Source of the DNA: a virus
UHGV virus genome: UHGV-0342795
Direction: 5' to 3' (one strand)
DNA length: 43,959 bases
This document shows, in pieces, positions 1-43,959 of the stretch (positions within the stretch are counted from its first letter, which is position 1; the number at the start of each line of letters is the position of its first letter). The translations under genes and the position numbers were made by a program. The notes beneath the pieces are model-generated. The model worked only from the letters and a program-made list of their open reading frames with translations. It made no database searches and had not been told where the DNA came from.

Positions 1-534
1 ACAGGAACAATTTCTTCCACTGTAGCTGGTGGTACGGTTAGCGCGTCCACGACTGTTAAAACCAACTCAGGCGCTACTACAGCTACTGGCACAAACTCAA
101 CAACTCAAATAGAAGCGTTAACAACGACAACGACAACGTCAGGAATTGTGGGTTCTACTACCCTAAGTATTGCAACTATTCCAAGTCATAACCACGAATT
201 TCGCTACGTTTTAGGTTCTCAAGGTGGAACCAACCACTACGCAGTTGCGCTAGAAACTGAAGGTTCTTGGAACGGTTCTTTCATAAATTACACTGGAGGA
301 AACGCTGCACATTCGCATTCTTTAGCAATGAACGCGCATAATCATTACATCGCTACTCCTAATAGCCACTCTCACACGTTCATAGGCGCGCCTCACAACC
401 ATGCAATTCCATCTTTAACTGTAAACGCTCCCACGTTTACTGGAACAGCGCACACTCATACGTTTACTGGCTCGTCTACTGTCACCGCCCCTCCATACTA
501 CGCTCTTTGCTATTTCATCAAACTTCCTGAATAG
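1..534 (+). CDS. Tail fibre protein, C-terminal part (5'-truncated by the window start); collar-like domain with six HxH motifs
   Basis: The reading frame is open from base 1 in the frame of the listed ORF and stops at TAG 532-534. Six HxH motifs are present (SHNHEF, AAHSHSL, AHNHYI, SHSHTF, PHNHAI, AHTHTF), typical of metal-binding trimeric fibre tips. It lies immediately upstream of a tail-fibre-assembly gene. Confidence 0.6.
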   Translation, partial: TGTISSTVAGGTVSASTTVKTNSGATTATGTNSTTQIEALTTTTTTSGIVGSTTLSIATIPSHNHEFRYVLGSQGGTNHYAVALETEGSWNGSFINYTGGNAAHSHSLAMNAHNHYIATPNSHSHTFIGAPHNHAIPSLTVNAPTFTGTAHTHTFTGSSTVTAPPYYALCYFIKLPE

Positions 535-544
535 GAGCTCTACA

Positions 545-1075
545 ATGCAAAGACTTATGATTGATTTTTTATCAAAGCGTATCATGTCCGACAAAACTAC
601 AGTGGCTGTTACTGATGCGTACGAATTTAAGCCGTTGTTTATTGATGGGCATAAGGTTTCCGTTGTTCAATGCTACGGTGATCGCGGGGAAGTTGAGTTT
701 GAAGATAAAACACACGCAAATTTGAACGTAGACTCTGAGTTTATTTCCAACGAACTTTCTTACTACAAAACTTTGTTTGATACGGTTTATGCGGAAATAT
801 CGTCTCGTCAGAAAGCCAATGAAGTAAAGCCAGAAGACTTGGTGAGAGCAGAAAGAAATAAGCTTCTTTCCCAAACGGATTATCTGCTGCTACCTGACGT
901 GCCTATCAGTGAATCCGAAAAGGAAGAAGTCATTGCTTATCGTCAGGCTCTTCGCGATATCACTGAACATCCGGGGTTCCCTTGGTCTGGAGTGGTGGAC
1001 AGCCCTGAAGTCCCATGGCCCGATAAGCCCTCTTTCCTTCAGCCTGAAGACGAAATAACGGTTCCTGAACTGTAA
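545..1075 (+). CDS. Tail fibre assembly chaperone (Tfa-like)
   Basis: The ATG is preceded by AGGAG. The C-terminal part (LLSQTDYLLLPDVP...YRQALRDITEHPGFPW...VPWPDKP) matches the conserved Tfa/gpG signature R..LL..SDW..lpD....YRQALRDi...fP..WP..P. Confidence 0.7.
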   Translation: MQRLMIDFLSKRIMSDKTTVAVTDAYEFKPLFIDGHKVSVVQCYGDRGEVEFEDKTHANLNVDSEFISNELSYYKTLFDTVYAEISSRQKANEVKPEDLVRAERNKLLSQTDYLLLPDVPISESEKEEVIAYRQALRDITEHPGFPWSGVVDSPEVPWPDKPSFLQPEDEITVPEL

Positions 1076-1124
1076 AAACAAAAGCCCCCTGCCGAGTGTT
1101 ACCTTGGCAGGGGGCTTTTGTTTT
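1075..1124. terminator. Bidirectional rho-independent terminator between convergent transcription units
   Basis: A perfect 13-bp stem (aaagccccctgcc 1081-1093 with ggcagggggcttt 1106-1118) extends to about 19 bp including flanking A/T pairs. The loop is 12 nt and there are A and T runs on either side. It lies between the Tfa stop (1075) and the stop of the leftward gene (1123). Confidence 0.7.
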
Positions 1125-1368
1125 ATAAGCTGTACATCACAAACTGGTTGATGATTTCAGCGCGGATGATCATCCTGTAAGGCTTCTTTTCATCACCGCC
1201 GACACCTCTGATATAAATAGTTTCTTCATCAAGGAGCGACATCTCATTGACCGCCAGATCAATCTGAGGCGGATTGTGATCCTTGAGGACAAGCGTGACG
1301 ATAATGCTTTCCTTTTTGTTAGAAGCCGAGTTGAATTCATCCACGATGAAAGTAGCGATAAAAGACAT
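1123..1368 (-). CDS. Hypothetical protein (81 aa)
   Basis: The ORF track start is a TTG. The in-frame ATG at 1368-1366 is preceded by GGAGG with a 5-nt spacer. This is the last gene of the leftward operon, ending at the terminator. Confidence 0.45.
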   Translation of the reverse strand: MSFIATFIVDEFNSASNKKESIIVTLVLKDHNPPQIDLAVNEMSLLDEETIYIRGVGGDEKKPYRMIIRAEIINQFVMYSL

Positions 1369-1527
1369 ATTAACCTCCAATTACGATACCAGTAACATAA
1401 CCAAACAACCAAGTTACCACAGCCACACTTATCACTGTTTGTTCACTGACGCAATTACCTCGCTTGTCAGCGAAGAACAGTGTGACAAGTCCAATCAGGA
1501 CAACCAGAATAGGAAGCGCGTGTTTCA

Positions 1528-1683
1528 TTACTTCCACAACAGTCCTGTTATTGTTCCAATAATGTATACCAACGTCCAGAGAAGAATTAACGCCAAGAGA
1601 AGAATTTGATCTCTTTGTTTGGGGAAGTTAAAGGTTAACCCAATGAACAGTGCTAACTGAAAAAGCCCGACAATCACAAACAT
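1528..1683 (-). CDS. Small hydrophobic protein (about 51 aa, two predicted TM segments)
   Basis: An internal ATG (1683-1681) of the listed 1528..1824 ORF lies downstream of the polymerase stop. The protein has two hydrophobic stretches (FVIVGLFQLALFIGLTF and ILLLALILLWTLVYIIGTITGLL). The Shine-Dalgarno is weak. Confidence 0.25.
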   Translation of the reverse strand: MFVIVGLFQLALFIGLTFNFPKQRDQILLLALILLWTLVYIIGTITGLLWK

Positions 1684-1792
1684 ATGCCTATCCCTATTCC
1701 TATCAAGAGACCAACTCCAAAAAACAGAGCGGCAAAGGCCGCAAGTGCGATCTTTACAGAGTGGATGTCTCTCTTCGTAATCTGCTCTTCCA

Positions 1793-3616
1793 TTAGTCTG
1801 CCTCCGCCCAGTTTTTCGCCTCATGGCAATCTACAATCAACGGAACCCTCAACGTAACGCATTCTTCAAGCACCCGCTTGAGTTCCTTGAGGGCTTCTTT
1901 GCCCATTTTCGTTGGAGGTACGGACACGTCAATTTCGTCGTGTACGGTAATGTGAGGGGGAAGCACTTCAAATAGCCCTGCCTCGTACGCATCCACCATA
2001 CCTTTCTTCATGATATCCGCCGCCGTCCCCTGAATCAACCTGTTGTACAACGAGTGCAATTTGCGGGAGGGATGCACTCTTGCCCTCCTGCCAAGCAACG
2101 TGAATATGTACCCTGCTTGGGTAGCCTTTTCCACAACGCGCTTGCGTGTCTGCTTCAGGAAGGGAACCTCCTTGTGGTACGCCTCCATGAACATGACCGC
2201 CTCTTCCTTTGACCAATAGAACTTGCGGGAGGCCGCTTCAGCGCCCATGCCGTATGACGCGCCGAAGTTGAGTCGCTTGGCTGTACGCCTGTCGAACCCA
2301 GTGAGATCCTGAATGTGCTGATGGTAGTCCGTCTTCGGGTTGTCCCTGTACGTCTGCCTCAGCTCTTCGCTTCCAGGTCCAATCGCGTAATGCGCGCCTA
2401 TTCGGTACTCAACCTGACTTTGGTCGAGTTTAGCCCACGTGTACCCTTCCTCCGGAATGAATAGCTTGCGCAGGATTTGACCTTCTAGCAATTCGTCACC
2501 ACCTGAGAACAGGTCGTCTTCCTGTGCTGAAACCTGTTGCAGGTTGGGTTTCGCGCTTGAAAAGCGTCCCGACACAGCTCCGTATCCGTCGCTCTTGAGC
2601 GGATGGAACTGGCAATGCAGTCTGTCCCCTACGACGAAGTCGTAGTACGGAATGAGGAACATGTTGGTTAGCGTGTTGTAATGCCGCCACAACAGGATAG
2701 TCTTCAGCTTAGGATCAGTCCCGGCCATGACCATACGCGTGATGGCATCCTTGTCCAGATTGGGGTTGCCCTCCTTGCCTTTCATCTTCATGAATTCAGT
2801 TGGAGGATTGCGTGGGTACTCAATGCCCTTTCTGTCCAGCACCTTGGCAAGCTGAGTGGACGATCCAATATCGAACTCCCCGCCAGCCCATTCATAAAGG
2901 TCTGTTTGAAGTTCGTACATTTTGTCCACCACAGCCAAGGAAGTCTTCTTTAGCCGAGGCATGTCCAGCCTTACCCCTTGTTTGCGCATTTGAATCAGCA
3001 ACGGTATGAGGCGGCACTCTATGCTATACACCTCATCAAGACCCTGCCTAGAGATGACCTCCCGTTGCTTCTCGATGATTCGCATGGGCAGCATGCCGTC
3101 CAGCTCGGCATACCGGGCTACAGCTTGCGCTGGCATCCTCCAAATGTGTTCACGAGCGTCCTTGAACTTCCAGCCTTGTTTGGCGCAATACATATCCAAC
3201 AGGTCTGAAGCCTTCTCTTCGCACCCATAGATTTTAGCCAAGGCGGACAAACTGTAGGACTGACGGTATTCGTCAATCAACGGCTCAGCATATTGGATAT
3301 CTTCAAACGGCCCTTTGACTTCAATACCCATGTTGTTAACGAGCCAGTCAAGATCGTATACGATGTTGGCTCCAACCTTGCGCGTGGGTTTGGCAAGAAT
3401 GTCCTTGATTATGCGCAGGTTGCGCTCCTTGCGTTCAGGAGTGGTATCAGGATGCGCAATGTCCAAATAGACTGCCCTTTCCTTTGTCGCCAGCGAAACG
3501 CCAACAACGTACCCGTCCTTACGAAAGACTCCCGGCCCTTTTGATCTAAGGTGAGGGTCTTTCGTTTCAGTATCTACGCCTATTTCAGTGGCGGAACTCA
3601 GCCAATCAAAACTCAT
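1793..3616 (-). CDS. DNA polymerase I-like (family A) with 3'-5' exonuclease domain
   Basis: An Exo I-like motif (GVDTET) lies near the N-terminus. Pol A motif B (RRTAKRLNFGASYGMG) and motif C (VHDEIDV) are present. The start is taken at the ATG 3616-3614, which has AAGGAG upstream. The listed ORF extends 16 codons further upstream. Confidence 0.9.
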   Translation of the reverse strand: MSFDWLSSATEIGVDTETKDPHLRSKGPGVFRKDGYVVGVSLATKERAVYLDIAHPDTTPERKERNLRIIKDILAKPTRKVGANIVYDLDWLVNNMGIEVKGPFEDIQYAEPLIDEYRQSYSLSALAKIYGCEEKASDLLDMYCAKQGWKFKDAREHIWRMPAQAVARYAELDGMLPMRIIEKQREVISRQGLDEVYSIECRLIPLLIQMRKQGVRLDMPRLKKTSLAVVDKMYELQTDLYEWAGGEFDIGSSTQLAKVLDRKGIEYPRNPPTEFMKMKGKEGNPNLDKDAITRMVMAGTDPKLKTILLWRHYNTLTNMFLIPYYDFVVGDRLHCQFHPLKSDGYGAVSGRFSSAKPNLQQVSAQEDDLFSGGDELLEGQILRKLFIPEEGYTWAKLDQSQVEYRIGAHYAIGPGSEELRQTYRDNPKTDYHQHIQDLTGFDRRTAKRLNFGASYGMGAEAASRKFYWSKEEAVMFMEAYHKEVPFLKQTRKRVVEKATQAGYIFTLLGRRARVHPSRKLHSLYNRLIQGTAADIMKKGMVDAYEAGLFEVLPPHITVHDEIDVSVPPTKMGKEALKELKRVLEECVTLRVPLIVDCHEAKNWAEAD

Positions 3617-4100
3617 TATTCCGCTCCTTTGCCCTTTTAGTTCTTTCCCTCTTTGAGGCCTCATGTGCCAGTGCCTTGCACTCGTCAGAGCAATACTTGA
3701 ACCTTGCGTCGCCCTTAAAAGGCTGTCCGCACTGCTTGCAATAGATCACGTGGGGCTCAGACCGTTGCGCCGCATTTTTGCACGCATGACAGCAGTAGCG
3801 TTGCCAAGGTACAGCAGGAACAAACGTGTTGTAGCAGTCGGGGTTGGCGCACGACCTGCGCTCCTGTTCCCTTTCCTTTTGCTCCTTTTTGATCTTATCG
3901 GCAAGGCTGGAATTGCATATGGCACATACAACGGTCTTCGTAGCGTTACCCACAAGCACATTGCGCCCGCAGATCGTGCATGCAAGAACCTTCATAGCGT
4001 CTCCTGGATTTTTACCATGCGCAGGAACGTCGCTTTGGGAGGCGAAAATTCCTTTCGTGGCCTTTGCCCTATGCCGAAAGTGCGTCCTGCAAAACGGCAT
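3606..4100 (-). CDS. Cys-rich zinc-ribbon protein
   Basis: Six CxxC/Cx3-4C pairs occur along the 164 aa (CTICG, CAICN, CANPDC, CCHAC, CKQCG, CSDEC). Its 3' end overlaps the polymerase start by 11 nt. Confidence 0.5.
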   Translation of the reverse strand: MPFCRTHFRHRAKATKGIFASQSDVPAHGKNPGDAMKVLACTICGRNVLVGNATKTVVCAICNSSLADKIKKEQKEREQERRSCANPDCYNTFVPAVPWQRYCCHACKNAAQRSEPHVIYCKQCGQPFKGDARFKYCSDECKALAHEASKRERTKRAKERNNEF

Positions 4101-4139
4101 TCCTGCGCATTTTAAGAGTTTGTCTGTTATTTCAGTAGG

Positions 4140-5411
4140 TTACTTAGAGCTCGCTTCCATCAGACTCAGGACTTCAATGAGAGGCCAATGGCCCTTGTAG
4201 TCCGTCTTATAGGGCTGGTCATAAATGACCTTGCGCACCCCAAGGTGGTTGAGAAGCTTCAGGCATGCGTCGCATGGCCCATGCGTCACGTACACTACAG
4301 CGTTGCTCCAGTCTGAGAATCCGTTCTGGAGAGCCTTTATGCAAGCCCTCATTTCAGCGTGAACGGAGTAGCAACCGTCGCTGTAGAACACTTCCTTTTT
4401 GTCCCTTGCGCATTCAGTGCAAGCCTCCCCGTCCCGGTCTCCGTACCCCGTTGCGATGACTTCTCCACGTGAGATAATCACAGCCCCACACTTCTTTTTT
4501 AAGCAACGGGACTGCTTGGAGGCCTCCCATGCCACGTTCATATTCAGATTATGATTGCGCCAATCGAATAACCCGATAAAACGTTGCACAAAAGCTCCAA
4601 TTGTCAAACGCTGAATAGCGGCTTGGGGGCACGACACCAACGGCTGTGCAACATCAAGGTTCTCGTTGGTGAATCTCTTTTCGCAATCCCTGAACTTGTC
4701 AAACGCCCATTCATAGAAGTGCAAGTTGAGGGCTTGATGGATGTGATAGCCTAATCCAAGGTTAGGATACGTTCTTTTAAGCATTGCGAGCGCAGTGTAA
4801 TGCACGACCCTGAAGAAAGGCAAGTCATACGGCAGACCGTACCAAAGGTCATTGGATCGCATGATGACTTGCATGTTGAGCGCATCACCTTGAATGTACA
4901 GGTTGATGATCAATGTGCAAGGATTATCGTTGCTGATGTAGGCATGTTCCTTGGAGTACAGCGTCATCACAGCCTTTTTGGAATCAGGGTTGTTACGCAA
5001 GCAATTGATTGCGTGCTCGAACTGAGTAAAACCATGCTTATTCTCGTCATGGAACAGAAGGAACCCATAGTTGCTGTTGATGGTTTTTCCGTCGTCGGAG
5101 CACTTGCTCCAGAACTTGCTCATCTTTACAGCGTCTTCCAATTGACGAGATCCGCTCGCGTAAAAGTCCAGTTCCTTCTCAAGGTACTCCTGAGAGGGAT
5201 ACCGTCCAAGGCAATACGTAGAAGCCTCCGGGTCGAGCACCAACGTTACGTTGCGCATTTCGTAGAGCCCTTGACCCTTGCGGTTAACAGTGTGCCGACC
5301 GTTCTTATGGATGTAATAGAAGATATCCAAGAAAGGCACGCACTGTCCTTTCTTTACGTTAAAGGTAGTGAACACAGGGTATTCGTTAGTTCCAAGTTGA
5401 GGGGTATCCAT
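4140..5411 (-). CDS. Fusion protein with an N-terminal thymidylate-synthase-fold domain (pyrimidine C5-modifying enzyme, Asp at the TS Asn177 position) and a C-terminal dCMP/cytidine-deaminase domain
   Basis: The TS core aligns without gaps to E. coli ThyA 144-181. NPCTLIINLYIQGDALNMQVIMRSNDLWYGLPYDLPFF aligns with [38 protein letters not shown], conserving the catalytic Cys, R166, S167 and D169, with D in place of N177. The C-terminal 120 aa carry the CDA zinc motifs HAEMRA and PCDAC (VVYVTHGPCDACLKLL). AAAGGA lies upstream of the ATG. Confidence 0.8.
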   Translation of the reverse strand: MDTPQLGTNEYPVFTTFNVKKGQCVPFLDIFYYIHKNGRHTVNRKGQGLYEMRNVTLVLDPEASTYCLGRYPSQEYLEKELDFYASGSRQLEDAVKMSKFWSKCSDDGKTINSNYGFLLFHDENKHGFTQFEHAINCLRNNPDSKKAVMTLYSKEHAYISNDNPCTLIINLYIQGDALNMQVIMRSNDLWYGLPYDLPFFRVVHYTALAMLKRTYPNLGLGYHIHQALNLHFYEWAFDKFRDCEKRFTNENLDVAQPLVSCPQAAIQRLTIGAFVQRFIGLFDWRNHNLNMNVAWEASKQSRCLKKKCGAVIISRGEVIATGYGDRDGEACTECARDKKEVFYSDGCYSVHAEMRACIKALQNGFSDWSNAVVYVTHGPCDACLKLLNHLGVRKVIYDQPYKTDYKGHWPLIEVLSLMEASSK

Positions 5412-6801
5412 ATGTGTTTTCCTTTAATTTTAAGGTTAATCTGTTCTTTGCCCTTGTTACTCCTACGTAATACGCCCTAAGCTCTGAGTTCATAAACGAA
5501 ACCCACGTTCGGTACGTCTTGTAGGAGAAGTCTAGAGCCAATACAACGTGGGAGCTTTCGGCTCCCTTCGCCGCGTGAATTGTACTGAGTGTTATATTGG
5601 GTTCCTTTTCAAAGTTCTCCTTTGATCTAAGAAGCCTACGAATGAACCCTGCCTCTTCCTGATTGGCGTAAACAACGAACCATGGAGAGCTAGGGCAATC
5701 CAGTGTAAGAAAGAAGTCCTTGTACAGTTCAAGCAGTCGTTTGGCCTTTTCGTACCCTTTTTCTCTCTTTCTTACTTGCTCGTACAGGGTTATGGCGCGA
5801 AGAGACTTAGGATTAACAGCGGGCTTTATCGCATTCTTTTCTACCTTGGAGTAGTTAACTCCTATAAGCCGCAACCACTTTTCAGCCCTGTTGAGCTCTG
5901 CATGGGTTCTTGCAAGAACCAATGTAGGAGTGTTAGGCTCAAAAGACACGTTAGCCCAATTGGTAGCCGAATCTAACACGCCCTCCTCGTCACGAGGATT
6001 GAATATCTTTTTGGAGCTTCCCGCTATCCTAGAAGATATCTCCATTGCAAAATGATGAATGGCCTTTGGAAGCCTGTGACTCTGGTCAAGAACTTTGTAG
6101 GACGGAACGTCAATGAACCGTTGAACGTCGGCTCCTGCCCATTCGTATACCCCTTGGTCATCGTCACCTGCAATATAGACCTTAGAAGCGTTGCTGAACA
6201 GCTTTAGCATCACCTCCCATTGAAGCATAGTCAAGTCCTGCGCCTCGTCTATGAAGACCACGTCCACGGGCAATGGATCTTGAGTTAAGTAACTCTGATA
6301 CAGTATGTCCGTGAAGTCCATCAATCCATTCTGCTTCTTGTAGCGCAGGTAGTTCTTTTCTACAAAACGCAGCAGTTGTGTATTTGAGTCTTTGATGAAT
6401 ACTTCAAACACATCAGGATTGGTAAGACGAAGTTGGCATGCCACAATGCAACGTGCAGTTTCTGAATGTGGAACCCCTGTTGCATACAGGTCTGACATAA
6501 CCAGAGGCAAACCCAAAGCGTGGGCAAGTTCCCTATAATGCTCGCTTCCCATTACCTGATCCCTTGTGAGACCAAGCTGGTGATAACAAATGGAGTGCAT
6601 GGTTTTAAAGTAAGGAACGTCCTCCTTCTTTAAGTTGAACCTTTTGAGTGCCCGATCTACGCCCTCGTACGCACCCTTCCTTGTGAAGGATACAAAGGCT
6701 ATCCTTTCGGGAGGTGTGCGCTTGAGCTCTTCTTCTAGCGTATCGAGCAGGAAGGTTGTCTTGCCTGTTCCTGGAGGCCCAATGATCTTGTACAAGTTCA
6801 T
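5386..6801 (-). CDS. UvrD/Rep-like superfamily-1 DNA helicase
   Basis: Walker A is GPPGTGKTT. Motif II is VFIDEAQDL and motif III is GDDDQGVYEWAGADV. The C-terminus has TIHAAKGAESSHVVL (motif VI-like). The start ATG overlaps the upstream gene's stop as TAATG. Confidence 0.8.
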   Translation of the reverse strand: MNLYKIIGPPGTGKTTFLLDTLEEELKRTPPERIAFVSFTRKGAYEGVDRALKRFNLKKEDVPYFKTMHSICYHQLGLTRDQVMGSEHYRELAHALGLPLVMSDLYATGVPHSETARCIVACQLRLTNPDVFEVFIKDSNTQLLRFVEKNYLRYKKQNGLMDFTDILYQSYLTQDPLPVDVVFIDEAQDLTMLQWEVMLKLFSNASKVYIAGDDDQGVYEWAGADVQRFIDVPSYKVLDQSHRLPKAIHHFAMEISSRIAGSSKKIFNPRDEEGVLDSATNWANVSFEPNTPTLVLARTHAELNRAEKWLRLIGVNYSKVEKNAIKPAVNPKSLRAITLYEQVRKREKGYEKAKRLLELYKDFFLTLDCPSSPWFVVYANQEEAGFIRRLLRSKENFEKEPNITLSTIHAAKGAESSHVVLALDFSYKTYRTWVSFMNSELRAYYVGVTRAKNRLTLKLKENTYGYPSTWN

Positions 6802-8489
6802 TAGAAATCTCCCTGTTCCTGTTCAAACTTTAGGGCTGGGACGGTTTCATCGTCTTCTACGTCTTCGCGTTGCAACGCCATGCGGCGCAGTTTTTCCGCC
6901 GCCGTAAGCGGACGGCCTCCCTGAGGGGACTCTGAAGGACGTTTTCCCTGCTGGGTAGGAGCAGGGGTAGCCGCCGGGGAAGTGCCCTCAAAATCGCAGG
7001 GAGCCTCCTCCAACGCTTGCTGGTGTATAGCCCAAACCCTAAACGCCTTCTTGGTGAGCGGGTTATAGAGCTTTGTGGCGTATGCCCCATAGTTTTTCAG
7101 TTGCTGATGCAGTCTGTTCGTCCCGCCTATCTTGTAGCGTTTGATGTACTCCAAGAACCCCATGAAATCAGTGGGACGGAAGCAGTAACCCAAGTCATCA
7201 TCGAAGTAAGCCTGACCCATTAGAACCTGACCCGGAGCCTGAGCAAGCTGGCGTTCCATGAGGAACTCCCTCAGATGTTGCTTAAGGATCTCGGTTTCGG
7301 ACAACATTTCGTCCCCATTGTCTAGCTTCACTATTTCAATGTTGGAAAGGGCTTTGTTGAGGATTTCAATCCATATGGAGTCCTTGAGCCGATTTGGGCA
7401 TCTATGAAGATACCTGACGCAATAATCTGCGAATCTGTCCTGCTTACGCAATTCAGCTTCAGAATAAAACGTCATGTCCTGCCCATTGATCTTCCATATG
7501 TAATACGGTGGATCCGATTCAACCTGACGCAAGCCCTCAAATGAGAAGTCGCTCACGTAGGTTGAGCTTTTGCCGAACTTGCGTTTGGCGCAGACTGCCT
7601 TATTGCAGAAGTCAGCCAGCCAAGGTTCATCACACTGGTAACTGTAGTCGCCGTTGATGAAAGAATGAAGAACAGTGCGTTCCAACTCCAATTCATCCAT
7701 AGGCGTAGCCAGTGAGTTGTTTACGGCCTTGAGCCGTTCCTCATAGTCATCAGGGTTCCTGCTCTTCAGATAGACGCAAGTGTTGAACAGAAACTTGTTT
7801 CGGTTATGGTTCTCTTCCGTCACCAGACCCGACAGGTAGAGCCGTTGAAGGCAAGGCGGAGCCTCTGCAAAGGGCATACGAGTAAGTGCGTCCTTGAGTG
7901 CGCCCACAGAAGTCCTTCGGCTCCATGCGAGCTCCATTGCCTCTTCAAACCCAAGGGGATTTCCCTCATCGTCGTAGGCGTAGCGTGTCGTGTTGTAGGC
8001 ATCAAAGTACGGAAGGTTGATCCAGTTGCCTATGGCTTCCGTAGACGCTTGCTTTGGAAAGATCTCAGTATCCTTTGGGAGACCCAACAGAGATACAGTT
8101 CTTTCCAGTTGCTGTATTACAGCCCTTGCTTCTGTCTCCTTAGCGAAGAAAATAAAGGCATGCGCTCCTCCACTCTTGCTCTTGAACACCGTAAAGGGCA
8201 AGCTATACTTGGCAAAGAAGAAGCAAAACCGACGGGGATCCAAGGGGTATACGTCTATGTCGATAGCCGCGAACCATACCTTGTTGTCCCCCGTCAGCGG
8301 AACTATCCCAATGGACTTTGTTCCTTTGATATGCTCCTCGTAAACCTCGTCCGTGATTGCCGTCTTTTCAGTGTATGACGATCCCTTTCGCTTTTCACCT
8401 TCCACGTGTGGGGATTTGTCTGGCACGTGAACTCCGTAGCAAGAATCCCTTCCGGTGAAAAGCAGTTTGAATTGTGCCAGCGCGGACAT
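6801..8489 (-). CDS. Primase-polymerase (archaeo-eukaryotic primase fold) with C-terminal extension
   Basis: AEP motif I is SIGIVPLTGDNKVWFAAIDIDVY (the hD.D triad). Motif II is SKSGGAHAFIFF (sGxGxH). The gene sits between two helicases in the replication module. Confidence 0.65.
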   Translation of the reverse strand: MSALAQFKLLFTGRDSCYGVHVPDKSPHVEGEKRKGSSYTEKTAITDEVYEEHIKGTKSIGIVPLTGDNKVWFAAIDIDVYPLDPRRFCFFFAKYSLPFTVFKSKSGGAHAFIFFAKETEARAVIQQLERTVSLLGLPKDTEIFPKQASTEAIGNWINLPYFDAYNTTRYAYDDEGNPLGFEEAMELAWSRRTSVGALKDALTRMPFAEAPPCLQRLYLSGLVTEENHNRNKFLFNTCVYLKSRNPDDYEERLKAVNNSLATPMDELELERTVLHSFINGDYSYQCDEPWLADFCNKAVCAKRKFGKSSTYVSDFSFEGLRQVESDPPYYIWKINGQDMTFYSEAELRKQDRFADYCVRYLHRCPNRLKDSIWIEILNKALSNIEIVKLDNGDEMLSETEILKQHLREFLMERQLAQAPGQVLMGQAYFDDDLGYCFRPTDFMGFLEYIKRYKIGGTNRLHQQLKNYGAYATKLYNPLTKKAFRVWAIHQQALEEAPCDFEGTSPAATPAPTQQGKRPSESPQGGRPLTAAEKLRRMALQREDVEDDETVPALKFEQEQGDF

Positions 8490-8494
8490 AGAGC

Positions 8495-9175
8495 CTACCT
8501 AGGATTTTTGCAGTACGTATGGAAGTAGTCTTCCCACAAGCCGTTGAGATTGAGCCACGTGTAGAAGTTGGTTATCTGATTGACGATCCGTTCCTCAGCC
8601 GTTTCCAAGTCCAGCTTCATATTGATAGCCTTCAAGGACTTGATCTTCGTTGACCCCGTGTCTTCCCATACAGCCACGAGGAATTGGAAATAAGGTATCT
8701 CCCAGAACATGCCGTAGACCAGAGGTTGCCAAGACTCGGTATACTTACGTTCATCCTTGAAGTTGCCCGTGGTCTTTATATCGATGATCTTTCCGTACTG
8801 AAAATGATCCGAACCCTTGGGGAACAGAACGTCTGCTTTGCCAGCGGTCTTTACCTTGCCGTATCCCGGAACGTCATAAGTCCGTTCGCCCCATACTTGG
8901 AACTTGCCGTACATGCACCTGTCCACTACGATCTTGAACTCAGTGCTTCCCGGCAGTTCATGGTTCTTCCAGCCAAACTGCAAACACCCTTCCACTCGCT
9001 TTTGAACCTGAGCTTCAAAATTGAGACCCTTGGTGATCTCGGGAGTGGGCTTGAAAGGAGCCCTTTTGATCGTGCTGACCAGCCCTTCATACGCTCTGAC
9101 CTTCCAGCTTTCGGGGCATCCGATATAGAAGTCAAACGAGTTCAGCAAAGTCGGAGCTATTTTTAATGTTGCCAT
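8495..9175 (-). CDS. PD-(D/E)xK family nuclease (phage exonuclease/RecB-like)
   Basis: The motif ...ADVLF...GKIIDIKTTGNFKDERKY is a D...(h)D-h-K pattern. The start is taken at the ATG 9175-9173, which has AAGGAA upstream. The listed ORF begins 24 codons earlier. Confidence 0.55.
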   Translation of the reverse strand: MATLKIAPTLLNSFDFYIGCPESWKVRAYEGLVSTIKRAPFKPTPEITKGLNFEAQVQKRVEGCLQFGWKNHELPGSTEFKIVVDRCMYGKFQVWGERTYDVPGYGKVKTAGKADVLFPKGSDHFQYGKIIDIKTTGNFKDERKYTESWQPLVYGMFWEIPYFQFLVAVWEDTGSTKIKSLKAINMKLDLETAEERIVNQITNFYTWLNLNGLWEDYFHTYCKNPR

Positions 9176-9557
9176 ATGGAGTTCCTTTGAACAGGTATAG
9201 GTTTTCTTTGTGTAGTACCATAAGGTAGTACGGAGCCTTTTGCTCAAGTGCTTCCAGCATGAAAGCTACCTGACCCGGTTGCCAAGTGAAATTAAGAAGG
9301 ACGTCAGTGAACTTCGCCTGACGACAAACCTTAGCTTCAATGAAGATGACGCGAGAGCCCTTGTAGGCAACTATGTCCGGGAACCCGTTCTGCAACGTGT
9401 TCTCTACTCGATAATAGTTCCATCCCTTGGGTTCTAGTTTACGCTTAACGTAATGGTACACCGCGTCCTCTTTGGCATCAGGCTTCCCTCTCCACGCCAA
9501 TACTGCGGCATAGAGAGGGAAGTTGAACACCTTCATTTCAATGAAGGACACAGCCAT
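9132..9557 (-). CDS. VRR-NUC domain nuclease
   Basis: The motif GFPDIVAYKGSRVIFIEAKV is the hallmark VRR-NUC PD-(D/E)xK signature (G.PD......FIE.K). Confidence 0.75.
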   Translation of the reverse strand: MAVSFIEMKVFNFPLYAAVLAWRGKPDAKEDAVYHYVKRKLEPKGWNYYRVENTLQNGFPDIVAYKGSRVIFIEAKVCRQAKFTDVLLNFTWQPGQVAFMLEALEQKAPYYLMVLHKENLYLFKGTPYGNIKNSSDFAELV

Positions 9558-9560
9558 ACT

Positions 9561-10337
9561 CTAGAACGTAGCTCCGCCGGGGGTAACATCAATGGCTTCA
9601 GATGCGTCACCCGCTTCCAGCGCAGTGAAGTCTAGACGCTGTTCGGGAGTGGGCAACGCCTTGCGTTCCTCAGTGACAAGCTGAAGCGTTTCCTTGCCGA
9701 CGAACCCTGCGAACTCCACATGCAGACCAGCCCACGAGCCCTGATCGTTGCTCATGGGAACCGTGGTCAGTGTCCACTTCATGAAGTAGGGAAGAGCCTT
9801 ACGTCCAGTTCCCGGGATGAACGTGCTGGTCAGCAAGCGGTTCCACCTACGGGCTTCCTTCAGTTGCGTGGAGGACAAGCAGAGAAGGCAGATACCGTCT
9901 TCGATGTAGTCCGGGAACACGATGTAGTATGTGTACGTATCAACGAACTCGTTTCCTGTTCTGGAGATGAGCTTGTTCTTTTCGTTGCGGTGAAGCTCCC
10001 CAGTGGCCTCCATCTGAGCGACAATCTCAGGGGCATGCGCCTGAACGAAACCGCCGCGATTGGGCTTCCATTCGATAAAGTAACGGTCGAACCGTCCCAC
10101 CACAACGTCAACCGGGGGCTCAATGACCCTGTTGTTGATGTTGTTCAGGAACATGCCTTCTTCCGCGCCGGGGATATGGTTAGGATCAGTGCGCTTGCAT
10201 TGCGGGGACAGGCTCTGCAGAATGCGAATGAACGGGAACGCAACAACGTCAGCGGAAAGGCTTTCAAAGCCTCCCAGTCCGTCGTCGAAGAGATGGGAAT
10301 AGTCCTCAGCCTGATTCTGCATGGTTTCCTTGGTCAT
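9561..10337 (-). CDS. Hypothetical protein (258 aa)
   Basis: The ATG is preceded by AGGAGA. It is acidic and aromatic-rich, and no motif was recognised. It follows two nucleases, so it could be a recombination partner such as an SSAP, but that is speculative. Confidence 0.5.
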   Translation of the reverse strand: MTKETMQNQAEDYSHLFDDGLGGFESLSADVVAFPFIRILQSLSPQCKRTDPNHIPGAEEGMFLNNINNRVIEPPVDVVVGRFDRYFIEWKPNRGGFVQAHAPEIVAQMEATGELHRNEKNKLISRTGNEFVDTYTYYIVFPDYIEDGICLLCLSSTQLKEARRWNRLLTSTFIPGTGRKALPYFMKWTLTTVPMSNDQGSWAGLHVEFAGFVGKETLQLVTEERKALPTPEQRLDFTALEAGDASEAIDVTPGGATF

Positions 10338-10353
10338 GATTGCGTCTCCTTGT

Positions 10354-10860
10354 TTAGCCTATGATGAACTTTTCATAGTCGGTTTTGTCGAAAGCACCGC
10401 CAGCCTGAACAGCAAGGTAGTGAGGCCCGAGTTGTGTAAGGTGGTCGACCACGTCCTGGAAGTATTGGCTATGCCCTTCTTCCTCGACAATGATCTTTTT
10501 CAGAAGCTGAGCCGACACGTGGTCAATCTCGCTCAGTTTCTGAATGTACTCGTTGTACTTGAATACCGTGTCCCGCTCGAGATCAGCGTCGGTTGCGAAA
10601 ACAACCATAGGCTCCTGATTGGTGTCCACGTTCTGAGCCGGGGCAACGATAGGAATGCCGCCGAGTTCACGAATACGCTCGCTGAGCATCTCAGCATGGC
10701 GCATTTCCGAAATGGCGATTTTCTTTACGGCCTTGGCAAACGTAGGGAACATGAGGTTGTCAAGGGCATAGTGGTGTTGCATGTACTGACCGATGGCGAC
10801 AAGCTCCATCGATCTGGCCAGATTCAGAATGTCTATAGATTCTTGAGGGTTCAAAGACAT
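10354..10860 (-). CDS. bfr: Bacterioferritin (Bfr-like ferritin-fold di-iron protein)
   Basis: It aligns to bacterioferritin. The segments ELVAIGQYMQHHY, AISEMRHAE and EEEGHSQYF supply the ferroxidase ligands (E18, E51, H54, ... E127, H130 equivalents) and the heme-ligand Met at position 52. AAGGAG lies upstream of the ATG. Length is 168 aa. Confidence 0.8.
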   Translation of the reverse strand: MSLNPQESIDILNLARSMELVAIGQYMQHHYALDNLMFPTFAKAVKKIAISEMRHAEMLSERIRELGGIPIVAPAQNVDTNQEPMVVFATDADLERDTVFKYNEYIQKLSEIDHVSAQLLKKIIVEEEGHSQYFQDVVDHLTQLGPHYLAVQAGGAFDKTDYEKFIIG

Positions 10861-10863
10861 TGC

Positions 10864-11010
10864 TTACTCCTTTTCGTTTAGTAGGTTACGCAGTTCTTCT
10901 ACGTATTCCAACAAGCGCGTCACGTCGTCGCTGGCTATGGACAAGCCTCCGACAAACATGTCATAGTCCCCTACCCGCGACTGAATCTCTTCCATTTCCT
11001 CGTCCGTCAT
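10864..11010 (-). CDS. Small acidic protein (48 aa), translationally coupled to the upstream gene
   Basis: An internal ATG of the listed 65-aa ORF overlaps the upstream stop as TAATG. There are no cysteines, so it is not a Bfd ferredoxin. Confidence 0.35.
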   Translation of the reverse strand: MTDEEMEEIQSRVGDYDMFVGGLSIASDDVTRLLEYVEELRNLLNEKE

Positions 11011-11606
11011 TACTTGCTCCTTTTGATTGTGGTATTGTAGTAGGTGAACGCGGATACGCACTTGGGAAGATCCTGCAGAGCAATATGGGAATCCCCGTCA
11101 AACGACGGGTTTTGCTCGTTAAGCAAACAAAGGTTCTTGATGTACGCCTTCAGAGTCATGGGGTGAACGGTCTGCTTGATGTCCGGGTAAAGGTCGAGGT
11201 TGTCCACCAACAGCTTCTTGATCTTGCGCAGGATGCTGGCATCCATCTTGCCGAGCTCCATTTGCGTCTTGAGGATGTTGGATTCACCCCGTTCGTCAAG
11301 GAACTTAGCAAACGCCTCCATGTCCGTAATAGTAGGCGACACGTCCATCTTGACCTGCACCTTCTCGCCCGAAGGAAGTTTAATCTCGGACAAGCCGTTC
11401 TGCATGAGCAGGTTGGGAATAAGCTCTTTGGAGGTCTTGTAGAACGCGGCCTTGGCTTGCGAAAGCTGTTCTTCCAAGGAGTCTACCGTATCCTTCTGGT
11501 TCTTGTACAGCTCCACCAACGCCTTGAGCTTGGCAAGGGAATCCTGCTCGGGAGCCTGATTAGATACCTCGTCCAGCGTTTCCATCAAATAATCAAAGTC
11601 ACCCAT
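11010..11606 (-). CDS. Hypothetical protein (198 aa)
   Basis: The ATG is preceded by AGGAGA. The protein is helical and charged, and no motif was recognised. Confidence 0.5.
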   Translation of the reverse strand: MGDFDYLMETLDEVSNQAPEQDSLAKLKALVELYKNQKDTVDSLEEQLSQAKAAFYKTSKELIPNLLMQNGLSEIKLPSGEKVQVKMDVSPTITDMEAFAKFLDERGESNILKTQMELGKMDASILRKIKKLLVDNLDLYPDIKQTVHPMTLKAYIKNLCLLNEQNPSFDGDSHIALQDLPKCVSAFTYYNTTIKRSK

Positions 11607-11624
11607 GATGCGTCTCCTTAGTGG

Positions 11625-12101
11625 TTAGTTGTTTAAGAATCCGAAAACGATCTCGGTAACGTGCATTCCTTCTTCCGTTACCCAGACGCCACCCTGCTCA
11701 TCCCTCACTGCCAAGGGCATGACAATAAGGTTCTTACGGTCAATCCTGACTACGGCATGGTACTTGCCCTCCTTTGTGATGCGCTTGCTTGCCGAAGCCG
11801 AAGGCGGGAATGCCTTGATGAGTTGCTTGCGACTGCCGTCATGGTACAGCTTGAGACCTTCCGAGGAAGGAACAGCCCAAACATCAATCTCGGCATACAG
11901 CTTGTAAAGAGGATGCTCAGCGCACTGCTCCAGCACGAAGTCATGAAGTGAACCCTGCATGACGAAGACAGACTTCAAATAGTCCTCTTCCCACGCAACG
12001 GCGTAGTTGCCACAAAGGTAGGTTTCTTCAACCTGTGCTCCATTGGCAACGGCAGGAGTAGCGAAGAGCAGACCAGTCAACATGAGCGCGGGGATGTTCA
12101 T
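11625..12101 (-). CDS. Secreted/periplasmic protein with cleavable signal peptide
   Basis: The N-terminus MNIPALMLTGLLFATPAVANG fits a signal peptide with n-region, h-region and an AxA cleavage site. The ATG overlaps the SNF2 stop as ATGA, and TGGAG lies upstream. Confidence 0.55.
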   Translation of the reverse strand: MNIPALMLTGLLFATPAVANGAQVEETYLCGNYAVAWEEDYLKSVFVMQGSLHDFVLEQCAEHPLYKLYAEIDVWAVPSSEGLKLYHDGSRKQLIKAFPPSASASKRITKEGKYHAVVRIDRKNLIVMPLAVRDEQGGVWVTEEGMHVTEIVFGFLNN

Positions 12102-13693
12102 ATTAACTCCAGAATGTCGTTGAGGTTGCTGGACATGAAGAAGTCGTTAAGGCTTCTCCCTTCCTTGTTGGACTGAAGAACCTTCTTCTCAAAGTTCACG
12201 TTGTACACAAGGTCGATATAGACCGCAGTCTTGTCGCTACCAATACGACTACTGCGTCCTTCCGCTTGCAGTCGGTTCTCGGTATTGTAATCACGAGAAT
12301 ACCAGATCTGCAATGCGGCTCCCTGAAGATTGAGGCCGTAGCCAGCAACTGCCGGATTACAAACGATGCACTGAACACTTCCTTCCTTGAACTGAGATAC
12401 TACTTCCCTACGTTCATCGTCTGGTACCGCACCATACAACATGGCACAAGAGACGTGCTTGCTGAGAGCTTCATGAAGCATGACGATCTCCTTGGTGAAT
12501 ACCGCGAAGACAAGGAACTGAGCGTCCCCTATCTCGTCCAGCATCTCCATGATGTAATCCAGCTTGGCGTTCTTGCAATCAATGGCTACGCTCTTGTCTT
12601 CTTGACCGCCCTTGATGACCGGATTGAAAAAGCCGCCGCATATCTGCAAAGCCTTTGAACCGATTGAAACCTTGCTCTGAAGGGTCATCATGGTTCCTTG
12701 ATACATCGCAACGGCAAACTCCTTGAGCTGCTCAAGGAGAGCCTTCTGGACAGGTTCCAGCTTGAATTCAACCGTTCGGTATGTCTTCGGCGGGAGCTTT
12801 ACATCGTCGTTTGGATCGGTGAATACAGTGTAAGGTTCTACCCGCGCCTTCAATACGTCCACGTTCTTGTATGGCGTATACTTCGGCGTCATGATGATAA
12901 ACCGCACATCATCCGGCGCAAGGTTGAGCGTCTGAGCCAGTGAGAAGATATCATTCTGGCTCTTGTGGGAAGCTTCCCAAAGACGCTTGACGCGCTTCCA
13001 AAGGAACTCGTCAATCTCCTGGATCTTAGTCACCTTGCGTCCGCCCTTGATCTCAAACGTCTTTTGCATAAGAACGGTGTACTCGCTCTTAAACGACATG
13101 AAGGACTGGTTTATGATCTTTGGGCTCATGAAGTAGAACAACGACCACACGTCCACCACGCGCTTGGCAAGCGCAGTGCCAGTAAGAATCAGGGCTGGCC
13201 CTCCACACCAGTTGCGAACCATGTAGAGCTTCTTCGTTCTCTTAGTAGTGGGCGTCTTAATACGAGTGGCCTCGTCAAGCACGATCATGGTACGCCCTGA
13301 AACAATGAACTTGTCCAGAGCCCAATCCGCAGTATCGTGGGAAAAAGCGTCCACGTGCACAGCCAAAACCTTGAGTCCGTCAAACTGACTGCGCAAGAAC
13401 CCAAGCAACTGCGCCTGATACGCCTTTGTCTTGGTAGAAAGGAACGCCATTGCGTTGTACGGAACAGGGCAATGCGTGGGCAACTGTTCGTCAACCCATT
13501 GCGTGTGAACCAGATTGGGAGCCACTACCAGCACCCGATCGATCTCACCCTTAAGGTACTTGTGCGCCATGATGTCGATTGCGACCTTGGTCTTGCCTCG
13601 TCCCATTGTGAGGAACAACGCGCCGTTACGCAAGTCCTTCAGCTTGTCAAAAGCCTTCTGTTGGTATGGAAGGGGCTCAGTTAAGAACTGCAT
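12098..13693 (-). CDS. SNF2/DEAD-like superfamily-2 helicase
   Basis: Motif I is LTMGRGKTKVAI and motif II is VLDEATRIK. Motif VI is QAEGRSSRIGSDKT. The start is taken at the ATG 13693-13691, which has AGGAGA upstream. The listed ORF starts 18 codons earlier. Confidence 0.8.
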   Translation of the reverse strand: MQFLTEPLPYQQKAFDKLKDLRNGALFLTMGRGKTKVAIDIMAHKYLKGEIDRVLVVAPNLVHTQWVDEQLPTHCPVPYNAMAFLSTKTKAYQAQLLGFLRSQFDGLKVLAVHVDAFSHDTADWALDKFIVSGRTMIVLDEATRIKTPTTKRTKKLYMVRNWCGGPALILTGTALAKRVVDVWSLFYFMSPKIINQSFMSFKSEYTVLMQKTFEIKGGRKVTKIQEIDEFLWKRVKRLWEASHKSQNDIFSLAQTLNLAPDDVRFIIMTPKYTPYKNVDVLKARVEPYTVFTDPNDDVKLPPKTYRTVEFKLEPVQKALLEQLKEFAVAMYQGTMMTLQSKVSIGSKALQICGGFFNPVIKGGQEDKSVAIDCKNAKLDYIMEMLDEIGDAQFLVFAVFTKEIVMLHEALSKHVSCAMLYGAVPDDERREVVSQFKEGSVQCIVCNPAVAGYGLNLQGAALQIWYSRDYNTENRLQAEGRSSRIGSDKTAVYIDLVYNVNFEKKVLQSNKEGRSLNDFFMSSNLNDILELI

Positions 13694-13916
13694 CAGCGTC
13701 TCCTGTTGTGATCCCAGCTTCGCGCTGAACAAAACGAACGACCTCACGGTGAGGAATCAAAGGTCGTCCTGCCTTGCGCATGCACTGGATATGCTTCTTG
13801 TGTTCAGGATGGTTTACAAGGTAAGAGATACGAGAAGCGTCCTTACCCACCAGACGCGCGAATTGCGTCACAGTGTAGTACGGAACGCCCTCAAGCATCA
13901 ATGGCGAGTCTTTCAT
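13677..13916 (-). CDS. Small putative DNA-binding protein (79 aa)
   Basis: The ATG is preceded by GAGGGA. The segment YYTVTQFARLVGKDASRISYLV looks like a helix-turn-helix. Confidence 0.45.
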   Translation of the reverse strand: MKDSPLMLEGVPYYTVTQFARLVGKDASRISYLVNHPEHKKHIQCMRKAGRPLIPHREVVRFVQREAGITTGDADAVLN

Positions 13917-14349
13917 ATAAGTGTCCCTCGTCTCTCATGTGAAGCGTTAAGATTGTCTTGCTAACGTCCTGGCTGCGAACGATGTAGCCGTCCTTGCAGT
14001 AGTTGTGTATGTCGTACGTATCGCCTTCCTCCACCAGCCAAGGGCGGGCTTCGCCGTCAACGGAGATGCGGAACTCCTTGTCCATCAAGAAGCGCACAAC
14101 GTGACGCTTATGAGGCGCATTCTGCTTCCTGCGCTCAATCTCCTTGCGCAGTGCGGCGGAAGCCTCATTCAGTTGAACGTAGGCAGGATTCAACGCCATG
14201 CCCTTGCGACGCATGGCTATGAGAGAATGCTCTGCTCCACTCAAGAGCTTGTCAACCAAGAGTTCCAGTACGCCGTCCATACACTTTGCCTCGTTGTATA
14301 AAAGGTAAGACATTCCTACAGGTTGCGTGGGGAGTGCGCCGCCCGGCAC
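13891..14349 (-). CDS. Hypothetical protein (about 140-152 aa)
   Basis: The ORF start is a GTG (14349). An alternative ATG lies at 14313. It lies just downstream (in transcription direction) of a CGTTGTAG x4 repeat array. Confidence 0.45.
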   Translation of the reverse strand: MPGGALPTQPVGMSYLLYNEAKCMDGVLELLVDKLLSGAEHSLIAMRRKGMALNPAYVQLNEASAALRKEIERRKQNAPHKRHVVRFLMDKEFRISVDGEARPWLVEEGDTYDIHNYCKDGYIVRSQDVSKTILTLHMRDEGHLYERLAIDA

Positions 14350-14356
14350 TGTAGAG

Positions 14357-14397
14357 CGTTGTAGTTGCGTTGTAGTCCCGTTGTAGTGGCGTTGTAT
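14357..14397. repeat. Four direct copies of the 8-mer CGTTGTAG at 11-bp periodicity (last copy CGTTGTAT)
   Basis: The copies sit at 14357-64, 14368-75, 14379-86 and 14390-97 with 3-nt spacers. The array is in the 67-bp gap between two leftward genes. Confidence 0.6.
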
Positions 14398-14416
14398 AAA
14401 AGTACCACGATTACGA

Positions 14417-15193
14417 TCACTTACGGAACTGCGAAAACCGGATAGTTACGTCCTTATACATGCGTCCCGTGAGCGGATTGGTTTTGTCCTTGAGCATAAC
14501 ACAAGACGGGAACTTGTTGCGTAACAGCACCGCCGCCTTAACCCGAAGGTCATCGTCACGGTAAAGGTTACAACCTGAGTTCGTACCCGCTCCAAGTTGA
14601 TCGTCAGCAGTGAACAGGTTCAGCGTAGCCGTCCTGTAGCCAGCCTTCATCAGTTGGAGTTGCATGTGAAAGTCCTCAAGGATGTCCCCTTCCCATTCGT
14701 AACGGAAGCCTTCTCCCGACAGCGTGGGCAGGTGCAGGACTGGCGTCCACATGATGCGCTTGTTAATGCCCCACGTCTTTGTTTCAGTGTGGGCGAACAT
14801 GCGATGACGCAAGCCTATCATGGGGAACTCCGAACTTACGTTTTCGAACACAGGTCTAAGCGCGTTGTCTATGCTGACGGGATGGAGCTTTTCGAGCTTG
14901 TTGCCGTTGCGATAGGCAAACGCCAGATCGTCATCGAAGATGCCGAGCTTTTCAACGTCCCGAACGTAAGCCTCTTCCATGATGATGTCCCGAATGCGAG
15001 ACACCTTGTTAGCAGTATGCAACATGAGCCTTACGTTGAACGCTTTAGCTACAGGCTTGTACGCTTCAGCTTCATCCTTGTGCACCCAAAGGGATACAGG
15101 GTAATGAGAATGCTGGAGCCACGTGAGCGTCAGTTGCCTGTTCAGCAGAACGTCTGCCCTTCCCCGGCTCAGTACGGCGAGTTCATACTTCAT
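14417..15193 (-). CDS. GT-A fold (GT2-like) glycosyltransferase, soluble
   Basis: An Asp-rich DxD-like segment (LGIFDDDLAF) lies at about residue 90. WEGDILEDFHMQLQLMKAGYRTATL matches the GT2 'ED.D..LRL..AGY+' catalytic-loop motif. AGGAGA lies upstream of the ATG, and no TM segments are seen. Confidence 0.5.
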   Translation of the reverse strand: MKYELAVLSRGRADVLLNRQLTLTWLQHSHYPVSLWVHKDEAEAYKPVAKAFNVRLMLHTANKVSRIRDIIMEEAYVRDVEKLGIFDDDLAFAYRNGNKLEKLHPVSIDNALRPVFENVSSEFPMIGLRHRMFAHTETKTWGINKRIMWTPVLHLPTLSGEGFRYEWEGDILEDFHMQLQLMKAGYRTATLNLFTADDQLGAGTNSGCNLYRDDDLRVKAAVLLRNKFPSCVMLKDKTNPLTGRMYKDVTIRFSQFRK

Positions 15194-15201
15194 ATCGTCT
15201 C

Positions 15202-16455
15202 CTAGAACATTTGACTTTCAATGAAACTGCGACGCATGGTGCATTCATAAGCCGTCTTGTCATGGCGGAAGCCTGTTACCCAGTTCGCCTTGGCATGATA
15301 AATGCGCTGGTTCCTTGCGCTGATATCCTGACCGTCAATGGTAAGGACTTGCCCGTAAAACTCAGTCTTGAGTGCGGGCTTGCCGTCCCGTACTTCACTG
15401 AGAGCCATACGCGTTTGCAATGGAATGCCGCTCACGGTAGCCAGCCAATGGACTCCAAGCTGTTCATTGTTGTCTCCCAACAAATAAACGCCGAGTGTGA
15501 TGCCAGCAATGAGCCCCGCCTTATCCCATTCACCGCCGTTGGTGTAGCCTATGACGAATGCGTCAATGTCTGTCTGACTAGCCATGGACATACTCCTCTT
15601 CAGTTTGATGGTGGAGTTCTTGTCACGGAAGTTGCCAATAGCCGGAATGTAGAACGAGCTCAGGTTCTTGAGAACTACACCTTCCTCACCGTTGGCAACC
15701 AGTGATTCAAAGTAGGTCTTCTTGCCCCGCTCCCATTGCTTGGGAAGGCGTACGGAACGATCGAGCATGGGCATGCCTTGCATGAGCTCAAGCCTTTCCC
15801 TGAAGGGAATCTCCGTGATGATCTTCTCACGTTCAATGGGAAGGAAGTCGAACGCCACCAGCTCCATGGGAGCCGTAGTGCGTTGCGCAAGGTGGCTGTC
15901 ATGCACGTTAAGCTGAAGCATAGACGTTACAGCGTTCAAGCCCTTCCCGGTGAAGTTGCCGTCATTGAGCTCCACGAACCCGTCAGTGACCAGTTCGCAG
16001 TCCAATATGAACTCTTCCTTCCAATGACCAGCGAACTCCTTGAGCGTGCTCAGCTTGCCGTTGAGCGGAACAAGAAGCTTTTCAGTGTACTCCACCGGAA
16101 GCAGGGTAACAGTCGAGCGATTACGCCCAAAGGCTGAAAAGCCCTCATCGGGATGGTAGACCAGAACCATGCGGCAACCATCGAACTTCTCTTCGGCTAC
16201 CCAACCATTGCCGTCGGAAATGACGGCCTCCTGCTCGTCCTGCTTGAGCTGGTCATAACGGTAAGCCAACTGAACGTCATGCAACTGATCACGCATGACG
16301 CGACCGAAGGTGATCTCCCGCTGTTCACGATAGTGTTCAGCGATGACCGCCTCCAAGTCCCTGTTCAGGATCTTGCCGTTCTTACCCGTCCCTTCATACG
16401 GAACACGCAATCCGAGCTCTTCGATTCTGTTGCACAACTGCGTAAACGTAGCCAT
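15202..16455 (-). CDS. ATP-dependent DNA ligase
   Basis: Nucleotidyltransferase motif I (KxDG) is AEEKFDGCRMVLVY. Motif IV/V-like EGVVLK is present. The start is taken at the ATG 16455-16453, which has GGAGG upstream. The ORF track's start is a TTG four codons earlier. The ATG overlaps the upstream stop as TAATG. Confidence 0.85.
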   Translation of the reverse strand: MATFTQLCNRIEELGLRVPYEGTGKNGKILNRDLEAVIAEHYREQREITFGRVMRDQLHDVQLAYRYDQLKQDEQEAVISDGNGWVAEEKFDGCRMVLVYHPDEGFSAFGRNRSTVTLLPVEYTEKLLVPLNGKLSTLKEFAGHWKEEFILDCELVTDGFVELNDGNFTGKGLNAVTSMLQLNVHDSHLAQRTTAPMELVAFDFLPIEREKIITEIPFRERLELMQGMPMLDRSVRLPKQWERGKKTYFESLVANGEEGVVLKNLSSFYIPAIGNFRDKNSTIKLKRSMSMASQTDIDAFVIGYTNGGEWDKAGLIAGITLGVYLLGDNNEQLGVHWLATVSGIPLQTRMALSEVRDGKPALKTEFYGQVLTIDGQDISARNQRIYHAKANWVTGFRHDKTAYECTMRRSFIESQMF

Positions 16456-17396
16456 TAGAACCTCCAAGCACTCGGAATGTAAGGTTGCTCCAAGGGAGAG
16501 AGGATGCGACTGAAGTTGTTCTTAATGCTCTTGCCGTCATCACGCACCCGACAATACTTGTCGTATTCGCAGAACAGGTTCTGCATGTCATTGCCACGGA
16601 GTGGGAACTCCTTGCCGTCTACAGTGAGGACAGGGAAGGACGGAATGCCGTTAATCGCAAGCCGCTTGAGCACGCTAGGCAGTTCAATCAGCTTAAGATG
16701 AGGCCAAACCCGTCTCATCCCGCGCTGGCACCCAATCCCCGGAACGATGAACTTCTCGTAGTCAAACATTAAATGGTTGTAAGAGAAGTCCAAAGCGAAC
16801 TGGTAAGCCAAGAAGTCCCCAAACCCCTCATGACGGCGGAAGATTGCGTAGGTGTAGCTCATGTCTGAAGAGTTGTAAGCCCTCTCCAGATCACCGCTGT
16901 CTTCCATGTGCTTCAGCGTCCTGAGGAACAGCTCCGTCCTTGTGGTGCAACCGAACGTCCACGGCGGAGTCATCATGTAAGCGTTGTTGTATACCGTAAC
17001 CCCGCAAGCGCGACGTGCTTCAACGAAGCTCTCAATGGCAGGAAGCGCGTTGTACGCATCGTACTTGTAATCCGGAAGGGATTCCCATGTCTCAATGCTG
17101 TTGAACAACCTGAACAGGAACATGCCCATGCGATGAGCGCGAGGGAGCTCAAAGCAATTCGCCTTGTCGTCAATGATGTTCTTCGCCATGTACTGCGAAA
17201 CACGATCAAGGATTCGGTAGGCGTTGGTGAACTTCCACTTGTCAAGGATAGGATCCTCGGACACCAGCGCAGTCCCATTGACACGTGCGAGGAACCGCTC
17301 TTGCCTACGAATAGCGAACCCGTAAAAGTCCACCAGTCGCTTACTGGTAGGCAGGTGCGGAGCCACCGGAAGGTCGTTAGCCTTGAACCAATCCAT
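16455..17396 (-). CDS. Hypothetical protein (313 aa), no recognised motif
   Basis: The start is taken at the ATG 17396 (AAAGGA upstream); the track start is a TTG. Conserved-looking segments are KWKFTNAYRILDR and HEGFGDFLAYQFALDF. It is embedded between the ligase and the HD hydrolase. Confidence 0.55.
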   Translation of the reverse strand: MDWFKANDLPVAPHLPTSKRLVDFYGFAIRRQERFLARVNGTALVSEDPILDKWKFTNAYRILDRVSQYMAKNIIDDKANCFELPRAHRMGMFLFRLFNSIETWESLPDYKYDAYNALPAIESFVEARRACGVTVYNNAYMMTPPWTFGCTTRTELFLRTLKHMEDSGDLERAYNSSDMSYTYAIFRRHEGFGDFLAYQFALDFSYNHLMFDYEKFIVPGIGCQRGMRRVWPHLKLIELPSVLKRLAINGIPSFPVLTVDGKEFPLRGNDMQNLFCEYDKYCRVRDDGKSIKNNFSRILSPLEQPYIPSAWRF

Positions 17397-17398
17397 GC

Positions 17399-18055
17399 TC
17401 AATCCTTTATGTTAAGCTCTTCGAACGCCTCGAAGAGGTTGGTGTACACCATGTCATCGGACATGGGATTCAACAAGGAGTAGACCCGCTTGTCATACTG
17501 GGACGCATCCCACTCGGGCTCACCAAAGAAGAACGAGCACTCCATGAAGCCAAGCGCGTCATCCGCCTTCGTAACAGCCAGATCAGGTGTCGCGTTGTAC
17601 TTGTCAAAGATCGCACGCTGAATCCTGTCTTCGCACTGAAGATACTCATAAGCGCACTTGAACGCCTCCCGGTTGCCTTCCTCAGCGACGTCCATGTATA
17701 CCTTGACAGCTCGTCTCACCGCCGTAACAATGTGGTTCTTCATGGGACGGATGATGTCCCCTGTGTACGCCTCCACCGCGTCATGCAACAGAACGGCTCT
17801 CAGGATGTCCGGAGCGGTGATACCTATGACATGCTTGGCATACGCCAGCGTAGCCAATGAATGCTGCCCCACACTATAATGGTAGGGGGTCGCGCCGTTG
17901 AAACGGCAGATGTGCGACAAGCTGTTGGCAATGTGCGCAAGGCTCAGGTTCGGTCCAAAGATCGCGTTCTCCGGATCATGGGTAGGCAAAGCCCAAAGGT
18001 TGAGTCTTACGCGTTCAGTTGTAAAGACACCGGGATAACAAGGTTGCTGGCTCAT
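17399..18055 (-). CDS. HD-domain phosphohydrolase (YfbR-like 5'-deoxynucleotidase family)
   Basis: The H...HD...D motif is H(SLATLAYAK)H ... LLHDAVEAYTGD. AGGAGA lies upstream of the ATG. Confidence 0.75.
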   Translation of the reverse strand: MSQQPCYPGVFTTERVRLNLWALPTHDPENAIFGPNLSLAHIANSLSHICRFNGATPYHYSVGQHSLATLAYAKHVIGITAPDILRAVLLHDAVEAYTGDIIRPMKNHIVTAVRRAVKVYMDVAEEGNREAFKCAYEYLQCEDRIQRAIFDKYNATPDLAVTKADDALGFMECSFFFGEPEWDASQYDKRVYSLLNPMSDDMVYTNLFEAFEELNIKD

Positions 18056-18561
18056 TTGCGTCTCCTAATTGCGATTTCTAACAGCACCTGTTGCGAGATT
18101 TCAAGTGCCGCTGTCAGCATAACCTTCGCTCTGGAAGGGTTCAATGCCAACATGTTGATGAAATTGTGTCCAGTTTTGAATATGATACTCAGTCGTTTTG
18201 GGTCATAGTCAAAGTCCTCTGGACAGTTGTCCTTGGGGCAGTCTGGCGAGAAGCAAGTGCGAGCGGGACACGTCACGTGAGGAAGTTCCAAGTACGCAAG
18301 GATCACGCTCACTGGCATGTTCGTGCTGAACAACCAAAGGATCTTACGTGCTTGATTGGCTGTACGAGCCTTGGAAAGGCAGTTGGTCAGGTGACCTTCT
18401 CGTATGCAAGCCTCCTGATACCGTCGCTTCTCAGCTCGTTTGGCGTCGCCTTCAACCTTCCCTACAAGACGTGCCATGCGTCTCCTGTCCTCTACTTCAA
18501 GGACTGCGGTTCCGGCTTTTGCAGGTGTAGTTTTGCGCTTCACGGCCTTTCGGGAAATCAT
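18052..18561 (-). CDS. Basic protein with a C-x4-C-x4-C-x4-C cluster (about 169 aa), first gene of the leftward operon
   Basis: The start is taken at the ATG 18561-18559, which has GGAGG upstream (the track start is a TTG). The N-terminus is Lys/Arg-rich. The cluster is TCPARTCFSPDCPKDNCPE. Confidence 0.5.
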   Translation of the reverse strand: MISRKAVKRKTTPAKAGTAVLEVEDRRRMARLVGKVEGDAKRAEKRRYQEACIREGHLTNCLSKARTANQARKILWLFSTNMPVSVILAYLELPHVTCPARTCFSPDCPKDNCPEDFDYDPKRLSIIFKTGHNFINMLALNPSRAKVMLTAALEISQQVLLEIAIRRRK

Positions 18562-18744
18562 AAAATGCCTCCTCAACTGATCAGGGCTTCTGGATTTTGG
18601 CCTTTGTGTGTAGTTTCACCTCCTGACGAGTTTTCGCAAAATTTCGAGGTAAGTTGTGCGATTTCAGTCGGTTACAACAAGCATCCAATCCGCGACTGCT
18701 AGGTACGGCAAATGCAGTGGATTTGGTGCGGTTGCGCTGAATTG

Positions 18745-18773
18745 TAAATGCACCAAAACGCACAAAAAAGCAA
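18745..18773 (-). promoter_or_regulatory. Leftward promoter (copy 3 of the phage promoter family, TTGCTT-N17-CATTTA)
   Basis: The minus-strand sequence reads aaaTGCTTGCTTTtttgtgcgttttGGTGCATTTAcaat. The -35 is 18773-18768 and the -10 is 18750-18745. It shares the extended consensus TGCTTGCTTT-N14-GGTGCAT with the two rightward copies. Confidence 0.5.
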
Positions 18774-18848
18774 GCATTTTCTTTCTCCTACAAGTTCAAT
18801 GGGTTACGCTGCGCAGGGATACCAATCCAGTTCTAGTCGGCTTCCCGT

Positions 18849-18868
18849 CAAAATTCCGATTTTGATTT
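18849..18868. repeat. 20-bp element caaaattccgattttgattt (copy 1) containing the palindrome CAAAAT-tccg-ATTTTG
   Basis: An identical 20-mer recurs at 19088-19107. Confidence 0.6.
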
Positions 18869-19087
18869 GTTCAATGGTTTTGCACGCTTACTTGTTTTTT
18901 TCCGCCTTGAAAAAAATCCGCCAGCTCCGCGTACAGTCAATTATTCCAGTGGGTTGCGGTTCAGAAACAGAAGGTTACATGACACTTCCGGAGCATTTCC
19001 CCTCTGTAATAAATTTTCAGAATCTTCACGTGAAAAAAGGATTGGTATCACATGCGCATGAAATCCATGCGTTATGGATACCGAGTA

Positions 19088-19107
19088 CAAAATTCCGATT
19101 TTGATTT
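19088..19107. repeat. 20-bp element caaaattccgattttgattt (copy 2)
   Basis: It is a direct repeat of 18849-18868, 239 bp away. Confidence 0.6.
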
Positions 19108-19128
19108 TCCCCCCGGAAAACGTAAAAG

Positions 19129-19142
19129 CTATTATATAATAG
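19129..19142. promoter_or_regulatory. Perfect 14-bp palindrome CTATTATATAATAG (contains TATAAT on both strands)
   Basis: It is self-complementary over all 14 nt. It lies in the non-coding control region. Confidence 0.4.
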
Positions 19143-19692
19143 TTGGGGATCTTCAATGATTTCGAGGGGTTTACTGTTTTCCGCTGATTTTACACTGACT
19201 CGGAAAAAAGGTGGGAAAGTACATTTTTTCGAGAAGCCCTGACGGACTGAACTCTCATCTCTTCAATCCAGATCTCGAAAAACAGTGGGGTTTTTGGTCA
19301 ACTCGCCCCGGTTCAGATAGATTAAGCTCTGGAAAATCCTAAAGCAAATCCGGTTCTTTCGGGATGAATCTTAAAAATCTGTCGGGGTGTTTAATCCATT
19401 GAACCCAAACCGCGAAGGGCGGAGCCATTGACCCTCCGCCGCCCACGTTGCGCCTTGCCGCCTCCCTACCATTAAAAAGGGACGCTCCGGAACCGTCCTG
19501 TCCCACGTCACGGGAGCGTGGGGCAGTCGAATGCACCCGCCCCCGCCGGGGGTCAAACGGCGTTCCGGCGTCGCCAGGTCAAGCTGTCCGTTGGAGCCAG
19601 CCGGAACCGCTTCCGCAAGTCCTACGATTGAAACGAAAAGTTGAAGCCTGAAAACTTTTTTGGAAAAAGTCCCAAAAATCCGAAAAAAGTGC

Positions 19693-19721
19693 TTGCTTTC
19701 TGTCTCGGAATCCGGCATAGT
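19693..19721 (+). promoter_or_regulatory. Rightward promoter P1 (TTGCTT-N17-CATAGT) with upstream A-tract (UP-like) region
   Basis: The sequence is aagTGCTTGCTTTctgtctcggaatccGGCATAGTgtc. The -35 is 19693-19698 and the -10 is 19716-19721. Phased A-tracts lie at 19640-19690. The first rightward gene starts 118 nt downstream. Confidence 0.5.
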
Positions 19722-19838
19722 GTCTTCAACGGGAGGGACGGTTCCACCACGGTGGAAAGGAAGGCCGCCCTCGTGTAGGTGCAGTATTGCGCCGGGGCGG
19801 AGGGCCTCCCGTCAAAACTACCTTTTAAGGAGACGCAC

Positions 19839-20450
19839 ATGAGTCAGACTGTTGCCCCCGCTTCCCGTCGTTCTCGTCGTACCCCCGTTGAACCTGTAAC
19901 CGCTCAGGAGAGCCCCATGTCCCAGATCGTCGTTGAAGACCTGACCGCTGAATCCGTTGCCCCCGTCACCTCCGCTGAACCCGAAACGACTGCCCCGAAG
20001 CGTGAAGTTTCCGAAGCGGCGAAGGCCGCTCTGAAGGAATACCAGGAAGCCTCTAAGAAGGCGAAGGCGTTCCTCGCTGAGGTGATCCTCGGCAAGCACC
20101 CCCAGCTCGTGCTCCCGAACGAAGTCCTGGAAGCGATTCGCGTTCTGGTTCCCATTCGCAATGCCAAGCAGGGTCATGCCGCTCCCCGGAACGCCAAGCA
20201 GCAGGTTCTGGACAAGCTCCTCGATCTGTTCATGGCGAACGACGGCAAGGTCACGCTGATGCAGGTGTTCAAGGAGTTCCGCATGGGTGAAGGCGAAATG
20301 CGCGTCCGCATGCGCAACGCGATCCACGACCGCAAGCCCGAAGAGCGCATGTGGATCACCTATGACTCGGATACCGAGACCTACACCTTGGAAGAGGTTG
20401 GCGTGAACCCACCCGCCGGATGGACTGGCACTCTTCCCAAGAACAAGTAA
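19839..20450 (+). CDS. Hypothetical protein (203 aa), highly GC-rich gene with a low-complexity N-terminus
   Basis: The ATG at 19839 is preceded by AAGGAGA. The N-terminal 60 aa are rich in Pro/Ala/Ser/Thr/Glu. The C-terminal approximately 130 aa are helical (RNAKQ repeated). GC is clearly higher than in neighbouring genes. A hairpin terminator follows. Confidence 0.6.
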   Translation: MSQTVAPASRRSRRTPVEPVTAQESPMSQIVVEDLTAESVAPVTSAEPETTAPKREVSEAAKAALKEYQEASKKAKAFLAEVILGKHPQLVLPNEVLEAIRVLVPIRNAKQGHAAPRNAKQQVLDKLLDLFMANDGKVTLMQVFKEFRMGEGEMRVRMRNAIHDRKPEERMWITYDSDTETYTLEEVGVNPPAGWTGTLPKNK

Positions 20451-20479
20451 ATCTCCTGTCTAACCCTAACCACTTCCCT

Positions 20480-20511
20480 AAAAGCCCCATGTGTACCTGC
20501 ATGGGGCTTTT
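20480..20511 (+). terminator. Rho-independent terminator
   Basis: A perfect 12-bp stem (aaaagccccatg with catggggctttt) has an 8-nt loop and is followed by a T-rich tract. It lies 30 nt after the stop at 20450. Confidence 0.65.
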
Positions 20512-20617
20512 CTTATGTGTAAGGACGCAAACAGCGCAAACCGTTGGAATTGTACAAGTTACTCCAAATTGCGATTCTGAGCGTCTTTTGCAGGGCAACG
20601 TAAGCCCATGCCTACCC

Positions 20618-20709
20618 CTGCCCCGGTTTGCCCGCCCCGTGCCGCTCCCTGCCCCGGCAAAGGGCAAATTCCTGCCCCGTCCCGCCCTGCCCCGTCCCGC
20701 CCTGCCCCC
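20618..20709. repeat. GC-rich iterons, five copies of CTGCCCC(G/C) including a perfect tandem 15-mer CCTGCCCCGTCCCGC x2
   Basis: Copies lie at 20618-25, 20649-56, 20672-79, 20687-94 and 20702-09. The tandem 15-mers are 20671-85 and 20686-700. The array lies immediately upstream of the -35 of promoter P2. Confidence 0.55.
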
Positions 20710-20719
20710 AACAAAATGC

Positions 20720-20748
20720 TTGCTTTTCCGCTCGGAATGGTGCATAAT
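20720..20748 (+). promoter_or_regulatory. Rightward promoter P2 (TTGCTT-N17-CATAAT)
   Basis: The sequence is aaaTGCTTGCTTTtccgctcggaatggTGCATAATggt. It shares the -35, the spacer motif ctcggaat and the -10 context with P1. The downstream ATG lies only 7-8 nt after the -10, so the transcript could be leaderless. Confidence 0.5.
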
Positions 20749-20755
20749 GGTTTCT

Positions 20756-21346
20756 ATGAAAGAATCCCGCGATCTTAATGCTCTCTTCTCTTGGCTCGAG
20801 AACCAGAGCAACTCATCTATAGCCGAGAACCTCTACAACCTATTGTATGAGGGCGGACTTACCGACGCTGAGAAGGAGTACGTCTATTCGATTGCTAATC
20901 GCAAGAGAGCGACGAACTCCACGCTCAGCGATGATGATATATTGACTGATGAGTTCCTTGAGATGTATGCTGAGTATCGTTCCCTTGGCTTGTCAAGCGA
21001 AGACGCTGCAGGACTCATTGGAATTTCTTCGGAGCGGATGAAGAGTCTGTTGCTTGGAGGAAACGTTCAGGACAGGCGTCGTCACGCTGAACTTCTCAAG
21101 ATTGAACGCAGGTCGGATCTTATCCTTAAGAAGACGTGCTTGACAACGATCGTGAGAGCGACTGAGAACGGAAATACCAAGACGGCTATGATGTTGCTTG
21201 AACGCAAGTGGCCTTCCGAATGGAGTAGCAAGGACGCTGGAGTCCAGACCAACGTGTTCGTGTCCACTGATGACTACGCTAAGAAGGCGCGTGCCGCGTC
21301 TGAACGCTTGAAGGAACTCAGGAGAATGCGCCGTGAGGAAAATTAA
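20756..21346 (+). CDS. Putative DNA-binding protein, possible small terminase subunit
   Basis: It is the first gene of the late/packaging unit. An HTH-like segment (SSEDAAGLIGISSERMKSLL) is present, with a basic helical C-terminus. The start is taken at the ATG 20756 because the ATG at 20747 lies inside the -10 hexamer. The function call is weak. Confidence 0.4.
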   Translation: MKESRDLNALFSWLENQSNSSIAENLYNLLYEGGLTDAEKEYVYSIANRKRATNSTLSDDDILTDEFLEMYAEYRSLGLSSEDAAGLIGISSERMKSLLLGGNVQDRRRHAELLKIERRSDLILKKTCLTTIVRATENGNTKTAMMLLERKWPSEWSSKDAGVQTNVFVSTDDYAKKARAASERLKELRRMRREEN

Positions 21347-21776
21347 CGATTTAATCGTTCATTGTGCTGCCACGTATGACACGATGGACATTGGCGTGAA
21401 GGAGATCCGTAAGGTTCACGTCGATGAAAACGGATGGAAGGACATTGGTTATCACTTCGTCATTCGTCGTGATGGAACCGTAGAGAAAGGCCGTGACGTG
21501 AGCGTTATCGGAGCCCATGTGCTCAATCACAACGCGAACTCCATTGGGATTTGTTTGGCAGGTGGCCTGAGCAAGAAGGACGGCAAGACTGTTAACTGCG
21601 TGAACTACACTCCTGAACAGTACAAGTCGTTGTATACGCTTTTGCTTAAGCTGAAGTCCGAATATCCTCATGCAGGTCTGCATGGGCATCAGGATTACGC
21701 CAACAAGTTCTGTCCTGGATTCGATGTTCGTGAATGGTGGACAGGCTACACTGGAAAGAAATGGGAGGACGTATGA
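21333..21776 (+). CDS. N-acetylmuramoyl-L-alanine amidase (T7 lysozyme/PGRP-like endolysin)
   Basis: IVHCAAT ... GYHFVIRRDGTV.KGR ... GAHVLNHNANSIGICL matches the Amidase_2 zinc-amidase signature. A GTG start is preceded by AGGAGA. Confidence 0.85.
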   Translation: MRKINDLIVHCAATYDTMDIGVKEIRKVHVDENGWKDIGYHFVIRRDGTVEKGRDVSVIGAHVLNHNANSIGICLAGGLSKKDGKTVNCVNYTPEQYKSLYTLLLKLKSEYPHAGLHGHQDYANKFCPGFDVREWWTGYTGKKWEDV

Positions 21777-22315
21777 AGCCCCTGAGTACGGTAGCGCGCT
21801 GGTTCTATTCGTTCGTGATGTTCTTCGCACTGATTGCCTTTAACGGCATGGCGTCGGGATGCACCAAGGACGAGGTGGCGTTGAACTCCTACAAAGTCCT
21901 TGAGTCTTCCAAGGTAACGTACTACGCGGTCATGCAGAGCGCAAGCGCGATGCACCAACGTGGATCCTTGTCGGACGATAAGTACGGAGAGCTCAAAGAC
22001 GCAGCTCTCATTTACGTTGACTCATATTTGATTGCAGTTTCGGCACTTGCGACTTATGCTGAGCTCAACGAGGCTGACAAGGGCCTCAACAAGGATGACA
22101 AGCGAGCCCTGCTGGAGCAGAAGGTCGATATTGCGACTAAAGGCTTCAACGAGTTCATCAAGAAGGCCATTCAGCTCGGGGTGGACGCGAAGGAGCTGAA
22201 GACGACCGCCATTGCCGACGGGAGTACAGTTCACAAGAACCTGAATACACGGGCGTCTCCGTTTGCTGACCACGTTACAAAGTCATGGATCAACCTTCCG
22301 GTAATGGGGAACTAG
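21773..22315 (+). CDS. Lipoprotein (spanin candidate)
   Basis: The ATG overlaps the amidase stop as ATGA, and GGGAGG lies upstream. There is a signal peptide with a lipobox (...LIAFNGMASGC TKDE). Its position directly after the endolysin fits a spanin. Confidence 0.55.
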   Translation: MKPLSTVARWFYSFVMFFALIAFNGMASGCTKDEVALNSYKVLESSKVTYYAVMQSASAMHQRGSLSDDKYGELKDAALIYVDSYLIAVSALATYAELNEADKGLNKDDKRALLEQKVDIATKGFNEFIKKAIQLGVDAKELKTTAIADGSTVHKNLNTRASPFADHVTKSWINLPVMGN

Positions 22316-22316
22316 C

Positions 22317-22478
22317 ATGAGCAAGCTCGACAAGAATGCAGTCCTTGAAATTCTGTTGCTGGCAATTCAGATTGGCGTTCCCGCCGTTAAGAAGCTGATC
22401 GAAGCGTGGGACAAAGACGAAATCACGCTCGAAGAAATTAAGGCGCTGGCCGATATAAAACGGCCAGATGAGTTCTGA
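22317..22478 (+). CDS. Small ORF (53 aa) with one hydrophobic stretch
   Basis: An ATG lies 2 nt after the preceding stop. The sequence is MSKLDKNAVLEILLLAIQIGVPAV.... It is shorter than the ORF-track cut-off and speculative. Confidence 0.25.
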   Translation: MSKLDKNAVLEILLLAIQIGVPAVKKLIEAWDKDEITLEEIKALADIKRPDEF

Positions 22479-22500
22479 GACTTGGTGATGGAGATAAGTA

Positions 22501-22851
22501 ATGAACGAACCTTTTTCCGCAGACTATATCTCCATCATCAAACGTCTTGTTCCCCTTATGCTCACGGGAGGAGTTATGGCGATCATTCTCCATTCCTCCG
22601 AGATAATGAACAAGCGTCCTTGGTTCCGGGTCGTTAGTGAAGCAATCTCGATTTTCGCAATAGGCTCAGCCGCCGCGTTCGTTTCAGCATTGGCGATTCC
22701 GTACTTGCCTTACATTGACAATCTGCCTGAGACGCATCTGCTGGTGGCTGCAATGGCGGGAGTAGGCGGTCAGAAGACATTTGACTTTGTCCAGAAGAAG
22801 GTCTTCAAGACATTGTATGGAATGGGTGAGGTGAAGGGGAGACCGCAGTAG
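22501..22851 (+). CDS. Putative holin (three predicted TM helices)
   Basis: The ATG is preceded by GGAG. There are three hydrophobic segments and a charged C-terminus (KKVFKTLYGMGEVKGRPQ). It lies in the lysis cassette. Confidence 0.45.
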   Translation: MNEPFSADYISIIKRLVPLMLTGGVMAIILHSSEIMNKRPWFRVVSEAISIFAIGSAAAFVSALAIPYLPYIDNLPETHLLVAAMAGVGGQKTFDFVQKKVFKTLYGMGEVKGRPQ

Positions 22852-22853
22852 TG

Positions 22854-23078
22854 ATGGAAGATAAATTACTGGAAGCTCTGAAGTGGGCGTGTCATATCGC
22901 GAATATCCAAAAGATATGCGAGAACTGTTCAAACGAGGAGTTTGAGGCTTGTCAAGCCCAATGTGCCGCTGAGAACAAGATGAGCCCTTCCAGAGCGTAT
23001 AACCGCAAGAAGGTTGAATGCAGATTAAGACTCGCGCTTGCCCATGTTGGATTGGATGTGCGCGATCTTTATAAATAG
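22854..23078 (+). CDS. Small Cys-containing hypothetical protein (74 aa)
   Basis: The start is taken at the ATG 22854 (the track start is a GTG at 22851). The motif CENCSNEEFEACQAQC is present. Confidence 0.35.
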   Translation: MEDKLLEALKWACHIANIQKICENCSNEEFEACQAQCAAENKMSPSRAYNRKKVECRLRLALAHVGLDVRDLYK

Positions 23079-23115
23079 GCGCAAGCCACGCATCGCTCAG
23101 CGTCTCCAAGAGCGA

Positions 23116-23180
23116 GGTTCCCCTAGATCTATGTGTAAGTGAGGGAATCCATTTGCATGTAGGCGGGGCCTAGGGGAACC
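23116..23180. promoter_or_regulatory. Perfect 11-bp inverted repeat GGTTCCCCTAG ... CTAGGGGAACC flanking a 43-nt spacer, immediately upstream of terL
   Basis: The left arm is 23116-23126 and the right arm 23170-23180. The right arm overlaps the terL ribosome-binding region (ATG at 23184). Confidence 0.5.
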
Positions 23181-23183
23181 ATT

Positions 23184-32735: not shown

Positions 32736-33286
32736 GCGATGTTATTCAACTCACTCCTCAAATGGTCAATGTCCTTCTTAAGGACTACTTTGACTCGTTC
32801 TTTGGATGGGATCCTGAACCCAACAGAGTTCTTGTTGAAACTCAGGCAGGAACGAGACCGCCAAAAGGATTGTACATCACCCTGTGGTGGAGAAGTATCG
32901 AGGTCATGCGTCAGGATCCAGGCGGAACATTCTCATGTTCTCCTGATACTGGCCCGATTGAGAGCCTGATAAACCTTTCCCTGTGCGAAGTGCAGGTGAC
33001 TTTTAGAGGGCCGAACGCGCTTGAAAGTGCGGTAAACGCTCGCTTGTCATTGGGCTCTTCAGCAAGGGCTTTTGATCTATGGAAGCTTCTTGGCTATTCG
33101 GGTACGAGTGGAATACAAGACCTGAGTGTTTATTACAATGGTGCAATTCAGCCTAGAAGCTACTTCAACTTTTATTTTTATGCCCTCTTCAACAGAGAGT
33201 ATCCAGCAGACTACTTTGATAAATCGAAGTGGAATGTTAATGGCATTGAAATCACAATCCCTGGAGAGAAGCCGGTATGCCCGTAG
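32732..33286 (+). CDS. Hypothetical neck/tail-terminator protein
   Basis: The ATG overlaps the upstream stop. It precedes the sheath gene. Confidence 0.4.
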   Translation: MSDVIQLTPQMVNVLLKDYFDSFFGWDPEPNRVLVETQAGTRPPKGLYITLWWRSIEVMRQDPGGTFSCSPDTGPIESLINLSLCEVQVTFRGPNALESAVNARLSLGSSARAFDLWKLLGYSGTSGIQDLSVYYNGAIQPRSYFNFYFYALFNREYPADYFDKSKWNVNGIEITIPGEKPVCP

Positions 33287-35493
33287 TCAGTTGCGCTAAG
33301 ACGAGTTTGCCTCGTTCCCTTGACGTTCCTGTGTCCCTGTCTCGTTCTGTCGCCGAAACTGCGACGGATATGACCATGATGTGCTTTGTTACTCCCGGTG
33401 TGGCGTTCCCTCCCGGCAATGACAGAGTGCAGTTCTTTTCCACCTTTGACGCTGTGCAAGGCGCGGTTCCCGAGAACTCTGAGGCCATATTCGCGGCTCA
33501 GGCGTTCTTCAACCGTTCCGACCGTCCTCAGACCATGTGCATCGGTCGCGTGTTTACGAATCCGACCAACGGCACTCTCGTGTCCGGCCCTATTACGCTG
33601 AACAACCTTGCCAGCGTTCAGAACGGCGGTTTCACTATCAGCGTGGGCGACGCCTCCTACACCGTCGCTAACCTGACCTTTGGCCTGAATCCGACAATGG
33701 CTGACGTGACCCGTCAGTTGAATACCCAGATGTCGGCTTTTACTAACACTGTTGCCAACGATGACGGTGAAAGCCTTACCATCACCACCAAAACCATTGG
33801 TGATGGTTCTGACATCAGCTACGCGGGAACTCCGACTGAGTTCACTGATGTGAGCACGCTTCTCAAGCTCACTTCCACCACGGGAGCGTCAATTGAGAAC
33901 GGGGAGGAAACCACTGAAAATACTCCCGCCAAACTGGTCTCGGGAACTATTACCGATCTCTCTGGCCTCCAAAACCTTACCGACGGTTCTTTCGACATTG
34001 AAGTGGATGGAGCCAAGGTGCAGGTTCGTGATGTAACGACCGGGGCTTCTGTCACGCTGGTTTCCCTTGCGTCTATTCTCACGTCAAAGATGACCGGGAA
34101 GGCTACGTTCGTGGCTGACACCTCCAAGAACCAGCTCATCCTGACGACTGCCAGCACTGGAACCGCTTCTGAGCTTGCGTATGCTGTGACTGCCTCCCCT
34201 GCTGCTGGAACGGACATTTCCGCCCTGCTCAAGCTGACTCAGTCCACGGCTACTTCCCTTGTTCAGGGAACCGCTACGAACGTGGAACACCCTGCTGAAC
34301 TCACCTCTGGTGAGATCACCTTGGCAGATCTGTACAACGTAACGGACGGAGCCATGACCCTCGTCATGAACGGGGCAACGGTTAACCTGTATGGCCTCAA
34401 CTTCGCCACCTATGGGAGCAGTCTGACTCTCAATGAAGTGGCTCAGATCCTTACGGCGGCTATCGGCTCCAACGGCCTTGTGGAAGTGAGCGGTCAGTCT
34501 ATTGTGATCTCTACGAACCAGAAGGGCGAAGGCGTCACGATTGGCTACGCGTCCTCTGCTTCGTCTATCACCGACCTGTCCGCAATTCTGGCTCTTACCC
34601 AGAGCACGGCGGCTTCTCGTATCGATGGTTACACTCCGGGCGGCCTCGTTTCTGAAGTGGCTCTCATTCAGACCGCCGCTCGTTGCGCGGGTCGCAGCGT
34701 GTTCGCATGGACGTTGGATCGGCAGTATCGTGATACGCAGGATCAGAAGGATTTCGCTGACTGGGCAGAAGCTCAGGATCAGGCGTACTTCTCTGCCTGC
34801 ACCAACAGCGTTCAGGCATACAATACTGCGGACACGACCAACATCGGGTTCTATGCCCACAACAAGGGGTACATCAAGACCTCGGTTATGTACCATAACA
34901 ATCCGCAGGTGTATCCGGACGTGTCCTACGCGGCCTTGGCTCTGTCGGTCAACTACGCGCTGGAGAACTCCACGCTGACCATGAAGTTCAAGCAGCTCAC
35001 CGGGATTGAAACTGTTCCGCTCACGGAAACTCAGCTTTCTTCCCTTAAGGCTCGCCGCATCAACACTTACGTGTCCATGGGCAACTCTTCCTCTGTCGTG
35101 CGTGAAGGCGTACAGTCGGCTGATTCGTGGTTCACGGACAGCCATGTGAACCTCTCCAACTACAAGGAAGAGCTTCAGGTTGAAGTGTTCAACGTGTTCA
35201 TGCGCAACAAGAAGGTGAAGTACACCTCCGCCGGACAGGATCTTCTTGTTTCTGCCGCAGCGAAGATCAATAACCGTTACATTCGCAACGGCACTTTCGC
35301 TGATCGTGAAGAGGAAACGACCGATAACGAAACGGGTTACACGACTCTTCCGGCATGCACGATTACTCCGGCTCCGATCTACAGCGCAACGACTTCAGAG
35401 CGGGCAAATCGTGTTGCTCCCCCTATCGCTATTGTGGCGTATGAGGCCGGAGCCTTCCACTCCGTCGCCATTGACGTCACTGTTTACAACTAA
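33277..35493 (+). CDS. Tail sheath protein with three inserted approximately 120-aa Ig-like repeats
   Basis: It is 738 aa. Three tandem repeats (G.IT..L.N.TDG.F.I.V.G..V.V..L.F....SL..VA.ILT...DIS.LLKLTQST) span about residues 100-470. The C-terminal 270 aa form a conserved sheath-like core. Tube and chaperone genes follow. Confidence 0.55.
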   Translation: MPVVSCAKTSLPRSLDVPVSLSRSVAETATDMTMMCFVTPGVAFPPGNDRVQFFSTFDAVQGAVPENSEAIFAAQAFFNRSDRPQTMCIGRVFTNPTNGTLVSGPITLNNLASVQNGGFTISVGDASYTVANLTFGLNPTMADVTRQLNTQMSAFTNTVANDDGESLTITTKTIGDGSDISYAGTPTEFTDVSTLLKLTSTTGASIENGEETTENTPAKLVSGTITDLSGLQNLTDGSFDIEVDGAKVQVRDVTTGASVTLVSLASILTSKMTGKATFVADTSKNQLILTTASTGTASELAYAVTASPAAGTDISALLKLTQSTATSLVQGTATNVEHPAELTSGEITLADLYNVTDGAMTLVMNGATVNLYGLNFATYGSSLTLNEVAQILTAAIGSNGLVEVSGQSIVISTNQKGEGVTIGYASSASSITDLSAILALTQSTAASRIDGYTPGGLVSEVALIQTAARCAGRSVFAWTLDRQYRDTQDQKDFADWAEAQDQAYFSACTNSVQAYNTADTTNIGFYAHNKGYIKTSVMYHNNPQVYPDVSYAALALSVNYALENSTLTMKFKQLTGIETVPLTETQLSSLKARRINTYVSMGNSSSVVREGVQSADSWFTDSHVNLSNYKEELQVEVFNVFMRNKKVKYTSAGQDLLVSAAAKINNRYIRNGTFADREEETTDNETGYTTLPACTITPAPIYSATTSERANRVAPPIAIVAYEAGAFHSVAIDVTVYN

Positions 35494-35505
35494 GGAGAAG
35501 CAGGA

Positions 35506-35925
35506 ATGCGTACCATTTATAATCAGGCTTCCACGAGTATCGTCGTGGACGGCAACCAGATCTACGACCTGTTTGAAGGTGCTACCATCACGTACACCTT
35601 TGACGGCGGCGAAGTCGCCAAAACTAAAGGCACTGACGGCGCGGGCATCAACATTGCCACCAATCAGGGCTCTACCCTTCAGTTCACACTGAAGGAAACT
35701 TCCCGCTCCATTGCCTTCCTGAACAACCTGCGCTTGCGGCAGGAGAACGGCGGCCTTGGTGTGACCGTTGTAGCCAGAACCGGAGCCAACATCCTGCTTA
35801 CCATGACCAACGCCTATATCAGCCGTCCCGGTCAGCTTGCCACTGGCGACAAGCAGATGGCCGGATTGCAGTTCACCCTGACCACGGCTGAAGACGACAT
35901 CACCAACCTGACTGTGGAGGGGTAA
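35506..35925 (+). CDS. Tail tube protein
   Basis: It is 139 aa and beta-rich, directly after the sheath gene. GGAGAAG lies upstream of the ATG. Confidence 0.5.
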   Translation: MRTIYNQASTSIVVDGNQIYDLFEGATITYTFDGGEVAKTKGTDGAGINIATNQGSTLQFTLKETSRSIAFLNNLRLRQENGGLGVTVVARTGANILLTMTNAYISRPGQLATGDKQMAGLQFTLTTAEDDITNLTVEG

Positions 35926-36336
35926 ATGAGAGACCTCAAGTCGGGAATGGGTGAGTTCAAGGTGAACGGTAGAACGTATAAGTTCGACCTCCTGCCTCCC
36001 ATGGAAGCAATTGACTTTGGGAGCCGTGTTCTTAAGGCCGCTGGCGGAGCCCTCGTCTCTATCTGCGGTGAAGGTGAAGTGCACTACGACGCCATTGCTA
36101 AGGCTCTCAGCGTCGTTGAAGCGTCGGAACTCAGTGCGCTCATGAAGGAAGCCCTCAAGCGTTCGTATACGCCTGAGCAGGAGCCCCTCAGCAACGAAGC
36201 TGTGTTCCATTCTTGGTTCAATCAAAACCCTCAAGACCTCTTTGTTGCGGGAGCGTTGGCTGTCTTTGAACAGGTGAGGGATTTTTTTCCCTCTGGGCTG
36301 AGTACAGCCGTACGAAACTCCACCCCGCAACGGTAG
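35926..36336 (+). CDS. Tail assembly chaperone (gpG-like, 0-frame product)
   Basis: It lies between the tube and tape-measure genes. It contains the T7 slippery run. Confidence 0.55.
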   Translation: MRDLKSGMGEFKVNGRTYKFDLLPPMEAIDFGSRVLKAAGGALVSICGEGEVHYDAIAKALSVVEASELSALMKEALKRSYTPEQEPLSNEAVFHSWFNQNPQDLFVAGALAVFEQVRDFFPSGLSTAVRNSTPQR

Positions 36337-36527
36337 GTATAAGCGTCCCAGTACCTGACTCCCATCAGGACGTGATCCTAGTCAATCGGCTCCTTAGACA
36401 TGGTCTTTGCACCTATAAGGAGCTCATTGACGGGACGCTGTCGTTGAAAGACGTTGTATTCTTGATGAAGTGTGCAGACTGGGAAGATTACGCCACGAGC
36501 TACGTAAGAGTAATGCAGGAAGGTTAG
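35926..36527 (+). CDS. Tail assembly chaperone, -1 programmed frameshift fusion (gpGT-like)
   Basis: The slippery heptamer T TTT TTT lies at 36282-36288 in gaT-TTT-TTT-ccc. The -1 frame is open from 36270 to TAG 36525-36527 (...FFSLWAEYSRTKLHPATVGISVPVPDSHQDVILVNRLLRHGLCTYKELIDGTLSLKDVVFLMKCADWEDYATSYVRVMQEG*). It ends 1 nt before the tape-measure ATG. Confidence 0.5.
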
Positions 36528-36528
36528 T

Positions 36529-38313
36529 ATGGCTGTTGTAGACGAACTAGTCACAGTACTGAGTACTGTTCTCGGTGACGGAAGCGAGAAGGCAGTAGAC
36601 ACCTATAAAAAGGGTCTTGATGGCGTTGTTGCGACTGTCAAAGAGGCGACAAAGCGATTCGCAATGGCGGCTACTGGCCTTACTGCATTCGTAGCCGGGG
36701 CAGTCAACAGCGCGGCATCCATCCAGAAGGTATCTGAAACCACTGGCGTCAGCACTGACGCCCTCCAGGAATGGGCTTATGCTGCAAAGAGCGTAGGCGT
36801 CTCCGCGAGTGCCGTTGAAAGTGACCTCGCTAAAATGCAGAAGCAAGCCATGTGGACGGGTCGCTCACTTGAATCGTGGGCGGATACGTTCAAGGGCATG
36901 AGTGTTCCTCAGGCGAATATGTGGGGTGAGGCCATTGGCATCTCACCTGACACTGTTCGCCTCTTGCGCGAAGGCCGTGAAGGTATCGCGGCCTTGCGCA
37001 AGGAAGCCCATAGCGTGGGCGCAGTTATTTCTCCGGAAGACCTAAAGCGGGCGGCTCAGCTAAAGACAAGCGTTATGTCCCTCACGACTCAATTGCGAGC
37101 GTTTGGGACTACTATCGCTATCGGAACGCTTCCTATGATTGACAAACTGGTCACTTCCTTCAAGGAGTGGCTAAACGTCAACAAGGAATGGGTCGCAAGC
37201 AACATCACCAAGTTCCTTGAGAACCTTGGAAGGGTCTTCAATGAGCTCTGGGAAGACGGCAAGAAGCTCGTTGATTGGTTCAAGGAAACTCTCGGGCCTA
37301 TTGGAGACTTCGGCAAGAAGTTGTGGGAGGCAACCGATTGGGCAAAGCTCCTTAAGGGTGCGCTAGTCCTGCTGGTGGCCTATTTTGCCCCCGCAATAGC
37401 CGCTTTTGGTTTAGCCGTAGGCGCAGTCATTGCCCTCAGTGCGGCCTTTGAAGACTTCATTGCCTTCTTGGAGGGCAAAGACTCCATCATTGGTCGTCTA
37501 GTAGACAGCTTTCAAGAAAAGTTCCCGAACTTGGCTAACCTGCTCAAGAACGTCGTAGTTGTGGCGTTTGAGTTGGTTACTAAGACCGCTGGAATTATGT
37601 GGGAACTGCTCCAGAACATTGCCAAGGGCATCGGCGGAGTCGTTGAAACCATCATTACCGGGGTAGACAAGGCCATTGGAGCCGCGAGGCAGTTGTTTGG
37701 ACTTGAAGACCTGAATGAAGATAAGGATCAAGGGCCTCCGCCTACTCGCCAATACAATTGGGACGGACAGCAACGCAATTACAATCCGTATGCCAAGCCC
37801 CAAGAAGGCGAGGAACAACCACAAGACCAGACTCGTCGCAACTATAATCCGTATAAGCAGACGGAACCGACTAAACGCAACTATAATTCTTACGGGGAAG
37901 TCAAGCGTCCTGTAGAGCGCAAACCAGAATCTCCCCAAAAGGAAGAAAAGCCTGCATGGTGGGATACGCCTCAGCGCAACTACAATCCTTATGCGAAGTC
38001 GGCATCCTCTTCCGCTCCTAAGAACGTCAGCGCAAGGGTTCAGTTGGAAGAGGCGGGTAAGGAGTTGGCAAGAAATTCCACCGCTATGCAGCAGTCTTCC
38101 CCTTCTGATAAGGGGCCTGTTATCGTTCCTAAGACTGAGACTCGTCCTAGTGTCACAAACCGCAATCAAACGAATCAGTCTAACCTGAATGCCAACGTGA
38201 AGATTGAGGTAAGAGATCCTTCCGAGATCGGCCCTGCGCTCAAGAGCCTTGAAACAGCGTACCCTGATGCGCAGATTAACACTCCAGGAACCTATGGACC
38301 AAGCGTAGGATAG
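36529..38313 (+). CDS. Tail tape measure protein
   Basis: It is 594 aa, helical and Ala-rich, with TM-like segments (LLVAYFAPAIAAFGLAVGAVIAL). A C-terminal region has four RNYN(P/S)Y repeats. It lies after the chaperone frameshift gene. Confidence 0.75.
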   Translation: MAVVDELVTVLSTVLGDGSEKAVDTYKKGLDGVVATVKEATKRFAMAATGLTAFVAGAVNSAASIQKVSETTGVSTDALQEWAYAAKSVGVSASAVESDLAKMQKQAMWTGRSLESWADTFKGMSVPQANMWGEAIGISPDTVRLLREGREGIAALRKEAHSVGAVISPEDLKRAAQLKTSVMSLTTQLRAFGTTIAIGTLPMIDKLVTSFKEWLNVNKEWVASNITKFLENLGRVFNELWEDGKKLVDWFKETLGPIGDFGKKLWEATDWAKLLKGALVLLVAYFAPAIAAFGLAVGAVIALSAAFEDFIAFLEGKDSIIGRLVDSFQEKFPNLANLLKNVVVVAFELVTKTAGIMWELLQNIAKGIGGVVETIITGVDKAIGAARQLFGLEDLNEDKDQGPPPTRQYNWDGQQRNYNPYAKPQEGEEQPQDQTRRNYNPYKQTEPTKRNYNSYGEVKRPVERKPESPQKEEKPAWWDTPQRNYNPYAKSASSSAPKNVSARVQLEEAGKELARNSTAMQQSSPSDKGPVIVPKTETRPSVTNRNQTNQSNLNANVKIEVRDPSEIGPALKSLETAYPDAQINTPGTYGPSVG

Positions 38314-38314
38314 C

Positions 38315-38893
38315 ATGCTAGCAGACAACTATGAAGCCACTACCGTCTTCACCAGCGAAGACACCGGGATTGTAAGACAAGGCTCTGTGGTGGCTGGCGT
38401 TTCTGTGTCTGTAAAAGAGGCGGAAAGTCACAGCTTCACCTCTCAAATGACCGACATACCCTTGGAATCAGGGGCGGTCGTTTCAGATCACGTTATCCTG
38501 CAGCCTGAACAGTTGTCCGTGTCCATTGCGATGACCAATACTAGTGAAAACGGTGATAACTTTTCAGCTTTCGACCAATTCTACGAAATGTTGAACAGCC
38601 GCGAGCCTGTAGAAGTTATCACCGAACACTGGATCTACACTAATATGGTGTTGATTTCGTTTACGCCTAACCACACGGCACCATTCAGACAAGCGTACAC
38701 CGCTGAATGCGTCTTCAAGAAAGCCAACATGGTCACGTTGAACGTAGTCGGCAAGTCTCCTACCAAGTTAAAGGGCGGAGCAAAGAAGACTGGAAGCGGC
38801 ACAGTCAACGCCGGAACAGTGGAATCAGGCAACGCAAGCGACGCCGATAAGTCACAAGCCGCTGTTTGGTACGATACGATCAAGAAGGGGTAG
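38315..38893 (+). CDS. Tail/baseplate assembly protein (post-tape-measure)
   Basis: The call is by position. The ATG overlaps the tape-measure stop. Confidence 0.4.
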   Translation: MLADNYEATTVFTSEDTGIVRQGSVVAGVSVSVKEAESHSFTSQMTDIPLESGAVVSDHVILQPEQLSVSIAMTNTSENGDNFSAFDQFYEMLNSREPVEVITEHWIYTNMVLISFTPNHTAPFRQAYTAECVFKKANMVTLNVVGKSPTKLKGGAKKTGSGTVNAGTVESGNASDADKSQAAVWYDTIKKG

Positions 38894-38896
38894 CGG

Positions 38897-39280
38897 ATGC
38901 CTGTAATCGAACTGCCTTTGACCTCAGACGGCGAAAGAAAGTTCACAACTGAAATTGCAGGGGTGAGCTACCTCTTTCGTACTACTTACGTGATGGGTCA
39001 GCAGAATCATTGGGTTTTGGACATATTTGACGCAAATGAGAACCCGTTGGTTTACGGAATCAACATCGTGACGGGATCTCTCAACCTGCTCAAGGGCTAC
39101 GGGAATGTGTTTGATGGAATCCACCTGTTAGCCGTTCCCATTTACAACGAGGATCCCTCTGGCCCTGAAGCGTTGGGTACGGTCCTGAAGGTTCTTTGGT
39201 ACACAGAAGGTGAGGATTTTCCTTACAACCTTGGGGATCCCTTGCTTGACATTGATCTCCTATTAAACCTCTTCGAGTAA
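38897..39280 (+). CDS. Baseplate-associated hypothetical protein
   Basis: The call is by position. Confidence 0.35.
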   Translation: MPVIELPLTSDGERKFTTEIAGVSYLFRTTYVMGQQNHWVLDIFDANENPLVYGINIVTGSLNLLKGYGNVFDGIHLLAVPIYNEDPSGPEALGTVLKVLWYTEGEDFPYNLGDPLLDIDLLLNLFE

Positions 39281-39284
39281 TCTA

Positions 39285-40190
39285 ATGGCTGACAGCGAAA
39301 ACAGACCGTGGCTACGTAAAGTCCTTGTTACGTTAGGGCCTCTCGCTGAATGGCAAAACAAATCAGCGGGATCCACTGTTCAGTTTGCCAGTGACGGCAC
39401 AATGAACGGTCTTCGCGTATCCGCTAATATACAGAAGACCTTGATGGGACTTCCTTCTCCTTCTACCATCAAGGTGTACAACCTTTCGGACGACACAAGG
39501 AACGCAGTAAAGAAAGGGCTCACCAAGCTGACTTTGCAAGCTGGTTGGGAAAACACCAACATGGCTACCATCTATAAAGGCTCCATCATGAACGTACAGA
39601 GTGAGCGAGCAGGAGCGGACATCATCACGTCGTTCCTTGTTCTCCCTGGATTTGGAGCCTTGGCTATGGGAGCCTCCAGCGTTACTTTTGGCCCTGGAAC
39701 TTCCATTTCAGCCGCCGCTGGTCAGCTTGGCAAGGACCTCCCCGGAATCACAGTGAACTCTGAGAGCTTCCAAGGCGTAGAGGGGAACATTGGAGGAAAG
39801 GGCTGGAGCTACGCGGGATCTACCAAAGACGGTCTTAATCGCTTGGCAGAGGAATACGGCTTCTCTTGGTCAGTGCAGGAAGGCACCCTCAAGTGCATGG
39901 GAGACAAGTTCATGCTCGGCTCCTCAGTGGAGCTCAACGGAGACAATGGCGGTCTGATTAACATCTCCCCAATCCTATCAGGGCCTCTTCAGTGGACTAC
40001 CGGGGTGAAGATTAAGGCGTTGTACGTGCCGGGCATCACAGTAGGCTCCTCTGTGAAGGTGTCCAGCAAGCTGAACAAAAGCCTCTCGGGAACGTATCGT
40101 GTTCATACCATTGGAATTGACTTGGATACGTACTCCTCCAACTGGACGATGGACATTGAAAGCTACAAGCTAGGCGTTAAGGTGAAGTGA
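39285..40190 (+). CDS. Baseplate hub protein (P2 gpD / PBSX XkdQ-like)
   Basis: The C-terminus SLSGTYRVHTIGIDLDTYSSNWTMDIES matches the gpD-family G.Y.V..V.H......W.T.L signature. Confidence 0.55.
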   Translation: MADSENRPWLRKVLVTLGPLAEWQNKSAGSTVQFASDGTMNGLRVSANIQKTLMGLPSPSTIKVYNLSDDTRNAVKKGLTKLTLQAGWENTNMATIYKGSIMNVQSERAGADIITSFLVLPGFGALAMGASSVTFGPGTSISAAAGQLGKDLPGITVNSESFQGVEGNIGGKGWSYAGSTKDGLNRLAEEYGFSWSVQEGTLKCMGDKFMLGSSVELNGDNGGLINISPILSGPLQWTTGVKIKALYVPGITVGSSVKVSSKLNKSLSGTYRVHTIGIDLDTYSSNWTMDIESYKLGVKVK

Positions 40191-40993
40191 TGGCTGACTA
40201 CTCAAAGACCTCTCCCAACGAGTCCCAGCGTCTGGTTATTCAGCGCATGTTGGATTCCATGGACATAGCCAAACCTTGCATCATCAAAGAGGTCAAGCCG
40301 GGCCCTCCATTGAAGGTCACGGTTCAGCCCACTGAACGCATGAAGATCACCATTGGGCAAGAGACCAAGTACATGGCTCTTCCTGAGATCAACGACGTTC
40401 CTGTCATTCTTCCTTGCGCTCAAACTGCTGGATTCCTACTCACGTTGCCATTGAAGCCGGGAGACACGGGTCTGCTCATAGTGGCTGATAAGGACATAAC
40501 GAATTTCGTTGCTTCTGGGAACATTAACGATCCTCCTGTTGGCTCTGACCCTGAAGTGTCCAATGTAAGGAAGAGGTCGCTCACTGACGTAATCTTCATT
40601 CCCGGTCTTTCCAGCGATCAGGTTGCTATTCAAAGTTACAACACTGAGAACATTGAGCTAAGGGACTTGACCCGCACGTCCTACATCAGCTTAGGGCCTG
40701 ATGGCATCACGATGACAGACGGACAGGCGGTCTATTCGATGAAAGGTGGATCCGTAACAACTACGGCTCCGGGTACAGTTGCCACCCAAGCCGATGGAGC
40801 AATATCCATGAACACAAGCTCCACCTGCACTATTTCAAGCTCCAACATGGAGCTCAGCGGATCTGGCAACATGATTCAGGGCAACATTACTCAGCGGGAC
40901 GGCACGTTCACTGACGGCAACGGCAAGAACTCGTCCTCTCACAGACACACTGGCGTTGAATCTGGCTCTGATACGTCAGGGCCTGTCGCATAA
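40190..40993 (+). CDS. Baseplate spike protein (gpV/gp5-like OB-fold N-terminus)
   Basis: The start is the ATG 40190, overlapping the hub stop as TGATG. KPGDTGLLIVADKDI resembles the gpV OB-fold motif GD.v.v.f..gD. The C-terminus is Ser/Gly-rich. Confidence 0.5.
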   Translation: MADYSKTSPNESQRLVIQRMLDSMDIAKPCIIKEVKPGPPLKVTVQPTERMKITIGQETKYMALPEINDVPVILPCAQTAGFLLTLPLKPGDTGLLIVADKDITNFVASGNINDPPVGSDPEVSNVRKRSLTDVIFIPGLSSDQVAIQSYNTENIELRDLTRTSYISLGPDGITMTDGQAVYSMKGGSVTTTAPGTVATQADGAISMNTSSTCTISSSNMELSGSGNMIQGNITQRDGTFTDGNGKNSSSHRHTGVESGSDTSGPVA

Positions 40994-41003
40994 GGATCGC
41001 TAT

Positions 41004-41381
41004 ATGTCATGGGACTTCCGACTTAATGAAAATTGGGATCTATCGCCTGGCGAAGTGACCGGGTCTGACGAGGTCATGCAAAGGCTCAAGCTGAGGCTCC
41101 TTCGCGAGTTGGGAGAATGGTTCCTAGACACAACGGCGGGGTTCCCTTGGTATCAGGATGGTCATGGCATGTTGGGAGCCAAAATGTCCCAGCAGAACAA
41201 CGTCCTCTTGCTCATTCGTCGTTGCGTTATGGGCACTGAAGGCGTAAAGGCCATTGAAAAGCTCACCACCAGATACATACTGGGTAACAGAACCTTCTCC
41301 GTATACATCCGGGTGATCCTTACAGATCGCACTGTGAGAGAGCTTACTTTGCCCGTCACCGCTTCAACCTTTGCAGCGTAG
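41004..41381 (+). CDS. Baseplate wedge protein (gp25/XkdS-like)
   Basis: The start is the ATG 41004, which has AAGGA upstream (the listed ORF starts earlier, inside the spike gene). RLKLRLLRELGEWFLDTTAGFPW is a typical small baseplate-wedge motif. Confidence 0.45.
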   Translation: MSWDFRLNENWDLSPGEVTGSDEVMQRLKLRLLRELGEWFLDTTAGFPWYQDGHGMLGAKMSQQNNVLLLIRRCVMGTEGVKAIEKLTTRYILGNRTFSVYIRVILTDRTVRELTLPVTASTFAA

Positions 41382-41389
41382 GATCAATT

Positions 41390-42607
41390 ATGGCTAACTT
41401 TGAATACGGAATGCTTCCCCAAGGGTTCGTTCCTAAGCGTCTTGTTGACATCAACAACGACATGCTGGAACGGGTTGAGGCCATTCAAGACCCGAAGACA
41501 GGTGAGTTCCCTTTCGCCAATGCGTCTGGTGATACAATTCTTACTCAACTTGTAGGCATCTTTTCCAACGCTCTGTCTGAGTGCTGGGAAGCGGCCTATG
41601 ACGCCAGCATACAATTCAACCCGTTGTACAATACCGGGGCAGGTCAGAGCGGCACTGTTCAGTTGAACGGCATCGTGCGCAAGCCGGGAAGCGAAACGAT
41701 TATCATTTGCACCTGCTCTGGTGCTGCGGGAACGCTAATTACTCAAGGTTCACTCATTGGAGACCGACAGGGCACGAACAGCTATCAGGCTATGGCTAAT
41801 TATATCATTGGAACCAACGGAACCGTTGAAGGCCGCTTCCAATGCACGACAAAGGGTGCGATTGACCCTGCTGTTGGTTCTATCAATACGATACAAACCG
41901 CTACGGCGGGATGGTACAGCGTATCAAACACGTCCACCAGTTCAGTCGGTACGCCTGAGGAAACTGACGATGAGCTCAGGAAGCGTCAGCAGTTGTCCAC
42001 CAGCCTTACCAGCTATCGTCAGATTGAGGCCATTTACTCGGCAATCATTGCCGTAGACGGCGTTACCTACTGCCGGGTCTACCAGAATGCTTTGACCAAT
42101 CCTGAGGACTCCAGAGGTATTCCTTACAAGGAAATTTCCCCGGTGGTAGTTGGTGGAGAACCAGAGGACATTGCCAATGCCATGTTCTTGCGCATGCCTG
42201 TAACGATCCAAGGTTACGGCAACACCCTTGTGACTTTGAGGGACAGACAGAACCAGCCTTACAACATCAGGTTCATGCGTCCTACAATGGTTCCCATTTT
42301 CGTGGATATCACCATCCGTGTCACCGATTCTGCAGTCTTCCCAAGCAACTACGCCGAATTGATCAAGCAGAGCATTGTTGATTACTCTGTTTATGATATC
42401 ATGGCAAATACAGGCTTCCCTCCCGGCGAGCCTGTTATCAGAACAAGGCTCTTTACACCTATTAACGATGCGTGCAACGGTTTCTCGATCGTGAACATGA
42501 CCATTGGAACGTCAGCAGAAGCTCAAGGCAAGGTGGACATTCCAATTGATTGGAACGAGGCGTCTGAATTCACGGTTGATAATATCACCGTAACCTTGGT
42601 GGACTAG
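41390..42607 (+). CDS. Baseplate J-like protein (gpJ/gp6 family)
   Basis: It is 405 aa and follows the gp25-like gene. Size and order match the PBSX XkdT/P2 J arrangement. Confidence 0.6.
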   Translation: MANFEYGMLPQGFVPKRLVDINNDMLERVEAIQDPKTGEFPFANASGDTILTQLVGIFSNALSECWEAAYDASIQFNPLYNTGAGQSGTVQLNGIVRKPGSETIIICTCSGAAGTLITQGSLIGDRQGTNSYQAMANYIIGTNGTVEGRFQCTTKGAIDPAVGSINTIQTATAGWYSVSNTSTSSVGTPEETDDELRKRQQLSTSLTSYRQIEAIYSAIIAVDGVTYCRVYQNALTNPEDSRGIPYKEISPVVVGGEPEDIANAMFLRMPVTIQGYGNTLVTLRDRQNQPYNIRFMRPTMVPIFVDITIRVTDSAVFPSNYAELIKQSIVDYSVYDIMANTGFPPGEPVIRTRLFTPINDACNGFSIVNMTIGTSAEAQGKVDIPIDWNEASEFTVDNITVTLVD

Positions 42608-42610
42608 CAT

Positions 42611-43959: not shown

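Follow-up and report, generated by a model that had tools for sequence, protein, structure and literature searches.

Domain architecture of the fused ORF

In the 43,959-nucleotide stretch of UHGV virus genome UHGV-0342795 that was analysed here (the window), a thymidylate synthase (TS)-fold domain and a dCMP deaminase domain are encoded in one polypeptide, which raises the question of which nucleotide such a protein accepts and which base it supplies to phage DNA. On computational evidence, and at a probability of about 0.55, we predict a bifunctional enzyme that converts dCMP to 5-hydroxymethyl-dCMP (5hm-dCMP) and then to 5-hydroxymethyl-dUMP (5hm-dUMP).

The 423-amino acid product is encoded by a single minus-strand ORF (Table 1); its start and the end of the UvrD-like helicase gene upstream share 26 nt. 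Pfam Thymidylat_synt matched amino acids 27–246 (E = 7e-20; 71.7 bits, cut-off 24.3), and dCMP_cyt_deam_1 matched amino acids 287–397 (E = 4e-16; 59.1 bits, cut-off 25). These matches are not due to chance, and with both domains in one ORF the initial annotation of a TS-fold enzyme fused to a dCMP deaminase domain was borne out. The AF2 model (pTM 0.83) assigned residues 262–298, in the linker, to a helix.

Table 1. Positions in the window of the fused ORF, its domains and motifs, and the other genes discussed in the text
Feature	Window position	Strand	Evidence or assignment
ORF, 423 aa	4140..5411	-	TS-fold domain (dCMP hydroxymethylase-like), then a long helical linker and a dCMP deaminase domain
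TS-fold domain, aa 20–250	4662..5354	-	PF00303 E 7e-20; phrog_160 E 2.8e-30; AF2 pLDDT 86.6
K145-K146	4974..4979	-	At E. coli R126/R127, the two Arg residues that the partner subunit contributes for phosphate binding
D162-N-P-C165-T166	4914..4928	-	Catalytic Cys (E. coli C146); Thr at E. coli H147; Asp at E. coli L143
R185-S-N-D188	4848..4859	-	E. coli R166-S-C168-D169; Asp188 kept
G192-L-P-Y-D196	4824..4838	-	Asp196 at the E. coli N177/T4 D179 pyrimidine-specificity position
Linker, aa 257–298	4518..4643	-	One long helix predicted, bridging both domains
dCMP deaminase domain, aa 287–410	4182..4553	-	PF00383 E 4e-16
C331-x-x-C334 ... C347	4410–4421 and 4371–4373	-	Extra invariant Cys group
H351-A-E353	4353–4361	-	HAE zinc/catalytic motif
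P379-C380-D-A-C383	4263–4277	-	PCxxC zinc motif (PCDAC)
TAGT-like GT-A glycosyltransferase	14417..15193	-	PF20691 E 2.9e-14; phrog_842 E 7.8e-23
PF18723 ("HMUDK_hel") protein	16455..17402	-	Pfam E 8.7e-50; M6 gp55 E 2e-13
HD-domain phosphohydrolase	17399..18055	-	Pfam YfbR-like/HD; phrog_318 "deoxyribonucleoside 5' monophosphate phosphatase" E 8e-27

Membership of the N-terminal domain in the PF00303 fold was evident from conservation of Cys165, Arg185, Tyr115, Glu80, His231 and Tyr233, and the AF2 model matched TS-fold structures with E values of about 1e-15. Among PDB entries, T4 dCMP hydroxymethylase (1b49) was both the best sequence match (7e-12) and the best-covered fold match of the model (TMt 0.75, rmsd 3.1).

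The C-terminal domain had been described as an intact zinc deaminase, and both the HAE (amino acids 351–353) and PCDAC (amino acids 379–383) motifs were indeed found, with invariant catalytic residues. Its PDB matches were all dCMP deaminases (2hvv, 1.6e-15; T4 Cd 1vq2, 6e-13; S-TIM5 4p9c, 2e-11); the motifs and these solved relatives place it among the zinc-dependent dCMP deaminases of PF00383. The additional cysteines (331, 334 and 347) probably form a second, structural zinc site. Deaminases of the mSCD class, which are selective for C5-modified cytosine, are encoded beside an Asp177-type TS homologue; here, the deaminase is fused to one.

Active-site residues of the TS-fold domain

The active-site stretch of the TS-fold domain, NPCTLIINLYIQGDALNMQVIMRSNDLWYGLPYD, aligned to a 34-residue segment of E. 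coli ThyA, and the alignment with ThyA, T4 gp42, SPO1 gp29 and M6 gp58 was free of gaps. The gap-free ThyA alignment proposed initially holds for the core from the Cys to the Asp and not for the whole N-terminal 290 amino acids. Cys165 is equivalent to E. coli Cys146, Thr166 to His147, Arg185 to Arg166, Asn187 to Cys168 and Asp188 to Asp169, in agreement with the earlier reading of PCH as PCT and of Cys168 as Asn. Thr at the His147 position is also present in T4 gp42. Asp196 aligned with E. coli Asn177 and T4 Asp179, and a separate phmmer alignment placed GLPYD on GFRND of 1b49; realignment and phmmer therefore agree that the residue at the 177 position is Asp, as first reported, and not Asn.

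The marks of a dCMP hydroxymethylase are Asp at E. coli Asn177, Asp or Glu at Leu143 and retention of Asp at Asp169 (PMC13326640, PMC8670742), of which Asp at Leu143 is the mark of a hydroxymethylase (PMC13326640). Both TS and T4 dCMP hydroxymethylase (dCH) switch between preferring dUMP and preferring dCMP when Asn and Asp are exchanged at the 177 position (as summarised in PMC13326640 and PMC8670742). All three marks of the T4-type enzyme were found in the window protein, as Asp196, Asp162 and Asp188. By these residues, Asp196 indicates a cytosine substrate and Asp162 indicates a hydroxymethyl product; Asp188 keeps the Asp of position 169, which argues against a 5-hydroxy-dCMP synthase. The proposal that the N-terminal domain is cytosine-specific gained support from Asp at the Asn177 position, Cys-Thr and Asp at the Leu143 position, and from T4 dCH as best sequence and structure match. 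In the same direction, Asp occupied the Asn177 position in 139 of the 140 TS-like domains covering these positions (drawn from the 150 nearest 50%-cluster representatives), nearly all of them Cys-Thr.

Other members of the TS superfamily fitted less well. For canonical ThyA, Asn177, His147 and the bulky hydrophobic residue at 143 are replaced by Asp196, Thr166 and Asp162, and the NCBIfam thymidylate synthase equivalogs scored 29–52 bits against cut-offs of 108–427. The D169N mark of 5-hydroxy-dCMP synthases (RB69 gp48/DLP3 gp80 type) is absent, and Asp was present in every family member covering that position. The dUMP hydroxymethylases of the SPO1 gp29/M6 gp58 type are Cys-Asn..Asn, in contrast to Cys-Thr..Asp in the window protein. 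A dCMP methylase of the Xp12/PaMx74 type was also rejected on the basis of Cys-Thr, Asp162 and the lack of a DHFR gene in the window, a weak test in that the class features come from a single reference sequence, PaMx74 (Cys-Pro, Asn at the Leu143 position and an adjoining DHFR gene).

These residues also bear on thymidylate as the end product. The route from dCMP through dUMP to dTMP, offered in the initial annotation as one of two options, is disfavoured because none of the Asn177, His147 and Leu143 positions is in the thymidylate synthase state. Thymidylate could instead be made by way of 5-methyl-dCMP, as proposed for Xp12-like 5mC phages, and in-cis deaminases of the Xp12/PaMx74 type have been proposed to convert 5mdC to dT nucleotides (bioRxiv 10.1101/2024.12.05.627091). 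We consider this two-step synthesis highly improbable for the window protein, which has Asp at Leu143, like T4 gp42, SPO1 gp29 and M6 gp58, and Thr after the Cys, whereas PaMx74 ThyA has Asn and Pro there and an adjoining DHFR gene of the kind that the window lacks.

Conservation and distribution of the fusion

Across 19 fusion homologues, the most divergent of them 43% identical, Asp196, Cys165, His351, Glu353, Cys380 and Cys383 (and Asp162) did not vary, and all complete full-length fusions among the 50%-cluster representatives retained the first six. Both Pfam domains were present together in more than 120 full-length homologues. At 50% identity, uncultured Pam3-like myophages account for about 20 clusters that keep the fusion, and relatives are plentiful in IMG/VR set 3300045988 and across many SRA runs. 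By tblastn, the fused gene was not found in any cultured phage; only Xp15 exceeded 80% query coverage, and its two genes are separate. Megablast of window positions 1–25000 against 50,697 phage records gave no match, and a literature search found no paper describing a TS-fold/deaminase fusion. The architecture had been called unusual, which holds for the covalent fusion and not for the gene pairing, common in phages.

An unfused sister state was seen at two loci (L106 and L107), where a TS gene with the Lys-Lys pair is followed by a deaminase gene and then PolA, and PF18723 is flanked by two TAGT-like genes; this arrangement is read as the origin state of the fusion. Some distant genomes of the fusion clade (L105 and L011) lack PF18723 and the glycosyltransferase. 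In a scan of GTDB genomes, the one match was a short contig in a Thermoplasmata MAG, which gives no hint of the host. Only phage genes surrounded the match on the 432-kb scaffold carrying P0081. With an SNF2 helicase as anchor for ±10-kb loci spanning the fusion and PF18723, only unrelated phages (25–38% identity) were recovered.

Associated genes and neighbourhood census

Three further genes of the window bear on the fate of the product. The HD protein, a weak homologue of M6 gp59 (BLASTP E = 1e-6), which adjoins the M6 dUMP hydroxymethylase, is by homology probably a dNMP phosphatase that removes canonical pyrimidine nucleotide. Gene neighbourhoods associate the PF18723 family with DNA hypermodification based on 5hmU. 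The window member was rejected as a P-loop 5-hmdU DNA kinase, given that it matched M6 gp55 and the match to the kinase, M6 gp54, was not significant; comparison of the PF18723 alignment with M6 gp51 (AADT) by hhalign gave a probability of 2.4%, with only a shared E-x-x-LC motif aligned. The TAGT-like glycosyltransferase is a probable decorator of a hydroxymethyl base in DNA.

The window contains one TS homologue and one deaminase, with no further copy of either, and no DHFR gene. A Walker-A scan of its ORFs detected no kinase besides the helicase and no gp1-like dNMP kinase, and there was no MazG-type dCTPase among the scanned ORFs. P-loop 5-hmdU DNA kinase (PF18748) and amino acid:DNA transferase (PF18724) were absent from the window by Pfam, phmmer and Walker-A scan. 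Of the M6/ViI-type thymidine hypermodification cluster, the M6 gp55-like PF18723 protein is the sole member in the window.

For the census, 75 IMG/VR loci anchored on PF18723 were compared, taken from the best 80 of 448 PF18723 relatives with our own clade excluded. A TS homologue of the SPO1/M6 Cys-Asn..Asn (dUMP hydroxymethylase) type was present in 58 of the 75 loci, with truncated copies in 2 more, and an Asp-type TS or a deaminase in none of these 75. TAGT-like glycosyltransferases were found in 34/75 and HD proteins in 37/75; where coordinates were inspected, the PF18723 and TS-like genes lay on either side of the TAGT-like gene. In a second set, of 64 Asp-type loci, PF18723 was present at 8 of the 16 that have a neighbouring deaminase gene and at 0 of the 48 that lack one (Fisher p = 3e-6, the counted loci not all being phylogenetically independent). 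The cases that combine PF18723, an Asp-type TS and a deaminase belong to at least three separate lineages, with TS domains 25–40% identical to that of the window. PF18723 partners are thus split between the Asn-type enzyme and the Asp-type enzyme with a deaminase, so the latter pair appears to stand in for a dUMP hydroxymethylase. In the phages Xp15 and Serbin, a Cys-Thr..Asp TS is accompanied by an adjacent deaminase and no PF18723, and Xp15 carries a carbamoyltransferase, typical of 5hmC-derived modification; the pairing alone is therefore no proof of hmU.

T4 encodes both gp42 and Cd, and a similar branch point could be envisaged here, with the two domains working in parallel on dCMP, 5hm-dCMP going to glycosylated hmC-DNA and dUMP to dTMP through host ThyA; the fusion would then only hard-wire two members of a dNTP-synthesising complex. 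The Asp-type TS and adjacent deaminase of Xp15, beside a carbamoyltransferase of 5hmC-derived chemistry (eLife 2021), would fit such a scheme, as would the enrichment of deaminase/TS co-localisation in modified-cytosine contigs (bioRxiv 10.1101/2024.12.05.627091) and the match of the glycosyltransferase to hmC-glycosyltransferase families. We nonetheless find it doubtful, as no dCTPase or gp1-like dNMP kinase was detected in the window, and systems that place 5hmC in DNA co-express such a kinase (bioRxiv 10.1101/2024.12.05.627091; PMC13326640). PF18723 was moreover never found with a deaminase-less Asp-type TS (0/48) and otherwise accompanies dUMP hydroxymethylases (58/75), and the HD phosphatase resembles a dUMP hydroxymethylase partner.

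The same product, 5hm-dUMP, could be reached in the classical order, with the deaminase converting dCMP to dUMP and the TS-fold domain then hydroxymethylating dUMP despite Asp at the Asn177 position. SPO1-type phages use this order, and the genome context points to 5hmU. Lys145/Lys146, invariant in the fusion clade and rare in stand-alone relatives (which have RK, RQ or RR), and Arg44, retained in the fusion clade, could also change substrate handling. Against this, the complete PF18723-linked stand-alone hydroxymethylases have Asn and not Asp (58/58), the fusion clade has Asp without exception, the Asn/Asp swap flips dUMP/dCMP preference as above (PMC13326640, PMC8670742), and only a cytosine-accepting hydroxymethylase would make the deaminase strictly necessary. 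The classical order is, on balance, improbable.

Proposed reaction sequence

In the preferred route, dCMP to 5hm-dCMP to 5hm-dUMP, the sequence marks suggest that the N-terminal domain would act first, as a dCMP hydroxymethylase of the T4 gp42 type. Cys165 would attack dCMP at C6, CH2-THF would donate its methylene to C5, and the exocyclic methylene would be resolved by water, not hydride, to give 5hm-dCMP and THF. The fusion and genome context point to a second step in which the zinc deaminase (His351/Glu353, Cys380/Cys383) would convert 5hm-dCMP to 5hm-dUMP at the monophosphate level, possibly with channelling between the domains. Free dUMP would never be formed in this net conversion of dCMP to 5hm-dUMP, so that host ThyA could not divert flux to dTMP. 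Host kinases would then produce the triphosphate, and the phage family-A polymerase would insert it for T while the HD phosphatase drained competing canonical nucleotide. Once in DNA, 5hmU would be decorated by the PF18723 protein and the TAGT-like glycosyltransferase, probably with sugar.

A route from dCMP through 5-substituted dCMP to 5-substituted dUMP had been among the initial suggestions, and it is favoured by the pairing of the module elsewhere with dUMP hydroxymethylases and by unfused in-cis deaminases beside Asp-type TS, which deaminate C5-modified cytosine nucleotides (bioRxiv 10.1101/2024.12.05.627091). Expression of in-cis deaminases with T4 gp42 and gp1 gave 5hmdU in E. coli DNA; only 7 of the 90 tested were positive in vivo, and mSCD-B5 acts on triphosphates, not monophosphates, and serves phages with C fully replaced (bioRxiv 10.1101/2024.12.05.627091).

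Several observations count against the preferred route. Phages with 5hmU reportedly carry a dNMP kinase gene of their own, and none was found in the window. M6 gp55 was dispensable in vitro, and the function of the PF18723 protein is putative. Relatives of TAGT and phrog_842 are best known from hmC glycosylation. By analogy with the phages served by mSCD-B5, modified C could also be present in the DNA of the window phage. The enzyme might then feed both bases, with 5hm-dCMP partly escaping deamination to give 5hmC for C alongside 5hmU for T, both glycosylated by the TAGT-like enzyme and the PF18723 protein; we think this unlikely. If both pyrimidines were hypermodified, a small 43-kb phage would do so with a single precursor enzyme for both. 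With both domains on one polypeptide, a single clone suffices to test the preferred hypothesis, and the enzyme could serve as a one-pot catalyst for 5hm-dUMP.

Comparison with known systems

Bifunctional DHFR-TS of protozoa is the classic case of substrate channelling and, like the window protein, joins a TS fold to the enzyme of an adjacent step (PDB matches 3i3r and 8dae); the partner domain, domain order and chemistry differ, making this an analogy only. T4 gp42 (1b49/1b5e), the best solved sequence relative and best-covered structural relative, has the same fold and shares Cys-Thr, Asp at Asn177, Asp at Leu143, NSNYG and MRSND, and T4 Cd (1vq2) is homologous to the C-terminal domain. In T4, however, two separate proteins feed two bases, hmC and (via Td) T, and dCTPase and gp1 kinase are also needed, whereas the window has one polypeptide, Lys-Lys in place of the Arg-Arg phosphate clamp and a 5hmU-type genome context. 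If the preferred reading is correct, the rule that Asp177 means modified cytosine in DNA would be wrong wherever a deaminase is fused or adjacent, which bears on metavirome annotation.

The Xp12/PaMx74-like Asp177 TS and mSCD-B5 follow the same logic, C5 modification and then deamination, with the same two families side by side. Their TS homologues are methylases (Cys-Pro..Asp in PaMx74) encoded by separate genes, and mSCD-B5 needs triphosphates and yields dTTP, in contrast to the fused protein of the window, with its hydroxymethylase signature and predicted product 5hm-dUMP.

To our knowledge, all characterised 5hmU phages obtain 5hm-dUMP from an Asn-type dUMP hydroxymethylase. Deamination of 5hm-dCMP would give thymine hypermodification a second entry point, evolved independently, and a new source of the modified thymine, which these phages decorate against host nucleases, and the PF18723 and GT-A module points to glycosylated 5hmU, base J-like, as common in uncultured phages. 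SPO1 gp29 or M6 gp58, with a separate phage deaminase (M6 gp65), gives the net conversion of dCMP to 5hm-dUMP that is predicted for the window protein, and systems of this type share the HD hydrolase and PF18723 protein as partner genes with the window. Those enzymes are Cys-Asn..Asn and act on dUMP, whereas the order predicted for the window protein is reversed, bypassing free dUMP and so avoiding competition from host thymidylate synthase.

Domain architecture and active-site residues

Pfam searches placed a Thymidylat_synt domain at amino acids 27–246 (7e-20) and a dCMP_cyt_deam_1 domain at amino acids 287–397 (4e-16) of the fusion protein, both far over gathering score; PHROGs and NCBIfam agreed with both assignments. 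The thymidylate synthase (TS)-fold domain was aligned with four experimentally characterized enzymes from annotated records, namely E. coli (Ec) ThyA, T4 gp42, SPO1 gp29, and M6 gp58. As the initial annotation had proposed, the alignment ran without gaps between the catalytic Cys and the specificity residue, giving the equivalences C165 (Ec C146), T166 (H147), R185 (R166), N187 (C168), D188 (D169), and D196 (N177; T4 D179), and the Thr and Asn read at the H147 and C168 positions were both seen. The Asp claimed at the N177 position also held. This residue is Asn in ThyA and both dUMP hydroxymethylases (SPO1 gp29 and M6 gp58) and Asp in T4 gp42 and the window; independently of the multiple alignment, phmmer against the PDB placed GLPYD on T4 GFRND. 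In the same search, T4 dCMP hydroxymethylase (1b49, 7e-12) outranked all thymidylate synthases. A confident AlphaFold model from 19 homologues (pLDDT 86.6, pTM 0.83) comprised the TS-fold domain, a long helix (amino acids 262–298), and the deaminase domain, and its best-covered PDB fold match by Foldseek was T4 dCMP hydroxymethylase (TMt 0.75, rmsd 3.1 Å). The C-terminal half was the intact zinc deaminase described previously, with HAE and PCDAC present and only dCMP deaminases among its solved relatives (S. mutans 2hvv, T4 Cd 1vq2, and cyanophage S-TIM5 4p9c). Upstream of HAE, an invariant CxxC...C group (C331, C334, and C347), arranged unlike the site of the S. mutans and T4 enzymes, looks like a candidate second, structural zinc site.

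In TS homologues, Asn at position 177 goes with dUMP and Asp with dCMP (eLife 2021, PMC8670742); at position L143, bulky hydrophobic residues accompany methyl products and Asp or Glu hydroxymethyl products (NAR 2026, PMC13326640), and D169N marks flavin-dependent 5-hydroxy-dCMP synthases (NAR 2026). Window residues D196, D162, and D188 form the 5hm-dCMP synthase pattern, unlike ThyA of the 5mC phage PaMx74, whose sequence shows Cys-Pro and an Asn in place of L143 and whose gene adjoins a DHFR gene, and the domain was therefore filed as a predicted T4-type dCMP hydroxymethylase. Given the Asp at the N177 position, we consider deamination first, with the Asp-type domain then acting on dUMP, very unlikely.

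Genome setting and associated candidate modification genes

The fusion gene lies within a run of replication genes, and the plus-strand half of the window carries lysis, terminase, and Pam3-like myovirus tail genes. Because close relatives occupy contigs of 42–44 kb, the window probably represents a whole phage genome. One relative, L006, is a 432,583-bp ENA scaffold that is probably a chimeric assembly and not a prophage; its tail genes differ, and its baseplate/tail module contains a HicA/HicB toxin-antitoxin pair (18962–19651).

Features of the window
Feature	Position	Strand	Remarks
Family-A DNA polymerase	1793–3664	-	Same run of replication genes as fusion ORF
Cys-rich ORF	3606–4100	-	164 aa (129 or 164 aa in relatives); several CxxC pairs; between fusion gene and DNA polymerase; sole PHROG match weak (HNH-endonuclease, 4.5e-6)
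Fusion ORF	4140–5411	-	One uninterrupted ORF, 423 aa
C331/C334/C347 group	4371–4421	-	In deaminase domain
K145-K146	4974–4979	-	In TS-fold domain
UvrD-like helicase	5386–6801	-	Gene end overlaps fusion ORF start
AEP primase, SNF2 helicase, DNA ligase		-	Further members of the replication run
Ferritin-like protein	10354–10860	-	Pfam Ferritin 1.5e-23; within replication module; kept in relatives L005 and L009
TAGT-like GT-A glycosyltransferase	14417–15193
PF18723 protein	16455–17402	-	Pfam 8.7e-50
HD phosphohydrolase	17399–18055		Matches phage dNMP phosphatases; weakly M6 gp59

The window holds no second TS homologue, second deaminase, or Walker-A kinase ORF, and a MazG-type dCTPase was not found among its scanned ORFs. 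M6 gp59, the weak match of the HD protein, is a neighbor of the M6 dUMP hydroxymethylase. The PF18723 protein is a stand-alone homologue (2e-13) of M6 gp55 (L001:27261–28232), a member of a thymidine-hypermodification cluster, and not of the P-loop kinase gp54. Its Pfam name, "HMUDK_hel," is misleading: a reading as 5-hmdU DNA kinase helical domain was rejected because the protein is a gp55 homologue in a window without a P-loop kinase. The family has invariant, enzyme-like motifs (FxNxxRxxD, GxGxxxG, and C-E-[FY]-x-K-Y). Both PF18723 and the glycosyltransferase are absent from two distant members of the fusion clade (L105 and L011) and so look like accessory decorators. In a 46%-identity relative (L010, Logan SRR31341459 contig, 976–2657), a radical-SAM/SPASM gene adjoins the TAGT-like gene, which hints at a different final modification on the same precursor.

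Neighborhood census

Neighborhoods were compared in two sets with partly redundant counts: 75 IMG/VR loci anchored on PF18723 (from the best 80 of 448 relatives, the window's own clade left out) and 64 TS-anchored loci, all Asp-type. Among these best PF18723 relatives, a Cys-Asn..Asn TS homologue, the SPO1/M6 signature, was present in 58 of 75 loci, usually within 1–2 kb, and as a truncated copy in 2 more; neither an Asp-type homologue nor a deaminase occurred in any of the 75, and an HD protein was found in 37. Among Asp-type loci, PF18723 was present in 8 of 16 with an adjacent deaminase gene versus 0 of 48 without one (Fisher p = 3e-6). The eight form three groups (L106/L107, L123/L125/L126, and L166/L167/L169) whose TS domains share just 25–40% identity with that of the window, and the window PF18723 protein more closely resembles its counterparts in Asn-type loci, suggesting that the pairing originated on more than one occasion. 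On the simplest reading, an Asp-type hydroxymethylase plus deaminase replaces the Asn-type dUMP hydroxymethylase in a 5hmU module, and either arrangement would deliver 5hm-dUMP. We put the probability that the fusion performs this sequential route at roughly 55%; the order dCMP to 5-substituted dCMP to 5-substituted dUMP, suggested from the outset, is the best-supported mechanistic suggestion. The fusion would then probably give a glycosylating thymine-hypermodification pathway an alternative, dUMP-free route to 5-hydroxymethyl-dUMP.

A compact module of PF18723, TAGT-like GT-A, and Cys-Asn..Asn dUMP hydroxymethylase was seen in 34 of the 75 loci from the best 80 of 448 relatives (within L177–L251; in L178, genes at 9971, 10837, and 11836, respectively). 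It often includes an M6 gp59-like HD protein, and a 5-HMUDK kinase or amino acid:DNA transferase (AADT) was present in none of the 34, which suggests a putative widespread phage pathway to glycosylated, base J-like 5hmU.

Conservation and spread of the fusion

Metagenomes yielded over 120 full-length proteins with both domains, at identities down to 43–45%, and D196, C165, H351, E353, C380, and C383 are invariant across 19 diverse members. When 1.84 billion 50%-cluster representatives were searched exhaustively with HMMER, about 20 full-length fusion clusters ranked ahead of stand-alone TS-like proteins. Among the 150 best representatives, the TS-like domain covered the key positions in 140; Asp occupied the N177 position in 139 of these and Cys-Thr was present in nearly all, placing the domain deep within the cytosine-type clade. 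Among the cultured phages of a 50,697-record collection, none carried the fused gene, and 185,579 species genomes gave one match, a short MAG contig. The fusion is thus real and conserved, but narrow in spread.

An invariant K145-K146 in the fusion clade replaces the TS phosphate clamp (Ec Arg126/Arg127, donated by the partner subunit), a site that is mostly RK, RQ, or RR in stand-alone Asp-type relatives, and may be linked to product hand-off to the deaminase. In L106 and L107 (IMG/VR), the unfused sister state appears as a TS-like gene (with KK), a deaminase gene, and PolA, in order; the fusion is a fused form of such a pair. No description of this fusion was found in the literature; the automatic JGI name is "deoxycytidylate deaminase/thymidylate synthase."

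Comparison with known systems

Two cultured phages, Xp15 and Serbin, pair a Cys-Thr..Asp TS homologue with an adjacent deaminase in genomes lacking PF18723, and Xp15 further encodes a carbamoyltransferase of a type usual for 5hmC-derived bases; the pairing alone is thus no proof of a 5hmU product. A T4-like parallel branch point, yielding hmC DNA and dUMP, would accommodate Xp15; set against the co-occurrence of PF18723 with the deaminase, we regard it as rather unlikely. That the DNA contains hmC together with hmU appears quite unlikely. If Xp12 is a guide, modified C may also occur. In Xp15 (L171, NC_007024, 29563–33499), genes for a Nol-like carbamoyltransferase, a hydrolase, a small ORF annotated as a putative DNA polymerase subunit, the TS homologue, and the dCMP deaminase are contiguous; the same gene set was tied to 5-carbamoyloxymethylcytosine in the MetaGPA study, and Xp15 DNA may carry this base.

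Deaminases in cytosine-modified metavirome contigs are the subject of a preprint (2024, bioRxiv 10.1101/2024.12.05.627091), in which 70% lay ≤3 kb from a TS homologue, mostly Asp-type, and 7 of 90 gave 5hmdU in E. coli DNA on co-expression with T4 gp42 and gp1. With the deaminase mSCD-B5, 5mdCTP reacts fastest, 5hmdCTP less rapidly, and dCTP far more slowly than either; the role proposed in Xp12-like phages is dTTP supply from 5mdCTP. The corresponding route here, dCMP methylation followed by deamination to dTMP, is highly improbable beside the hydroxymethylase pattern. These results establish the logic of modifying first and deaminating second for unfused pairs. The enzyme mSCD-B5 acts on triphosphates. 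New relative to such pairs are the covalent fusion, the hydroxymethylase signature in place of a methylase signature, and the 5hmU-type context.

Follow-up and report, generated by a model that had tools for sequence, protein, structure and literature searches.

Why would a phage keep, among its replication genes, a gene that reads as a bacterioferritin, and does the small acidic open reading frame (ORF) beside it serve the same function? The question arises at positions 10,354 to 11,010 of a viral DNA of 43,959 nucleotides (UHGV-0342795), the whole of which is referred to here as the window. A preliminary description of this locus had proposed a phage-encoded bona fide bacterioferritin with a translationally coupled 48-amino-acid (aa) partner. 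Possible roles had been sought in the protection of replicating DNA from Fenton chemistry, in the supply of iron to the tail-fibre tips, or in the manipulation of the host iron status. With its ~44 kb, the window represents the complete, circular genome of a myophage, and in its relatives the fibre and Tfa genes precede the PolA end.

The bfr gene and its product

The gene for the 168-aa protein, bfr, starts with ATG and occupies positions 10354..10860 on the minus strand. As first described, it sits in a replication operon, which runs leftward, is tightly packed and includes the genes for an SNF2 helicase, a primase, UvrD, PolA and a ligase. The upstream flank is formed by a DUF7307 (Pam3 gp33-like) gene (11010..11606, minus strand; Pfam PF23984, E = 1.5e-14), and the downstream flank by a Pam3_Gp34-like gene (9561..10337, minus strand; Pfam PF23977, E = 5.8e-42, and synteny). 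Between the DUF7307 gene and bfr lies the 48-aa ORF (10864..11010, minus strand). The coordinates and the two ORFs of the preliminary description agree with the ORF list; its reading of the junctions had to be revised. The small ORF had been placed at the bfr stop, overlapping it through TAATG. Its actual place is upstream of bfr, and TAATG is where the DUF7307 stop overlaps the ATG of the 48-aa ORF (...AAAAGGAGCAAG TAATG... on the coding strand); nothing overlaps the bfr stop. At the junction between the 48-aa ORF and bfr (...GAAAAGGAG TAA GCA ATG... on the coding strand, that is, GAG TAA GCA ATG) the gap is 3 nt, and the bfr Shine-Dalgarno (SD) sequence that we read there, AAGGAG (10867..10872, minus strand), falls within the final codons of the 48-aa ORF and is separated by 6 nt from the bfr ATG. 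Between bfr and the gp34-like gene (...GGC TAA ACAAGGAGACGCAATC ATG...) there is a 16-nt spacer with an AAGGAG of its own. SD sequences precede many genes of the window. Promoter and terminator scans around bfr returned counts no higher than those of shuffled controls, and none on the minus strand near bfr. The 'shadow' ORFs on the opposite (plus) strand, 10321-10881 and 10860-11621, had no family matches and were discarded.

We assigned the 168-aa protein to the bacterioferritins (Bfrs) of Desulfovibrio type by combining family and structure searches, ligand alignment and substitution rates. It matches the Pfam Ferritin family PF00210 with 83.7 bits (E = 1.5e-23), passing the cut-off of 24.5. 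Among all PDB sequences, its top match is the Desulfovibrio desulfuricans bacterioferritin 1nf4 (E = 1.9e-32), followed by dozens of other Bfrs, and the matches to Dps and DPSL proteins are far weaker (8w1d, 3.7e-10; 2vzb, 6.8e-9; 1moj, 3.6e-4). The best NCBIfam model is the bfr model TIGR00754, with a score of 62.1 that remains below the equivalog cut-off of 125.55. Since the characterised D. desulfuricans protein 1nf4 (78.8) and the cellular members of the subfamily (62-75) miss the same cut-off, the threshold shuts out the whole subfamily and is uninformative here.

We aligned the phage protein and its phage and cellular relatives with 1nf4 and with E. coli Bfr, whose sequence is identical to 1bcf. 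The ferroxidase ligands E19, E52, H55, E95, E127 and H130 align with E18, E51, H54, E94, E127 and H130 of E. coli Bfr, and M53, in the motif ISEMRHAE, aligns with the haem ligand Met52. The six di-iron ligands and M53 are invariant across the 92 aligned phage and cellular relatives, and so is the nearby Tyr26. The alignment to the Bfr family, which the preliminary description had proposed as a check, thus confirmed the ligand positions against both E. coli Bfr and 1nf4, and with them the claim that all ferroxidase ligands and the Met52-equivalent haem ligand have been kept.

In the AF2 model (pLDDT 90.1), helices span residues 5-35, 39-65, 84-112, 114-144 and 146-152. The last corresponds to the fifth (E) helix at about residues 146-152, and the E-helix homologous region, which lines the four-fold axes, is retained. 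When the model was compared to the PDB with Foldseek, the top 50 matches were all Bfrs, the best being the D. desulfuricans protein (1nf6/1nf4; TM 0.87), to which the model superposes with an rmsd of 1.0 Å over 151 columns at 43% sequence identity. The two proteins have in common the six ferroxidase ligands, the haem Met, the E helix and an extended C-terminus. They differ in that the window protein is encoded by a phage, within a replication operon and with no redox-partner gene nearby; the Desulfovibrio bfr gene is described as linked to rubredoxin-2. The Bfrs of E. coli (1bcf) and P. aeruginosa (3is7) share the fold and the ligand set with the phage protein, but are only 27-28% identical to it, and the phage lacks their canonical partner, the ferredoxin Bfd. 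The C-terminal tail of the phage Bfrs reads KTDYEKFI[IV]G (KTDYEKFIIG in the window), and is not a phage invention because the cellular relatives share a tail, TGG[YF]SKGF[VI], from which the phage form has diverged.

We also considered a protein of DPSL or Dps 12-mer type. DPSL ferritins have a conserved cysteine pair beside the di-iron site, and this class lacks a C-terminal E helix. The phage protein has no cysteines, and this, together with the retained E helix and the weaker matches to Dps and DPSL proteins, argues against that assignment. Judged by sequence and predicted structure, the 168-aa gene is a real bacterioferritin homologue. At this level the label 'bona fide bacterioferritin' is well supported by the ligands, the haem Met, the E helix and the Bfr-only fold matches, to which the purifying selection and the retention described below can be added.

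Origin and retention of bfr

We compared the locus with those of related phages. In the Bfr-bearing relatives L001, L002, L005 and L102, bfr is always found between the DUF7307 and the gp34-like genes. The identity of their Bfrs to the window protein (82%, 55%, 52% and 43%, respectively) tracks that of the flanking proteins (72-75%, 47-57%, 42-51% and 38-53%). Overall, the phage Bfr copies are 43-100% identical and diverge in step with the flanking genes. In the more distant relatives L116 and L118, which have no Bfr, the DUF7307 and gp34-like genes are directly adjacent. In Pseudomonas phage LBL3 (L103), the gp34-like gene follows a helicase gene and a hypothetical ORF, and the annotation shows no ferritin at this place.

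In the 92-sequence set, the phage Bfrs form one clade in 44 of 60 neighbour-joining bootstraps. This clade is sister to all sampled members of the cellular subfamily, and cellular Bfrs are thus its nearest outgroup. The cellular relatives share at most 52% identity with the phage protein and belong mostly to Desulfobacterota, Planctomycetota and Spirochaetota, lineages known as anaerobes. No specific donor could be identified because the phage clade is sister to the whole sampled cellular subfamily. In addition, no GTDB species representative carries a relative with more than 52% identity, which leaves neither a prophage copy nor a specific donor in that set.

The bfr gene evolves slowly at the protein level. 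The dN/dS ratio is 0.02-0.11 in most pairs of near relatives, and the comparison with L012, for example, has 13 synonymous changes and 1 non-synonymous change. About 97% of the catalogued bfr member sequences are intact, and the remaining ~3% carry in-frame deletions or frameshifts (variants P0002, P0006, P0007, P0009-P0011 and P0014). One of these loss variants was checked on DNA: it combines a 72-bp in-frame deletion of the B-C loop with an ATG to CTG change, and occurs in both ENA and Logan assemblies. As such natural loss variants exist, bfr is an accessory rather than an essential gene, dispensable at least sometimes. On the sequence evidence, bfr also qualifies as a phage auxiliary (moron) gene: it occupies a site between two genes that adjoin each other in relatives, its nearest outgroup is cellular and it can be dispensed with. 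The single clade, the fixed locus, the divergence parallel to the flanks and the low dN/dS together indicate a single old capture, followed by retention under purifying selection.

The loss variants could also be read as signs that bfr is a captured host gene in decay, a passenger with no role in the phage life cycle. The variant confirmed on DNA fits such a reading, and so does the lack of truncated variants among the listed close clusters of baseplate J, although this is an imperfect control because clusters can absorb fragments. We disfavour it as very unlikely. The gene has been kept at one locus across phages down to 43% Bfr identity with every ligand invariant, and both the dN/dS values and the large share of intact copies argue against decay.

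The 48-aa acidic ORF

The existence and the acidity of the small ORF (10864-11010, minus strand) were borne out, with 14 D/E and 4 K/R residues in the 48-aa protein. The ORF has a strong SD and is kept in near relatives, where in-frame variants of 47 and 49 aa occur, and among its more diverged pairs dN/dS lies at about 0.08-0.15. By these sequence measures, it is a real, coding gene. AF2 predicts three helices (pLDDT 78). The model had no match among PDB folds, and the protein had none in Pfam, NCBIfam, PHROG or PADLOC. The window protein contains neither cysteine nor histidine, and the cysteines found in its aligned relatives are sporadic and confined to non-conserved positions. With no Cys ligands and no family match, an identity as a redox partner of the Bfd or rubredoxin type was ruled out.

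A dedicated Bfr partner that is co-translated with it, such as a chaperone, a gate or a reductase adaptor, was nevertheless what the preliminary description had in mind, and part of the evidence agrees with it. The two genes are immediately adjacent across the 3-nt gap, the bfr SD is embedded in the 3' end of the 48-aa ORF, and the latter is conserved and coding within the lineage of the window. However, equally tight spacing is seen at several neighbouring junctions of the same operon. Moreover, the ORF is missing from L001-L008 and L102, a set that includes the relatives whose Bfrs are 82%, 55%, 52% and 43% identical to that of the window, and in such genomes the DUF7307 gene abuts or overlaps bfr directly (the L002 junction reads ...AGGAGTAAGTGATG). 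The protein also has no Cys or His for binding a cofactor.

The distribution of homologues points in the same direction. When 1.84 billion representative proteins were searched exhaustively with HMMER, only the ORF's own lineage was recovered, plus a single remote homologue, P0213 (53% identity). The gene for P0213 lies on L121, a temperate phage, among small genes of the early region, where an integrase and a DNA methyltransferase are encoded and no ferritin is present. A match to P0214, a 637-aa repeat protein, was judged spurious. Because distant Bfr-bearing phages do without the 48-aa gene, and because its remote homologue resides away from any ferritin, the gene appears to be no dedicated partner. 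The claim of a translationally coupled partner is thus effectively refuted as far as an obligatory partner is concerned, and we regard any dedicated partnership as highly improbable.

Two near-identical 17-mers, AAAAGGAGCAAGTAATG and AAAAGGAGTAAGCAATG, bracket the 48-aa ORF in the window, and from their sequence look like the scar of its insertion. On this comparative sequence evidence, the 48-aa gene is a mobile moron, a recent and separate, lineage-specific insertion between the DUF7307 gene and bfr.

Probable host, precedents and proposed role of the phage bacterioferritin

The phage turns up extremely often in metagenome assemblies. For one of its tail proteins the assembly index has 1,051 blocks, 546 of which have contigs of 20-50 kb, and the cohort-style sample names suggest the human gut as the source of these assemblies. 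A near-identical phage, L010, is found on a 432-kb scaffold. We detected no integrase in the regions examined and no tRNA genes in a tRNA scan. A megablast search with 12 kb of the window found no match in 50,697 phage records. The gp34-like, Tfa and baseplate proteins are only ~29-33% identical, over most of their length, to proteins of cultured phages, and the most similar of these come mainly from phages of Proteobacteria. The best named relatives of the tail module come from Bilophila wadsworthia: the window baseplate J shares 51% identity with a protein cluster that bears the name of this species. In addition, synteny with the window extends, at 38-62% identity, from the tape measure through to the fibre in the chromosomal prophage L126, whose baseplate J is 98% identical to a B. 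wadsworthia protein. Since the tail module matches this B. wadsworthia-type prophage, we propose with moderate confidence that the host belongs to the Desulfovibrionaceae, for example to Bilophila. It would then be a strictly anaerobic sulfide producer with its own Bfr of the same subfamily.

Ferritin-superfamily genes in gut phages are already published, and the present case is no new kind of system. In Benler et al. 2021 (PMC8008677), Dps-like and Mn-catalase genes of gut phages are proposed to make anaerobic hosts more tolerant of oxygen while the infection lasts. Dps-like genes are also described in Lactobacillus phages (PMC6669764), and a bacterioferritin gene in a Nitrosospira prophage (bioRxiv 10.64898/2026.05.02.722434). 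The gut-phage Dps and Mn-catalase genes resemble bfr in being auxiliary genes of the ferritin superfamily that are read as reducing the free iron and the oxidants of anaerobic hosts. They differ in that their products are Dps 12-mers or catalases, with no haem ligand, and in that they belong to other phage groups with Bacteroidota as predicted hosts. In BFVD, the closest viral structures are Ftn- and Dps-like proteins with at most 18% identity to the phage Bfr. The genomes of the 'Flandersviridae' are about 85 kb long, in contrast to the ~44 kb of the window. Like the window, however, 'Flandersviridae' vOTUs enriched in CKD represent uncultured human-gut phages with a gene annotated as bfr; one sentence of the report (PMC11780533) mentions their 'bacterioferritin gene' as a possible gut adaptation, and its retrieved passages contain no analysis of ligands, origin or context.

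The remark that ferritins are rare in phages therefore stands for deposited genomes, as PHROG has no family matching the phage Bfr and none of the 50,697 deposited records is a verified phage with a Bfr homologue; for gut phages, by contrast, ferritin-superfamily genes have been published (PMC8008677, PMC11780533). Five Bfr matches did occur in deposited phage records, namely in Salmonella WGS contigs, in the UNVERIFIED Pseudomonas phage Y5 and in two UNVERIFIED faecal scaffolds. The Y5 record carries the host BfrB, with the wild-type 3is7 sequence as the best match, and none of the five was retained as a precedent.

We consider it probable that the phage gene encodes a functional haem-type bacterioferritin, captured once from an anaerobic bacterium and kept as an auxiliary gene that detoxifies iron and oxidants. 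The ancestor of this clade of gut myophages would have acquired the gene by insertion between two conserved genes of the replication module. Expressed along with the replication genes, as its position suggests, the Bfr subunits would build a 24-mer cage that holds haem at the interface of each subunit dimer. Its di-iron centres would oxidise free Fe2+ with O2 or H2O2, and the iron would be laid down as mineral in the cage. Free iron and oxidants would thereby fall in the infected cell, which is probably a strictly anaerobic member of the Desulfovibrionaceae (Bilophila, for example), and both the replicating phage DNA and the oxygen-sensitive metabolism of the host would be shielded until lysis. 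The 48-aa gene, as a separate and later insertion, would have no part in this mechanism. Given the probably anaerobic host and the Dps and catalase precedent, the most economical reading is that the phage Bfr does the same job as these gut-phage proteins, and protection from Fenton and oxygen chemistry appears to be the best-fitting of the roles considered. For the cellular protein, the title of Figueiredo et al. 2012 (cited in PMC4383621) states that Bfr protects Desulfovibrio vulgaris against oxygen. We found no Bfd, rubredoxin or other recognisable redox partner in the window, whose sole multi-CxxC protein is a Zn-ribbon-like ORF of 164 aa (3606-4100), away from bfr. Iron release, if there is any, would rely on host factors because the window has no redox-partner gene.

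The lack of a redox partner for release would also fit a one-way sink, in which Bfr withdraws iron from the host. Sequestration of Fe2+ could mimic starvation and de-repress iron-regulated genes (receptors, nucleotide metabolism), or starve competing phages or defences. The intact ferroxidase and storage machinery and the place among the replication genes are compatible with this reading, and the present data do not separate such manipulation of host iron from detoxification. However, we found in the window no regulatory element, no Fur-related gene and no iron-dependent phage enzyme, and iron withdrawal as the main role seems unlikely to us. Slightly more doubtful still is a tie to phage-specific biology, in which Bfr would contribute to virion metallation, co-assemble with the ~45%-identical Bfr of the host and so seize its iron store, or guard iron against precipitation by sulfide in a sulfidogenic host.

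One form of virion metallation had been proposed at the outset: Bfr as a depot that gathers iron for the HxH motifs of the tail-fibre tip. HxH repeats in fibres of T4 gp37 type coordinate iron, and the window fibre (43348..43959 plus 1..534) has six HxH motifs at its C-terminal tip, with five in the near relative L107. This proposal is weakened by the fibres of L001 and L003, which bear Bfr and have no HxH at their C-termini, and it cannot account for the conservation of bfr. Indeed, the fibre module is swapped even among near-identical genomes (L104-L106 have no HxH), whereas bfr is conserved clade-wide, and the demand would probably be small, at a few dozen iron atoms per virion. We therefore hold the depot to be a very improbable explanation. 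The last alternative that we considered is that the protein stores no iron and acts as a ferritin-like di-iron oxidase in DNA hypermodification. The ferritin-like superfamily includes oxygenases, and the window encodes a thymidine-hypermodification set composed of a 5-hmdU DNA kinase, a TET-associated glycosyltransferase-like protein and a ThyA-like/dCMP deaminase fusion. Nevertheless, bfr is not adjacent to these modification genes, and the similarity of its product is specific to bacterioferritins, including the haem Met, the E helix and the C-terminal tail of the subfamily. We consider this alternative extremely unlikely.

The locus draws moderate weight from the prevalence of the phage, the complete Bfr signature and the natural knock-outs at hand. 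If the phage Bfr is active, a very widespread human-gut phage would alter how iron and oxidants are balanced in its host, which is probably a Bilophila-like pathobiont that produces H2S. The idea of phage-encoded defence against oxygen and iron would then widen from Dps and catalase to a haem-containing 24-mer, and from phages of Bacteroidota to a likely phage of Desulfovibrionaceae. Should one of the phage-specific roles hold instead, a haem-ferritin would be a component of the infection cycle in one of the most prevalent human-gut phages. In either case, the natural deletion variants of bfr provide ready-made controls.

Variants of the phage bacterioferritin gene and repeats around its neighbor

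The bacterioferritin gene of the phage (bfr; 10354-10860, minus strand) also exists in nature as a loss variant, which combines an ATG>CTG change with the in-frame loss of the 72 bp that encode the B-C loop. We found this variant in two independent assemblies, at positions 1501-1929 of L122 and 347-775 of L123. Further catalogued variants of bfr carry in-frame deletions at short micro-homologies, and the catalogued protein P0065 is a fusion of the 48-aa protein with Bfr (48aa::Bfr). The gene for the 48-aa protein is itself flanked by two near-identical 17-mers on the minus strand, at 11008-11024 (AAAAGGAGCAAGTAATG) and 10858-10874 (AAAAGGAGTAAGCAATG), each of which provides a Shine-Dalgarno sequence and a start codon. 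This pair of repeats is likely the scar of an insertion, and it is likely also a substrate for the loss of the 48-aa gene.

Ferritins of cells and of other phage records

Desulfovibrio-type bacterioferritins encoded in cellular loci (L015-L094) come from many anaerobe phyla and have in common a conserved tail at the C-terminus, ...IAGTPxxTGG[YF]SKGF[VI]..., which lies past the E helix. When compared to these proteins, the phage Bfr retains a diverged version of the tail.

The collection of deposited phage records contains bacterial WGS contigs, as well as an UNVERIFIED record, 'Pseudomonas phage Y5', which includes the bfrB gene of the host; the best match of this gene is the wild-type sequence of PDB 3is7. 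Such records (AFYI01000003.1, AGRM01000003.1 and OQ572407.1) give rise to false 'phage ferritin' hits. Separately, among the viral structures of BFVD, several uncultured Caudovirales proteins of 333-763 aa annotated as prohead protease (A0A6J7WPK9, A0A6J7WIS1, A0A6J7XDU5) include a part whose fold is ferritin/Dps-like. This arrangement hints that other phages target ferritin-like cargo to their capsids.

Apparent exchange of fibre and accessory genes among relatives

The tail-fibre gene (plus strand) is cut in two by the linearization of the circular genome, so that 43348-43959 has to be joined to 1-534, and its product bears six HxH motifs at the C-terminal tip. Near-identical genomes have fibre genes that are entirely unlike one another, with no HxH motif in L104-L106 and five in L107, which suggests that receptor modules are swapped inside a single phage species.

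Between the SNF2 helicase gene and the DUF7307 gene is a slot that is filled by different genes in each relative; it looks like a variable hotspot for morons. In the window it hosts a 158-aa ORF (11625-12101, minus strand), whose N-terminus resembles, as judged by eye, a Sec signal peptide (MNIPALMLTGLLFATPAVANG); a family search with this ORF returned no match.

In L126, a Bilophila-type chromosomal locus, the tail module is syntenic with that of the window. RelE and HicAB toxin-antitoxin pairs and a sulfatase gene break up this module, and chromosomal genes flank it. L126 may be either a prophage or a tail element that has become domesticated.

A CxxC protein, and genes for thymidine hypermodification

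The gene at 3606-4100 (minus strand), between the PolA and ThyA-like genes, encodes a protein of 164 aa that contains four CxxC motifs. These motifs are probably zinc ribbons, and the Pfam match of the protein is sub-threshold only.

The window also has, entirely on the minus strand, a set of genes for the hypermodification of thymidine in the phage DNA. Its four members are a 5-hmdU DNA kinase (16455-17402; PF18723, E=8.7e-50), a TET-associated glycosyltransferase-like protein (14417-15193; PF20691), a thymidylate-synthase-like/dCMP-deaminase fusion (4140-5411) and an HD-domain protein (17399-18055). In relatives this set is conserved.

Follow-up and report, generated by a model that had tools for sequence, protein, structure and literature searches.

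A candidate pyrimidine DNA hypermodification gene set in the leftward replication operon of a Pam3-like small myophage

The window, that is, the whole stretch of 43,959 nucleotides that was analysed (UHGV virus genome UHGV-0342795), amounts to the essentially complete genome, about 44 kb in size, of a Pam3-like small myophage. Five open reading frames singled out in a preliminary description were all found at their positions on the minus strand (Table 1), and the strings quoted from them (FDDD, EDFHMQLQLMKAGYR, KWKFTNAYRILDR, HEGFGDFLAYQFALDF) are each present in the translations. Neighbouring genes of the 14417-18055 set lie end to end or share a few bases, consistent with a single leftward operon. 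The gene order of the set is the same in relatives with 58-65% protein identity, and partly so at 40-47%; because this order is kept, we consider the set to consist of real, selected genes. Matches to the TAGT, PF18723, Thymidylat_synt and dCMP_cyt_deam_1 families are far above chance as judged by Pfam E-values.

Table 1. Genes of the putative hypermodification set and their positions in the window.
Gene product	Coordinates	Strand	Length	Family match
TS-fold/deaminase fusion	4140..5411	-	423 aa	Pfam Thymidylat_synt + dCMP_cyt_deam_1
TAGT-family (PF20691) GT-A glycosyltransferase	14417..15193	-	258 aa	Pfam TAGT, PHROG 842
ATP-dependent DNA ligase	15202..16467	-	421 aa	Pfam DNA_ligase_A_M
PF18723 protein	16455..17402	-	315 aa from TTG	Pfam PF18723
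Putative HD-domain phosphohydrolase, YfbR-like / phage dNMP-phosphatase family	17399..18055	-	218 aa	PHROG 318

The fusion protein combines, as had been proposed, an N-terminal TS-fold domain (about residues 27-250; Thymidylat_synt, E 7e-20) and a C-terminal domain of the dCMP-deaminase family (about residues 287-400; dCMP_cyt_deam_1, E 4e-16). In the TS domain, the catalytic Cys165 lies in an 'NPCT' motif and Asp196 occupies the base-specificity position; D196 aligns to T4 D179 in an ungapped stretch and to E. coli TS N177, a position known to switch between cytosine and uracil. The best PDB match is T4 dCMP hydroxymethylase (1b49, E 3.9e-12), and an 'INSNYG' motif is common to the domain and T4 gp42. 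TS fold, catalytic cysteine and aspartate at the T4 D179 position are therefore all present, as in a gp42-like dCMP hydroxymethylase. Two other identities were rejected. For ThyA (dUMP to dTMP), the best NCBIfam equivalog score was 51.5 bits against cut-offs of 108-427, the residue at the E. coli N177 position is Asp rather than Asn, and the C-terminal segment of TS is missing, the Pfam match ending at profile position 224 of 266. For a SPO1/M6-like dUMP hydroxymethylase, Asn would be expected at the specificity position instead of Asp; it is found there in the M6-like Churro and LuckyBarnes and in 39 of 42 PF18723-linked TS homologues. The nearest enzymes to the TS domain are Asp-type and glycosyltransferase-linked and come from Lactobacillus phage ATCCB and Enterococcus phage VFW, with 34% identity; T4 gp42 is likewise close (E 6e-15), and the methylase ThyA of PaMx74 is more distant (E 7e-10). 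Sequence alone does not discriminate between hydroxymethylase and methylase; the similarity to gp42 and to glycosyltransferase-linked enzymes, together with the glycosyltransferase encoded in the same genome, suggests that the group added is probably hydroxymethyl and not methyl.

The deaminase domain (59.1 bits, cut-off 25, PF00383) has an intact zinc motif, HAE-x27-PCDAC, which places it in the dCMP-deaminase family with a substrate preference that is predicted only. Fusion, Asp and Cys are kept in all 120 homologues listed, down to 45% identity. Enzymes joined in this way are likely to act one after the other; given an Asp-type TS domain, the sole consecutive order would be hydroxymethylation followed by deamination. 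The 5mC phage PaMx74 has thyA (Asp-type) followed by cd, the same order as in the fusion.

The glycosyltransferase matches Pfam TAGT with 53.9 bits (cut-off 27.5, E 2.9e-14, profile positions 1-193 of 205) and PHROG 842, 'beta-glucosyl-HMC-alpha-glucosyltransferase', with an E-value of 7.8e-23. It contains a DDD(L)xF metal/nucleotide-sugar motif as well as (M/L)EDF and GGC(S/N)xYR motifs, and D87-D88-D89-L90-x-F92, D174 (of EDF), G207-C208 and R212 show little or no variation among 16 divergent TAGT members. The protein was rightly described as lacking a membrane anchor: it has no transmembrane segment, its maximum Kyte-Doolittle 19-residue mean being 0.84. An AF2 model from a 6-sequence alignment had a mean pLDDT of 58 and reached some confidence only in its N-terminal part, which is of alternating beta/alpha type. 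Family match and motifs make this protein a soluble TAGT-family enzyme and a putative GT-A DNA glycosyltransferase, with a hydroxymethyl-pyrimidine acceptor predicted from context. The GT-A fold had been taken, along with the deaminase fusion, to indicate an undescribed variant pathway. By itself the fold does not do so, since the second glucosyltransferase of T2/T6 also belongs to the TAGT family, and the searched text of a virome survey already covers GT-A DNA glycosyltransferases beside TS homologues and dCMP deaminases (bioRxiv 10.1101/2023.12.21.572611).

The product of the gene at 16455-17402, formerly thought to be devoid of motifs, belongs over its full length to PF18723 (aGPT-Pplase clade 1; 170.1 bits, cut-off 25, E 8.7e-50, residues 23-287 aligned to profile positions 4-275 of 281). 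This family has been linked with 5-hydroxymethyl-pyrimidine pathways. Besides the TTG start, an ATG at 17396 would give a protein of 313 aa, which matches the 313-aa homologues. All 750 homologues belong to PF18723. The protein has the invariant residues N60, R63, D66, D205, G222/G224/G228, D272, C278-E279 and K282, and no P-loop. It is all-helical with a fold like that of HhH DNA glycosylases, and structurally it is paralogous to the cysteine-dependent amino-acid:DNA transferases; a profile-profile comparison between PF18723 and the amino-acid:DNA transferase family was not significant. The catalytic cysteine of the transferase is Cys247, for which C278 is the candidate counterpart in PF18723. 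The current Pfam name of the family, formerly aGPT-Pplase clade 1, is 'HMUDK_hel'.

The companion P-loop 5-hmdU DNA kinase implied by this name was found neither by tblastn nor by HMM, and no AADT was found in the window. When every ORF of 70 aa or more was scanned for Walker A, the motif turned up in the UvrD helicase and in the primase only, which leaves no candidate kinase. The T4 route to 5hmC includes the dNMP kinase gp1 and the dCTPase gp56. Neither a gp56-like dCTPase nor a gp1-like dNMP kinase appeared in Pfam scans of the ORFs of the replication arm and junction, unassigned ones included, a search that leaves room for remote homologues among five or six unassigned small ORFs; the pair that marks complete, T-even style replacement of cytosine was thus not detected.

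The genomic company of these families was examined across viral loci. Among 52 non-redundant loci carrying the closest TAGT relatives, PF18723 is present in 46 and an Asn-type TS homologue in 44, and a kinase or AADT in none. As the TAGT-PF18723 pair usually occurs with an Asn-type TS homologue, its usual substrate is predicted to be 5hmU DNA. Conversely, a TS homologue, mostly adjacent, accompanies PF18723 at 42 of 54 non-redundant viral loci, and 39 of these 42 are of the Asn (dUMP) type. A P-loop kinase occurs in only 14 of the 54 groups and is therefore not defining for PF18723; TAGT was never found together with a P-loop kinase or AADT in this set (14 TAGT loci, 14 kinase loci, no overlap). 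One locus encodes an 837-aa GT-B-PF18723 fusion that adjoins an Asn-type TS homologue (L021). In a relative (L110), the TAGT and PF18723 genes are both missing from the syntenic sites. These points favour the two-stage system proposed below. On the other side, a relative with PF18723 has no recognisable TAGT (L016). In Microbacterium phage Golden, PF18723 and a kinase occur along with a TS homologue of the Asp type, which indicates that PF18723 is not limited to 5hmU contexts.

The HD protein matches PHROG 318 (E 7.9e-27) and displays the H...HD...D residues (QH..., LHD, TGD). Its scores against Pfam HD, HD_3 and YfbR-like, 20.2-21 bits, fall just under the gathering scores of 22-25.9, and it reaches 17 bits against 122 in NCBIfam. 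The gene lies upstream of the PF18723 gene in two relatives (L009, L097) and upstream of the ligase gene in L110, and the family is spread over many phages, lambdoid phages included. The earlier identification as a YfbR-like dNMP phosphatase is tentative, with the PHROG match and the motif residues on one side and the low Pfam and NCBIfam scores on the other, and depletion of a canonical pool by a member of so generic a family is a guess. We consider the protein a candidate nucleotide-pool remodelling enzyme, with an HD assignment weaker than those of the other families. The ligase gene, between those of the PF18723 protein and the glycosyltransferase, holds the same position in L009, L097, L016 and L110; its product presumably serves replication or repair and not modification chemistry.

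Taken as a set, these genes most likely encode a pyrimidine DNA hypermodification system, in which a hydroxymethylated base would take the place of a normal pyrimidine and then receive a sugar. The core idea of the preliminary description, a TS-family hydroxymethylase with a downstream soluble GT-A transferase, is therefore retained, and three of its details are corrected as described above. What was observed are the families to which the proteins belong, their catalytic motifs, their gene context and the co-occurrence statistics; from these we infer substrates, step order, sugar identity and PF18723 role as follows, and we give about an even chance to a two-stage system of the leftward replication operon whose end product is glycosyl-5hmU. 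In the first stage, in the nucleotide pool, the TS-fold domain would hydroxymethylate C5 of dCMP, Asp196 specifying cytosine, and the tethered deaminase domain would turn the 5-hydroxymethyl-dC nucleotide into the 5-hydroxymethyl-dU nucleotide. Phage dCMP-deaminase-family enzymes encoded beside Asp-type TS homologues often favour C5-modified dC nucleotides and convert 5hmdCTP to 5hmdUTP, and 5hmdU enters E. coli DNA when 5hmdC nucleotides are given (bioRxiv 10.1101/2024.12.05.627091). The triphosphate would be made by host kinases, which suffice for 5hm-dUMP (PMC13458397), and incorporated by the phage family-A polymerase; the HD phosphohydrolase may assist by degrading the competing canonical nucleotide. 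The resulting DNA would contain 5-hydroxymethyluracil instead of thymine, possibly with some 5-hydroxymethylcytosine. In the second stage, on DNA, family membership and gene context suggest that the TAGT enzyme, jointly with the PF18723 protein, would move a sugar from a host nucleotide-sugar onto the 5-hydroxymethyl group, giving a base-J-like glycosyl-5hmU. The PF18723 protein may recognise and flip out, or activate, the hydroxymethyl-pyrimidine for a hydroxyl-derivatising enzyme, which would be the glycosyltransferase here and the P-loop kinase in M6-like phages; against such a role, modification in vitro proceeds without the PF18723 member M6 gp55 (PMC8989533). Such a modification would protect the DNA from host restriction enzymes, and possibly from CRISPR nucleases as well.

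Several observations argue instead for a cytosine product, and a T-even-like route is possible, if rather doubtful. The Asp-type enzyme would make 5hm-dCMP, 5hmC would replace cytosine and be glycosylated by TAGT, the deaminase would supply dUMP to host ThyA like T4 Cd, and the PF18723 and HD proteins would be accessory or unrelated. Analogues of all three enzymes exist in T4, and Asp196 and the best PDB match fit this route. In the cultured phages nearest by TS domain, the TS gene adjoins a T4-like beta-glucosyltransferase gene, which suggests glycosyl-5hmC, and the TAGT enzymes characterised biochemically so far all act on 5hmC or glucosyl-5hmC, which counts against a 5hmU acceptor. An Asp-type TS homologue with a deaminase in cis is also a statistical marker of modified-cytosine phages, being enriched in modified-cytosine contigs (bioRxiv 10.1101/2024.12.05.627091). 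However, no gp56 or gp1 analogue was found in the window, its Walker-A proteins being helicase and primase only, and there is no obvious reason to fuse two enzymes that would be rivals for dCMP. Nearly all of the closest TAGT and PF18723 relatives are linked to Asn-type (dUMP) hydroxymethylases, so that on this route both proteins would have had to switch substrates. A close relative has a C5-cytosine methyltransferase gene between its TAGT and PF18723 genes, the product of which would be useless on fully 5hmC DNA; this is a weak point, which covers the methyltransferase gene and not the TS gene of that contig.

It is improbable that the TS domain is a dCMP methyltransferase as in Xp12 and PaMx74, with 5mC replacing cytosine, the deaminase making dT from 5m-dC nucleotides, and TAGT and PF18723 serving another purpose. 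A 'GLPYD' Asp motif and the thyA-then-cd order are common to PaMx74 and the fusion, and 5mdCMP was the product of five of the seven deaminase-linked Asp-type TS homologues that have been assayed (bioRxiv 10.1101/2024.12.05.627091), but this reading leaves the glycosyltransferase without a hydroxyl acceptor. Moreover, the TS domain is nearer to glycosyltransferase-linked enzymes and gp42 than to PaMx74 ThyA and lacks the TS-like C-terminal segment, the window has no DHFR gene, unlike PaMx74, and no dioxygenase able to hydroxylate 5mC was found. Least probable of all is a glycosyltransferase acting on a non-DNA target, such as a host surface glycan or a protein, next to incidental nucleotide-metabolism genes: GT-A enzymes are versatile, and in the searched text of one survey virome GT-A contigs mostly lack an adjacent base-modification gene (bioRxiv 10.1101/2023.12.21.572611), but the specific TAGT match, the lack of a membrane anchor, the location inside the replication operon, the frequent company of PF18723 and a TS homologue at the TAGT loci (44-46 of 52) and the known GT-PF18723 fusion all speak against it.

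The gene set would be a variant of phage anti-restriction chemistry that is already known; it is unusual in that an Asp-type hydroxymethylase is fused to a deaminase, that TAGT is paired with PF18723 and that a kinase is lacking. It resembles the T-even glucosyl-5hmC system (T4 gp42, Cd, alpha/beta-glucosyltransferases) in its TS-fold hydroxymethylase, which has Asp at the specificity position, in its enzyme of the dCMP-deaminase family and in the predicted post-replicative glycosylation by a soluble enzyme, which here shares its Pfam/PHROG family with the T2/T6 beta-glucosyl-HMC alpha-glucosyltransferase. It differs in that hydroxymethylase and deaminase form one polypeptide, gp56/gp1 analogues and a GT-B enzyme are absent, PF18723, missing in T-even phages, is present, and gene context points to 5hmU and not 5hmC as acceptor. 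Thymidine hypermodification in M6/YuA, ViI, PaMx11, PhiW-14 and SH-Ab 15599 uses a dUMP hydroxymethylase, the 5-HMUDK kinase, AADT/aGPT-Pplase2 and tailoring enzymes (PMC5889632, PMC8989533, PMC13458397). The M6-type systems likewise supply the hydroxymethyl-pyrimidine before replication, derivatise its hydroxyl on DNA afterwards, and include a PF18723 member (M6 gp55), an HD protein and a deaminase; a glycosyltransferase here stands in for their P-loop kinase and AADT, and their hydroxymethylase is Asn-type with a separate deaminase, whereas ours is Asp-type and deaminase-fused.

The predicted end product, glycosylated 5-hydroxymethyluracil, would be chemically analogous to kinetoplastid base J, made by the thymidine hydroxylases JBP1/2 and JGT, which phage GT-A DNA glycosyltransferases reportedly resemble in structure, according to the searched text of the virome survey (bioRxiv 10.1101/2023.12.21.572611). 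Here, 5hmU would come from the nucleotide pool before replication and not from oxidation of T in DNA, no dioxygenase is found, replacement would probably be genome-wide instead of about 1% of T, and the sugar and its linkage may differ. The 5mYOX/TET- and ThyS-associated GT-A pathways (PMC8256090; Pyle et al., bioRxiv 10.1101/2023.12.21.572611 / Cell Rep 2024) use the same glycosyltransferase family after installation of a hydroxymethyl-pyrimidine, and the association of GT-A enzymes with TS homologues and dCMP deaminases in viromes was noted there; the searched text of these surveys is silent on a PF18723 partner and on a kinase, and the characterised examples it describes are cytosine-based, while the present system is TS-based with a fused deaminase. 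Finally, the 5mC phages Xp12/PaMx74 (bioRxiv 10.1101/2024.12.05.627091) also place an Asp-type TS homologue directly before a dCMP-deaminase-family enzyme and obtain a T-like nucleotide via deamination of a C5-modified dC nucleotide. Theirs are separate genes with a TS methylase and DHFR, and with neither glycosyltransferase nor PF18723, whereas here the two domains are fused, the first is probably a hydroxymethylase, and a glycosyltransferase and a PF18723 protein would follow.

Many near-identical contigs of 42–44 kb are present in public assemblies, and the window is therefore in essence the complete genome of a small Pam3-like myophage. Its G+C content is 51%, and a tRNA scan detected no tRNA genes in it. 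On the minus strand, tightly packed or overlapping ORFs run from 18576 to 14417, and the gene encoding a thymidylate synthase (TS)-fold/deaminase fusion is located 9 kb further along the same leftward replication arm, between the genes for a UvrD-type helicase and a family-A DNA polymerase. All motif strings quoted in the preliminary description are present in the window ORFs. Other genes encode an AEP primase, an SNF2 helicase, a ferritin-like protein, Pam3-type proteins, an amidase, a terminase, a portal and a myovirus baseplate. Megablast of 14417–18055 against 50,697 phage records gave no match, and no similar cultured phage was thus found at the DNA level.

Features of the replication and modification region, in order of transcription
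Feature	Length	Coordinates	Strand	Basis
Unassigned ORF, first of the run	174 aa	from 18576	-	ORF call
HD protein	218 aa	17399-18055	-	ORF call
PF18723 protein	315 aa (313 aa from ATG at 17396)	16455-17402	-	ORF call, Pfam
ATP-dependent DNA ligase	421 aa	15202-16467	-	
TAGT glycosyltransferase	258 aa	14417-15193	-	ORF call, Pfam
TS-fold/deaminase fusion	423 aa	4140-5411	-	Pfam

Between this leftward replication/modification operon and the rightward lysis and structural genes is a segment of about 1.2 kb without a convincing long ORF (18577–19778), which probably serves as the divergent early/late control region. A promoter scan of the segment revealed nothing above chance, and promoter- or terminator-like sites around the operon were not more frequent than in shuffled sequence. 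The ferritin/rubrerythrin-like di-iron protein of the replication arm (10354–10860, minus strand; Pfam Ferritin, E 1.5e-23) is kept in most relatives of this phage group, and was not seen in two of the loci compared (L110 and L111). One scaffold of 432 kb (L108; ENA ZHAN20-1 scaffold_5, 432,583 bp) contains a near-identical phage copy, where a HicA/HicB toxin-antitoxin pair (18962–19651, plus strand) is inserted amid the baseplate genes.

The fusion protein combines a TS fold (residues 27–246) with a dCMP-deaminase domain (residues 287–397) carrying HAE and PCxxC motifs. In a PDB search, the best solved relative of the TS domain was the T4 dCMP hydroxymethylase (1b49, E 3.9e-12), which ranked before the CMP hydroxymethylase MilA and all true TS entries; the T4 D179N mutant was also among the matches. 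An ungapped alignment of the window sequence (RSNDLWYGLPYD) with those of T4 (RSNDVVFGFRND) and E. coli (RSCDVFLGLPFN) places Asp196 at the position of T4 Asp179 and E. coli Asn177, the residue known to decide whether such enzymes act on cytosine or uracil. The NCBIfam ThyA equivalog models all scored far under their cut-offs, and the Pfam TS match ends at profile position 224 of 266, indicating that the TS C-terminal segment is missing. Judged from its sequence, the TS-fold domain is therefore a cytosine-type enzyme and not a thymidylate synthase. The JGI annotation 'deoxycytidylate deaminase/thymidylate synthase', which implies an ordinary ThyA, was rejected on the basis of the PDB matches, Asp196 and the NCBIfam scores.

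Two TS homologues, from Lactobacillus phage ATCCB and Enterococcus phage VFW, show 34% identity to the TS domain, share its Asp motif and adjoin T4-like beta-glucosyltransferases; T4 gp42 is 26% and PaMx74 ThyA 24.5% identical to the domain. In PaMx74, cytosine is wholly replaced by 5mC according to an NEB preprint (bioRxiv 10.1101/2024.12.05.627091); this statement and the Asp motif are the grounds for regarding its TS-like enzyme as a dCMP methylase. Since the window domain is closer to the beta-glucosyltransferase-linked enzymes and to T4 gp42 than to PaMx74 ThyA, it is likelier to be a hydroxymethylase than a methylase.

The 258-aa protein scores 53.9 bits (cut-off 27.5) with the TET-associated glycosyltransferases (TAGT, PF20691) and belongs to this family. 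A second match, to PHROG 842 (E 7.8e-23), bears the annotation 'beta-glucosyl-HMC-alpha-glucosyltransferase', which is also given to the second glucosyltransferase of T2/T6, and the T6 enzyme is stated to be a TAGT in a 2026 paper (PMC13390438). The DDD-L-x-F, EDF and GGC-x-x-R residues, conserved across 16 divergent relatives, are all kept. A word-indexed homologue search returned 7 proteins, and the AF2 model (pLDDT 58) was too poor for a fold search. The preliminary description was right that the protein lacks a membrane anchor, as no hydrophobic segment is present. Its argument that a GT-A fold would make the pathway an undescribed one does not hold, because a virome survey (bioRxiv 10.1101/2023.12.21.572611) has already covered DNA glycosylation by GT-A enzymes encoded downstream of TS homologues, often with a dCMP deaminase gene nearby.

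The protein encoded next to the ligase, previously described as having no recognisable motif, turned out to be a member of PF18723 over its whole length (170 bits). This family is currently named 'HMUDK_hel' in Pfam, and one source keeps 'alpha-glutamyl/putrescinyl thymine pyrophosphorylase clade 1' for a homologue. The window protein has no P-loop. With a 50-sequence alignment as input, AlphaFold2 gave a confident model of it (pLDDT 93.9). Foldseek and sequence profiles remained below significance for PF18723, as did a profile-profile comparison of the family with an alignment of the amino-acid:DNA transferases (AADT), so that the relationship between the two families is a structural one only. 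In the transferase, the target base is flipped into a pocket where Cys247 attacks C6 and a metal is held by Glu243 and Thr244 (PMC11472151); the catalytic cysteine is essential (PMC13458397). PF18723 has its own set of invariant residues in the equivalent C-terminal helix (D272, Q274, C278, E279 and K282), and also D205; it may therefore be catalytic, beyond mere DNA binding. The gp55 equivalent of M6-like phages is a PF18723 member, and the sole experiment on such a member found M6 gp55 dispensable for modification in lysates (PMC8989533).

The idea that PF18723 signals a concealed pathway with a 5-hmdU DNA kinase was rejected, as the window contains neither a P-loop kinase nor an AADT: tblastn and HMM searches of the window gave no match to the M6-like 5-hmdU DNA kinase or to AADT, and Walker A motifs in window ORFs of at least 70 aa were limited to the UvrD helicase and the primase. 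Outside viruses, five PF18723 proteins (P0041, P0062, P0073, P0089 and P0102) are located on 2–7 Mb Bacteroidota contigs, mostly Mucilaginibacter and Pedobacter chromosomes, one being a Chitinophagaceae MAG. NCBI names the bacterial proteins 'nucleotide kinase domain-containing protein', though the family has no kinase fold. The aGPT-Pplase domain is listed among predicted, unvalidated defence domains in a 2026 paper (PMC13092281).

The HD protein matches PHROG 318 (dNMP phosphatase, E 7.9e-27) and falls just below Pfam cut-offs. Its use as evidence of T depletion was abandoned, since the family is a generic phage family that also occurs in lambdoid phages.

Relatives at 58–65% protein identity keep the HD, PF18723, ligase and glycosyltransferase genes in the same order (L009), as well as the fusion with its Asp, Cys, HAE and PCxxC (L106). 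All 120 listed fusion homologues, down to 45% identity, display the two-domain architecture and the 'YD' Asp. The 'NPCT' Cys motif is kept in every individually checked homologue except the two most distant, and a literal HAE is absent from a small number of the more distant homologues. Among more distant group members, PF18723 and TAGT are both present in L097 and L095, TAGT is followed by a radical-SAM/SPASM gene in L111, PF18723 is found with no recognisable TAGT in L016, and L110 has HD, ligase and SNF2 with no PF18723 or TAGT at the syntenic sites. Given this variability, the fusion, usually together with HD, is the stable core, to which the glycosyltransferase and PF18723 form an add-on module.

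The radical-SAM/SPASM gene located directly downstream of TAGT in L111 (1851–2657, plus strand; Logan SRR31341459_2466) occurs in a locus that also carries a TS(Asp)-deaminase fusion, and a similar gene lies near PF18723 in the viral locus L068 (6060–7034, plus strand); both may encode extra tailoring steps on the modified base. In L095 (ENA WALL22-1 scaffold_327), a C5-cytosine DNA methyltransferase (PF00145) and a Lar-like restriction-alleviation gene (11529–12431 and 13441–13815, plus strand) are found between PF18723 and TAGT.

Two independent IMG/VR censuses were performed by local ORF calling with HMMs made from seed sequences of Pfam-checked families. The first started from PF18723 (80 loci, combined with loci previously collected, in 54 non-redundant groups). 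A TS homologue was present within 8 kb in 42 of the 54 groups, mostly immediately adjacent, and 39 of these 42 were of the Asn (dUMP) type, 'RSNDxIWG...N'; Asp (cytosine) types were limited to the window family and Microbacterium phage Golden. TAGT adjoined PF18723 in 14 of the 54 groups; 14 groups contained a P-loop kinase assigned to one of the Pfam families HMUDK_HMUD1, HMUD2 and Ploopntkinase3, and 9 contained an AADT. TAGT was never found together with kinase or AADT, which suggests two alternative branches downstream of the hydroxymethylase. The 22 groups with no TAGT, P-loop kinase or AADT may hide further tailoring enzymes. The second census started from the glycosyltransferase (79 loci with its closest TAGT relatives, in 52 non-redundant groups). 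PF18723 was present in 46 groups and an Asn-type TS homologue in 44, the remainder being mostly short contigs, and no group contained a kinase or AADT.

Individual arrangements include TS(Asn), TAGT, TAGT and PF18723 in a row in Brevibacterium phage LuckyBarnes, and a sugar epimerase, TAGT, PF18723 and TS(Asn) on one IMG/VR contig. On another (L021; IMGVR_UViG_3300010430_000064), a single 837-aa ORF (6420–8933, plus strand) located 5 bp upstream of an Asn-type TS homologue contains Glycos_transf_1 (GT-B, residues 211–410) followed by PF18723 (residues 518–798), and reads as a Rosetta-stone style fusion linking PF18723 to glycosyltransferases. From the two censuses and this fusion we conclude that PF18723 and the glycosyltransferase work together. 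We also conclude that this 'glycosyl branch' is an alternative to the kinase/AADT branch and that its usual precursor enzyme is a dUMP hydroxymethylase; its usual acceptor is therefore predicted to be 5hmU in DNA.

In phage Golden (L002:1353–1958 and 4944–5750, plus strand; gp55 and gp47), the only other case of an Asp-type TS homologue with PF18723, PF18723 is paired with a P-loop kinase (Ploopntkinase3) and a gene for a MazG-like pyrophosphohydrolase is close by, which hints at a phosphorylation-based modification of 5hmC or a derivative. An 'SGIN' subgroup of Asn-type TS homologues, found in LuckyBarnes gp41 (L001:4822–6375, plus strand) and at loci L017, L029, L036, L041, L054, L056, L064, L076 and L085, is extended at the C-terminus by about 250 aa, for which Pfam gave no match even at E = 1. 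Fusion of a hydroxymethylase to a second domain seems to be a recurring theme.

That the window encodes a hydroxymethyl-pyrimidine glycosylation system for phage DNA can be stated with good confidence. Which base is modified is less obvious: the glycosyltransferase and PF18723 point to 5hmU, whereas the hydroxymethylase is cytosine-type. This conflict would be resolved by the fused deaminase if dCMP were converted to 5hm-dCMP and then to a 5hm-dU nucleotide. Retention of the fusion down to 45% identity suggests consecutive reactions, and if deamination came first, the hydroxymethylase, whose specificity site holds Asp, would be handed the wrong substrate. The T4 route to 5hmC uses a dCTPase and a dNMP kinase. 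Pfam scans of the remaining window ORFs (E up to 1) revealed no dNMP kinase, dCTPase/dUTPase/MazG, DHFR or dioxygenase, and the absence of dCTPase and dNMP kinase analogues counts in favour of the 5hm-dU order. For 5hm-dUMP, host kinases are sufficient (PMC13458397). Phage genes of the dCMP-deaminase family adjoining Asp-type TS homologues are strongly enriched in modified-cytosine contigs; the majority of the active deaminases have a preference for 5mdCTP and/or 5hmdCTP, and with 5hmdC nucleotides supplied, seven of them led to 5hmdU in E. coli DNA (bioRxiv 10.1101/2024.12.05.627091). The 5mC phage PaMx74 likewise has thyA(Asp) with cd immediately after it. Under this order, TAGT and PF18723 need not be assumed to have changed substrate. 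We consider the chances of 5hmU glycosylation to be evenly balanced. In Xp12-type phages, deamination affects just a fraction of the modified-C pool; by analogy, 5hmC and 5hmU could both be present in the DNA.

A T4-like scheme leading to glycosyl-5hmC is the main alternative, and in our opinion the less likely of the two. Several facts speak for it: cytosine derivatives are the substrates of all TAGT enzymes characterised so far, beta-glucosyltransferase genes accompany the nearest TS relatives, the published deaminase association concerns modified cytosine (bioRxiv 10.1101/2024.12.05.627091), and phage Golden joins an Asp-type enzyme to PF18723 and a kinase. The C5 methylase of the relative L095, which would have no purpose on fully 5hmC DNA, is a weak point against it. 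A 5mC-type reading, for which PaMx74 offers a precedent with thyA(Asp) directly followed by cd, is set against the likelier hydroxymethylase assignment of the TS domain and appears highly improbable. We give still less credit to a role of the soluble TAGT protein on something other than DNA, next to its near-constant PF18723 and TS partners.

The building blocks of the 5hmU-glycosylation pathway are known families; TAGT and aGPT-Pplase were reportedly defined in a computational paper by Iyer et al. in 2013. In the literature searched, we found no description of a hydroxymethylase-deaminase fusion, no report of glycosylated 5hmU in phage DNA, and none of the near-obligate pairing of this TAGT subfamily with PF18723 to the exclusion of the kinase/AADT route, an earlier mention of a TAGT-clade 1 association being possible. 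Hypermodifications decide the escape of phage DNA from restriction and CRISPR, and the enzymes serve as tools for epigenetic sequencing and DNA labelling. If our reading is correct, glycosylated 5hmU would be common in phages, as dozens of unrelated viral contigs carry the triad of hydroxymethylase, PF18723 and TAGT. The PF18723 family, which counts at least 750 proteins and has had no function since it was first predicted, would be a partner of enzymes that derivatise the hydroxymethyl group, and one bifunctional enzyme that turns dCMP into a 5hm-dU nucleotide would offer a compact means of placing 5hmU in DNA in vivo. The abundance of the phage in public metagenomes means that material for direct tests should be within reach.

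To our knowledge, glycosylated 5hmU has so far been encountered as base J of trypanosomatids. We tentatively propose, while regarding the complete scheme as somewhat doubtful, that this abundant phage lineage makes a counterpart of base J through a hitherto undescribed route, with a bifunctional enzyme that hydroxymethylates dCMP and then converts the product to the 5hm-dU nucleotide by deamination, that PF18723 is the shared partner presenting or activating the hydroxymethyl base for glycosyltransferases or DNA kinases, and that the triad marks a widespread, unrecognised 'glycosyl branch' of thymidine hypermodification.

Follow-up and report, generated by a model that had tools for sequence, protein, structure and literature searches.

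Three copies of one extended motif in the phage genome UHGV-0342795 are best explained as the principal promoters of the phage. They are of the housekeeping (sigma-70) type and carry an UP-element-like A-tract, and the host RNA polymerase holoenzyme would most likely suffice to read them; we give this explanation a probability of roughly 0.7. The window, that is, the whole 43,959-nt stretch analyzed here, has a single divergent control region that holds all three sites, each facing genes. In agreement with the layout proposed in a first-pass annotation, PL faces the replication arm, P1 a single GC-rich gene (gene X), and P2 the packaging, lysis and structural arm. The features of this region are the following.

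18052-18561 (-): first left-arm gene, encoding a basic, Cys-rich protein of 169 aa (from the ORF and its translation)
18562-18738 (-): predicted 5' leader of the left-arm transcript, ~177 nt (deduced from where PL and the first leftward ATG lie)
18745-18784 (-): PL, leftward promoter (sequence, exact 10-mer)
19650-19689 (+): phased A-tracts, UP-element-like region upstream of P1 (sequence)
19693-19721 (+): P1 core promoter, TTGCTT-17-CATAGT (sequence, exact 10-mer)
19728-19838 (+): predicted 5' leader of gene X, GC-rich, ~111 nt, with ribosome-binding site AGGAGAC
19839-20450 (+): gene X, GC-rich, 203 aa, disordered at the N-terminus and with a winged-helix domain at the C-terminus
20480-20511 (+): intrinsic terminator closing the P1 unit, a 14-pair stem followed by a T-run
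20710-20748 (+): P2 promoter (sequence, exact 10-mer)
20756-21346 (+): terS, small terminase, first gene of the late arm (phrog_4102, E = 6.8e-9)

In the 44-kb window there are three exact copies of the 10-mer TGCTTGCTTT, at 18776-18767 (-), 19690-19699 (+) and 20717-20726 (+). Dinucleotide shuffles contain it 0.12 times on average and never reach three copies; the three copies reported by the first-pass annotation are thus real, and its hexamer coordinates are correct. PL reads AAAGAAAATGC-TTGCTT(18773-18768)-17 nt-CATTTA(18750-18745), P2 reads AACAAAATGC-TTGCTT(20720-20725)-17 nt-CATAAT(20743-20748), and P1 joins TTGCTT (19693-19698) to CATAGT (19716-19721), preceded by A-tracts that end in AAAAAAGTG at -45 to -37. 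The shared TTGCTT -35 and the exact 17-nt spacing therefore hold in every copy; each -10 has the form CAnnnn, and GCAT lies at an equal distance from TGCTTGCTTT in all three. The consensus first written for these sites, with N14 between its halves, has no match in the window. The correct count is N12, and the sequence so amended is exact in P2, the late promoter and the best consensus match, but has two mismatches in PL and three in P1. Similarly, the proposed GGTGCAT context of the -10 is present in PL and P2, whereas P1 has CCGGCAT. The octamer ctcggaat does recur in the P1 and P2 spacers, in the same register (-24 to -17). As an observation, the repeated motif is partly confirmed.

We scored the window with a matrix built only from the sites of relatives. 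P1 (38.5 bits, the highest score in the window), P2 (31.5 bits) and PL (10.8 bits) were the top three in 44 kb, followed by a site at 9.3 bits, and the genome has no other comparable site. PL is the weakest of the three because it lacks T at -7, where its CATTTA has A, and because its 10.8 bits compare with a shuffle maximum of 14.2 for the same matrix. Matches to canonical TTGACA/TATAAT are about as frequent as chance predicts (14 where 15.9 are expected, and 11 where 12.0 are), and all but one fall within coding ORFs. The exception, a 9/12 match at 19165-19136 (-), points leftward in the PL-P1 intergenic region; no similar counterpart was seen in the related lineage L010. TTGCTT agrees with TTGACA at just 3/6 positions, so that a standard scan for sigma-70 promoters picks up none of the three sites.

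The comparison with related phages covered 13 aligned sites, at 51-70% protein identity for gene X. The DNA around the promoters is unalignable at this distance, yet the sites stay in place. P1 is conserved in lineages L010, L013, L017, L011 and L012, and its upstream A-tracts are kept in L010, L013, L011 and L012. P2 is conserved in L010, L013, L017 and L014, and in L011 as TTGTGC-17-TAGGTT. The position and orientation of PL are kept in L010 as TTGTTT-17-CACAAC; L011 also has a leftward candidate promoter, and the close relative L008 has an 18-bp spacer at PL. The consensus of the 13 sites is AAAAA(-44 to -40)-N3-C-TTGCtT-T-N15-G-CAtAaT. TTG, C-36 and C-12/A-11 are invariant; C-32 and G-13 are found in 12 of the 13 sites, T-30, T-29 and T-7 in 11, and A at -44 to -40 in 10 or 11, with T-17 among the further conserved positions. 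Although the spacers differ in sequence and carry compensated indels, every one of the 13 measures 17 nt. Diverged relatives thus keep the position, the spacing and the key bases of these sites. Absence of the motif from related phages had been set beforehand as grounds for rejecting it; the motif is present there at homologous places, so this test does not refute it.

These comparisons bear on whether the copies are promoters at all. They might be non-functional repeats that recombination or duplication left behind in an intergenic stretch rich in repeats, perhaps one that serves as an origin or in packaging. The control region is indeed crowded with other repeats (two copies of a perfect 20-mer, and a GC-rich CCCTGCCCCG tract), and the contigs of relatives break nearby. 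Yet across lineages only the promoter-critical positions and the 17-nt spacing are kept while the rest diverges, the sites are always oriented toward the adjacent gene, the distance of 5-7 nt to the terS ATG is conserved, and the predicted starts are a purine after a pyrimidine. We regard the repeat explanation as very improbable.

The promoters share most, though not all, features of the sigma-70 family. All 13 sites have TTG in the -35, as TTGCTT or TTGCCT, and a spacer within 17 +/- 1 bp. A-11 is present in 13/13 and T-7 in 11/13; P1 and P2 have both, but PL does not, and its T-7 is missing in both lineages aligned there (the window and L010). The predicted starts at 18738, 19728 and 20756 are each an A after a pyrimidine. 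Housekeeping promoters usually have T at -12, as in TATAAT; here C occupies this position in 13/13 sites, the main departure from the textbook consensus. The TG of an extended -10 (-15/-14) is in register in 4/13 sites and in none of the three in the window, PL and P2 having TG at -14/-13. Upstream, the sequence has the A-tract expected of a proximal UP subsite (about -46 to -38). In the proximal UP subsite of rrnB P1 the adenines at -41 to -43 are critical (PMC4390567), and the phage A-tract spans these same positions.

This A-tract bears directly on the claim that conservation beyond the hexamers marks a site for a phage-specific factor. Most of the additional conservation is the UP-element-like A-tract at -45 to -40, together with C-36, T-29, T-17 and G-13. 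Moreover, the pattern AAAA-N3-CTTGCYTT-N15-GCATART occurs at 120 or more sites in bacterial genomes of many phyla; the scan required the motif, so it shows compatibility with real promoters and may not reflect the consensus of the host. At these sites the unspecified -15/-14 is TG in 33 of 120 (~7.5 expected). Eleven matches lie 13-41 nt upstream of tRNA genes, two precede what we take, from reading the sequence, to be a CIRCE heat-shock operator, and four precede a gene that presumably encodes peptidyl-tRNA hydrolase. The ctcggaat element is lineage-specific, being not conserved at the orthologous promoters of L013, L017, L012, L011 and L014. Finally, a Pfam scan of 30 proteins from both arms, covering few of the structural genes, detected no domain typical of a sigma factor, an RNA polymerase, MotA or AsiA. 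Given the UP-like A-tract, the bacterial promoter pattern and the lineage-specific octamer, a phage-specific factor is not needed, and the claim of such a site is not supported. Taken as a whole, the first-pass interpretation is partly supported.

Known strong promoters that combine sigma-70 and UP elements, such as E. coli rrnB P1 and the early coliphage promoters T7 A1 and T5 N25, offer the closest comparison. Like them, the phage sites have a TTG -35, a 17-bp spacer, A-11, T-7 and an A-tract at about -45 to -40, with phased A-tracts further upstream of P1. As with T7 A1 and T5 N25, the phage would capture the host polymerase without a dedicated factor. Unlike them, the phage sites have TTGCTT rather than TTGACA, and C-12 rather than T in every copy, with G-13. 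Other assignments were considered and rejected. For sigma-54, TTGC would need a GG element 10-11 bp upstream, and it has none; the sigma-32 consensus CTTGAAA/CCCCATnT is incompatible with the phage -10; and an ATGC/GCAT inverted-repeat operator is absent from P1.

Host RNA polymerase holoenzyme would most likely recognize PL, P1 and P2 directly. The A-tract at -45 to -40 would serve as the contact for the alpha C-terminal domains and C-TTGCTT at -36 to -30 as the site read by sigma region 4; opening of the CAnAnT -10, beyond the fixed 17-bp spacer, would fall to sigma region 2. The sufficiency of the host holoenzyme and the exact start sites are both predictions from sequence. If the genome has promoters of this one class only, unmodified host polymerase must be able to use them at the moment of infection.

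An alternative is that the motif defines a phage-specific class in which a phage-encoded factor is required to read TGCTTGCTTT and GCAT. Candidates for such a factor would be the gene X product, the first left-arm protein, an unrecognized sigma, or a sigma-appropriation pair resembling MotA/AsiA. The best-known example of such a motif being read by a phage-specific factor is the T4 middle promoter, which depends on a MotA box and on sigma appropriation by AsiA. The -35 region here includes TGCTT, the MotA box core; as in T4, a genome-wide TGCTT motif is paired with a sigma-70-type -10. The conserved departure from TTGACA/TATAAT, including C-12 in 13/13 sites, also suggests non-standard recognition, gene X encodes a conserved winged-helix protein with its own promoter and terminator, and several early proteins have no known function. 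However, the MotA box (core TGCTTtA, centered near -30) lies 12 +/- 1 bp from the -10 and replaces the -35, whereas TGCTTT in the phage ends 15-16 bp from the -10, and the TTG -35 and 17-bp spacer remain intact. The 30 proteins scanned, among which divergent analogues are possible, gave no match to a MotA, AsiA, sigma or RNA polymerase domain. The extended pattern also occurs at tRNA, peptidyl-tRNA hydrolase and heat-shock genes of bacteria lacking this phage. In further contrast to T4, no promoter lacks the motif, not even those that must fire first; since the detectable promoters are all of one class, nothing else is visible to express a phage factor beforehand. We therefore consider a required phage factor quite unlikely.

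A related possibility, unlikely in our estimation, is that the invariant C-TTGCTT-T...G-CA, with C-12 in 13/13 sites, reflects a dedicated recognition system. This may be a phage protein that redirects the polymerase, either the gene X product or an unannotated early protein, which might be needed owing to hypermodified thymidines in the phage DNA. Alternatively, the primary sigma of the host may have altered -12/-35 specificity, as could be the case in a poorly studied phylum such as Verrucomicrobiota. If the latter were true, the phage motif would reveal a promoter code of the host that has yet to be described.

With the three promoters in one class, early and late timing has no obvious basis. 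In this regard, ctcggaat may be a regulator site: the promoters would be host-type, and the octamer would be an operator through which a phage regulator, possibly gene X, times or balances expression, the extended conservation within the lineage then being regulatory rather than due to polymerase contact. An identical 8-mer in the same register of two 17-nt spacers has a chance of ~1.5e-5, CTCGGAA also occurs in the leftward promoter spacer of L010, a winged-helix gene lies between the two promoters, and some timing device is needed if the promoters are all alike. Yet the octamer is absent from PL of the window and is not conserved at the orthologous promoters of the five lineages named above, and the L010 copy is in another register. 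The likeness of P1 and P2 is equally explicable by duplication or gene conversion within one lineage, and a better conserved candidate regulator site, AAATTSCGATTYTRA, has three copies, all outside promoters; a further conserved block lies at 20545-20585. Both the operator and its proposed role in timing thus seem rather unlikely.

Under host-polymerase recognition, each promoter would serve a distinct unit. PL, with a predicted start near 18738, would drive a ~17-kb leftward operon for replication and thymidine hypermodification through the ~177-nt leader. The first leftward ATG lies at 18561, with GAGGAGG upstream. The 169-aa protein that it begins has no Pfam or PHROG match; genes further downstream include an HD-domain protein, 5-hmdU kinase, ligase, TAGT, helicases, AEP primase and PolA.

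P1, with a predicted start at A19728, would express gene X alone, and transcription would halt at the intrinsic terminator, the sole strong one in the control region; comparable hairpins lie 3' of gene X in L010, L012, L013 and L014. The gene X protein has no Pfam or PHROG match. Its 36 homologues are all metagenomic, the gene is absent from every GTDB species genome, and one gene X cluster alone has 1,513 member sequences. In an AlphaFold2 model, 10-residue blocks of residues 121-200 have mean pLDDT values of 73-87 and the topology H-E-H-H-E-E; the top fold matches in the PDB are winged-helix DNA binders (E from 0.009), making the product a candidate DNA-binding regulator. We also considered the P1 leader as a structured RNA or riboswitch and rejected it. 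Its fold (-47.1 kcal/mol, z = -1.85) is only marginally beyond shuffles and is not kept past the nearest lineage; beyond it only the ribosome-binding site is conserved.

P2, 245 nt beyond the terminator of the P1 unit, precedes the arm with the small terminase, lysis and structural genes. The first-pass annotation had placed its -10 against an ATG and proposed a leaderless or near-leaderless first late mRNA. The abutting ATG (20747-20749) is not a conserved start; the conserved one is at 20756, 7 nt past the -10. The proposal of a leaderless mRNA is nevertheless supported by this position. The distance from the -10 to the terS ATG is 7, 6, 7, 6, 6 and 5 nt in six lineages, all six of which use ATG as the start codon. 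None of the six has a Shine-Dalgarno sequence before terS, against 24/38 other genes that have one. In-frame stops upstream of the ATG, at -6 in L011 and -42 in L017, fix the start. Transcription from P2 is predicted to begin on the A of this codon or no more than 1 nt from it; the P2 mRNA is thus probably leaderless, and the late packaging, lysis and structural transcript would open with a leaderless cistron, terS presumably being translated accordingly from its 5' end. Leaderless phage mRNAs such as lambda cI from PRM, and many mycobacteriophage and actinobacterial transcripts, likewise have an ATG at the expected transcription start; terS also lacks a Shine-Dalgarno sequence, and the arrangement is conserved in evolution. 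Unlike the lambda cI repressor, the leaderless cistron here is a small terminase heading a ~24-kb late operon. Unlike known leaderless systems, other genes of this phage carry strong GGAG sites, so its host is not generally free of Shine-Dalgarno sequences.

The phage has no annotated relatives, as the sole match in a DNA search of GenBank phages is a 150-nt amidase stretch. For its portal and large terminase, identity is no higher than 30-40%, for the most part with phages of Proteobacteria. Rfam gave nothing at the gathering threshold in the whole window and nothing at E <= 1 in the control region, and the window has no tRNA genes. Tetranucleotide similarity to 120 genome fragments was uninformative on the host, and literature searches on the hexamer pair and on Akkermansia phages yielded nothing of use. 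There are two weak host leads. Four of the 11 genome matches that drive tRNA genes come from Verrucomicrobiota metagenome-assembled genomes, and the phage P2 spacers resemble those of Oscillospirales promoters (six pairs with at least 11/15 matches; permutation fraction 0.004, inflated by orthologous matches).

General principles are unchanged by these findings; the feature is of an ordinary kind, in a new phage family. What they provide is a predicted transcription map, close to complete, of an uncultured phage family found repeatedly in metagenomes: two long divergent operons, three promoters and a single terminator, in a genome with genes for thymidine hypermodification as well. As a probe, the 13-site consensus can serve host inference and, given a host, the design of promoter reporters. 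The map also raises the question of how early and late genes are timed when the promoters all look alike. Lastly, the small terminase, with its conserved, predicted leaderless start, would offer a clear-cut opportunity to test leaderless translation of the first gene in a late operon.

The window (43,959 bases) contains exactly three copies of the 10-mer TGCTTGCTTT, each followed by GCAT at an identical spacing. Shuffles that preserve dinucleotides averaged 0.12 copies, with none reaching three; tolerating one mismatch added a single site, which is unrelated. The copies mark the leftward (PL), first rightward (P1), and second rightward (P2) promoter-like sites, which flank gene X, a 203-aa open reading frame.

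Features of the control region (coordinates, strand, description)
18776-18767, minus: TGCTTGCTTT copy of PL
18773-18768 and 18750-18745, minus: PL, -35 TTGCTT, 17-nt spacer, -10 CATTTA (no T at -7)
19690-19699, plus: TGCTTGCTTT copy of P1
19693-19698 and 19716-19721, plus: P1, -35 TTGCTT, 17-nt spacer, -10 CATAGT
19839-20450, plus: gene X, sole gene between the arms, with a ribosome-binding site
20480-20511, plus: intrinsic terminator 3' of gene X, the only strong one in the region
20717-20726, plus: TGCTTGCTTT copy of P2
20720-20725 and 20743-20748, plus: P2, -35 TTGCTT, 17-nt spacer, -10 CATAAT

Direct reading of the sequence bears out the positions, hexamers, and 17-nt spacing that the first-pass annotation gave for the three copies, as well as the ctcggaat that it noted in both the P1 and P2 spacers. 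Its consensus needed amending: with N14 between the two blocks it has no match, while with N12 it fits P2 exactly, PL with 2 mismatches, and P1 with 3 (the P1 context is CCGGCAT, not GGYGCAT).

With a single divergent control region, the window has the look of a complete phage genome that is circularly permuted. In the leftward arm, which starts at 18561, the first product is a 169-aa protein without an assigned function; this arm also encodes an HD-domain protein, 5-hmdU DNA kinase, ATP-dependent ligase, TET-associated glycosyltransferase, SNF2 and UvrD helicases, AEP primase, a thymidylate-synthase/deaminase fusion, and family A DNA polymerase, and is a replication and thymidine-hypermodification arm. 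The hypermodification genes (4140-5411, 14417-15193, 16455-17402, and 17399-18055, minus strand) comprise the thymidylate-synthase-like/deaminase fusion, the TET-associated glycosyltransferase, a 5-hmdU DNA kinase helical domain, and the HD-domain protein; given their presence, T residues of the promoters may be modified in virion DNA. The same arm carries a ferritin-like gene (10354-10860, minus; E = 1.5e-23 to the Pfam Ferritin domain), of a kind that to our knowledge is not often seen in phages. Rightward from 20756 lie the small terminase gene terS (phrog_4102) and an Amidase_2 endolysin, then a lipoprotein, membrane proteins, large terminase, portal, and further ORFs, and the arm continues past the end of the window to a tail assembly chaperone at 545-1075. 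The predicted lipoprotein (21773-22315, plus), directly 3' of the endolysin, has a signal peptide whose end is the lipobox MASGC; it may be spanin-like, a hint that the host has an outer membrane. At least five genes of both arms share the ribosome-binding context GGAGACG(C/A), 2-4 nt 5' of ATGs at 19839 (plus) and at 10337, 11606, 15193, and 18055 (minus). A DNA search found no annotated phages related at the DNA level, and the portal and large terminase are 30% and 40% identical to those of known phages, mostly phages of Proteobacteria.

Searching with the gene X protein recovered 36 homologs, all metagenomic and with identity down to 51%, whose contigs we compared. IMG/VR contains close relatives (97-98% protein identity) and a single more distant one, L010 (63%). 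All three 10-mers are retained in close relatives wherever the contig covers the site; in one variant, P1 carries TTGCCT and the PL spacer measures 18 nt. In diverged lineages the intergenic DNA is unalignable, yet promoter-like sites stand at homologous places, contrary to the absence from relatives by which the first reading could have been refuted. We aligned 13 sites, taken from seven sequences that cover six tiers of divergence.

Conservation in the 13-site alignment (position, state, sites)
-44 to -40: A, 10-11 of 13
-36: C, 13 of 13
-35 to -33: TTG, 13 of 13
-32: C, 12 of 13
-30 and -29: T, 11 of 13 each
-17: T, 11 of 13
-13: G, 12 of 13
-12 and -11: C and A, 13 of 13 each
-7: T, 11 of 13
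Spacer: 17 nt, 13 of 13

The 17-nt spacer is kept in this alignment despite altered spacer sequence or shifts by compensated indels. The ctcggaat is not conserved at orthologous sites and, as the alignment reads, is specific to the window's lineage. A weight matrix derived solely from seven sites outside the window put P1 (38.5 bits), P2 (31.5), and PL (10.8) in the first three places across the whole window. The fourth-best score was 9.3, and shuffled sequence reached at most 14.2. P1 and P2 are thus independently recovered; PL scores below the shuffle maximum, and its support comes from the exact 10-mer, its orientation, and conservation in L010. L011 has a further leftward candidate, TTGCAT-17-CAGGTT. 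Overall, a reading of the three sites as putative promoters is well supported by comparative evidence.

The first-pass annotation also proposed that P2 abuts an ATG and drives a leaderless or near-leaderless message. That ATG, at 20747, overlaps the -10; its equivalent is in frame in the window lineage and L013, out of frame in L010 and L014, and absent in L017, so we rejected it as a conserved start. The conserved terS start is the ATG at 20756, from whose equivalent the terS proteins align N-terminally; in-frame stops lie upstream at -6 in L011 and at -42 in L017. The -10 ends 7 nt from this ATG in the window and L013, 6 nt in L010, L014, and L017, and 5 nt in L011 (-10, TAGGTT). No Shine-Dalgarno sequence is possible before it; GGAG, GAGG, or AGGA precedes 24 of the 38 other genes. 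A pyrimidine precedes the A of the ATG, the usual start context. From the fixed -10-to-ATG distance and this context, the 5' end of the P2 transcript is predicted at the AUG or at most 1 nt from it. Leaderless translation requires AUG, which all six lineages have. While the abutting ATG falls as the start, a leaderless terS message is thus the well-supported prediction across lineages, and its arrangement would resemble that of the leaderless lambda cI message from PRM.

Gene X has no family match; its occurrence is confined to this phage group, and no GTDB species genome carries it. It is a predicted monocistronic unit with its own promoter, a GC-rich leader of ~111 nt, and a terminator. In an AlphaFold2 model (11-sequence alignment), the N-terminus, which is Arg-rich, is disordered, and the C-terminal domain has a helix-strand-helix-helix-strand-strand topology, with 10-residue block means of pLDDT of 73-87 over residues 121-200. 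The best PDB matches (E, 0.009 to ~0.1; target TM-scores up to 0.73) are winged-helix DNA binders, namely SSV1 F-112, Z-alpha domains, and the N-terminal domains of IclR, BrxR, and CapW; from this modeled fold, gene X is a plausible DNA-binding regulator.

A second cis element, AAATTSCGATTYTRA, lies at 18851-18865, 19090-19104, and 20566-20580, all on the plus strand. The control region holds all three copies, and the rest of the 44 kb has none; two sit within the perfect 20-mer CAAAATTCCGATTTTGATTT, and the copy at 20566 is within a conserved block 3' of the gene X terminator. The element is retained in L013 and L014, whereas L010 and L017 have a degenerate form with core GCGATTTT. A regulator, a replication protein, or a packaging protein of the phage may bind it; as a putative regulator site, it is better conserved than the promoter spacers. 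Between the terminator and P2 (20545-20710), a conserved block of ~45 nt accompanies a GC-rich CCCTGCCCCG repeat tract that is variable. The contigs of three independent relatives end (L016) or begin (L003 and L004) at ~20612-20627, which suggests either that the genome physically ends (cos/pac region) ~130-145 nt 5' of terS or that assembly broke off at the repeats. In relatives, the PL-P1 intergenic region holds lineage-specific direct repeats, with multiple GAGGTTAGGAA copies in L017 (590-1270) and three tandem copies of a ~33-nt unit (CTTGACCCCCCC...) in L010 (3590-3690); these resemble iterons, and an origin of replication may lie there.

The conservation beyond the hexamers had been taken to suggest a phage-specific factor. 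Among 30 proteins scanned, none showed a domain of a sigma factor, an RNA polymerase, MotA, or AsiA. The TGCTT of the three sites resembles the T4 MotA box, which lies 12 +/- 1 bp from the -10; here 15-16 bp separate the end of TGCTTT from the -10, and the TTG of the -35 is kept, so that the T4 middle-promoter class was rejected, also for want of a MotA or AsiA homolog among those proteins. PL, P1, and P2 do not belong to the extended -10 class either. The extra conservation lies mostly in an upstream A-tract at -45 to -40, reading AAAAAAGTG at P1, where more A-tracts follow 5', spaced by roughly one helical turn. Estrem et al. reportedly gave AAAAAARNR as the UP subsite consensus in 1999. In the proximal UP subsite of rrnB P1, the critical adenines are at -41 to -43 (PMC4390567), and the phage A-tract occupies the position of such a putative subsite. 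Many phages recruit host polymerase through strong UP-element-bearing sigma-70 promoters, and the three sites are predicted to be alike in mechanism.

A standard TTGACA/TATAAT scan missed all three sites, since TTGCTT matches only 3 of 6 positions of TTGACA; elsewhere in the window such matches occur at chance frequency. One 9-of-12 match between PL and P1 (19165-19136, minus) points left, and nothing resembling it was seen in L010. To learn whether the extended pattern requires a feature peculiar to the phage, we scanned GTDB species genomes with AAAA-N3-CTTGCYTT-N15-GCATART, which gave at least 120 matches in many phyla. Positions -15/-14, left unspecified in the pattern, are TG in 33 of the 120 listed (~7.5 expected). 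Among the matches listed, at least 11 lie 13-41 nt 5' of a same-strand tRNA gene, at least 2 are followed by what we take to be a CIRCE heat-shock operator, and at least 4 orthologous ones precede a gene that we read as peptidyl-tRNA hydrolase. They behave like real promoters in bacteria without this phage, and the phage motif therefore fits what ordinary promoters of the housekeeping-sigma type can look like; the reading with a phage-specific factor is not needed.

Leads to the host are weak overall. Four of the 11 listed tRNA-driving matches come from Verrucomicrobiota, a weak lead to a host, or at least a promoter dialect, that may be verrucomicrobial. The genomes concerned (L060, L093, L064, and L135) were assembled from metagenomes; there, in Kiritimatiellae, Verrucomicrobiia, and Opitutales, phage-pattern promoters stand upstream of tRNA genes, as in AAAAAAGTGCTTGCTTT-N15-GCATAAT upstream of a tRNA-Ser. 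Spacer resemblance points weakly to Oscillospirales, and further weak leads are the likeness of the packaging proteins to those of phages of Proteobacteria and the lipoprotein in the lysis cassette.

The feature is real and correctly placed, an element of an ordinary kind in a new phage family. If every promoter evident in the genome belongs to a single class, host polymerase would need to be able to use it without help when infection begins. The invariant C at -12 with G at -13, and the TTGCTT -35, are unusual relative to textbook promoters and may reflect the specificity of the host sigma factor.
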